DNA from: an uncultured archaeon
GTDB taxonomy: Archaea > Iainarchaeota > Iainarchaeia > Iainarchaeales > CSSED10-239
Assembly: GCA_964591795.1 (NCBI GenBank)
Contig: CAZQEL010000006.1
Span: 1 to 32,000 of the forward strand
Length of the DNA stretch: 32,000 nt
Reading direction: 5' to 3'
Shown here: positions 1-32,000 of the stretch, one piece after another
How the letters are laid out: every line of letters begins with the position of its first letter
Numbering within the stretch: position 1 is the stretch's first letter
Notes under the pieces: model-generated
What the model was told of the DNA's origin: nothing
Seen by the model: only the letters and a program-made list of their open reading frames with translations
Database searches by the model: none
Position numbers and translations under genes: made by a program

Positions 1-106
1 AACGAGCAGTATGCTCGTTAAAAATGAACAAGATGTCCAGCGGACATCTTGAATAGGTGTAGTAGAATGTAATTTAGAAGTCAGTAGTGCAGCGCACGAC
101 TGACTT
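1..106 (+). other. Cluster of three GC-rich stem-loops with 3-nt loops (1-19, 29-51, 78-106), immediately upstream of the DGR avd-like gene
   Basis: AACGAGCA-gta-TGCTCGTT (8 bp). CAAGATGTCC-agc-GGACATCTTG (10 bp). AAGTCAGT-a-GTGC-agc-GCAC-g-ACTGACTT (12 bp with one A/G mismatch). They are perfect or near-perfect complements and stand out in an AT-rich background. Function is inferred, not shown. Confidence 0.6.
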
Positions 107-108
107 TA

Positions 109-149
109 TAAAAATAAATTTTGATTGAAAAAAATTAAATTTATTTTTA
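109..149. repeat. AT-rich inverted repeat (12-bp arms AAAAATAAATTT / AAATTTATTTTT, 15-nt spacer) upstream of avd-like gene
   Basis: Arms at 110-121 and 137-148 are exact reverse complements. The same arm core AAAATAAATTT recurs in a second inverted repeat at 638-680. Confidence 0.5.
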
Positions 150-183
150 AAAATAAAAAATAAACAAAAAAAACAAAATAAAC

Positions 184-558
184 ATGAACCACGATAACCT
201 TAAAATCTATAAAACCGCACTAGATTTAGTAGTTTATTTTGAAAAAATTGTTTTTAATTTTGATAAATATCATAAATATGCAATAGGAATTGATTTAAAA
301 AATAAAGCTAGACAAATATCTTTAAAAGTAATTAGAGCAAACACATCTAAATCAAAGTCAATCGAAATTCAAGAAATGCTAATATTAATTGAAGAATTAA
401 AATTTTTAATAAGATTATGTAAAGAAATAAATGGTTTTAAAAATAAAAATTCTTATTCATATTCTTCAAAATTATTAACTACTCTTGAAAACCAAGCAAT
501 AACTTGGAAATTATACTCGCAAAAGCGAGAACAAACAGAAGAAAATCTAGAATTGTAA
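184..558 (+). CDS. avd: Avd-like DGR accessory protein (four-helix-bundle, 23S rRNA intervening-sequence protein family)
   Basis: 124 aa, predicted all-helical. The N-terminal pattern LKIYKTALDLVVYFEKIV..FDKYHKYAIGIDLKNKARQISLKVIRAN is typical of the S23/Avd family. It lies directly upstream of the TR and DGR-type RT in the canonical avd-TR-RT order. Confidence 0.7.
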   Translation: MNHDNLKIYKTALDLVVYFEKIVFNFDKYHKYAIGIDLKNKARQISLKVIRANTSKSKSIEIQEMLILIEELKFLIRLCKEINGFKNKNSYSYSSKLLTTLENQAITWKLYSQKREQTEENLEL

Positions 559-637
559 AGGTTATCTTAAAATAATTATTTACAAGCGTGATTTAATTTA
601 TGGTGATAGAAGGCACCAATAGGTAGTTTAACATCAC

Positions 638-680
638 TAAAATAAATTTTACTTTTTTTTTAAAAGATAAATTTATTTTA
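638..680. repeat. AT-rich inverted repeat (12-bp arms TAAAATAAATTT / AAATTTATTTTA, 19-nt T-rich spacer) immediately upstream of candidate TR
   Basis: Arms at 638-649 and 669-680 are exact reverse complements. It shares the AAAATAAATTT core with the 109-149 repeat. Confidence 0.5.
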
Positions 681-681
681 A

Positions 682-807
682 AAAAGATCTTCTATAAACG
701 ACACAACCGAGTATAGCTCGTCCAATGCATATAAAATCAATATGAATAATGGAAATATCAACAATAACAATAAGAGCAATAACAACAATGTGCGTTGTGT
801 TCGCGAA
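682..807 (+). other. Candidate DGR template repeat (TR); boundaries approximate
   Basis: The frame is open from the stop at 679-681 and encodes KRSSINDTTEYSSSNAYKIN-MNNGNINNNNKSNNNN-VRCVRE. 11 of the 16 codons at 742-789 are AAY. The stretch ends in GC-rich GTGCGTTGTGTTCGCG. RT homology only begins after this. No VR is available in the window to fix the ends. Confidence 0.5.
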
Positions 808-2259
808 CATAAATTTACTTTCAAAGAGATTTATAAAGCATATCTTTCTTGTAGAAAAAACAAAAGAAATACTATTAATGCTTTAAAATTTGAAATTAAT
901 TTAGAAAGTAATTTACATGAGTTGGTTTATGTTTTAAATAATAAAACATACTTTCCAACTCGTTCTGTTTGTTTCTCTATAAAAGATCCTAAACCAAGAG
1001 AGGTTTTTGCAGCTGATTTTAAAGATAGGATTGTTCATCATGTTATTTATAATCATCTAAACCCTATTTATGAAAAAATATTTATATTTGATTCATTTGC
1101 TTGTAGAAAAGGAAAAGGAACTTTAAAAGCTGTAAAAAGATTACAATCTTTTACTTGTAAAATTACTAAAAATCAAACTAAAAAATGTTTTTATCTTCAA
1201 TTAGATATTTTTAATTTTTTTATGAGTATAGATAAAAATATTCTTTATAATATCTTATGTAAAAAAATAAAAAATAAAAATATATTACATTTATTAAAAA
1301 CAGTTCTTTTTCACAATCCTATCAATGATTATGTACAAAAAGGTCCTAATTATAAACAACAAAAAGTGCCTTTTCATAAATCTTTATTTAATGTTGAAAA
1401 TGGAAAAGGTCTTCCAATCGGCAATTTAACTTCTCAGTTGTTTGCAAATATTTATTTAAATGAACTTGATCAATATTTAAAGCATATTTTAAAAATAAAA
1501 TATTATGTTAGATATGTAGATGATTTTGTAATTCTTGCTGATAATAAAAAAGAACTTTTATTTTATAAATCTAAAATTACTTTTTTTTTAAATGATGCTC
1601 TTTCTTTAAGATTTAAAGAATCTAATTTATTAGCTCCAATAACTAATGGTATTAATTTTGTTGGTTATATTATAAAACCAAAATATCTTCTTTCAAGAAA
1701 TCGTAATATTAAAAATATTTATAAAAAATTAAATTTATTTAAAAAAGAAAATATTAATTTAAACTACAAATATACTCTTTTTAAATATGATAATATCTCT
1801 AATTTGATAAATTCTTTAAATAGTTATTTTGGCTATTTAAAACACTCAATGTGTAAAAAAATCATTGAAAATATTATTTTAAAATATTCTTTTTTAAATT
1901 TTTATGTTTATTTTAATGAAAACAAAGTATTGAGTATCTTTAAAAACAATATTTTTGATTTTAAATCTCAGCATTTATTTTTTAAAAATAAATTTGAAAA
2001 TACTATCATTTTTTTAGATGTTAATTTATTTTTTAGAGTGCTTTCAGATGATGCTTTATTTATAAATAATTATTTTATGTCTAATCTTAAAAAAACTAAT
2101 AATTATGTTTTTGTTGATATTTATAAAAAAAATTATTTATTTATAATAAATAAATTAATCACTAAAAATAAGAATATTATTGTTACAACTCAAGTTAATG
2201 AAGGTAATTTAGTTTATAGACAAATATTATCTTTTTATTTTTTGAATAAAAATATTTAA
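742..2259 (+). CDS. DGR-type reverse transcriptase (RNA-directed DNA polymerase)
   Basis: RT motifs: PREVFAADFKDRIVHHVIY, FACRKGKGT, YLQLDIFNFFMSID, and LPIGNLTSQLFANIYLNELD (IGxxxSQ at 1417-1437, the DGR hallmark). Also YVRYVDDFVIL (YVDD at 1513-1524) and GINFVGYII. The first ~22 codons are probably TR rather than RT. An alternative in-frame GTG start is at 790. The C-terminal ~120 aa are low-complexity. Confidence 0.88.
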   Translation: MNNGNINNNNKSNNNNVRCVREHKFTFKEIYKAYLSCRKNKRNTINALKFEINLESNLHELVYVLNNKTYFPTRSVCFSIKDPKPREVFAADFKDRIVHHVIYNHLNPIYEKIFIFDSFACRKGKGTLKAVKRLQSFTCKITKNQTKKCFYLQLDIFNFFMSIDKNILYNILCKKIKNKNILHLLKTVLFHNPINDYVQKGPNYKQQKVPFHKSLFNVENGKGLPIGNLTSQLFANIYLNELDQYLKHILKIKYYVRYVDDFVILADNKKELLFYKSKITFFLNDALSLRFKESNLLAPITNGINFVGYIIKPKYLLSRNRNIKNIYKKLNLFKKENINLNYKYTLFKYDNISNLINSLNSYFGYLKHSMCKKIIENIILKYSFLNFYVYFNENKVLSIFKNNIFDFKSQHLFFKNKFENTIIFLDVNLFFRVLSDDALFINNYFMSNLKKTNNYVFVDIYKKNYLFIINKLITKNKNIIVTTQVNEGNLVYRQILSFYFLNKNI

Positions 2260-2537
2260 TTTATTTTTTTATAGTATATAATTTAGCTTATTTTAAATTT
2301 TTTTTTTATGTACACCTATTTATTATTATTATTGTGTTTATTTAATATTAGTGTTGTTATACATAAAAAGAATATCTTTTTAAGTAAATCGGTTCATAAA
2401 TAAATATAAGAAATCTATTTTTATAAGAGTTAAACTAGTTTATAGTGTTAATTTATGTTTTTTTTAAAAAACTACAAAACAGGATTGTAATATTTTATTT
2501 TTAAAATAAAATTATATACACAAAAAAATGATTAGAT

Positions 2538-3212
2538 ATGATAAATACAAAAGATATTATTGAAATGGAACTAATTTTAAAAGACGCTAATACAAAAGAA
2601 ATATTAGATACAACAAAAAAAGAAGTAGCAAAAGAACACGATTTAAATTTAAAACAAGAGTATAAACCTTTAAGTTATGTTTTTGGTACTGGGGAATTAT
2701 TAAAAGGTGTTGAAGAAAACATTAAAGATTTAGAAATTGGAAAAACAAAAACTTTTATGTTAAAAAAAGAAAATGCTTTTAAAGATAAAGATCCTTCTAA
2801 GGTTGAATTAATTTCTTCAAATGAATTTAAAAAAGAAAAAGTTAAACCTGCAATTGGTTTATTTGTAAATGTTGGTAACAGATCTGGAAAAATAGTAAGT
2901 ATATCCGGTGGAAGAGTAAAAGTTGATTTTAATCCAATTTTTGCAGGAAGAGACCTTGAATATACAATAACATTAAATAAAATAATTTCAAAGGATTCTG
3001 AAAAATTACCTTTACTTTTAGAAAAAGCATTTTATTTTATGCCAAAGGATAAATTAAAATTAAATGTACATGAAAAAGAACTAGAACTTGAAATGCCACT
3101 TGGTATTCCTCAAGAAATAGATTATTTTAAACAATTATTTACAAAAATGGTTTTTGAAACTACTAATTTTGAAAAATTAAAATTTACACAAGTATTTAAT
3201 AAAAAGAAGTAA
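2538..3212 (+). CDS. FKBP-type peptidyl-prolyl cis-trans isomerase (archaeal long type with IF insert)
   Basis: ILDTTKKEVAKEHDL, FGTGELLKGVEENIKDLEIGKTKTF, KENAFKDKDPSKVELISSNEF and GKIVSISGGRVKVDFNPIFAGRDLEYTI match the archaeal FKBP/SlyD pattern. Confidence 0.88.
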   Translation: MINTKDIIEMELILKDANTKEILDTTKKEVAKEHDLNLKQEYKPLSYVFGTGELLKGVEENIKDLEIGKTKTFMLKKENAFKDKDPSKVELISSNEFKKEKVKPAIGLFVNVGNRSGKIVSISGGRVKVDFNPIFAGRDLEYTITLNKIISKDSEKLPLLLEKAFYFMPKDKLKLNVHEKELELEMPLGIPQEIDYFKQLFTKMVFETTNFEKLKFTQVFNKKK

Positions 3213-3223
3213 GGTGAATTAAA

Positions 3224-3829
3224 TTGACTGATAAAACACTTAAGACAGGAACAACAACAGTTGGAATAATTTCTAAAGATAGTATCGTTCTTGCTGCAGA
3301 TATGCAAGCAACAATGGGTAATATTTCAGCTAATAATGGTATGACTAAAATATATAAAATAAGTGATTATATTGCAATGACAATTGCTGGTTCTGTTGGA
3401 GATGCTATGGTTCTAGTTCGTTATTTACAAAATCATGCTAATCTTTATGAACTTGAACATAAAAGATCATTAAGTACAAAGTCATGTGTTACTTTACTTT
3501 CAAATGTTTTAAATTCAAGTAAAATGATTCCATTTTATACTCAATTAATATTAGCTGGTTCAGATCATGAACTTTATTCTGTTGATTTTACTGGCGGATC
3601 TACTAAAGAAGAAAGCTTCGCGTTCTCTGGATCAGGGTCAGAACTTGCTTTAAGTATTATGGATAAAGGTTATAAATCAATAATTACTTCAAAAGATGCT
3701 ATTGATCTTGCAAAAGATGCTATTAACTCTGCTAAAAAAAGAGATATTTATACCGGTGGAGATGGTATTAAAATAGTTGTTATTAGTAAAGATGGTGTAG
3801 AAGAACTACCTATCGAGAAATATAAATAG
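3224..3829 (+). CDS. psmB: Proteasome subunit beta
   Basis: A short propeptide is followed by GTTTVGIISKDSIVLAADMQATMG (catalytic Thr). The TTG start is preceded by AAGGTGA. Confidence 0.93.
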   Translation: MTDKTLKTGTTTVGIISKDSIVLAADMQATMGNISANNGMTKIYKISDYIAMTIAGSVGDAMVLVRYLQNHANLYELEHKRSLSTKSCVTLLSNVLNSSKMIPFYTQLILAGSDHELYSVDFTGGSTKEESFAFSGSGSELALSIMDKGYKSIITSKDAIDLAKDAINSAKKRDIYTGGDGIKIVVISKDGVEELPIEKYK

Positions 3830-3980
3830 TTTTTTTTAAATAATTTTTAATTTTTTCATAATATTTTTTATAAGCATTTTTAAAAAAATATTATTCTTTT
3901 ACATTTTTTAAAATAAAAAATCTTTTTTACAAAGATAAATTATATAGGATAAAAAACAAACTAATTATAAGTGAATTAAT

Positions 3981-5873
3981 ATGGATTTATTTGACGAAAT
4001 AAAAAAGCAAATTTCAAATATGCTTAATGAAAAGAAAAAAGTTTTTTCAAAAATTGAGCCTGAGGGAGCAGAAATCGCAATATATACTGCAGACCCTTAC
4101 TCTTATTTTAATAATAAAACAATTGTTGGTGAAATTGCAGAAAAATTTAAAAAAAGAATAAATATTAGAACTGATAAAAGTGTTTTAATGGATTCTGCAG
4201 AAGCATACAACAAAATAAAAGAAATTGTGCCTAATGACGCTGGTATTAAATCAATTGCATTTGATTCTGTTTTTTCAGAAGTAGTAATTGAAGCTGAAAA
4301 ACCAGGTGTTGTAATTGGTAAACTTGGAGATGTTTCAAAAGAAATAATTAGAGAAACAAAATGGATTCCAAAAATATTAAGAGCACCACTTGAACCTTCT
4401 GAAATTATTAAAAAAATAAGAGGGTATGCAATTAAAAATAATTCAGAAAGAAAACAATTTTTAAAAGAAATTGCTAAAAAAATATATTCTCCTCCAGTAA
4501 GTACAAAAGATTGGGTAAGAGTAACCGCTCTTGGTGGATTTAGAGAAGTTGGAAGAAGTGCTATTCTTTTAGAAACTCCCGATACAAAAATTTTACTTGA
4601 TTGTGGTATTAATCCTGCAGATAAAAATGAAGAAACACCTTATTTTGGAGTAATTAGATTTCCATTAGAAGAGCTTGATGCAGTTGTTATTACACACGCA
4701 CACATAGATCACGTTGGTTTCTTACCCTATTTATTTAAAGTAGGTTATAGAGGACCAGTATATTGTACTGAACCTACTAAAGATTTAATGGCTCTTTTAC
4801 TTCTTGATGCTATTAAAGTTTATGAAAAGAATGGACGTGAACCACTTTACGGTGAAGAAGATGTTAAGGAAGTAATTAAACATGCAATTACTAAAAATTT
4901 TAGAGAAGTAACAGATATTGCTCCAGGAATAAGATTAACTTTCCATGGTGCATCTCACATTTTAGGTTCTGCATCTGCTCATTTGCATATTGGTGATGGT
5001 AAACAAAATTTAGTTTATTCTGCTGATATTAAATATGGATTTACAAGACTTTATAATAACATGGATGCTAAATATCCTAGAGTTGACACTTTAATTTTAG
5101 AAAGTACTTATGGTGGTAAACCACTTAATCCTTCTAGAAATAAATCCGAAGATCATTTAATAGAAATTTTAAATGAAACCTATGATAAAGGTGGAACAAC
5201 TTTAATTCCTGTTTTCTCAGTTGGTCGTGCTCAAGAGGTTATGATTGTTCTTGAAGATTATTTTAGACGTGGTAAATTAAAATCTGATAATGTTTTTATT
5301 GATGGTATGACTCGTCAAGCTTCTTTAATTCACACAGTATATCCTGAATATTTAAAACAAAATATTAAAACTAGAGTTTTACAAAATAATTCTCCATTTT
5401 CATCAAAATTATTTAAGTCTGTTGATTATGAAGAAAATAGTCGTGAAAATGTTTTAAAAACAAAAGGAGCTATAATAGTTGCTTCATCAGGTATGTTAAC
5501 TGGTGGTCCTTCTGTGTCCTATTTTAATGAACTTGCAGATAATCCTGATAACTCAATGGTTTTTGTAGGGTATCAAGCAAAAAATAGTTTAGGTAAAAAA
5601 GTACAAAAAGGTTTAAGATCAATTTTAATTAATGATTCTCATGGCAAACCAAAGACTTTACATATTAAATTAAGACTTGAAACAGTTGATGCATTTAGTG
5701 GTCATGCTTATCGTCAAGAACTTTTAAATTACATAACAAGTTTAAACCCTAAACCAAAAATAATTTTAATAAATCACGGAGATTCATGTCAAGAGTTTGC
5801 AAAATTCGTATCTAAAAAATTTCATATTAATACATTAGCAATACAAAATTTAGAAAGTGTAAGATTGAGATAA
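3981..5873 (+). CDS. aCPSF1: aCPSF1 / FttA-type beta-CASP ribonuclease with N-terminal KH domains
   Basis: 630 aa. N-terminal KH-like region (VIGKLGDVSKEI), metallo-beta-lactamase HAHIDHVG motif, beta-CASP region, and C-terminal SGHA..LINHGD. Confidence 0.9.
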   Translation: MDLFDEIKKQISNMLNEKKKVFSKIEPEGAEIAIYTADPYSYFNNKTIVGEIAEKFKKRINIRTDKSVLMDSAEAYNKIKEIVPNDAGIKSIAFDSVFSEVVIEAEKPGVVIGKLGDVSKEIIRETKWIPKILRAPLEPSEIIKKIRGYAIKNNSERKQFLKEIAKKIYSPPVSTKDWVRVTALGGFREVGRSAILLETPDTKILLDCGINPADKNEETPYFGVIRFPLEELDAVVITHAHIDHVGFLPYLFKVGYRGPVYCTEPTKDLMALLLLDAIKVYEKNGREPLYGEEDVKEVIKHAITKNFREVTDIAPGIRLTFHGASHILGSASAHLHIGDGKQNLVYSADIKYGFTRLYNNMDAKYPRVDTLILESTYGGKPLNPSRNKSEDHLIEILNETYDKGGTTLIPVFSVGRAQEVMIVLEDYFRRGKLKSDNVFIDGMTRQASLIHTVYPEYLKQNIKTRVLQNNSPFSSKLFKSVDYEENSRENVLKTKGAIIVASSGMLTGGPSVSYFNELADNPDNSMVFVGYQAKNSLGKKVQKGLRSILINDSHGKPKTLHIKLRLETVDAFSGHAYRQELLNYITSLNPKPKIILINHGDSCQEFAKFVSKKFHINTLAIQNLESVRLR

Positions 5874-5876
5874 AAT

Positions 5877-6371
5877 ATGCATATAATAATTACAGGTTCG
5901 GTTGCATCAGGTAAAACCACTATTGCAAATGAATTAAAAAGAAGAATATCTTTTCCAAAATTTATTGTGGTTAACGATAAGGTGTTTGCACAAGAACATA
6001 ATTTAGGTATATTTAATAAAGAAACTGGGGAATATGAAGTTGATGTTATTTTATTTTCAAGAAAAATATCTGAATTTGTTAAATCTAAAAAAAATGTTAT
6101 TTTTGAAGGTCATTTATTTTGTGAATTACAAAAGTTTCTTCTTATGAAAATAAATTATGTTTTTGTTTTAAAAAATTCTGAAAAATTTTTAAGAGATGCA
6201 ATGAAAGAAAGAGGATATAATGTTTTAAAAATTGAAGAAAATATTCTTTGTTTTAAAACAAATTATTTTGAAAAAAAATTTAATAAAAAACACATTAATT
6301 TTATAACTATTCAAGCCACTAAAGATCTTAAACTTAATGTTAATAAAATAAATAAATATTTAAAACTCTAA
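5877..6371 (+). CDS. P-loop nucleotide kinase (adenylate kinase/Fap7-like)
   Basis: N-terminal Walker A (IIITGSVASGKTTIANEL) and a small 164-aa size. Family assignment is tentative. Confidence 0.55.
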   Translation: MHIIITGSVASGKTTIANELKRRISFPKFIVVNDKVFAQEHNLGIFNKETGEYEVDVILFSRKISEFVKSKKNVIFEGHLFCELQKFLLMKINYVFVLKNSEKFLRDAMKERGYNVLKIEENILCFKTNYFEKKFNKKHINFITIQATKDLKLNVNKINKYLKL

Positions 6372-6384
6372 AATGTGATATGAT

Positions 6385-7209
6385 ATGGTTCAAGCATTAG
6401 TTATAGCAAAAACACAAACTGTTAAAGAAATTAAAAAGATATCTAGTATTAAAAGAAGAAATAAATTAATATTTAAATTTTTAGCAATAATTATAATTGT
6501 ATTTTTAATTGCTTTATTACTAAATAAACTAGTTATTGAAAATAGATATTCATTTACTGATAAAAAAACAAATATTTATTTTAAATCAAATAATTTTCAT
6601 ATTAAAGAAGGATTTGATGTATTTTCAAAAGATGTAAACTACACTATTGTGTTTAATTCATTATATTCTGATCAAACTTATTTGTCATCAGTAACAGAAG
6701 GTCTTGTTTTTTTTCAATCAATGTTACATGCAAAAAATAAAAATGTTATTTTAATTATATCTTTAAGTGATGAAAACAATAATTTAATTTCTTGTCAATC
6801 AAATCTTGGTAATATTTATGAAAATAAAGAACTTACAAAGGATGAGTGTTTAATATTAATCAAAAGTGATCGTTCAACTATAATGGTTGATTATCCTTAT
6901 GAAAGTTATATTAATTCAAATGTTTTATTAAATGTATCTGAAAAGTTACTTATAATTAAACCAAGTAAAGCTGAAGATGTTTATGCTTCTCTTTCATTAA
7001 TTTCAAATCAAATGTTTTCTGATTCTGAATTTATAAAGAGTACAATTTTAGATATCCAAAATAAAGTAAACGATAGTAGTAATTTAGATGTTAACAAAAA
7101 TTTAGATGTCAGTACTAATTTAGATATTAATACTAGTTTTGAAGATATTAATACTTTTTTTGATTCAAATATTTCTGATTTGAATACATTTAATGATATT
7201 AATAGTTAA
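6385..7209 (+). CDS. Hypothetical membrane-anchored protein with C-terminal NLD(V/I) repeats
   Basis: One N-terminal hydrophobic segment (LIFKFLAIIIIVFLIALLL). No recognisable domain. Confidence 0.5.
   Translation: MVQALVIAKTQTVKEIKKISSIKRRNKLIFKFLAIIIIVFLIALLLNKLVIENRYSFTDKKTNIYFKSNNFHIKEGFDVFSKDVNYTIVFNSLYSDQTYLSSVTEGLVFFQSMLHAKNKNVILIISLSDENNNLISCQSNLGNIYENKELTKDECLILIKSDRSTIMVDYPYESYINSNVLLNVSEKLLIIKPSKAEDVYASLSLISNQMFSDSEFIKSTILDIQNKVNDSSNLDVNKNLDVSTNLDINTSFEDINTFFDSNISDLNTFNDINS
7081..7134 (+). repeat. Three in-frame 18-bp imperfect tandem repeats (NLDVNK / NLDVST / NLDINT)
   Basis: aatttagatgttaacaaa / aatttagatgtcagtact / aatttagatattaatact, read directly from the sequence. Confidence 0.8.
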
Positions 7210-7278
7210 TTATTTTATTTTTAAAATAATTACTATTTACAATTCAATTTATATTATTTATGCTACAATATTATATCT

Positions 7279-8649
7279 ATGACTTCAATTGGATTTGATA
7301 AATCAAAGCTTTCTGTTTTTAAACAAACAAGAAAAGAACTTATAAAAGAAATTAAACCTAGTAGTGCTCAGATTATCAAAGAAAAGAATTTTATAGATAA
7401 TATTACTAAGAAAATAGAAAAAATGCCTGGAAGTCATTTATATGCAGTTGTTGCAGGGTCTTTTGGAAAAGGAACTCAATTAAAGGATAAAAAAGATTTT
7501 GATGTGTTTGTAATTTATCCACCTTCATTAGAAAAAGATAAATTTGTAGAAGAAGGTCTTAGTTTAGGTCAAAAGGTGTTTAAAGGTAATTTTTGGGAAA
7601 AAGCTTATTCTCAACATCCTTACATAAGAGGGATAATAAATGGGCATAAGGTTGAAATTGTTCCAGCTTATAAAATTGAACCAAATGAACCAATTATTTC
7701 TGCAGTTGATAGAACTGTTTTACATTTAATGTTTGTGCTTAAAAACATGTCTGAAATTCAAAAAGATGAAACTCGTCTTTTAAAATATTTTATGCAGTAT
7801 GTTGGTTGTTATGGAGCTGATACATCTGTATCTGGTTTTTCTGGATATTTATGTGAATTATTAATTTTATTTTATGGCGATTTTGAAACCGTTATTGAAA
7901 AAGCAGCAAACTGGGAAGGTGCTATTAAGTTTACTTTACTTAAAGAACAACATGTTAATTTAGCTAGATTTTCAGATTCATTAGTAGCAATTGATCCTAT
8001 TGATGATAATAGAAATGTTGCTTCAGCCGTAAGTTTAAAACAAATGAGTTTATTTATTTCAGCATCTCGTTCTTTTTTAGAAAATCCGTCAATGGATTTT
8101 TTTAGGCCTAAAAATAATAGACAAGTTACCTATCATCAATTGATTGGAAAATTAGATAATTTTTCTATGGCAATAATTAGATTTGATGTTAGAGATTTAC
8201 TTAAAGAAATTGTTTGGTCTAAAGTTAAAAGTAGTACTAAAAAATTAATTGCACATTTAGAATTTTCAGACTTTGATGTATTAAAATATGATGTGTATCA
8301 TAAAGAGGGTCAAGACAAATGTTATTTATTAATTTTATTAGATACTTTAGAGCTTCCTAAATTTAAAAAAATAATTGGACCATTAGTTTCAGATTATAAA
8401 AGTTCTCAAAACTATCTTTCAAACAATAGATCAGTTTTAGGGCCATATATTAAGGATGATCGTTGGTATGTTATTCGTAAAAGATATAAAACTTTAGCAA
8501 AATCAATTATTCAAGAGTTTTCTATAAGTTTTGATTTAAAATCAAATGTATATGTATCAAATGAAATTAATGATTTATTTTTAGAAGATGATGAATTGGC
8601 AATTTGTTTGTCTGATTTTTTTGTTTCAAAGGAAAAATTTTTAATATGA
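7279..8649 (+). CDS. cca: CCA-adding enzyme (archaeal class I tRNA nucleotidyltransferase)
   Basis: GSFGKGTQLKDKKDFDVFV nucleotidyltransferase signature, followed by HPYIRG...VEIVPAY and DRTVLH. The 456-aa size is typical. Confidence 0.9.
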   Translation: MTSIGFDKSKLSVFKQTRKELIKEIKPSSAQIIKEKNFIDNITKKIEKMPGSHLYAVVAGSFGKGTQLKDKKDFDVFVIYPPSLEKDKFVEEGLSLGQKVFKGNFWEKAYSQHPYIRGIINGHKVEIVPAYKIEPNEPIISAVDRTVLHLMFVLKNMSEIQKDETRLLKYFMQYVGCYGADTSVSGFSGYLCELLILFYGDFETVIEKAANWEGAIKFTLLKEQHVNLARFSDSLVAIDPIDDNRNVASAVSLKQMSLFISASRSFLENPSMDFFRPKNNRQVTYHQLIGKLDNFSMAIIRFDVRDLLKEIVWSKVKSSTKKLIAHLEFSDFDVLKYDVYHKEGQDKCYLLILLDTLELPKFKKIIGPLVSDYKSSQNYLSNNRSVLGPYIKDDRWYVIRKRYKTLAKSIIQEFSISFDLKSNVYVSNEINDLFLEDDELAICLSDFFVSKEKFLI

Positions 8650-9308
8650 CATCCAGAACTCCAAATGTAGATATAGCAAATAAATATAAAGAAATTATTA
8701 CTAAATTTAAATTACCTAAAGGATATTCTATTTCATTTCCTGATAAACATGTTTTTCCTGATGGATATGTAACTTCTAAAAGAAGCTTTACACCTATTAT
8801 TGCATTAAATTTTAATGAAGAAAGAATTGCTTTACTTAAGTTTAGTGTTGTTAAAAAGAAAACACATTTAAGTTATGTTCAAGGGGTTAAAAATAAATTA
8901 AAAGTGCATCCTGAATGGATTGATTTTTTACTTGAACCTTTTATTTTTACTGGCATTGTTATTTATGGTTCTGCTTCTAAATTTAAAGATAATTTTTTAT
9001 TTACAGGTTTTAATGAGTCTAAAAAATCTTTAAATAATACAATTGCTTTGTATGAATGTAATATTAAATATATTAAAGATAAAAATAAAAAAATTAATCT
9101 TGAACGTAATTTAGAAATAAGTAAAGCCAAAGTTTCCTTATATTCTAAAATTAGAGATAAATATTTTGATAAAAATGGTGCTCTTAATCTTTCTAAAGAA
9201 AGAATTAAACATTTAGATACTATTTATTCTCAAGTAAAAACTAAGCCTAATTTTACAATTTATAAAGAACATAGAAAAAGACCACTTATTAAACATTTTA
9301 GAAAATAG
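8646..9308 (+). CDS. Hypothetical basic protein, translationally coupled to cca (ATGA overlap)
   Basis: 4-nt overlap with the cca stop. No recognisable motif. Confidence 0.5.
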   Translation: MTSRTPNVDIANKYKEIITKFKLPKGYSISFPDKHVFPDGYVTSKRSFTPIIALNFNEERIALLKFSVVKKKTHLSYVQGVKNKLKVHPEWIDFLLEPFIFTGIVIYGSASKFKDNFLFTGFNESKKSLNNTIALYECNIKYIKDKNKKINLERNLEISKAKVSLYSKIRDKYFDKNGALNLSKERIKHLDTIYSQVKTKPNFTIYKEHRKRPLIKHFRK

Positions 9309-9469
9309 TTTTTTATTATGTATTCTTTAACTAATTAATAGTAATTTAGATTTTTTTAACTTTTTAAAGAGTGGTTTGTTAATTGGTACGTTATTATAAG
9401 TTTTAATGTACTTTTTAATACATTTAATTGGAGTATATATATATATTCTTGCTAAGTGTAATATATAAT

Positions 9470-9655
9470 GGATTTGAGACCTTTAGAAAAATCCTAATAA
9501 AATGGTTGTCAGGTGAGTTTTTTCATCTAGGAGGTGGTGTTTGAAAGTATGACGATAACTAACAAAAACGATAGTTAGGGAAGTAAACTTTAACCAGGTT
9601 TGAATGGAAAACTAAGGCAATATGTGACTTCCCTATCTTCAATAAATCTTTTTTT
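9470..9655 (+). ncRNA. Candidate structured small RNA of unknown class
   Basis: Non-coding in all frames and locally GC-enriched. TATA-like run (tatatatatatatt, 9435-9448) lies about 25 nt upstream. Stems: GGATTT/AAATCC (9470-9495) and TAGGGAAGT/ACTTCCCTA (9576-9584 with 9627-9635). It ends in a T7 run at 9649-9655. An internal T6 at 9518-9523 could split it into two transcripts. Confidence 0.35.
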
Positions 9656-9754
9656 AATATTTTTTAATGTTTGTTTATTTTCTCTATTTTCTATAAGCTT
9701 TATATATCTTTTCTATATATAGTATATAGTAATGTAAAATTTGTCATCTAAATA

Positions 9755-9836
9755 GCAGAGGTGGCGGAGTGGTCAAACGCGCCAGCCTTGAGAGCTGGAG
9801 CCTCGTGCTACATGGGTTCGAATCCCATCCTCTGCG
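9755..9836 (+). tRNA. tRNA-Ser (anticodon UGA), class II with long variable arm
   Basis: Acceptor GCAGAGG/CCTCTGC. Anticodon stem CCAGC/GCTGG with loop CT-TGA-GA. Variable arm AGCCTCGTGCTAC. T arm ATGGG-TTCGAAT-CCCAT. Discriminator G. No encoded CCA. Followed by a T7 run. Confidence 0.93.
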
Positions 9837-9866
9837 CTTTTTTTAATTAATTTAAATTGTGATTTT

Positions 9867-10199
9867 ATGATTAAGGAAAATATTACTTATAATGAATTTA
9901 TGAAATTAGATATTAGAATTGGAACTATTGTAGAAGCAAAAGTAGTTGAAGGTTCTGATAAATTATTAAAATTAATATTAGATTTTGGAGAATTTAAAAA
10001 GCAAATAATAGCAGGTATAAAAACAAAATATCAACCATCAGATGTAATTGATAAACAAATTCCTGTGATTATAAACTTAGAACCAAGAAGACTTATGGGT
10101 TTTTTAAGTGAAGGTATGATATTAGGGGTTGGAGATAAAACTCTTGATGCTTTATTAATTCCTTCTGAATCTGTGGTAGATGGTAGCTTAGTTCACTAA
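9867..10199 (+). CDS. tRNA-binding domain protein (Trbp111/CsaA/EMAPII-like OB fold)
   Basis: FMKLDIRIGTIVEAKVVEGSDKLLKLILDFGE...QIIAGIK...NLEPRRLMGFLSEGMIL is the characteristic tRNA-binding domain pattern. Confidence 0.85.
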   Translation: MIKENITYNEFMKLDIRIGTIVEAKVVEGSDKLLKLILDFGEFKKQIIAGIKTKYQPSDVIDKQIPVIINLEPRRLMGFLSEGMILGVGDKTLDALLIPSESVVDGSLVH

Positions 10200-10224
10200 T
10201 TTTTTTAATTATATAGTTTATTAT

Positions 10225-10306
10225 GCAGAGGTGGCGGAGTGGTCAAACGCGCAAGCCTGGAAAGCTTGAGCCTCGTGCTACGCGAGTTCGAATCTCGTCC
10301 TCTGCG
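10225..10306 (+). tRNA. tRNA-Ser (anticodon GGA), class II
   Basis: Same acceptor, D arm and variable arm as the 9755 gene. Anticodon stem CAAGC/GCTTG with loop CT-GGA-AA. T arm GCGAG-TTCGAAT-CTCGT. Differences from the paralog are compensatory in the stems. Confidence 0.93.
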
Positions 10307-10320
10307 CTTATTTTTAATTA

Positions 10321-10830
10321 TTATAATTTTCCAAGTTTTGATGGTCTTTTAAACACCATTGATTTGTGTGCTGAAAATCTAGTTAAGTTCATAACTAAAT
10401 CCGCAGTTAATTTTGCAAAGATTGCTGGAAATTTAGCAAATTCAACAAGTCCAATCACCATTATGAAAATAAAAATTACTGTTGAAAAATTAATTATGTA
10501 ATATCTTGTGAAAGAAAATAAGTTTTTTTTAGAAAAAGTTTTACTTTCATCTTTAAATACAAATTTTTTATGTAAATTGTAGTTTACAAATGTTTTTATA
10601 AAATCAGAGAAGAAGGTTACTATAATATAATATAAATTTAGTGTATTTACAAAAGTATATATTAAGCCAACATCAACAAGGGTACCTATAAGACCTAATA
10701 CAGCATATTTAAAAAAACGTTTAATTCTATAAATTATAGAAAATGAAATAAACCAATAATATATTCTATAAATATAATGGTGTTTTTTTAATGTCACAAG
10801 AGAATGTGTAAAATCAGTTTTCGGTATCAT
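10321..10830 (-). CDS. GtrA-family membrane protein
   Basis: FFKYAVLGLIGTLVDVGLIY..., NYNLHKKFVFK and ...NLTRFSAHKSMVFK form the four-TM GtrA-like repeats. Confidence 0.7.
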   Translation of the reverse strand: MIPKTDFTHSLVTLKKHHYIYRIYYWFISFSIIYRIKRFFKYAVLGLIGTLVDVGLIYTFVNTLNLYYIIVTFFSDFIKTFVNYNLHKKFVFKDESKTFSKKNLFSFTRYYIINFSTVIFIFIMVIGLVEFAKFPAIFAKLTADLVMNLTRFSAHKSMVFKRPSKLGKL

Positions 10831-10976
10831 ATTAATTTGTTTGTTGTTTATAATGTATATAATATGTAATTTATTATATATATTTATTGTTTTTCACTTA
10901 TACTTTAAAAAGAATAACTATTTATATCTTTTACAATATATAATATATTGTTTTTAAATATAAAATAAGAATATTT

Positions 10977-13856
10977 ATGTCTGTTGAAAAATATAAACTT
11001 GAAAAAGAAAAAGATTTCTTTAAGGAAATGGAAAATACAAGAATAGTTGTAAATGAAAATACTATTACTGATATTGAAAAAAAATTAAAAGAATCTAAAG
11101 AGCCTTCTATTAAAGAAGATGAATCTATATTAGAAGATGATACTTTAAATGAAGAAAAAGTTGTAACTAATAATAATTTAAATATAGACAAATCTACTGA
11201 AAATAATAATAATGACGAGAATAATAATAATGACAAAAATGATAATGATGATATTGTTTCATCTGTTGTAGAAGATGTAGATTCAATAGATTATAATCTA
11301 GATGTTATTAAAGAACAAGATATTAAAGAAAAACAAGATGTTACAAAAGAAATAAAAGAAACAATAGATAATTATAAAAAAAAAGAAATAAAAAAAGAAA
11401 TTGTTTCAGATAATATTAAACCTCAACTTAAATTTTTAGAAGATTTTGAAGATCCAAGTTGTGTATACTTAGGGCGTAAAAAATCAGTTTTGAAACAATA
11501 TGGTAAAATAGCTACAGCATACATTGGTAAGGTTGCTGAGAATCAACAAGAGGGTAAAAAAGTACACATTGATGGGCTAAATCCTCACGTAATCTTCTTG
11601 GATGGTGCAAGAGGAACTGGTAAGAGTTACCTTTTAGGTGTGATTGCTGAAGAGCTTGCATTAACTAATCCTTATATTGGACAAATTGTAATAGATCCTG
11701 TTGGTGTTTTTTGGTCAATGAAGTTTCCAAATAGAGATACTAAAGAATTAAAAATTTTAGAAGAATGGGGTCTTAAACCACAAGGACTTAAAAATATTAA
11801 AGTTTTTGTTCCAGAAGGAATTAAATCTCAAGTTTCAAAAGATACCTATGATGATACATTTTCAATGTACCCATCTTTGTTAACTCCAGAAGACTGGTGT
11901 TTAACATATGGTATTGAAAGATTTTCTCCATCAGGTCTTCTTTTAGAAAAAACACTTGCGTCTGTAAAGAAAGGTTATATTACTGGCGGTACAAAAGATG
12001 TACCTGATGTTAAAAAAATATCAGCAAAAGGAAATCATTATAGTTTAGAAAATATAATAGATTGTTTACAAAATAATTCTGAATTTCAATCAGCTCAAAA
12101 AGGATATAAACCAGATTCAATAAGAGCATTGGTTTCAAGATTTGAAGCTGCAAGATCCTGGGGTATTTTTTCAAATTCAGGAACACCTCTTTCAAAATTA
12201 TCACGAGAAAACCAATTAACTGTTCTTGATACTTCTTTTTTAGATGAAAATATTACAGCATTAGTAATTGGTATTTTAGCTAGAAGAATTTTATCTGCAA
12301 GAAAACTTTTAGCACGTCAAGAAGCTGTTAAAAAATATGAGGATTCTGAACAAAAAGCAGAAGAACTTTTAGAAATTGAAATTCCACCTACATGGATGTA
12401 TATTGATGAAGCACACACCTTAATTCCATCTGGTAATTCTCAAACACCAGCAACTGCTGGAATTATTGAATATGTAAAACAAGGAAGAAGACCTGGTTGT
12501 TCATTAGTATTTGCAACACAACAACCTTCAGCAATTAACACTAAGGTATTGTCTCAAGTAGATATATTAATTTCGAATAAATTAGTTTTTAATGATGATA
12601 TTTCAGCTATTCAGAAAAGAATGCCTACAATTATTCCTAAACAATATAAGGAACCAAATTTTATAAAAACATTACCTTTTGCAACTGCACTTGTTGGTGA
12701 CAGGTCAGAAGAAACTTCAAGAGCATTTATTTTAAGAGCAGTTCCACGTAAATCTCAACATGAAGGTCGTGATGCTGAAACAATCAGAGAAATTCCTAAG
12801 AAGACTAAATCTGAAGTGCTTAAAATTGTAGGAAATTTAATTTATAAAAAACTTGAAGAAACAAAGGAAATAAAAGTAAGTTTTGCAAAAGATATTTTAG
12901 ATATTGTAAATATTAAATATAGATCTGATGCTTATTGGGATGAAGTTTTAGAAAAGCTTTTTGAAAAGAAAGTAGTTTTAGAAAAAGAATTACTTTTTTT
13001 AAACACTACATTTATGGATGAAAAACCTGTTGAAAAAACAGTTTTAATTGATGAAAATAAATTGAATGAATCTGATGAAGTTTTAGAAATGTCTGAAACT
13101 TTAGATGATAATAAACTGGTTTTTCAAAAAGTTAAAACTAGAACTACAATTGTTGAAAGAATAAGTAAAAGTACAATTGAAGAAATGGCAAAATCAAAAA
13201 TAAGTAGTATATTTTCAATTTTCAAGCCAAAGGAAACAATTCAAACTATTGTTTTATGGTATCGTGGTGTATATAAGTTAAATTATAATTTATATGATGA
13301 TGATGAAAATTATAAAAAAATGAACTGTTATGTTGATTCAGTTACTGGTGAGTTAATTCATTTTAAAAATGGAGAATTTAAAATTTCAAAAGGATTAAGT
13401 GTTTTAGAATATATAGATTCTGATGATGTTGAATTATTATATCTTTTAAAAAAGCAACACACTTTATTTTCATTAAATCAAGAAACAAACATTTTAGAAA
13501 AAGACTTAATTCCAAAAATAGATGTTTTTAAAGAATATAAATTAATAAACATTAAAGAAAATAATAATAGAGAAATATATAAGTTGTCTGAAAATTTTGA
13601 TGTTCCATTTGATGCCTCTCTATCTATTTTAAGTTCTTTAGAGGTTTTACCTTTAAAAAAGCAAGATGTTGAATTTTTAGAAGGAATTAATTATTCTTTA
13701 TTAAAAATACAAGATTTATTAAATAAATTATGGGGAGAAATTGAGTTTGTGTTAACTGAAGAAATATTTTGGCCTATTTGGCATATTACTTATGTTGATT
13801 CTAAAAATAACTCTAGACTTCTAAGGATTGATGCAATTACAGGAAAAGAAATGTAA
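10977..13856 (+). CDS. HerA/DUF87-like P-loop ATPase with acidic low-complexity N-terminus and long C-terminal extension
   Basis: Walker A: FLDGARGTGKSYLLG. IDPVGVFW. Walker B: WMYIDEAHTLIP. GRRPGCSLVFATQQPSAINTKVLSQVDILISNKL matches the HerA/FtsK-class core. The N-terminal ~150 aa are E/K/N/D-rich. Confidence 0.7.
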   Translation: MSVEKYKLEKEKDFFKEMENTRIVVNENTITDIEKKLKESKEPSIKEDESILEDDTLNEEKVVTNNNLNIDKSTENNNNDENNNNDKNDNDDIVSSVVEDVDSIDYNLDVIKEQDIKEKQDVTKEIKETIDNYKKKEIKKEIVSDNIKPQLKFLEDFEDPSCVYLGRKKSVLKQYGKIATAYIGKVAENQQEGKKVHIDGLNPHVIFLDGARGTGKSYLLGVIAEELALTNPYIGQIVIDPVGVFWSMKFPNRDTKELKILEEWGLKPQGLKNIKVFVPEGIKSQVSKDTYDDTFSMYPSLLTPEDWCLTYGIERFSPSGLLLEKTLASVKKGYITGGTKDVPDVKKISAKGNHYSLENIIDCLQNNSEFQSAQKGYKPDSIRALVSRFEAARSWGIFSNSGTPLSKLSRENQLTVLDTSFLDENITALVIGILARRILSARKLLARQEAVKKYEDSEQKAEELLEIEIPPTWMYIDEAHTLIPSGNSQTPATAGIIEYVKQGRRPGCSLVFATQQPSAINTKVLSQVDILISNKLVFNDDISAIQKRMPTIIPKQYKEPNFIKTLPFATALVGDRSEETSRAFILRAVPRKSQHEGRDAETIREIPKKTKSEVLKIVGNLIYKKLEETKEIKVSFAKDILDIVNIKYRSDAYWDEVLEKLFEKKVVLEKELLFLNTTFMDEKPVEKTVLIDENKLNESDEVLEMSETLDDNKLVFQKVKTRTTIVERISKSTIEEMAKSKISSIFSIFKPKETIQTIVLWYRGVYKLNYNLYDDDENYKKMNCYVDSVTGELIHFKNGEFKISKGLSVLEYIDSDDVELLYLLKKQHTLFSLNQETNILEKDLIPKIDVFKEYKLINIKENNNREIYKLSENFDVPFDASLSILSSLEVLPLKKQDVEFLEGINYSLLKIQDLLNKLWGEIEFVLTEEIFWPIWHITYVDSKNNSRLLRIDAITGKEM

Positions 13857-13891
13857 TTGTAAATATTAATTAAATAATAAGTTGATAAACT

Positions 13892-14191
13892 ATGACTATT
13901 ACAGAGAAAGATTTTATACAAGATACTTGTAAAGCAACCCCTGGGTTTGAATATTATCCTAAAAAATTCACTGAAATTAATGTTTCTAATCTTTTAGATT
14001 TATTATATAAAAATGAGTTTTATATTTCTAAAGATAATTCTCCATTTTATATTCATGTTAAAAAAAAGGATCTTGAAGCAACAATTTTTTCCTCATTAAA
14101 AATAATTATTAAAAATATTACTGAGGAAGATGTTGCTACTAAATCATTTAACACTATTTTAAAGTTTGCAAATAAGATTTTAGATGGTTAA
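13892..14191 (+). CDS. Hypothetical protein (99 aa)
   Basis: Clean ORF 35 nt downstream of the ATPase gene. No recognisable motif. Confidence 0.45.
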   Translation: MTITEKDFIQDTCKATPGFEYYPKKFTEINVSNLLDLLYKNEFYISKDNSPFYIHVKKKDLEATIFSSLKIIIKNITEEDVATKSFNTILKFANKILDG

Positions 14192-14193
14192 TT

Positions 14194-15198
14194 TTAACTA
14201 ATTTTTTTTAAAATTTTCACCATTCTATCATTTACTTCTTTTTTTTCTTTATTTTGAATATATTTTTTGTGTCTGTTTATTATTTCTTTTTTTGCAGCAG
14301 TAATTATTCGTGTTTCATTAATTATTGCTTTTTTAATTGTGTTTATTCCCATATCGGTTGGAGAAAAATAATTGTGCATATAATTTTGTTTTGATACTAT
14401 TTTATTTATTATTTTTTTTAAAATTTTAAAATTTTCAATGTCTCGATTATAATTAATTGAAATAACTCCATATTTTTTTAAGTGATACAGATCTATTTGA
14501 TTTATATCTCCAATATCGGCAGTTGCAGCTTCATAGGCTAGGTTAATAGGGTGGTTAAGTGGTAGATTAAAAACAGGAAATGTTTCTGATTTAAAATAAC
14601 CTGAATTAATATTTTTTTTAGAATCCAAATAAATTTGTGCAAGGCAAATACCCATTTTTCCTGAATTTGCAACAGGCCCAATAACTATATTTATTTTTTT
14701 ATTATTATTAATGTATGGTTGTTTAATGTATCCTTCTTTTCCAAGTATTTCATTAAGGTCATTTGGATAATTTTTAATTGGTTTTGAAAAATAAACTTTG
14801 ATTTTTTTCTTTGTAAGTTCTTTTTGAAATATTTTTCCAGAATTTTCATTTTTGTATCTTGTAATAACTACATCGATTTGTGGAAATTTTTTTTGTAATG
14901 TGGTTATTTCTTTTAAAACAAGTTCTTTAAATTTTTGATTGCTGTTATATTCTCTGCCATTTTCTAAATGTTTTGAAAAAATACAGTATATAACTCCAAC
15001 ATCTTTTTTTAATTTTTCTAAAATTTTAATTTTGGTATTTTTTTTATAATCAATTAATACTCTATTAGCATGATAATCATGTAAAAGATGACCTCCAAAC
15101 TCAAGGTAGGTTTTATCAAAGTGTTTTATTCTTTTTTTAATTTCCTTAACTTGTAAGTCAATATATTTATTTTCATCAAATGCAATTTTTTTTTTCAT
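14194..15198 (-). CDS. UPF0371/DUF1846 family protein, short form
   Basis: FDENKYIDLQ, YLEFGGHLLHDYHANRVL, SGYFKSETFPVFNLPLNHPINLAYEAATADIGDINQIDLYHL, NYNRDIENF and SPTDMGIN align with the N-terminal two-thirds of DUF1846 proteins. Confidence 0.65.
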   Translation of the reverse strand: MKKKIAFDENKYIDLQVKEIKKRIKHFDKTYLEFGGHLLHDYHANRVLIDYKKNTKIKILEKLKKDVGVIYCIFSKHLENGREYNSNQKFKELVLKEITTLQKKFPQIDVVITRYKNENSGKIFQKELTKKKIKVYFSKPIKNYPNDLNEILGKEGYIKQPYINNNKKINIVIGPVANSGKMGICLAQIYLDSKKNINSGYFKSETFPVFNLPLNHPINLAYEAATADIGDINQIDLYHLKKYGVISINYNRDIENFKILKKIINKIVSKQNYMHNYFSPTDMGINTIKKAIINETRIITAAKKEIINRHKKYIQNKEKKEVNDRMVKILKKIS

Positions 15199-15306
15199 AA
15201 GTTATATGTATACCCTTATATTTTAAAATAAATCTATTTTTTAATTATTTTACTTGTTTATTAAAATTAAATATATTTAAATACATTAACTATTTATAAT
15301 TATATA

Positions 15307-16224
15307 GTGATTAGTATGAATTATAGATTAGCTTTAATTATTTTATTAGTGTTATTAATGACTCCATTTATCTTTTCAGATATTTCTTTAACTATAGATG
15401 GTTCATTAAATAATTTTTATATTTCAAATAATTCTTCAAAAAATGTACCTATTAATCTTATTTCTGATTATTCTGGGTCATTTGGTAATAATTTAAGAGC
15501 AGAATATACTTTAGATTCTTTTTCTACTTTAAATAATTTAGAAGTTAGTTTATCTAAAAAAGAGGAATATTTTCTATCTAATGTAAACTCTCAAATTTCA
15601 TTAAATATAAGATCATATAGATTTAATGATCAAAAAATAAAATTAAAAATTAAAGCTTCATTATTTGATGTTTATAATAATCTTTTAGATTCTAGTTATA
15701 TTTATGTTGATTTAATTTCAAATAATTCTGAATATGATTTTTCAGGAAGTCCAAAAAATAAAGTTCCAGAATATAAGGGTTATTCTTTATCTAAAAAAAA
15801 ACTATTAATTTTAAATCAATTAGATAGTGATAAAATTACTATTACAAACCATATTGATAATAAAATTTCTTATGGTACAAAATGTTCTGTAGATAAAGAA
15901 GGATTAATTTTAAATTTAAGATATATAGGAAATAACCAATATTCTTTAAGGGTTAGTATTGATCAAAATAAGTTTGTTGATAAAGATATTTTTACAATTA
16001 ATTGTGTAGCTTATTATAGAGAAAATAATTTTACTATTAAACCAATTAATGTAATATATTTAAATCAAGATTTAAATTTACCTTTAGAAACTGTAATTAA
16101 GGAAGATGAATATTTAAATCAAGATTTAAATTTATCTTTAGAAACCGTAATTAAGAAAGATGAGATTAAAAATAGCGCTATTAAAGATTTTTTTAATAAA
16201 ATATTAATTAAACTAAAAAGTTAA
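15307..16224 (+). CDS. Hypothetical secreted/surface protein with signal-peptide-like N-terminus
   Basis: N-terminal hydrophobic stretch LALIILLVLLMTPFIFS. Asn/Ser-rich. Contains a tandem 18-aa duplication near the C-terminus. Confidence 0.55.
   Translation: MISMNYRLALIILLVLLMTPFIFSDISLTIDGSLNNFYISNNSSKNVPINLISDYSGSFGNNLRAEYTLDSFSTLNNLEVSLSKKEEYFLSNVNSQISLNIRSYRFNDQKIKLKIKASLFDVYNNLLDSSYIYVDLISNNSEYDFSGSPKNKVPEYKGYSLSKKKLLILNQLDSDKITITNHIDNKISYGTKCSVDKEGLILNLRYIGNNQYSLRVSIDQNKFVDKDIFTINCVAYYRENNFTIKPINVIYLNQDLNLPLETVIKEDEYLNQDLNLSLETVIKKDEIKNSAIKDFFNKILIKLKS
16057..16164 (+). repeat. Two tandem 54-bp in-frame repeats (YLNQDLNLPLETVIKEDE / YLNQDLNLSLETVIKKDE)
   Basis: 16057-16110 and 16111-16164 differ at only a few positions, read directly from the sequence. 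Confidence 0.9.
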
Positions 16225-16227
16225 ATT

Positions 16228-16656
16228 TTAGATCTTATCTGCTAATAAATGAGTTAAAACCCCAATTAATCCTGTAAAAAAGAAAAAAGGATCAATAAAT
16301 AATAATGGTGTTGAAGCAATCACTCCAAAAATTAAAGAATGAACTGGACCTCTATGTTTAATTAATGTTAAAACTATTTCTGCAATTATTAATATTGCTG
16401 CTATAATTAATGCAATTTTATCTTTGTTAACTATACTAATTATTGTGAAAAATAAAAGAAGTCCCATTATTATATTATTTAATTGTTTTCTTATCCATGA
16501 ATTGTTCTTATCAATATCCGGAAGAAGAGAATAAATTATAAATATAAAAAAAGCAATTAATATTTTTGGAGTTTCAAGAGTCATAAAATTAGTTATGATT
16601 ATATATATTGCAGTAAATATAAATGTTGCAAATAAAATATGACCTAGTTTATTCAT
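16228..16656 (-). CDS. Membrane-bound metal-dependent hydrolase, YdjM/DUF457-like
   Basis: Starts MNKLGHILF. Contains LLPDIDK, HRGPVHSL and C-terminal LTHLLADK, in a multi-TM protein of 142 aa. Confidence 0.6.
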   Translation of the reverse strand: MNKLGHILFATFIFTAIYIIITNFMTLETPKILIAFFIFIIYSLLPDIDKNNSWIRKQLNNIIMGLLLFFTIISIVNKDKIALIIAAILIIAEIVLTLIKHRGPVHSLIFGVIASTPLLFIDPFFFFTGLIGVLTHLLADKI

Positions 16657-16717
16657 AGCAGTTTCCTATAAAATATATAACAGATTTATTTATAAAATAA
16701 TTTTTTTAAATTGTAAT

Positions 16718-16963
16718 TTATTTTTTTATTTCTGTCATGAATTTTTTAAAATTAAATGTTTTTTTATTAATACTTTCTTTAATAGTTTTAACTAATTCTG
16801 GATTTTTATTTAATTTTTTGGATAATAAATTCATATCACCAATAGTGAATCCATTGGAGTAAAGCTGTTTTTTTATATTACTTTGCTCTATTTTAGTTAA
16901 AATTTCTCTTGTTTTAACTATACCATTTTTATTTTTTATTTTTATTGGTTTTTTAGCATTCAT
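16718..16963 (-). CDS. Hypothetical small lysine-rich protein
   Basis: ORF only; no recognisable motif. Confidence 0.4.
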   Translation of the reverse strand: MNAKKPIKIKNKNGIVKTREILTKIEQSNIKKQLYSNGFTIGDMNLLSKKLNKNPELVKTIKESINKKTFNFKKFMTEIKK

Positions 16964-17072
16964 ATTTAGTCCTTTTTTTATTTTTAAAGCTTCTTTTAAA
17001 TATATTCTGGTATATATTCTTTTAAACCTATAGTTTAATATATTTATATGAGTAAGTAGGAGTGATTATATT

Positions 17073-17390
17073 ATGTCTGAATTTATAACAGAACTTAACG
17101 ATAATAATTTTAAAGAAATCATAAAAAATAAAAAAATTGTTGTGGTTGATTTTTGGGCTGCATGGTGTGGTCCTTGTCAAATGTTTACATCTATTTTTGA
17201 AAGTTTTGCAAAGGAAAATAAAGATGTTTTTTGTGTTAAAATAAACGTTGATGCAGCACCTAAAATTGCTCAAGAAAATGAAATTAGATCTATTCCAACG
17301 ATAATGTTTATTAAAGATGGAGTTGTTGTAAAAAAAATGGTTGGTGCCATATCAAAGGATATTATAAAGCAAACAATTTCTCAATTGTAA
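17073..17390 (+). CDS. trxA: Thioredoxin
   Basis: VVDFWAAWCGPCQ active site and a 105-aa size. AGGAGTGA Shine-Dalgarno-like motif upstream. Confidence 0.95.
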   Translation: MSEFITELNDNNFKEIIKNKKIVVVDFWAAWCGPCQMFTSIFESFAKENKDVFCVKINVDAAPKIAQENEIRSIPTIMFIKDGVVVKKMVGAISKDIIKQTISQL

Positions 17391-17425
17391 TTTAAAATTT
17401 GAATATTAAAGGAGAAGATTATTTT

Positions 17426-18931
17426 ATGAAATTAAATTTAAAAATAAAAATATTGGATATATATGCAAGCTATCCAGTAGTTATTTTACATCCTAGTACA
17501 GCAGAACAAATTGGTGCTCAAAATTTAGATCGATTAAAATTAAAAACAGAAAAAATTAGTTCTGTTTTTGTGATGGATACTTCAAACACATATGTTGATG
17601 AACAAACAATTGGAATGTTTAAAGATACTGCTAAAGATTTTAACTTAAAAGATGGAGATTTAGTTTTAATAAATTTATTAACTCCACCTCTAGCAATTAA
17701 ATATGTAATGAATAAAATTAAAAATAAAACTTTAAGTGAAGAAGAAATACGTGAAATTGTAAAAGATATTGATCAAAATTCATTATCAGAAATTGAATTA
17801 TCAGCTTTTGTAACTGGTGTTTATATTAATGGTTTAAATTTAGAAGAAACAAAACATCTTTGTAATGCTCTTGTTGATATTGGTGATAAAATAGATTTTA
17901 ACGAAGATGTCATTTTAGATAAACATTCAATTGGTGGAATAAATGGAAGAGTATCTATGATATTAACTCCAATTATTGCATCATTAGGGTATAAAATTCC
18001 AAAAACAGCATCAAGATCAATAACTTCTTCCGCTGGAACAGCTGATTCAATGGAAGTATTAGCTCCAGTAAGTTTTGATGTTTCAGAAATTAAAAATATT
18101 ATTAATACTACAAATGGAGTTGTTGCTTGGGAAGGTAAGTTTGATCTTTGTCCAGTTGATAACAAATTAATTGATATAGAGCATGCTCTTGGAATTAATC
18201 CTGAAGGAATAATGATAGCATCTATTCTTTCTAAAAAGAAAAGTATTGGTTCAACTCATCTTATAATTGATATTCCAGTTGGACGTGATGTTAAGGTTAA
18301 AAATAAAGAAGATGGTGAACGTCTTGCTAAAAAGTTTATAACTATTAGTAATTTTTTAGGTATAAATGCACGTGCTGTTTTAACTGATGGTGATAAACCA
18401 TGTGGATCTTATTTTGGACCTGCTCTTGAAGCTAAAAATATTTTAGAAATTTTAGAATGTAAATATCAAGATAATGTTTTAGAAAAAGCTTGTCTTTTAT
18501 CTGGTGAACTTTTAGAGCTTGTTGGACATGCAAAACATGGTGAAGGTTATTTACTTGCAAAAGAAGTTGTAACTTCAGGTAAAGCACTTGATAAATTTAA
18601 AGAAATTATTAAGGCGCAAGGTGGAAGTATTTTAAAATCAGAAGATGTTCCTGTTGCTAAAATTAAACAAAATATAATTTTTGAAAAAGCAGGAACTATA
18701 AATGGGTTTGATGTTTTAAAAATTACAAATATTGCAAAACTTTTAGGTTGTCCAAAAGACGTTGAAGCTGGAGTTGTTCTTTTGTATGATGTTGGAGATT
18801 CTATTCAAGCAAACGATGCTATTTTTGAGTTCCATGCAAATACTGATGAAAAAATAAAACGTGCAATTGATTATTTTAAAGATAATAATCCAATTATTTT
18901 TGAAAGTATGATAATAGAAGAGTTTGAATAA
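17426..18931 (+). CDS. deoA: AMP phosphorylase (thymidine phosphorylase family, archaeal DeoA type)
   Basis: The N-terminal extra domain (MKLNLKIKILDIYASYPVVILHP...) is typical of AMP phosphorylase. Followed by DKHSIGGINGRVSMILTPIIASLGYKIPKTASRSITSSAGTADSMEVL. ATG 17426 is preferred over TTG 17399 because AAGGAG lies ~11 nt upstream of it. Confidence 0.8.
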   Translation: MKLNLKIKILDIYASYPVVILHPSTAEQIGAQNLDRLKLKTEKISSVFVMDTSNTYVDEQTIGMFKDTAKDFNLKDGDLVLINLLTPPLAIKYVMNKIKNKTLSEEEIREIVKDIDQNSLSEIELSAFVTGVYINGLNLEETKHLCNALVDIGDKIDFNEDVILDKHSIGGINGRVSMILTPIIASLGYKIPKTASRSITSSAGTADSMEVLAPVSFDVSEIKNIINTTNGVVAWEGKFDLCPVDNKLIDIEHALGINPEGIMIASILSKKKSIGSTHLIIDIPVGRDVKVKNKEDGERLAKKFITISNFLGINARAVLTDGDKPCGSYFGPALEAKNILEILECKYQDNVLEKACLLSGELLELVGHAKHGEGYLLAKEVVTSGKALDKFKEIIKAQGGSILKSEDVPVAKIKQNIIFEKAGTINGFDVLKITNIAKLLGCPKDVEAGVVLLYDVGDSIQANDAIFEFHANTDEKIKRAIDYFKDNNPIIFESMIIEEFE

Positions 18932-18951
18932 AATTTTTTTATTTGATTTTT

Positions 18952-19746
18952 TTATTTTTTAATAACTTTAAAAATAGCTTCAAGTTCAGGAACAGATAAT
19001 TGTTTAACTTTTTTAAAGTCCATCTTTTCTGAAATTTTGTTTAGTTTTGTCAGATCAACAATATCTTTATTTTCTACAGATGCATGTTTTAAACTATTTT
19101 TAATATCTTTATTTCCATATCTAAAAATATTTTTAACAAAAAGATTATAGTTTAAATTATTTATTTTATTATTAGGTATAATTGAAATTATTGCAGATTC
19201 TACTTTTGGTTTTGGAAAAAATGAACCCTTGCCAATGTTTTTAATAATTTTAATTTCTGAATAATTTTGAACAAGTGCAGTTATTGCCACATAATTTGAA
19301 AATCCTTCAAATGCAGCAAGTTTTTCAGCAAATTCTCTTTGAACAACTAAGCATGCTGGTTTAGTTGCAAGAATTTTTTCCATTATTTTTAATGATATGG
19401 AATATGGAATGAATCCAGCAATTTTATCAAATTTAAGTTTAGATAAATCTACATTTAAAAAATTAGAATTAATAATTTCTAAGTTATCAGTATTAATTTC
19501 TTTTTTTAAAATTTCAATCATCAAAGGATCTTTTTCAATTGCAATTACTTTTTTACAAGAAGTTAAAAGTTCTTTTGTTAAAAATCCAAGGCCAGGGCCA
19601 ATTTCTAAAATAGTTTCTTCTTTATTAATTTTAAGTGTTTCAATAACTTTTTTAATAATATTATTATCAATTATAAAATTTTGATTAAGCTTATGATCTG
19701 GTTTAAAACCATATATAAGCATAAGTTTGTATATATCTTTTATCAT
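18952..19746 (-). CDS. rsmA: 16S rRNA (adenine-N6,N6)-dimethyltransferase RsmA/KsgA/Dim1
   Basis: KLNQNFIIDNNIIKKVIE and ILEIGPGLGFLTKEL (SAM-binding). Lies in the conserved archaeal L21e-RpoF-DUF655-KsgA gene order. Confidence 0.9.
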   Translation of the reverse strand: MIKDIYKLMLIYGFKPDHKLNQNFIIDNNIIKKVIETLKINKEETILEIGPGLGFLTKELLTSCKKVIAIEKDPLMIEILKKEINTDNLEIINSNFLNVDLSKLKFDKIAGFIPYSISLKIMEKILATKPACLVVQREFAEKLAAFEGFSNYVAITALVQNYSEIKIIKNIGKGSFFPKPKVESAIISIIPNNKINNLNYNLFVKNIFRYGNKDIKNSLKHASVENKDIVDLTKLNKISEKMDFKKVKQLSVPELEAIFKVIKK

Positions 19747-19767
19747 AAGTAAAGTTGTATTAATGTT

Positions 19768-20301
19768 TTATTTAAAAGGTTTTTTAACAATAAATGGCAT
19801 TGTAAATAAATTATATTTAATTTCAGCCCCTTCCATAAGCTCATCAATAACTCTATTTATAATTACTTTTATAGGATCTGGCATCATTTCTATTTTAGTG
19901 ATTTCCTCAAAAGAAGTAAATTTTCCTTTTTTTCTAATGTGATCTATTATAGCCATTCTATGTTTTGATCCAATCATAGGAAGTAAATCTAATTGGTGAC
20001 GTCTTAGGCCAATAGGTTTTGCATTATTAAAAAAGTTAACAAATTTATCTGGATTTTCAAGTACAATTGTTTCAATTGATTTTTCTATTTCTTTTTTACC
20101 ATTTTCAGCAAGTCTATTGTAAGTTATTCTTCTTACAACCATATCTTCAGTTGATATTTTTTCTTGATATTTAAATGGTTCAGAAGTAATTATTTCTAAT
20201 AATGAAAAGTTAGATGTACCAATACAGTGAACAATATCGGTTTGTTTAAATTTAATTTCTCTTTTCAGTTTATCTAAAACAATTGCTTCTTTTTTTATCA
20301 T
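19768..20301 (-). CDS. DUF655 family protein (putative RNA-binding, HhH C-terminus)
   Basis: RRHQLDLLPMIGSKHRMAIIDHIRKKGKFTSFEEI, plus its position between rpoF and ksgA. Confidence 0.8.
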   Translation of the reverse strand: MIKKEAIVLDKLKREIKFKQTDIVHCIGTSNFSLLEIITSEPFKYQEKISTEDMVVRRITYNRLAENGKKEIEKSIETIVLENPDKFVNFFNNAKPIGLRRHQLDLLPMIGSKHRMAIIDHIRKKGKFTSFEEITKIEMMPDPIKVIINRVIDELMEGAEIKYNLFTMPFIVKKPFK

Positions 20302-20310
20302 ATAACAAAA

Positions 20311-20634
20311 TCACTTTTTACTATATTTTTTTAAAATATTTAATATTTCTTCTTTTTTTGAATCATCAATATCTTTTTCTTTTTCTAAAATTAAGTTTAA
20401 TTCTAATCCATTTGGTATTATATCTGTGATTTTAGTTGCAATTTCATCAGATAATTCTATATCTAAAAGACTTTTTTTAAGTTTTGCTGAGTTTGCAGGA
20501 GTTAATGCTACAAATAATTTTGCATGTTCTAATGTATTTTTTTGTTCAAAGTTAAGTTCTTTTTCTTTAGATCTTTCAGTTAATACTTTTTTAACTTCTG
20601 ATAATGTAACATCTTCTACGTATTTGTAGTTCAT
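20311..20634 (-). CDS. rpoF: DNA-directed RNA polymerase subunit Rpo4/F
   Basis: 107 aa. VTLSEVKKVL...NFEQKNTLEHAKLF...ATKITDIIP pattern. 4-nt overlap with rpl21e. Confidence 0.8.
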   Translation of the reverse strand: MNYKYVEDVTLSEVKKVLTERSKEKELNFEQKNTLEHAKLFVALTPANSAKLKKSLLDIELSDEIATKITDIIPNGLELNLILEKEKDIDDSKKEEILNILKKYSKK

Positions 20635-20966
20635 CTTATCACCCTTTGTAATTTAGGTTTTGGTGTTTTTGGTATTTGTTTAATTTGTTTAATGTGTACT
20701 TTGTCTGTTATTATTTTTTTCTTTAAGTTTCCATCATATATTTCAATAACAGGAGCTTTTCCTTGAAAGTCAACAACATTTCCAGTTTTACCATACATTC
20801 TTTTATGAGGTATACCTTGGTGTTTTGAACTATTAATTATTACTTGAACAGTATCTCCAACTTTTACTGGTTTCATAATTTCGTTTACTGTTGTTTTTGC
20901 TCTAACGTTTCTTCTTAATAAACTTCTTGTTTTTGATCTTTTTCCTTTTGCTTTTTTGCAAGACAT
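20631..20966 (-). CDS. rpl21e: 50S ribosomal protein L21e
   Basis: KGKRSKTRSLLRRNVRAK...VGDTVQVIINSSKHQGIPHKRMYGKTGNVV. Confidence 0.92.
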   Translation of the reverse strand: MSCKKAKGKRSKTRSLLRRNVRAKTTVNEIMKPVKVGDTVQVIINSSKHQGIPHKRMYGKTGNVVDFQGKAPVIEIYDGNLKKKIITDKVHIKQIKQIPKTPKPKLQRVIR

Positions 20967-21214
20967 ATATATTACCTTTTTATATTTTTTAGTTATGATT
21001 TTTAGTGTAAGTATTAGTATCTATACTAATAAATAACCAAATCTAGTTCTTATAAACTATATATATTAATAGAATAGATATGTTTTAAAATAGATTCTTA
21101 GGAATTGTAGGGTGTGAATTTTGATTTTATTTATATTTATTTAAAAACCCCTTTTTAAACATTTCTATTAATTAAATATTTATATCAAATATTATATAAG
21201 TAGGTGATCATTTT

Positions 21215-21835
21215 ATGGCATATAAAATACAAAATTTAGTTGCATCTAGTAATTTAGAAACAACTTTAGACCTTTATAATCTTGCAGCTGCAATTCCAGA
21301 TGTAGAATATGAACCAGAGCAATTTCCTGGTGCAATATTTAAAATCAAAGAACCTAAAGTAACATTACTTTTATTCAAAAATGGAAAATTAATTATTTCT
21401 GGAGCTTCAACTGAAGACGATATTATTGCAGGTATTAAAAAAGCAACGAAATTAATTAATGAAATTCAAAAAGAAGTTAAAATTAAAAAAGCAGTAAATT
21501 ATACAATTGTAAATTTAGTTGCTACTTCAAATCTTAATAGACCAGTTGATCTTTTCCAAGCTGCAGTAACATTAGATGATATTGAATATGAACCAGAACA
21601 ATTTCCTGGTGCAATAATAAGAATTCATAATCCTAAAGTTACAATTTTACTTTTTAAGAATGGTAAAATGATTTGTGCAGGTGCAAAATCAGAAGGGGAC
21701 ATTAAAAAAAGTATTACTGCTGTTAAAAAATTACTTGCAGATAATAATTCAAACACAGAAGAAACACTTAATGTTAAGAAAGAAAAGAAAAAACCTGTTA
21801 AAAAAAATAAACTAATAAAAACAAAGGGTATTTAA
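21215..21835 (+). CDS. tbp: TATA-box-binding protein with lysine-rich C-terminal tail
   Basis: Two direct TBP repeats (IQNLVASSNL...YEPEQFPGAIFKI...LLLFKNGKLIISGA and IVNLVATSNL...YEPEQFPGAIIRI...ILLFKNGKMICAGA). AGGTGAT Shine-Dalgarno-like motif upstream. Confidence 0.95.
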   Translation: MAYKIQNLVASSNLETTLDLYNLAAAIPDVEYEPEQFPGAIFKIKEPKVTLLLFKNGKLIISGASTEDDIIAGIKKATKLINEIQKEVKIKKAVNYTIVNLVATSNLNRPVDLFQAAVTLDDIEYEPEQFPGAIIRIHNPKVTILLFKNGKMICAGAKSEGDIKKSITAVKKLLADNNSNTEETLNVKKEKKKPVKKNKLIKTKGI

Positions 21836-21856
21836 ATATTATCATTCATAATTAAT

Positions 21857-21976
21857 ATGTTAGCGGCCATAGGGATGGAGAAACACCTGGACCCTTTTCG
21901 AACCCAGAAGTTAAGTCTATTGCCGTTTTTATTTGCTGTTAGTTCTTGCTAGCTGCGATATTAAAGCTGCTAACAT
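21857..21976 (+). rRNA. rrf: 5S ribosomal RNA (not linked to 16S/23S in this window)
   Basis: Terminal helix ATGTTAGCGGC / GCTGCTAACAT. Conserved core CCATAGGGATGGAGAAACACCTGGACCCTTTTCGAACCCAGAAGTTAAG. T-runs downstream. Confidence 0.9.
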
Positions 21977-22136
21977 TTTAAAATTTCTTTTTTTATTTTA
22001 AATTTTTATAAATAGATTGTATTTATACAATTTTTATTTTTATTTTTTTCCAATTTCCTATTTTTTAAATTAAATATCTTTTAATATATTTCCCTACATA
22101 GCTATATAGTAATAAAATTATTTTACGGGAATATAT

Positions 22137-24065
22137 ATGACAGTTAATGATAATAGTTTTGAAAATTTTGTAACCAAACATAAAAAAATAATTTTTATAA
22201 TTTTAATTTTTATAATGGCTTTTTCTATAAGAGGACATCTTCTTAAATATGATAATATGTTTGAGTTTGATACTTATTGGCATCTTAGAATGACAGGGTA
22301 TACTCTTCAAGGAGATATGCCTGATCATGATCCTTTAGGGTTTTATGGACAAGGTGGAACTCCGTTAAGAGGTTGGCCTTCTTTTTTGTGGCATTTTACG
22401 TCCATCCTCTATATAATATTTACATTTGGTGCTCCATATAATAAAGAACTCTTGATGCAGTTTGCAAGGTTTTTACCTGCAATATTTGGTGCATTAATAT
22501 CTGTTGTAATGTATTTTTTAGGAAAAGAAATTTACAACCGGAAAGCAGGTTATGTGATGGCAATTGTTGCTGCAACAATACCGGCTTTTGTATATAGAAC
22601 AATGGCTGGTTTTTATGAAGAAGATGCCTTAGGTTTTTTGTGGTTGATTATGGGTTTTATCTTTTTAGTAAAAGCATTTAAAAATTTACATGCAACAAAA
22701 CTACATTTAAGATATGCTCTCATATCTGGATTATTTTTTGGGCTAATGGCTTTTACTTGGGATATGTTTATTTTAATACCACTTGTGTTAATTGCATATT
22801 TTATAACTAATATGATTTACATGGCTTATAAAAATTATTCAAATAAAGATATGGCTTCTTTTTTGAAAATTTTTGTAATAATATTTGTAATTTTTGTAGC
22901 ATTAGCATCAATTGCTCAACCAAATTGGATAAAGAGAACGACTAAATACGTTGTTGATTATATTCCCTTGACTCAAGATAATTTAGATAGGATTTCAAAT
23001 AAAAATATACCTACTCAAAATGTTTTGTCAGTATCTGTTGGTGAAGAAAACGTAGGAAAAAAATTCTTTTTGTACAAGTATAGTTTTTTAATTTGGATTC
23101 CATTTGCTGCAATACTTTTAATGCCACTTTATTTATTATTTACAAAAAGAAAAGATTACTTAACTTTACTTTTATTTTTTTGGATATTGATAACTACATT
23201 TATGGCATGGTCTAAGCTTAAATTTACATTTGCCTTAGGATTGCCACTTGCTGCAGCCGCAGGATTTTTATTTTATTTTGTAGATAGTTGGATTTCAAAC
23301 AAATCTTTGTTTGCAAAAAGAATATTTGCATTGTTTGTTGGTTTAGTGTTACTTACTTCAATCGCTGCTGGAACTCATGAAGTATATACAAAAGTACCGC
23401 ATATTGTTGAAAAAAATGATTGGAGAGAATCAATTTTTTGGATCGGTGCAAATACACCTATTGATGCCAAAATATTCAACTGGTGGGATTATGGTCACTG
23501 GATAACTTATTTTTCAGAAAGAAAAGCAAGTACCGATAATACAAATGCATTTATGGAAGGTGATAGTGATTTTGGACTATTTATACTTAGTCAAGATTTA
23601 AATAATTCAAAGAATTTAATGAAAAAATATGATGTTGATTATTTTATAGCTGATAATACTTACTTTAATAGGTATACTTCATTTGCGTCCTATGGGTATG
23701 TTACTACAGATTATAAAGATCCTAGAGTTGCAAAATATGTTTCAGCAACCTTTAATTGTTTAAAAGGAAATGTTGCAGATGGTACAAAAGCATACAAATG
23801 TAATGATAATATTTTTACAGAAGCACAAATGACGAAAATACCAACTACTTGGATAGATTCTCCTAGCGATGTAATTAATGGAATGCCAATGTATGTTTAT
23901 CGTCTTGAAGATAATTCTAAAATATTTTTCTTAAATGATGCTGGTAACAACTCTGGTTTTGCAAAAATTTGGTTTTCAGAAAAAGAATATAAAAAAACAT
24001 TTTCTATAGCTTATGAAAATGGAGCTGTTAGAATATATAAGGTAGATAAAAAATATTTAGAGTAG
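22137..24065 (+). CDS. aglB: Oligosaccharyltransferase AglB (STT3 family)
   Basis: Multi-TM N-terminal domain and the WWDYGHW catalytic motif (FNWWDYGHWITY). 642 aa. Confidence 0.9.
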   Translation: MTVNDNSFENFVTKHKKIIFIILIFIMAFSIRGHLLKYDNMFEFDTYWHLRMTGYTLQGDMPDHDPLGFYGQGGTPLRGWPSFLWHFTSILYIIFTFGAPYNKELLMQFARFLPAIFGALISVVMYFLGKEIYNRKAGYVMAIVAATIPAFVYRTMAGFYEEDALGFLWLIMGFIFLVKAFKNLHATKLHLRYALISGLFFGLMAFTWDMFILIPLVLIAYFITNMIYMAYKNYSNKDMASFLKIFVIIFVIFVALASIAQPNWIKRTTKYVVDYIPLTQDNLDRISNKNIPTQNVLSVSVGEENVGKKFFLYKYSFLIWIPFAAILLMPLYLLFTKRKDYLTLLLFFWILITTFMAWSKLKFTFALGLPLAAAAGFLFYFVDSWISNKSLFAKRIFALFVGLVLLTSIAAGTHEVYTKVPHIVEKNDWRESIFWIGANTPIDAKIFNWWDYGHWITYFSERKASTDNTNAFMEGDSDFGLFILSQDLNNSKNLMKKYDVDYFIADNTYFNRYTSFASYGYVTTDYKDPRVAKYVSATFNCLKGNVADGTKAYKCNDNIFTEAQMTKIPTTWIDSPSDVINGMPMYVYRLEDNSKIFFLNDAGNNSGFAKIWFSEKEYKKTFSIAYENGAVRIYKVDKKYLE

Positions 24066-24078
24066 ATGGAAAATTAAT

Positions 24079-25107
24079 ATGATTAATAATTTATTTTATT
24101 TTATTTTACTTTTATTATCCTTTGGGCTTTCTTTTCTTTTAGCTTTATTTTTAGTTCCAAAGTTTATTAAATTGATTTCAAAAACTTCTTTTTTAGGAAG
24201 AGATATGAATAAATTTAATAAGCCATTAGTTTCTGAACTTGGTGGAATTCCAGTTTTTTTAAGTTTTATTTTATCTCTATTGTTTGTACTTTTAATTAAT
24301 TATGTATTATTATTTATTTTTAATTTGGATTTTTCAATAATTAATTTAATGCAATTTAGTTTAATTATAATTACATTATTTTTAATATTTATGATGGGAT
24401 TAATTGATGATATTTTAGGATGGAAAAAAGGAATTAGTCAAATACAACATTTAATTTATCCAATTTTATTTTCAATCCCAATAATTATTTTAAGCATTGT
24501 ATTTGATATTACTCAAATGTATATACCTTTAATAGGAAATTTAAATTTAGGTTTAGTTTATGCTTTTATTTTTGTTCCTGTTGCTTTAACTGCGACTACA
24601 AATGCATTAAATTTATTAGCAGGATTTAATGGTCTTGAAGCTGGGCTTGGAATTTTAATTTTTTTAACAATTTCTATATTTTCTTTATTTTTTGGTAATA
24701 TAACTCTTTTAATAATTTTACTTGCCTGGATTGGCGCTCTTTTAGGTTTTTTAAAATTCAATAGATTCCCATCTAAAATGTTTCCAGGGGATGTAATTAC
24801 TTTAATTAATGGAGTTTTAATAGGTATATCTGCAATTGTTTTAGGTTTAGAATTATTAATTGCATTTGTTATGATTTTATTTATTATTGAATTTATTATT
24901 AAAGCAAAACATAAATTTAAAACTGAATGTTTTGGTATAATTCAAAAATCAGGAATTATTAAACCAAACCCAAAAGGTGGTTCATTAACTCATTTTATTT
25001 TAAACAAAGGAAAATTTACAGAGCTTAAATTAGTATTTACTTTCTATAAAATCCAGGGAGTTATTTCTGTAATTGCTTTGGTTTTATTTTTTATAATTTA
25101 TTTTTAA
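24079..25107 (+). CDS. Glycosyltransferase family 4 (dolichyl-phosphate GlcNAc-1-P transferase, AglH/MraY-like)
   Basis: GLIDDILGWKKG and NALNLLAGFNGLEAG motifs in a polytopic membrane protein. Confidence 0.85.
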   Translation: MINNLFYFILLLLSFGLSFLLALFLVPKFIKLISKTSFLGRDMNKFNKPLVSELGGIPVFLSFILSLLFVLLINYVLLFIFNLDFSIINLMQFSLIIITLFLIFMMGLIDDILGWKKGISQIQHLIYPILFSIPIIILSIVFDITQMYIPLIGNLNLGLVYAFIFVPVALTATTNALNLLAGFNGLEAGLGILIFLTISIFSLFFGNITLLIILLAWIGALLGFLKFNRFPSKMFPGDVITLINGVLIGISAIVLGLELLIAFVMILFIIEFIIKAKHKFKTECFGIIQKSGIIKPNPKGGSLTHFILNKGKFTELKLVFTFYKIQGVISVIALVLFFIIYF

Positions 25108-25117
25108 GTGATGTGAT

Positions 25118-25963
25118 GTGAAATTAATATCTTTTAAAAAATATTTGATTTTGTCAAGGCCAATTCTATTTATTTTAATTTTTTTATGTTTTGTAGTTGC
25201 ACTATTTTTTTCCACTAAATCAATTTTAAATATTACATTAATTCACATAATATTTATTTTATTACTTACCTTTTTAATTCCATTTTTTGTGTTTTCAATA
25301 AATGATCTTGAAGATTATAGTTCTGATAAATTAAATAGCAGAAAAAAAAGTATTTTTTTTGGAATGCATATTCCTAATTTACTTAAATACAGTCAATGCA
25401 TTAAAATCTATAATTTAATAATATTTTTAATATTAATAGGTTATTCAATTTTGTATTTTAAAATAATTACTACTTTAATTTTATTTTTATTATTATTTAT
25501 TATGTATTTTTATTCTGCTAAACCGATTAGGTTTAGGCGTATTCTATTTATTGATTTTATTTCAAATGGAATTATTGTTTTTTTATCATTTGTTTTAATC
25601 TATTCTATTTTTAATCGAATTTGTTTTATTCCATTAAAAATATATTTGGTATCTATATCTATTATGTCATATCATTTAGTTGCTGCACAAATTGACATAA
25701 TTTCTGATAATATATCAAAACAACAAACATCTGCAACAATAATAAACAATAAACATTTAATTTTCTTAATTTGTATTTTATTAAATTTGCCTTTATTATT
25801 AATTAAGTTAAATAGTTTTTTTAAATTTCTTTTTTATATTAATATTTTAATAATTTTAATAATTTATTTATATCCTAAATTTAGTAAATTATATTTGTTT
25901 TTATTTTTTGTAACCTCTTGGGTTATAATTTCCTTGTTTTACATATTTAATAATTTATTTTAA
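25118..25963 (+). CDS. UbiA-family prenyltransferase-like membrane protein
   Basis: First Asp-rich motif NDLEDYSSDKLNSRKK (NDxxDxxxD). Second motif AAQIDIISD. Polytopic. GTG start. Confidence 0.6.
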   Translation: MKLISFKKYLILSRPILFILIFLCFVVALFFSTKSILNITLIHIIFILLLTFLIPFFVFSINDLEDYSSDKLNSRKKSIFFGMHIPNLLKYSQCIKIYNLIIFLILIGYSILYFKIITTLILFLLLFIMYFYSAKPIRFRRILFIDFISNGIIVFLSFVLIYSIFNRICFIPLKIYLVSISIMSYHLVAAQIDIISDNISKQQTSATIINNKHLIFLICILLNLPLLLIKLNSFFKFLFYINILIILIIYLYPKFSKLYLFLFFVTSWVIISLFYIFNNLF

Positions 25964-25976
25964 TTAAAAAAAGTAT

Positions 25977-27044
25977 TTAAAAATCAAATAATCTTTTTTG
26001 AAATTTAATTTGTTTTAATATTTCTGATTTATTTAAAATCCAAGTTAATTTTAAATCTTGAGTAATAAATTTAATTAAATCATTAAGATTTTCAAAATGT
26101 ATTTTGTCACCCTTCAACGCTTCTTTAACTGCTTCTCTTACTACCCAAACGCCTTTTGAAGTGTATGTGGGGTTAATATCACATAATACTAACACTCTTG
26201 CACATTTTTGAATTTTATCAAGATAATCAAACACCATTAATCTTGCTGCATAATATGCTCCAGTAATTTGATAGGCATATTCTTTTTTTGGATGATTTAG
26301 TTCGAAATCAATTGCTATTGATTCACAATTTACATATTCTATCATTTCAAATCCCCATGAATAAGGCATTAAAATAACATAAAAAGTATTTGTGTAGAAT
26401 TTAAATTTATACATTCTAAATGAATCAATAATTGGATTGTTTTCAATTTTTGGAAAAATATTTTTCCCTAAAGTATCATCAATACAAGTTATTGACCATC
26501 TTGTTGGTACAAAAATTCGGTCTTTTGTAAGGCCTAACAAACCCATTGAAAGAAGTTGTTCTATTTTATATGGATCCTTTGTTTTGTCATAATATTCAAT
26601 TATGGCATCTTTAGATTTTACTTGTGTATCATTAGTAATCTTATCAACAGGTTTTGATATTTTTATATTATCTATTATTTTAATTTTTTCAAGTGTCATT
26701 CCTTTATTATTAATTCCAGATATTTTTTCTGTAAGGTTTATTTTTTTACTTAAAACATCAATTTCAAGCTCAGTTTCTTTATCTGCTTTTATTAGATGTT
26801 GTATCTCTTGAAGATCCTTACTTGGATTTTTTGCTTCATTTTTAGAGTAGTTTTTATATGCAAATACCTGTTTGCTTCTATTTTTCTCAATTTTGTTAGT
26901 ATTAGTTGAAATCCAAGTTTTTGGATTGTTTTCCTTAGCGTCATTTATGTTATCATAAGTTCCAGGGCCAATAATTAAATTAGGGTAGCTACTTTCGTAC
27001 ACTAAGTTAAATGGTTTAGAATATACTTGTTTTTTAAGCTTCAT
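25977..27044 (-). CDS. Nre-family (DUF650/DUF651) putative DNA-repair protein
   Basis: YPNLIIGPG near the N-terminus and VPTRWSITCIDDTLG, from memory of the Nre family. The extreme C-terminus QKRLFDF resembles a PIP box. Confidence 0.5.
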   Translation of the reverse strand: MKLKKQVYSKPFNLVYESSYPNLIIGPGTYDNINDAKENNPKTWISTNTNKIEKNRSKQVFAYKNYSKNEAKNPSKDLQEIQHLIKADKETELEIDVLSKKINLTEKISGINNKGMTLEKIKIIDNIKISKPVDKITNDTQVKSKDAIIEYYDKTKDPYKIEQLLSMGLLGLTKDRIFVPTRWSITCIDDTLGKNIFPKIENNPIIDSFRMYKFKFYTNTFYVILMPYSWGFEMIEYVNCESIAIDFELNHPKKEYAYQITGAYYAARLMVFDYLDKIQKCARVLVLCDINPTYTSKGVWVVREAVKEALKGDKIHFENLNDLIKFITQDLKLTWILNKSEILKQIKFQKRLFDF

Positions 27045-27195
27045 TATTTTTCATTTTTCCGATTTATAAGTATTTTATTTTTAAGATAGGTTTATAAATT
27101 ATTTTATGTTAATTAATATATATTTTATACTTATAGTTTCGATATAGAAACAAATTGTATATTTTGGTTATTATAAGACCATATAAAAAAGGATA

Positions 27196-27678
27196 GTGAT
27201 GAATATGTTTAAATTATTACGTTTATTTTTTGATAAAAGTAAATCACCTAAAGTGTCTAGAAGAAACAATGTAGCAATCTTTATTGATGGTCCAAATATT
27301 TTAAGAAAAGAATTTAATATTGATTTATCAAAGATTAGAAAATATTTACAAAAAGATGGTTGTGTAAAAATTGCAAAAGTTTATTTGAATCAATATGCAA
27401 CAGATAAGTTAATGGAAGCTGTAGTTAATTTAGGTTTTGAAACAATTATTACAGTTGGTGATGTTGATGTTGCAATGGCAGTTGACGCAACAGATGTTGT
27501 GCATAATAAAGAAATAGATACTATTGTGTTTGTTACAAGAGACTCAGATTATCTTCCTGCAATTTTAAAAGCAAAAAAACATGGTAAAAATACAATGGTG
27601 TTTTTAGTTGAAGAAGGTTCTGCAACTGCTTTAAAAAATACTGTTGACAAAGTTATCTTTTTAGATAAACTAAAATAG
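27196..27678 (+). CDS. NYN/LabA-like domain protein (predicted RNase)
   Basis: VAIFIDGPNILRK, GDVDVAMAVDA and FVTRDSDYLPAI. Confidence 0.85.
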   Translation: MMNMFKLLRLFFDKSKSPKVSRRNNVAIFIDGPNILRKEFNIDLSKIRKYLQKDGCVKIAKVYLNQYATDKLMEAVVNLGFETIITVGDVDVAMAVDATDVVHNKEIDTIVFVTRDSDYLPAILKAKKHGKNTMVFLVEEGSATALKNTVDKVIFLDKLK

Positions 27679-27687
27679 GATTAATAT

Positions 27688-28185
27688 ATGAATTTACCAG
27701 TATCAAAACCAATGGTTACAAATGTATTTTTAGATATGATAGAACCAGATAAATTATTACTTGATTTAAATCAAAAATTTTTTACTGGTTTTTTATATCT
27801 TGTAGCCAATACTGAATATCATTTTGAAGAAAATATTATTTTTATTTTAAAAGGTAATATTATAGGTTCAATTTATTTGAATAGTTTTTATAATATTGAA
27901 CTTTTCGGAAAAACTGCTCTAAATCTAAATTTTAATTCCTTAGGATATAAAAAAGGTGTATTAAATATTTATGAGCTTTCAAGTGAACAGTTAAAATTAG
28001 TTTTAATTTTTAATGATAAAATTAAATGTGATTATAAGTTAAATAAAAAGAAAATTTCAAAACAAACTTTTGTTTTTAATCCTGCTTTATTTGGTAGTAT
28101 TTTAAGAAATAAATTTCCAGATAGAATAAAAGCAAAATCAGATTTGTTTGATGAATTTAATATAAATGAACTTTTAAGGTATTAA
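27688..28185 (+). CDS. Hypothetical protein, tentatively DUF4388/PATAN-like
   Basis: Pattern FTGFLYLV ... IIFILKGNIIGSIY ... FGKTALNLNF ... GVLNIYELS resembles the DUF4388 consensus. This is a weak, motif-level call only. Confidence 0.35.
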   Translation: MNLPVSKPMVTNVFLDMIEPDKLLLDLNQKFFTGFLYLVANTEYHFEENIIFILKGNIIGSIYLNSFYNIELFGKTALNLNFNSLGYKKGVLNIYELSSEQLKLVLIFNDKIKCDYKLNKKKISKQTFVFNPALFGSILRNKFPDRIKAKSDLFDEFNINELLRY

Positions 28186-28187
28186 GC

Positions 28188-28628
28188 ATGAATAGAATAT
28201 TTGCAAGTATGTTAACAAAACTTTCAAACAAAGTTTTAAATTTAGAGGATTTAAGAACTCCTAAAGAATTGGAACCATTATTAGAATATAGGGCTGTTAA
28301 TTTGTGTTCTAAAAATTTAGATGATTTTTTATTAAAATTAAGAAAAAAACATTTAGTTAATCATATAATAATTACTGATCTTGAAGGCATTGTAATAGCA
28401 AGTACTGAAAAAGATTTAAAAGAAGGATTTAAAAGTGCTGCAATGTATAATTATATTAATACTGAAATAAAAGATTTAAGTATTATTTTAATAGAATCAA
28501 AAGGTTGGAACATAATATTTAAATATAGTGACAAGGTATATTTTATTAAAGCAAATGATAGTTTAAGTAGAACTGAAGTTTATGCTATTGTTAATGATCT
28601 TGAAAATTATTTAAAAGTAATAAAGTGA
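28188..28628 (+). CDS. Hypothetical protein, tentatively Roadblock/LC7-like
   Basis: VNHIIITDLEGIVIASTEKD...SAAMYNYI...LSIILIESKGWNIIFKY...VYFIKAN follows the Roadblock/MglB-like pattern. Overlaps the minD ORF by 4 nt. Confidence 0.35.
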   Translation: MNRIFASMLTKLSNKVLNLEDLRTPKELEPLLEYRAVNLCSKNLDDFLLKLRKKHLVNHIIITDLEGIVIASTEKDLKEGFKSAAMYNYINTEIKDLSIILIESKGWNIIFKYSDKVYFIKANDSLSRTEVYAIVNDLENYLKVIK

Positions 28629-29428
28629 AATTTATGGGTGAAATAATTACAATTGCATCTGGAAAGGGAGGAGTTGGAAAAACAACTTTAACTGCAAATT
28701 TAGGAATCTCTTTAAGTGAATTAGGTTTTACTGTTTTATTAATTGATGCTGATATAGCAATGTCAAATTTAAGCTTACTTGTTGGTCTTGATAATCCTCC
28801 AATTACTTTGCATGATGTGTTATTAGGGTCTTCATCAGCACAAGATGCTACGTATGATGGACCAAATAAAATAAAAATAATTCCATCTGGTTTATCCATT
28901 TCTAATTATCAGAGAGTAGATGTTGAAAGATTAATTTCTGTAGTAAAAAGTTTAATTTCAGACTATGATTTTATTTTAATTGATGCTCCTGCAGGAATTG
29001 ATAAAAATGTAATTTCAGCAATATCAGCGTCAACTCAAGTATTATTGATTACTGAACCAACATCTCCATCTGTTGCTGATGTTTTTAAAGTTAAAATTGT
29101 TTGTGAAAGATTAAACCAAAAAGTAATGGGTGTAATTGTTAATAAGGTTAGCGATCTCAAAGGTGAAATTTCAGAAAAAGAAATAATGAAGATGCTTGAA
29201 ATTCCGAGTTATGGTAAAATACCATATAGTGCAGATATTAGAGAATCTTTTTTATTAAAAAAAATAACTCCAACAATAATTCATAATCCAACCAGTGAAT
29301 CTGCAAATGCTTTTAGGTATATTGCAAGAAGAATATCTGGTAAGGAAGTTGAAATTAAAGAACAAAAGAAAGGTATTGGTTTCTTTGGTTTTTTAAAAAG
29401 AATATTTTCAAAAAAAGTAAAAAAATAA
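28625..29428 (+). CDS. minD: MinD/ParA-family P-loop ATPase (archaeal MinD type)
   Basis: Deviant Walker A: IASGKGGVGKTTLTANLG. LLIDADIAMSNL. ILIDAPAGI. The true start may be ATG 28634 (MGEIITIASGKGG). Confidence 0.9.
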   Translation: MKFMGEIITIASGKGGVGKTTLTANLGISLSELGFTVLLIDADIAMSNLSLLVGLDNPPITLHDVLLGSSSAQDATYDGPNKIKIIPSGLSISNYQRVDVERLISVVKSLISDYDFILIDAPAGIDKNVISAISASTQVLLITEPTSPSVADVFKVKIVCERLNQKVMGVIVNKVSDLKGEISEKEIMKMLEIPSYGKIPYSADIRESFLLKKITPTIIHNPTSESANAFRYIARRISGKEVEIKEQKKGIGFFGFLKRIFSKKVKK

Positions 29429-29439
29429 GGTGATTTTAA

Positions 29440-29670
29440 ATGACAGAAACAAAAATATCAAGACCATTTGATATGTTGAATAGTTCTATTAATAAACAAG
29501 TACTTGTTCAATTAAAAGATAGTGTTCAAATAAGAGGAAAACTTAAGGCATTCGATGTTCATATGAATATTGTAATTGAAGATGCTGAAGAAATCAAAGA
29601 TGGTAAAGCAAAGACAAAGTATGTTGAAACATTACTTAGAGGAGATAATATTGTTTGGATTACTGTTTAA
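29440..29670 (+). CDS. Sm-like archaeal protein (SmAP/LSm)
   Basis: Sm1 (VLVQLKDSVQIRGKLKAFDVHMNIVIEDAEE) and Sm2 (LLRGDNIVWI) motifs. AAGGTGAT Shine-Dalgarno-like motif upstream. Confidence 0.93.
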   Translation: MTETKISRPFDMLNSSINKQVLVQLKDSVQIRGKLKAFDVHMNIVIEDAEEIKDGKAKTKYVETLLRGDNIVWITV

Positions 29671-29698
29671 TTAAAACAATAATAGGTTTGCATTATAT

Positions 29699-30673
29699 AT
29701 GATTTTAAATATTTTTACTGATTTGTTTAATAATTTTAGTTCAAATATATCTTCTGATTTATATAATGCACTTCCTTTAAACTTCATATTTTTTGTAATT
29801 ATTTTAATTTTCGGATTAAGTATTTATTTAGTATTTTCATTTCTAATTTTACCATTATTTAAAAGATCTCCAGTGAAACTTTATAAAAAATATCTTTCTC
29901 TAAGATATGAAATGAAAAGAATTGATGATGCCTATTCTGCAAAAAAAATAATTTTTGAGGAATATGTTTCTATGCAATTTTTAAATGCTCAAGAATATTA
30001 TCATATTGTTAAATTATTAGCTGACAATCCTGAGTTTAAATCAAAACTTAAAGGGTATACTTTAAAAGATAATTTTGATAGATCATCAACTAAATCTAGT
30101 TATTCTTCGCCTGCAGTTAAATTAACTTCACAGGACATTGAACGAAAACAAATTAACAAGCTTTGTACGGTATTAAAACCAAAAGCTTTAATTTATTCTA
30201 AGGAAGATATTTATGCAATTTTACTTTCTGAGGGATTTAGCAATAATTTAATTGAATCTGTAATTAAAGAATTAATAAATCAAAATGTAGTTTTTTCTAA
30301 AGTTGCTTCGTCAACTGCTGGAAAAAAAGATTTATCTTTATTCCTAGATAATTTATTTGAAAGTAAGATAGACAAATCAAAAACTGTTAATAAAGAAAAT
30401 GATATTTCAAGCGTGATGAATAATACATCTGCTGAACATCATGGCTTGTTTGAAAACGATTTTAAAAGAAAGGAACTTAATTTTGATAAAGTAGAAGATG
30501 TTGATTATACATTTAAGTCAGATGTTTCTTTAGAAAATAAAAAATTTAATTTTTTCAAAAGAATTTTTTCTATTTTTAAAAAGAAAGAAGCATCAGTACC
30601 TAAACCAACAATTACAGAAATAGATGATATTCTTAAAAATATTGAATCTGAAATTAAAGGAAAAGAATTTTAA
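29699..30673 (+). CDS. Hypothetical protein with one N-terminal TM segment
   Basis: FIFFVIILIFGLSIYLVFSFLILPLF, then a soluble charged region. No recognisable motif. Confidence 0.5.
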   Translation: MILNIFTDLFNNFSSNISSDLYNALPLNFIFFVIILIFGLSIYLVFSFLILPLFKRSPVKLYKKYLSLRYEMKRIDDAYSAKKIIFEEYVSMQFLNAQEYYHIVKLLADNPEFKSKLKGYTLKDNFDRSSTKSSYSSPAVKLTSQDIERKQINKLCTVLKPKALIYSKEDIYAILLSEGFSNNLIESVIKELINQNVVFSKVASSTAGKKDLSLFLDNLFESKIDKSKTVNKENDISSVMNNTSAEHHGLFENDFKRKELNFDKVEDVDYTFKSDVSLENKKFNFFKRIFSIFKKKEASVPKPTITEIDDILKNIESEIKGKEF

Positions 30674-30825
30674 TCTCTTCTTTCATTAATAAGAAGTATT
30701 ATTCCAATAATTATAAGTATAAGGCCTAAATATACATTTAATTTAGATAAAATTCCTGGTAAATCAGGAATATACATTCCAATTCCTATGCCCATTATAA
30801 TTCCACTAGCAAGTGCTTTACCCAT
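30670..30825 (-). CDS. Possible small hydrophobic protein (51 aa), below the ORF-track length cutoff
   Basis: Hand translation: MGKALASGIIMGIGIGMYIPDLPGILSKLNVYLGLILIIIGIILLINERRD. It has two hydrophobic segments. It fills an otherwise empty gap and is convergent with the preceding gene. Confidence 0.3.
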   Translation of the reverse strand: MGKALASGIIMGIGIGMYIPDLPGILSKLNVYLGLILIIIGIILLINERRD

Positions 30826-30964
30826 ATTTTTAAAACTCCTGTGTTTTCTAAATAAATTTATTATTTATAATTTCATATATTATCATAAGGTTTTTAAATT
30901 AATTTAGTTGTAAGTTCTAACTAAAAGAGATTGTTTTTATTCTTTTCCTACTTATATAATAAAT

Positions 30965-31627
30965 ATGATTTTTAATAATGTTATTTTTGGATTATCAGAT
31001 ATCTTGATAAAAAATCATTCTGCTAAAAAGATTAATTATAAATATCTATCTGAATTGGTAACATTTTCAAAAAATAATAATATTTCTTTATATCTTGTCA
31101 CTGGTCTTAAAGATGAAATTGGTTTGAAAATTATAAAAAAACATAAACTAGATACTTTTTTTAAACTAGAAAATATTTTTCATGTAACTGATGTTTATTT
31201 TCAATCTTTGTCTGATATTGATAGGGAGATTAGATCTGAAAAATATAAACAAGATAAAAATTATTTAGATGATTATTTTAAAATATATTTTTTAACTAAA
31301 ATTAAACCAAAACTTAATACTAAAAAAACTTTATATGTAGGGCATGATCTTTGGTCTGATGCTTATTATATTACAGAATATACTAAAGTAAATGTTTTAC
31401 TTTTAAAACAATTTATTTCTTTTAATAATGAACTCTATGAAACTGATCTTAAAACTATAAATGTAATTAATCCTAGTTTTTCTGATTTTAAAGAAGTTTT
31501 AACTAAAAAAAGAGTGTTTGATTATACTAAACTTAAATCTTTTGCAAAAAATTATTTATTAACAAAAACTATTGGTAAAATTAATTTAAATCTTGACTAT
31601 AGCAAGTTATATAAGAAAAAGGTGTGA
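30965..31627 (+). CDS. Hypothetical protein, weakly HAD-superfamily-like with degenerate motif I
   Basis: FGLSDIL sits where HAD has DxDGTL. Also LVTGL and YVGHDLWSDAYY (GDxxxD-like). Tentative. Confidence 0.35.
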   Translation: MIFNNVIFGLSDILIKNHSAKKINYKYLSELVTFSKNNNISLYLVTGLKDEIGLKIIKKHKLDTFFKLENIFHVTDVYFQSLSDIDREIRSEKYKQDKNYLDDYFKIYFLTKIKPKLNTKKTLYVGHDLWSDAYYITEYTKVNVLLLKQFISFNNELYETDLKTINVINPSFSDFKEVLTKKRVFDYTKLKSFAKNYLLTKTIGKINLNLDYSKLYKKKV

Positions 31628-31634
31628 TGACTAA

Positions 31635-32000
31635 ATGGAAATTAAAAATATTAAGGCAATTAGAATATTAGATTCAAGAGGAGTTCCAACTATTAGAACA
31701 TTTGTATCTACTGAAAATACAGTTGGTGTTGCATCAGTTCCTTCAGGAACCTCAGCAGGATTGTATGAAGCCTATGAACTAAGGGATAAAAATTCTAAAA
31801 ATTATTTTAAATTAGATGTTTCTAAAGCCATAAATAATGTGAATAATATAATTTCTAAAAAATTAAAAGGTAAATTTGTTTTAAATCAAGAAGATATTGA
31901 TAAAACTATGATTGATTTGGATGGTACTGATAACAAATCAAAACTAGGTGCTAATGCAATTTTATCAGTTAGTCTTGCAACAGCAAGAGCAGCTGCTCAA
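31635..32000 (+). CDS. eno: Enolase, 5' partial (runs off the window end)
   Basis: Hand translation: MEIKNIKAIRILDSRGVPTIRTFVSTENTVGVASVPSGTSAGLYEAYELRDK...DGTDNKSKLGANAILSVSLATARAAAQ. This is the canonical enolase N-terminus. It is absent from the ORF track because no stop codon lies in the window. Confidence 0.9.
   Translation, partial: MEIKNIKAIRILDSRGVPTIRTFVSTENTVGVASVPSGTSAGLYEAYELRDKNSKNYFKLDVSKAINNVNNIISKKLKGKFVLNQEDIDKTMIDLDGTDNKSKLGANAILSVSLATARAAAQ

Follow-up and report, generated by a model that had tools for sequence, protein, structure and literature searches.

A probably chromosomal diversity-generating retroelement with a predicted RT-MutS domain I fusion and a putative pilin-like target in a Diapherotrites/Iainarchaeota-like archaeon

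At the left end of an archaeal contig, a reverse transcriptase (RT), a small protein and an adenine-rich segment raise the question of whether they form a complete diversity-generating retroelement (DGR), and of which gene such an element would diversify. The stretch of DNA analysed here, hereafter the window, comprises 32,000 nt of contig CAZQEL010000006.1, and a first-pass annotation made from the letters alone had read its first 2,259 nt as a DGR core. Extending the window upstream with metagenome contigs identical to it, we attribute positions 1-2259, with a probability of about 90%, to the 3' three-quarters of a complete chromosomal DGR from a Diapherotrites/Iainarchaeota-like DPANN archaeon. 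The order of this DGR is target gene, three hairpins, avd (accessory variability determinant), structured spacer, template repeat (TR) and RT with a predicted C-terminal MutS domain I, making the locus a new and well-documented example of a known system rather than a new kind.

The RT is encoded on the forward strand by an ORF of 505 aa (742-2259; candidate start codons ATG 742 or GTG 790) matching RVT_1 (E=5.5e-17), with motif 4 reading LPIGNLTSQ (aa 224-232; IGNLTSQ at aa 226-232, nt 1417-1437) and a YVDD catalytic box (aa 258-261, nt 1513-1524). Its best phmmer match in the PDB was the Bordetella phage DGR RT (8ub7, E=1.3e-38), compared with 4.7e-11 for the group II intron RT GsI-IIC. Its AlphaFold model (pLDDT 88.4) superposed on 8ub7 with a TM score of 0.89 and an rmsd of 2.5 A (Foldseek E=1.2e-23), against a TM of 0.67 for a group II RT, and 8ub7 outranked group II, DRT and retron RTs. 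The RT fold occupies approximately aa 25-395 of the model, while the TR-encoded residues 1-20 are disordered. By motifs, PDB sequence search and predicted fold, the enzyme is a DGR-type RT, as initially proposed from IGNLTSQ and YVDD, and it does not group with the RTs of retrons, group II introns or Abi systems.

Upstream of the RT, on the same strand, lies an ORF of 124 aa (184-558; pI 9.3), both ORFs having the lengths first listed for them. The scores of its product fell below the cut-offs of the two available Avd models, with 26.3 bits (E=1.1e-5; cut-off 40) for PF22296 (bAvd) and 33.2 bits (E=4.8e-8; cut-off 80) for NF033474 (DivGenRetAVD), and an Avd profile retrieved no match from the PDB. 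PF22296 was nevertheless matched by all nine aligned homologues encoded beside related RTs (best E-value 1.3e-13). Two of the remoter homologues, at 47% and 34% identity to the window protein, have precomputed matches to PF22296 without a 'weak' mark. Membership of the Avd family, as first suggested, is probable, on the basis of this transitivity and of the pI. A candidate archaeal TATA box, TTTATAAA (105-112, forward strand), could serve the avd-TR-RT transcript.

The missing partner of the TR was recovered immediately outside the window. Contig L001, which matches the window over 2,005 nt at 100% identity, encodes a 641-aa ORF that ends 12 bases before position 1 and bears at its 3' end a variable repeat (VR) located from 119 to 19 nt upstream of the window (L001 1906-2006), where the first-pass annotation had expected the target. 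Aligned with this VR, the TR covers positions 706-806 of the forward strand (possibly 705-808) instead of the 682-807 initially assigned, the two repeats being 82% identical over 101 nt. Adenines account for 43 of these 101 bases, so the adenine/AAY-rich segment noticed earlier is real, and 40 of the 43 occupy codon positions 1 and 2. Seventeen of the 18 TR/VR mismatches fall at TR adenines, the last being a C to T difference at C783; the second copy with adenine-specific differences, proposed earlier as a check, therefore exists. Inside the window, a scan tolerating any base at TR adenines found no VR, and GTGCGTTGTGTTCGC occurred once only (790-804) even with three mismatches allowed, in agreement with an earlier search by eye. 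The avd-TR-RT order announced by the first-pass annotation was recovered, but not the clean separation that it implied: the last 65 nt of the TR overlap the RT ORF in the same frame, while the avd-TR spacer (559-705) is a separate conserved element.

The TR terminus carries a GC-rich, IMH*-like element (790-812, forward strand), with ...GCGAACA in the TR against ...GCGACC in every VR. Both repeats share the GC-rich 3' end GTGCGTTGTGTTCGCGA, followed by A in the TR and C in the VR. This pattern was found in the window strain and in four of six relatives; among the exceptions, L015 has a T in the VR after the GC-rich end, and the TR terminus of L020 also differs by one base. At the TR terminus, the palindrome GTTCGCGAAC forms a hairpin (795-812) that is broken in the VR counterpart, GTTCGCGACC.

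Seven contigs of the same strain, originating from several samples, displayed four VR alleles and a single invariant TR, with 28 of 29 polymorphic VR sites corresponding to TR adenines. The four alleles derive from different assemblies and none contains a stop codon, while TR, avd and spacer are identical across the contigs. Because the polymorphism is confined almost entirely to TR adenines and the TR is invariant, these assembled sequences indicate that the DGR has recently been active, revealing population-level variation at adenine sites. The same cassette is shared by six relatives with 60-80% RT identity, five of which (L008, L009, L013, L015 and L020) possess their own adenine-specific TR/VR pairs; the sixth, L019, lost its VR at a contig end and is thus outside this count.

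The public assembly is broken right beside the VR, leaving the target gene on a separate 2-kb contig, which implies that DGR hypervariability can hide targets from window-based or MAG-based scans. The VR encodes roughly the last 36 residues of the target, within a C-terminal region (aa 511-639) assigned to Pfam Lcl_C (DUF1566; 48.8 bits, cut-off 34.9), so that diversification is predicted to affect a lectin-fold domain. Four PKD-like repeats (PKD, 33.6 bits) were also detected. The N-terminus matched TIGR02537 with 20.7 bits on aa 1-61 (cut-off 20) and 15.9 bits on the full protein, and resembled the UpsA N-terminus (E=2.8e-5), with only 14.8 bits for PF07790; the motif K-(A/S)-(I/V)-(S/E/T)-P-(L/I)-(I/V)-(A/T)-x-I-L-(L/I)-(I/V)-V-V-(A/V)-V is kept in six orthologous targets. 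The target is probably a surface protein that resembles archaeal type IV pilins and carries PKD repeats, acting as an adhesin for host or substrate contact. DGRs were already known from DPANN archaea; here the target architecture is legible, and its predicted pilin-type signal, PKD stalk and variable lectin tip point to a hypervariable surface adhesin, as would suit tiny archaea that live attached to a host.

On the forward strand, the VR is followed by three hairpins, which have no counterpart after the TR. H1 (1-24; core stem 1-7/13-19) has an extended stem whose 5' end lies 5 nt before the window, H2 (29-51) has a 10-bp stem capped by an invariant CC-AGC-GG, and H3 (79-105) has a C-AGC-G apex followed by a T-rich tract. 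H1 was present in all seven related loci, where its stem has undergone compensatory changes and its loop varies, and the stem of H2 showed compensatory changes at three positions across seven loci, while the stem sequence of H3 differs entirely between subclades under an unchanged apex. Folded jointly as single-stranded DNA, they reached -36.5 kcal/mol (z = -9.3). H1 starts approximately 14-19 nt past the end of the TR/VR homology, inside the 4-34 bp reported for DGR hairpin/cruciforms. In 159 kb of related loci, hairpins of the CC-AGC-GG type were confined to the post-VR intergenic region, and none was found in 580 kb of viral DGR loci.

Conserved structure was also predicted in the RNA surrounding the TR (all elements on the forward strand). 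According to RNAalifold over seven loci, the avd-TR spacer folds into an element (607-694) whose outer helix (608-613/688-693) encloses a short helix (615-617/622-624) and a long hairpin (638-657/661-680). For the spacer alone, double changes affected six pairs (0-2 in slid controls), and the proportion of paired cells reached 98.7%, compared with about 50%. A further hairpin spans the avd stop codon (553-585), pairing TTGTAAA (553-559) with TTTACAA (579-585), with three compensatory pairs in L019. In addition, RNAalifold paired the 3' coding end of avd (527-540) with the RT codons R-S-V-C-F (963-977) in a long-range duplex of 14 bp, corresponding to the upstream/downstream 'cPRT Stop' duplex of DGR RNA (Handa et al. 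2024). This closing duplex is kept in the seven loci, with one pair covarying between A-U and G-C at synonymous sites, and it recurs in the more distant L104 and L105, where the third positions of the Val and Cys codons have changed in a compensatory manner. In L104 it reached -39.8 kcal/mol, a value matched by none of 300 shuffles. In this AT-rich sequence the duplex by itself is not significant, being matched by 12 of 500 and 1 of 300 shuffles, with z of only -1 to -3 in close relatives; its prediction is thus based on conservation and on three covarying positions. Over the whole structure, compensatory changes were found in 12 pairs, against 1-3 in slid controls, and none of 500 shuffles reached the observed value; helices within the RT coding region showed no double changes.

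The C-terminus of the RT (aa 408-505, nt 1963-2259, forward strand) corresponds, from profile comparisons, to a MutS domain I, a fused "Msl". Taken in isolation, this domain scored 24.2 bits against PF01624 (cut-off 20.6), which was also matched by 29 of 30 C-termini of the family, and a profile of these C-termini retrieved residues ~13-118 of Taq and E. coli MutS from the PDB (E=6e-12). PF01624 is carried by 64 of the 120 best RT homologues, and in a library of 1.8 billion proteins the MutS_I profile matched free-standing proteins of ~120 aa, RT fusions and true MutS. In the alignment, the Phe-X-Glu (GxFYE) position reads N-L-F-F-R in the window copy, with Phe kept and Glu replaced by Arg, and (F/Y)(F/Y)R in the closest relatives, whereas bacterial-type members of the same RT family retain G-x-F/Y-Y/F-E. 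Because this Glu is replaced, a role in mismatch recognition is doubtful in this clade.

These elements suggest how the locus may operate. The avd-TR-RT unit would be transcribed, probably from the TATA-like box, into an RNA of which positions ~527-977 would be closed into a domain by the pairing of the avd 3' end with the 'RSVCF' codons. This domain, holding the structured spacer and the TR, may be the counterpart of the scaffold RNA in which bRT-Avd is wrapped in the Bordetella phage DGR. From homology and the mutation pattern, an RT-Avd complex would copy the TR into cDNA with misincorporation opposite adenines. By analogy with phage BPP-1, this cDNA would replace the VR in the 3'-terminal part of the target gene, presumably guided by GTGCGTTGTGTTCGCGA and by the hairpins at window 1-105. 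Retrohoming would then rewrite up to 24 codons, allowing ~10^23 possible peptides in the predicted lectin-fold domain. More speculatively, the fused MutS domain I could be an in-cis equivalent of the Msl accessory protein, and may act on the mismatch-rich cDNA:VR heteroduplex. Only tentatively do we envisage, for this Diapherotrites-like clade and more broadly for RT-MutS_I fusions, a variant retrohoming step in which MutS domain I binds branched or mismatched target DNA. The substrate may be either the cDNA:VR heteroduplex or the array of three hairpins, whose CC-AGC-GG apices are invariant, and binding may flag the site of integration or protect the heteroduplex against repair; the change from Phe-X-Glu to Phe-X-Arg, in archaea without canonical MutS/MutL, may reflect repurposing towards structure recognition.

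The setting of the cassette bears on whether it could instead belong to an integrated virus or mobile element, the target being a viral receptor-binding protein. The host is a tiny DPANN-type archaeon, Diapherotrites/Iainarchaeota-like, the best named relatives of its FttA/aCPSF1 being from Ca. Iainarchaeum and Diapherotrites MAGs. FKBP and proteasome genes directly follow the RT, as the first-pass annotation reported, and the 30 kb 3' of the cassette contain housekeeping genes only (FKBP, proteasome, FttA, CCA enzyme, TBP, L21e, 5S rRNA and AglB), without capsid, terminase or integrase genes; contig L017 physically links the VR, avd, RT, FKBP, proteasome and FttA. More than 586 viral contigs in IMG/VR carry relatives of the RT at 39-50% identity, and related archaea harbour the cassette in differing neighbourhoods, at times next to toxin-antitoxin genes, while on the left flank only 87 nt are known 5' of the target gene. 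However, the viral relatives lack both the MutS_I domain and the CC-AGC-GG hairpins, the GC content of the cassette is not distinctive, and the target bears a predicted cellular pilin-type signal sequence, leaving a viral origin a small chance.

A decayed or orphan DGR, whose TR/VR differences would be fossils of a diversification that has ceased, might explain the lost Glu of Phe-X-Glu and the one non-adenine difference, yet we grant it a slim chance, given an intact RT ORF with every catalytic motif and a confident fold, invariant TR, avd and spacer beside four stop-free VR alleles with differences almost confined to TR adenines, and cis-acting RNA and DNA structures upheld by compensatory changes. 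As for an RT of group II intron, retron, Abi or DRT type next to a coincidental repeat, the best named NCBIfam model is indeed group_II_RT_mat, but with 106.7 bits it remains far under its cut-off of 300, and matches to Drt3a and Drt2 are weak. Motif 4 is IGNLTSQ and not QGxxxSP, among solved structures a DGR RT comes first in both sequence and fold comparisons, its E-value leading by over 25 orders of magnitude, and the enzyme keeps company with an adenine-specific TR/VR pair, a probable adjoining Avd and a target with a predicted lectin fold. Rfam yielded no match to a group II intron or retron RNA at gathering thresholds or at E<=1. This reading is refuted by the TR/VR pair, the 8ub7 sequence match and the fold comparison, and its probability is negligible.

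Compared with the prototype DGR of BPP-1 (mtd-avd-TR-brt), the chromosomal archaeal DGR has the same order of target, avd, TR and RT, an RT 30% identical to bRT and closely superposable on it (see above), adenine-specific TR-to-VR differences, a GC-rich common 3' end (IMH/IMH*), an inverted repeat few bases 3' of the VR, and an RNA duplex joining sequences 5' and 3' of the TR. By contrast, BPP-1 is phage-borne, its bRT has no extra domain, its target is the Mtd tail fibre rather than a pilin-like Lcl_C/DUF1566 protein, and it has one hairpin with a GRNA tetraloop, where the archaeal locus has three, two with AGC triloops. The archaeal locus also has no non-coding TR-RT spacer: its TR continues in frame into the RT ORF, so that the equivalent of the BPP-1 'Sp' is RT coding sequence, and a 147-nt structured spacer lies 5' of the TR instead.

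Legionella-type DGRs (category d, architecture D; Wu et al. 2017) likewise place the VR in a DUF1566/Lcl_C-type (CLec2) lectin fold and possess both Avd and a MutS-domain-I-like module, as predicted for the archaeal locus. There the Msl is free-standing, whereas here it is fused to the RT C-terminus in an archaeal host, in a copy without the Glu of Phe-X-Glu; RT-MutS fusion was mentioned by Wu et al. (2017) only as weak similarity in three RTs. The DGRs of Nanoarchaeota (DUSEL4) and ANMV-1 (Paul et al. 2015; Handa et al. 2016) are similar in occurring in DPANN archaea, with variable proteins of lectin fold and trinucleotide-loop hairpins 3' of the VR, but have a single GRA-loop hairpin within the target ORF, against three after the stop codon here, two of them with AGC loops, and their IMH motifs (TGGGGT/TGGAAT) are unlike that of the window. 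For most archaeal DGR targets, Roux et al. (2021) reported no transmembrane or other domain that could be recognised, in contrast to the pilin-type N-terminus and PKD repeats predicted in this clade.

The DGRs of Bacteroides type V pilus tip adhesins (bioRxiv 10.1101/2024.11.15.621889) also act on a pilus-associated surface protein, diversifying its distal, ligand-binding domain, and some of them carry Avd and Msl. They differ in their bacterial type V pili, as opposed to an archaeal type IV pilin-like signal, in their free-standing Msl, and in an activity measured experimentally, that of the archaeal element being deduced from metagenome-assembly alleles. In these bacteria, host mismatch repair (MutS) counteracts retrohoming (bioRxiv 10.1101/2024.11.15.621889), and given this suppression the archaeal locus offers a compact test case for the role of the MutS-like (Msl) module, as well as for how an RNA scaffold can form from protein-coding sequence on either side of the TR, and for what the post-VR hairpins recognise.

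A full set of diversity-generating retroelement (DGR) components is present at this locus, and its template repeat (TR) and variable repeat (VR) stand in an adenine-specific relation. On the plus strand of the window (G+C 23.8%), we delimited the avd gene (184-558, 124 aa) and the reverse transcriptase (RT) ORF (742-2259, 505 aa), whose IGNLTSQ (1417-1437) and YVDD (1513-1524) codons lie exactly where the first-pass annotation had read them from the sequence alone. This annotation also described a DGR core with no VR in the window, which was confirmed because the GC-rich TR terminus GTGCGTTGTGTTCGC occurred only once (790-804) with up to 3 mismatches tolerated, and because an adenine-tolerant 24-mer scan, accepting any base opposite TR adenines, revealed no second TR copy in the 32 kb. 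No Rfam family matched any RNA element of the locus, and a bacterial promoter/terminator scan, uninformative for an archaeon, merely returned one of the hairpins located 3' of the VR (H2) on the minus strand.

The target gene, anticipated upstream of window position 1, was found there. Exact-protein matches to the Avd sequence retrieved six metagenome contigs, including L001 (4,030 nt), which matches the window at 100% identity across their 2,005-nt overlap and whose position 2026 corresponds to window position 1. L001 carries a 641-aa target ORF (L001 88-2013), with its stop codon 12 nt upstream of the window start, and a VR (L001 1906-2006) ending 19 nt upstream of it, in direct repeat with the TR (window 706-806). 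Over these 101 nt, 18 mismatches separate TR and VR; TR adenines account for 17 of them and C783 for the remaining one, so that the expectation of a TR near-copy with adenine-only differences held for the copy itself and for 17 of its mismatches, C783 being the exception. This sole non-adenine difference (T at L001 1983) is restricted to the alleles of L001 and L002, two contigs of the window strain, the C being kept in the other two VR alleles. Otherwise identical, L001 and L002 are distinguished by four clustered substitutions at L001 1799-1803 (GTTGCGGAT vs GCTAATGAT), ~100 nt 5' of the VR and beyond any TR homology. In the NCBI assembly, the RT is carried by a 37,953-nt contig and a target protein of the same 90%-identity cluster by a separate 2,080-nt contig; this assembly was apparently broken beside the hypervariable repeat, probably by VR heterogeneity within the population. 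On one JGI contig (L017), VR, avd and RT are physically linked to FKBP, proteasome and FttA.

At the population level, the VR is variable and the TR invariant. Among seven strain contigs from several samples, TR and avd were identical whereas four VR alleles were distinguished, with 28 of their 29 polymorphic sites opposite TR adenines. The strain is represented in the ENA samples ERZ27316756 and ERZ27315937, the JGI samples 3300031601, 3300022871, 3300039186 and 3300039187, and the runs SRR8862237 and SRR7527650. A single DNA pattern scan across metagenomes, aimed at copies of the TR or VR, provided no additional VR allele. Adenines represent 43 of the 101 TR bases and are mostly (40/43) in codon positions 1 and 2, yielding 24 variable codons, ~10^23 peptides and two codons mutable to stop. 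Judged from between-sample alleles, the VR/TR pattern points to mutagenic retrohoming in the recent past, of which it bears the signature.

Sequence searches related the RT to Pfam RVT_1 (E=5.5e-17) and, among solved structures, to the Bordetella phage DGR RT 8ub7 (E=1.3e-38), well ahead of the next relative, a group II intron RT (4.7e-11), in agreement with its initial assignment to DGR RTs. An AlphaFold model produced with 32 homologues (pLDDT 88.4, residues 1-20 disordered) retrieved 8ub7 as top Foldseek match (E=1.2e-23, TM 0.89, rmsd 2.5 Å), followed by group II, G2L4, DRT9, DRT2 and retron RTs.

Based on profile similarity, the C-terminal ~100 residues of this RT were assigned to MutS domain I. 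The isolated C-terminus scored above the Pfam threshold, PF01624 was matched by 29 of 30 homologous C-termini, and the profile of these C-termini matched residues ~13-118 of the Taq and E. coli MutS proteins at about 1e-11. The same domain was present in 64 of the 120 best RT homologues. Searched against 1.8 billion representative proteins, the C-termini profile matched 9,364 proteins, including free-standing proteins (~120 aa) resembling Msl, the MutS-domain-I-like DGR accessory protein, RT fusions (~500 aa) and genuine MutS. Wu et al. 2017 described the free-standing Msl accessory gene and reported the RT-MutS_I resemblance merely as a weak similarity in three RTs. The mismatch-contacting Phe-X-Glu motif reads F-F-R in the window RT and (F/Y)(F/Y)R in its closest relatives, the Glu being retained in bacterial-type members of the RT family. 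The MutS_I profile also matched giant proteins unrelated to RTs, P0251 (2,323 aa), P0298 (6,471 aa), P0254 and P0292, with two to four tandem MutS-domain-I-like modules each. In L104, a more distant RT-MutS_I locus from a Proteobacteria MAG, a 1,351-aa Lcl_C protein (L104 6638-10693) is encoded directly 3' of the RT-MutS_I gene and may represent a second DGR target.

Conserved DNA hairpins and a conserved RNA scaffold were also observed at the DGR. Three hairpins follow the VR, H1 (window 1-24) immediately, then H2 (29-51) and H3 (79-105), and this region folds as single-stranded DNA at -36.5 kcal/mol (z = -9.3). All three are present in 7/7 loci sharing 60% RT identity or more; in H1, the loops vary and the stem shows compensatory changes, and H2 and H3 have an invariant CC-AGC-GG (C-AGC-G) apex on stems that covary or are wholly replaced. 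Hairpins of the CC-AGC-GG type occurred at no other site in 159 kb of related loci and were not found in 580 kb of viral DGR loci. A single hairpin is known from other DGRs, its loop being GRNA (Guo et al. 2011) or, in Nanoarchaeota, GRA (Paul et al. 2015); the window locus has three, with AGC loops in H2 and H3. A link between CC-AGC-GG hairpins and the MutS_I fusion was considered and rejected, as two distant loci have the fusion without such hairpins: none follows the first VR of L104, and L105 has one hairpin with a GAA loop. The CC-AGC-GG hairpins are clade-specific. In addition, the TR end is palindromic (GTTCGCGAAC) and this palindrome is broken in the VR (GTTCGCGACC), which constitutes the IMH*/IMH distinction between the GC-rich TR and VR ends.

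The 147-nt avd-TR spacer is strongly conserved, with a nested structure and compensatory changes predicted by RNAalifold. Across window 520-985 and six orthologues, the fold had 97.5% of cells paired, vs 40-50% in slid controls, and 12 double-change pairs, vs 1-3, values reached by 0/500 shuffles; the use of one alignment for both structure and test inflates the paired fraction, not the double changes. The covarying helices are all located 5' of the TR, save the closing helix, a 14-bp duplex on the plus strand (527-540 with 963-977). Both of its strands are protein-coding, corresponding to codons of the Avd C-terminal tail (527-540) and to the near-invariant R-S-V-C-F codons of the RT (963-977), and an A-U/G-C swap affects two synonymous positions. 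Since the TR continues in frame into the RT ORF, TR and RT are not separated by a non-coding spacer, and most of the 32 homologues in the alignment share this arrangement. Pairing of the R-S-V-C-F codons with the avd 3' region recurs in the more distant L105 and L104, where the third positions of the Val and Cys codons carry compensatory changes; the L104 duplex (17 bp, -39.8 kcal/mol) was equalled in 0/300 shuffles. For the AT-rich window alone, the duplex was marginally better than shuffles and not significant, and a crude duplex-vs-shuffle test gave no signal in 64 viral loci and a median z of -0.8 over all 73 loci tested. The layout of the closing duplex matches the upstream/downstream "cPRT Stop" duplex, which Handa et al. 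2024 observed in the Bordetella RNP and also predicted for 207 of 278 DGRs containing Avd.

The window Avd scores under both curated cut-offs (Pfam and NCBIfam), and PF22296 was matched by all nine aligned Avd homologues encoded next to related RTs. No solved structure was matched by the single sequence or by the 9-sequence profile, and membership therefore rests on the Pfam and NCBIfam profiles. The protein has a pI of 9.3, a value usual for Avd (Wu et al. 2017). The target N-terminus (MFLKFKKSISPLIATILLVVVAVAVIG) gave an at-threshold match to the archaellin/type IV pilin N-terminal model and matched the UpsA pilin N-terminus, and this pilin-like motif is conserved across six orthologous targets. 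It precedes four 255-nt tandem repeats encoding PKD-like domains (L001 619-1638) and an Lcl_C/DUF1566 domain, which forms the C-terminal 130 residues and contains the VR. Since orthologous targets are 283 to 641 aa long, strains differ in the length of the stalk that separates the pilin-like N-terminus from the variable tip.

By homology with the prototype DGR of Bordetella phage BPP-1, the TR would be copied by the RT-Avd complex with misincorporation at adenines, and the VR would be replaced by the resulting cDNA, with the shared GC-rich end and the hairpins as guides; in BPP-1, a cruciform sets the efficiency of retrohoming. More speculatively, the mismatched heteroduplex or the hairpins could be substrates of the fused MutS domain. 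The locus provides a well-resolved further example of DGRs; its fused Msl module, its three hairpins and an RNA scaffold embedded in coding sequence vary this known kind and do not define a new category.

Beyond the DGR, the window carries archaeal housekeeping genes, among them those for FKBP, proteasome beta, FttA/aCPSF1, CCA-adding enzyme, AglB, TBP, L21e, Rpo4, KsgA and Nre; genes for 5S rRNA and two tRNA-Ser are also present. Among named relatives, FttA is closest to the proteins of Ca. Iainarchaeum (76% identity) and of Diapherotrites MAGs (about 57%). No viral genes were found in the window; viral contigs carry many relatives of the RT core, which lack the MutS domain. Conservation of the target-avd-TR-RT cassette among related loci does not extend to the chromosomal genes around it, which are different in each relative (L013, L015, L019 and L020 vs window 2259-6000), comprising helicase and toxin-antitoxin genes, ThrRS and FtsZ, SecDF, or DUF1015 with DUF4349 and RHH-ParE, which suggests that the cassette is mobile or that these genomes have undergone heavy rearrangement. 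No Pfam match at E<=0.001 was obtained for seven ORFs of 146-324 aa (within 6385-7209, 8646-9308, 15307-16224, 27688-28628 and 29699-31627), as is typical of DPANN genomes. A small tRNA-binding-domain ORF lies between the two tRNA-Ser genes (UGA and GGA anticodons; 9755-10307), and a lone 5S rRNA gene (21859-21975) follows the TBP gene (region 21215-21975).

Follow-up and report, generated by a model that had tools for sequence, protein, structure and literature searches.

The BPP-1 DGR (mtd-avd-TR-brt) carries between its template repeat (TR) and its reverse transcriptase (RT) gene a non-coding spacer of 144 nt, which holds Avd- and bRT-binding stem-loops, the adenosine used for priming and the cPRT Stop strand; in the DGR RNA an upstream:downstream duplex and a priming duplex bracket the looped-out TR. 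The BPP-1 model places all cis-acting RNA in non-coding spacer, and putative equivalents of its RNA elements have been reported in 207 of 278 DGRs, from sequence reaching 40 nt before the TR and 100 nt past it. On the target side, a hairpin of 7–10 bp located 4–34 bp past the variable repeat (VR) is a known target signal in BPP-1 and other DGRs (PMC3240598). DGRs of the Legionella type, in which the VR lies in a C-terminal domain of the DUF1566/Lcl_C kind (CLec2, category 'd'), possess an Avd and have the TR directly adjacent to and upstream of the RT, and a few RTs are described with a MutS_I-like C-terminal extension (Wu et al., 2018; PMC5758913); according to the same authors, the TR does not undergo translation in vivo. 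A TR that overlaps the RT ORF at either of its ends defines the group 3 cassette class of DiGReF, for which separate transcription of the TR and RT RNAs was suggested (Schillinger et al., 2012; PMC3521204). Our literature search found no mention of TR/RT overlap beyond the DiGReF paper, and a term search of Paul et al. (2015; PMC4372165), which deals with archaeal DGRs, returned no statement on such an overlap.

The locus described here lies at the beginning of the window (the whole stretch of DNA that was analysed, 32,000 nt, with an A+T content of 76%). Its Asn-codon-rich stretch is the TR of an archaeal DGR, and the 3' two-thirds of this TR also provide the start codon of the annotated RT along with its codons 1–22. 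We consider it very probable that positions 705–806 serve as the TR of a DGR that is complete and apparently active and lies in an AT-rich archaeal chromosome, with the RT most likely translated from ATG 742. The gene order is a target gene that carries the VR at its 3' end and lies immediately before the window, three hairpins (1–106), avd (184–558), a structured leader, the TR and the RT (Table 1). The parts and their order, the adenine-specific TR/VR differences, the GC-rich 3' block common to TR and VR and the hairpin past the VR all recall BPP-1, as do the predicted pairing RNA segments that flank the TR (PMC3240598; PMC6182149; bioRxiv 10.1101/2023.10.23.563531), and the order target/VR, TR and RT, all on one strand, is that of DiGReF group 3. 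With the Legionella-type DGRs (PMC5758913) the locus shares a VR in a similar C-terminal domain, an avd-like gene and the position of the TR immediately before the RT, but the host is archaeal and the target combines a pilin/archaellin-like N-terminus with PKD-like repeats. The archaeal host, the AT-rich sequence, the compact cassette and the C-type-lectin-fold variable protein also agree with the DGRs found in the small AT-rich genomes of Nanoarchaeota and other DPANN archaea (Paul et al., 2015, PMC4372165; Handa et al., 2016, PMC5006420). The host genes are archaeal: aCPSF1 and an archaeal CCA-adding enzyme score above equivalog cut-offs, and a proteasome subunit is present.

Table 1. Features of the DGR locus in window coordinates (helices and stem-loops are predicted)
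Feature	Position	Strand	Basis and remarks
Perfect 8-bp hairpin, AACGAGCA-GTA-TGCTCGTT	1-19	+	Begins 21 nt past the GC-rich VR end
Second hairpin, 10-bp stem CAAGATGTCC / GGACATCTTG, loop AGC	29-51	+	Identical in L092 and L094, varied in L096
Third hairpin, imperfect, AAGTCAGT-A-GTGC-AGC-GCAC-G-ACTGACTT, AGC loop	78-106	+	DNA fold; equivalents in L092, L094 and L096
avd-like accessory gene, 124 aa	184-558	+	Pfam bAvd, NCBIfam DivGenRetAVD
RNA helix A, 5' arm ATTTATG	596-602	+	Pairs with 808-814; RNAalifold and pair counts, 7 bp, 3 pairs with compensatory changes
RNA helix B, 5' arm AGAAGGC	608-614	+	Within block ATGGTGATAGAAG[G/A]CACC (600-617); 7 bp, 3 compensatory pairs, 100% of cells paired
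RNA helix B, 3' arm G.TCTTCT	686-693	+	Within conserved block AAAGATCTTCTAYAAA; pairing positions 686 and 688-693
TR	705-806	+	Gapless alignment to the VR of L001, L002, L003, L004 and L006
TR, adenine-mutagenised part	705-788	+	TR/VR alignment
TR, invariant GC-rich 3' block	790-806	+	TR/VR alignment
RT ORF, 505 aa	742-2259	+	Pfam RVT_1, E=5.5e-17; codons 1-22 are TR; core from Phe25 (814)
RNA helix A, 3' arm CATAAAT	808-814	+	RT codons His23 and Lys24 and first base of Phe25
Stem-loop domain D/E in RT codons 25-57	815-911	+	Helix D 815-822:904-911; inner helices 831-836:890-895 and 837-841:878-882

The preliminary description of this DNA had proposed that the TR ends be fixed by locating a VR and aligning it, and public sequence made this possible. 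Six public contigs (L001–L006) were obtained by exact look-up of the Avd protein; L001 and L002 (4030 nt) match the window with no mismatch over an overlap of 2005 nt (window position = L001 position − 2025) and reach 2 kb upstream of it, into a gene for a 641-aa protein whose stop codon lies 13 nt before position 1. The samples from which L001–L006 derive are ERZ27316756, JGI 3300031601, JGI 3300022871, ERZ27315937, SRR8862237 and SRR7527650. The last ~100 nt of this gene align gaplessly with 705–806 and constitute the VR (its last ~35 codons); the end of the VR falls ~19 nt short of position 1, beyond the window edge. Over the 102 aligned nucleotides each allele differs from the TR at 17–18 TR adenines and at 0–1 other positions (hypergeometric P=3e-7 for adenine specificity; 44 of the 102 TR bases are A), the sole non-adenine difference being C to T at TR position 783 in L001 and L002. 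The variable sites (n=26) fall mostly at codon positions 1 and 2, and 18 of them lie at or beyond 742, that is, within the annotated RT ORF. Three VR alleles, read from contig consensus sequences, occur across samples: those of L001 and L002, which differ from each other at one TR-adenine site, and a third found in L003, L004 and L006. The TR is identical in all six contigs, and the avd–TR–RT stretch departs from that of L001 by one difference (L001 position 2686) in L003, L004 and L006 and by none in L005. Judged by these VR alleles in assembled contigs, the DGR is apparently active. Within the 32-kb window neither a generic repeat finder nor an adenine-tolerant scan of both strands found a VR; the only strong repeat (9755–9858 versus 10225–10328) turned out to be two tRNA-Ser genes.

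The same alignment sets the boundaries of the TR. The candidate put forward earlier, 682–807, holds for 705–806 but not for 682–704, since VR homology starts at 705/706; the excluded positions are conserved among relatives as one arm of RNA helix B, not as TR. The letters themselves had been read correctly: the TAA at 679–681 is followed by an open frame from 682, positions 742–789 (ATG AAT AAT GGA AAT ATC AAC AAT AAC AAT AAG AGC AAT AAC AAC AAT) contain 11 AAY in 16 codons and 28 A in 48 bases, and 790–805 (GTGCGTTGTGTTCGCG) encodes VRCVR. This end had been compared to a GC-rich, IMH-like TR terminus, and it is indeed GC-rich and present at the 3' end of both repeats: TR and VR have GTGCGTTGTGTTCGCGA in common, after which the VR goes on with CCCATAACC and the TR with ACATAAATT, a divergence of the IMH versus IMH* kind. 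In two relatives (L092 and L094) the stop codon TAA of the target aligns with RT codon Lys24 (AAG/AAA), so that the RT ORF looks like a copy of the last codons of the target, its stop turned into a sense codon, joined to the RT.

The target protein matches Pfam Lcl_C at residues 511–639 (45.3 bits against a cut-off of 34.9 bits), a match from which its C-terminus is predicted to adopt a C-type-lectin fold of the Lcl_C/DUF1566 type, as opposed to the Mtd of BPP-1; the VRCVR ending, previously likened to that of C-type-lectin-like variable regions, is the end of this domain. The protein also contains PKD-like repeats, and its N-terminus gives a weak match to a chain of an archaeal flagellin/pilin (8fk7_A, E=4e-4). 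The first hairpin past the VR (1–19) is, by analogy, a candidate for the DGR target-site hairpin or cruciform; its loop is GTA here versus the GRNA of BPP-1. Its structure is kept in L092, L094 and L096, with a different stem sequence in L096, and it and the hairpin at 29–51 are the only perfect ones in the 32-kb window (stem of at least 7 bp with at least 4 G/C per arm). The avd-like gene scores below the cut-offs of both families that recognize it (bAvd, E=1.1e-5, 26.3 bits against 40; DivGenRetAVD, E=4.8e-8, 33.2 bits against 80); its size and position fit Avd, it occupies the same position in all relatives, and the orthologues in relatives give a stronger bAvd match.

RTs of the DGR clade are recognized by the motifs [I/L]GxxxSQ and YxDD in an RT located next to a TR, and the translated ORF contains PIGNLTSQ and YVRYVDDF. 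The best match among solved structures is 8ub7_A (E=1.3e-38), which we take to be the Bordetella bRT, with group II intron RTs at ~1e-11. A weak MutS_I-like domain is seen at the C-terminus (residues 408–495). Recognizable RT homology had been placed at FTFKEIYKAYL from about 811; the core does begin with FTF, but FTF starts at 814, and 811–813 is the codon of Lys24. The TR ends 7 nt before this conserved core, and the invariant columns of a 32-sequence RT alignment begin at Y34/C37.

That ATG 742 and GTG 790 are the sole in-frame starts was confirmed for ATG, GTG and TTG between the stop at 679–681 and the core, and both lie inside the TR. Since no canonical in-frame start exists outside the TR in this interval, the overlap between TR and RT start that had been postulated, which amounts to 65 nt (TR 705–806, ORF 742–2259), is forced, and because both possible starts lie inside the TR, translation of some part of it is unavoidable with canonical initiation. 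Within the TR, the RT is read in the frame that the VR uses, and the view that the first ~22 annotated RT residues derive from the TR agrees with the position of codons 1–22 within the VR-aligned 705–806. Between the two starts, ATG 742 is probably the one used, because an ATG at −72 from the core is kept in six close relatives (L001, L088, L089, L092, L094 and L096, counting L001; the RTs of the other five are 61–79% identical), whereas the GTG is absent from three of them. ATG 742 is the Met codon of the conserved lectin motif NMNNGN, a codon that has been mutagenised to CTG in the VR of L092. No Shine–Dalgarno-like sequence precedes either ATG 742 or GTG 790. Initiation at GTG 790 would produce MRCVREHKFTF..., so that of the TR only the invariant GC-rich 17 nt would be translated and the AAY-rich part would be an artefact of choosing the longest ORF. 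This GTG is in frame, it is found in L001, L088 and L092, and a start 8 codons before FTF resembles those of homologues that begin near the core, such as P0014 (MIVNEHIFTF) and P0082 (MFTFEQIY); however, its equivalent is GTC, GTA or GTT in L089, L094 and L096, whose RTs are 61–76% identical, and an Ala codon in P0010, P0011 and P0013, while the ATG is retained in all six close relatives, and we regard initiation at GTG 790 as unlikely. A third candidate, the conserved ATGGTGA at 600–606, was rejected as the RT start: its distance from the core varies between 203 and 264 nt and is mostly not a multiple of 3, and in the window it opens an ORF of only 8 codons. The position of the start is not conserved across the wider family, since in a distant subgroup (L097 and L100–L102) the codon equivalent to ATG 742 encodes Leu or Phe; the only canonical starts there lie upstream of the TR. 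P0082, P0086 and P0097 start directly at the core.

Two further readings would deny either the TR itself or its independence of the RT protein. An unremarkable low-complexity run of Asn in an AT-rich genome, or a TR located elsewhere (559–680, for example), might be considered because the genome is 76% A+T and a second Asn/Asp-rich stretch occurs at ~11199–11250, but this reading is already refuted by the adenine-specific alignment of the VR to 705–806 and retains next to no probability. A match of the VR to another segment had been named earlier as a possibility, and nothing in 559–704 matches the VR. The AAY density is also not that of the background, as only the 742–789 site attains it in spite of the A+T content: 11 or more AAY per 16 codons are found in 3 of 63,906 windows over all six frames, each of the 3 overlapping that site, and the next-best count (10 of 16 codons, at ~11199) belongs to the second stretch, an Asn/Asp low-complexity protein segment without a GC-rich end that was rejected as a TR. 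The other reading takes the Asn-rich N-terminus for a selected, functional part of the RT, with the in-frame layout kept for the sake of the protein. In its favour, an in-frame Asn-rich, lectin-like (TR-like) N-terminus is present in 90 of the best 120 of 6004 RT homologues, archaeal as well as bacterial, and several homologues have no canonical start between TR and core, so that the TR-encoded peptide must be made. Such conservation of the Asn-rich N-terminus had been named in advance as something that would speak against a TR, and it is literally there; it does not refute the TR, however, because in every relative for which the target gene is available the N-terminal coding stretch is a TR with its own adenine-mismatched VR, and what is conserved is the scaffold of the lectin VR. 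Against a function in the RT, some 22–24 of the best 120 homologues start at the core or within a few residues of it, in three (P0099, P0102 and P0116) the TR is not in the frame of the RT, ~37 proteobacterial loci have their AAY frame at +2 with respect to it, and the translated part of the TR varies from 0 to more than 60 residues. We therefore hold a selected N-terminus to be improbable, more so than a start at GTG 790. A TR-encoded peptide of such variable length is unlikely to be needed by the enzyme, and the first 22 residues of the RT described here are probably without a function of their own.

The overlap between TR and RT start is common in this clade of RTs rather than unusual, and as a layout it has already been catalogued. 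Many RT homologues carry a precomputed Lcl_C (PF07603) match on the RT protein itself. Among the matches listed, 80 loci from reference genomes, mostly bacterial (the bacterial DGRs at 31–50% identity), were examined by an adenine-tolerant search, which found TR/VR pairs in 51 (52 with L001, the element of the window itself, as positive control). In most of these 52 loci TR homology ends 0–45 nt before the codon aligned with F25, and in most a canonical start is lacking from the interval that separates TR and core. The TR is in the frame of the RT in 10 loci, at +1 in 4 and at +2 in ~37, so its frame relative to the RT is lineage-specific. A metagenome scan with a single protein yielded at least five loci among the matches listed; the close relatives were collected through exact-protein look-ups. 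The closest named RT homologue, at 48% identity, belongs to a Woesearchaeota MAG. The DiGReF paper (PMC3521204) catalogues an overlap of annotations only, whereas here the overlap is forced, it is clade-wide, and the flanking RNA elements extend into coding sequence; the separate transcription of TR and RT suggested there is hard to reconcile with the present layout. What the present analysis adds is the exact placing of the TR boundaries, the argument on the start codon and an RNA frame around the TR that is supported by covariation.

The spacer between avd and TR contains two blocks that are nearly invariant among relatives (600–617 and 683–699), and RNAalifold, applied to an alignment of 12 relatives (47–79% RT identity), predicts helices A and B unaided. 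Taken together, these two helices are paired in 99.4% of cells (30–55% in slid controls) and show compensatory double changes in 6 of 14 pairs, and none of 500 shuffles matches their covariation score. Helix A occurs, for example, as ATTTATG/CATAAAT, ATATATG/CATATAT, ACTCATG/CATGAGT and ATTCATG/CATGAAT, and RT codon 24 (AAA, AAG, GAG, GAA, ATA or ACG, encoding K, E, I or T) covaries with a non-coding arm ~210 nt upstream. Covariation thus supports a fold in which the TR would be a loop of ~112 nt closed by helices 596–602:808–814 and 608–614:686–693. Helix D follows the 3' arm of helix A directly, and the inner helices lie within it; the D/E pairs are formed in 95.4% of cells against 26–48% in slid controls, values that are confounded by coding constraint, as this coding sequence is well conserved and part of the conservation stems from the protein, and one pair of helix D occurs as U-A, A-U, G-C and U-G. 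The predicted layout is therefore 5' arm of A, 5' arm of B, a variable stretch of ~70 nt, 3' arm of B, 11 nt, TR, 1 nt, 3' arm of A and the D/E domain.

The structured non-coding spacer of ~140 nt between TR and RT is absent here, and the structured RNA lies in coding sequence. Helix A would correspond to the upstream:downstream duplex, with stem-loop D/E following it, but the geometry is not that of BPP-1, and the partners differ as well: the sequence immediately 5' of the TR finds its complement further upstream, and that immediately 3' of the TR is matched by a segment located ~100 nt before the TR begins. By analogy with BPP-1, we suggest that cis-acting RNA is embedded in the first ~57 codons of the RT, which would have to share their sequence with functions that BPP-1 keeps in non-coding spacer; the roles of the helices and the priming site are likewise assigned by analogy. 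Positions 596–911 form a natural construct, defined by covariation, for testing how universal the RNA elements are.

By homology to characterized DGRs, RNA containing the TR would be reverse-transcribed by an RT–Avd complex with misincorporation opposite adenines, and the cDNA would replace the VR, guided by the shared GC-rich block 790–806 and the hairpin downstream of the VR. This would re-code AAY codons at the tip of the C-type-lectin fold of a surface protein, and a diversified lectin tip on a surface protein of an AT-rich archaeon fits the role in attachment that has been proposed for DGRs of host-dependent microbes. The RT itself would be translated from ATG 742 with a 22-residue TR-encoded tail that presumably serves no purpose in the enzyme. 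The known DGR paradigm stands unchanged. A translated TR would run contrary to the usual description of TRs as non-coding, and the claim of Wu et al. (2018; PMC5758913) that the TR remains untranslated in vivo cannot be wholly true of this locus if a canonical start is used to make the RT. For annotation, the N-terminal 'Lcl_C/DUF1566' piece with which RTs of this large DGR clade are routinely called is really the TR; domain-based searches may therefore mistake such RTs for targets, and TR finders that mask coding sequence would miss the TRs that lie within RT ORFs.

A more speculative extension, which we put forward as doubtful, is that in this clade of RTs template RNA and RT mRNA are one bifunctional molecule in which translation and template use are mutually exclusive conformations. 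The start codon would lie in the TR loop, and the first ribosome would have to melt both helix A, the 3' arm of which covers codons 23–25, and the stem-loop in codons 25–57. If this were so, the arrangement would provide either a built-in switch or a cis-preference whereby newly made RT captures the RNA that encoded it.

Other pairings around the TR were considered and set aside. A single-sequence fold pairs the 5' flank of the TR with its 3' end (CGACACAAC with GTTGTGTTCG), and the 5' side changes without compensation in L088, L089 and L096; substitutions in the same three relatives break the pairs, as judged by eye on the alignment, between AGAT plus TATAAA of the pre-TR block (685–699) and TTTATA plus ATCT (835–852). 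In 51 related loci a longest-stem statistic comparing the 160 nt upstream with the 45 nt downstream of the TR gave a mean of 8.5, as against 8.5 in shuffles. A recurrent TGAATCTG/CAGATTCA pair was seen in proteobacterial loci.

A recurrent complementary pair, TGAATCTG with CAGATTCA, is found in seven proteobacterial DGR loci (L037, L038, L044, L047, L061, L068 and L081), where CAGATTCA occupies the 3' end of the TR and TGAATCTG precedes the TR by ~135-145 nt. Variants of the pair in these loci are ATATCTG/CAGATAT and TGGTCTG/CAGATCA, and its recurrence suggests that closure of the TR by the long-range helix is widespread within the RT clade. In two relatives, comparison of the VR with the locus' own TR (L092 3141-3260 and L094 3097-3215) shows that TR/VR homology extends beyond the GC-rich block, with the TAA stop codon of the target aligned to the RT codon Lys24 (AAG/AAA). 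Past the GC-rich block, the positions at which VR and TR differ are those that make RNA helix A (window 596-602 with 808-814) in the TR transcript. The RT homologue P0098 has the in-frame N-terminal peptide FNGGLVSYVDKGHDYNYMARC. Set beside FNNGNINNDDKGNDNNNMARC, the TR peptide of the related P0072, it looks like an adenine-mutagenized form; possibly the TR of P0098 has been overwritten or has decayed.

The remaining features of the window and of related loci are collected in the table below. Besides the hairpin expected after the VR, the interval from the target gene to avd contains two more. Counterparts of both are also present 3' of the VRs in L092, L094 and L096, and no GC-containing hairpins of this kind occur elsewhere in the 32-kb window.

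Features of the window and of related loci
Feature	Location	Strand	Remarks
Two extra hairpins	window 29-51 and 78-106	+	C-AGC-G loop in both
MutS domain I (PF01624), weak match	window 1963-2226 (RT aa 408-495)	+	E=0.0017; C-terminal extension of RT
DGR target gene	L001 88-2013, just upstream of window		start weakly similar to an archaeal 'flagellin', then PKD-like repeats, variable Lcl_C
Two tRNA-Ser genes	window 9755-9837 and 10225-10307		anticodons TGA, GGA; 86% identical over 104 nt
Second AAY-rich stretch (10/16 codons)	window 11199-11250		Asn/Asp low-complexity segment NNNNDENNNNDKNDNDD within 959-aa ORF
Tandem duplication, 54-nt unit	window 16056-16163		94% identical; inside ORF 15307-16224
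5S rRNA gene	window 21859-21975		
Toxin-antitoxin-type genes (UPF0175, MazE/PrlF, RHH/ParE, YoeB)	L092 6228-6916, L096 6811-7297, L100 3658-3987		shortly downstream of RT

Target residues 7-133 have weak similarity to an archaeal 'flagellin' chain of solved structure (8fk7_A, E=4e-4), and the variable lectin may be carried by a pilin- or archaellin-like surface protein. In the strains behind L003, L004 and L006, whose avd-TR-RT is nearly identical (one difference), the body of the target gene has many mismatches when compared without gaps; indels are another possible source of these. L001 and L002, which are two assemblies of one 4030-nt contig, differ at one VR site, a TR-adenine position. 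They also differ by four substitutions within 5 nt (positions 1799-1803), ~100 nt upstream of the VR, and this cluster is outside what adenine mutagenesis explains.

Precomputed matches to PF01624 are also present on many of the best 120 of 6004 RT homologues; Wu et al. (2018; PMC5758913) note such an extension for three RTs only. A putative mismatch-binding module on a mutagenic RT is possibly worth study. Toxin-antitoxin-type genes lie 3' of the RT in three relatives, and the window RT is instead followed by housekeeping genes (FKBP, proteasome and aCPSF1).

The second AAY-rich stretch was rejected as a TR: it lacks a GC-rich end and is not TR-like. The ORF that contains it has a weak HerA-like match. 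A 110-aa ORF lies between the two tRNA-Ser genes.
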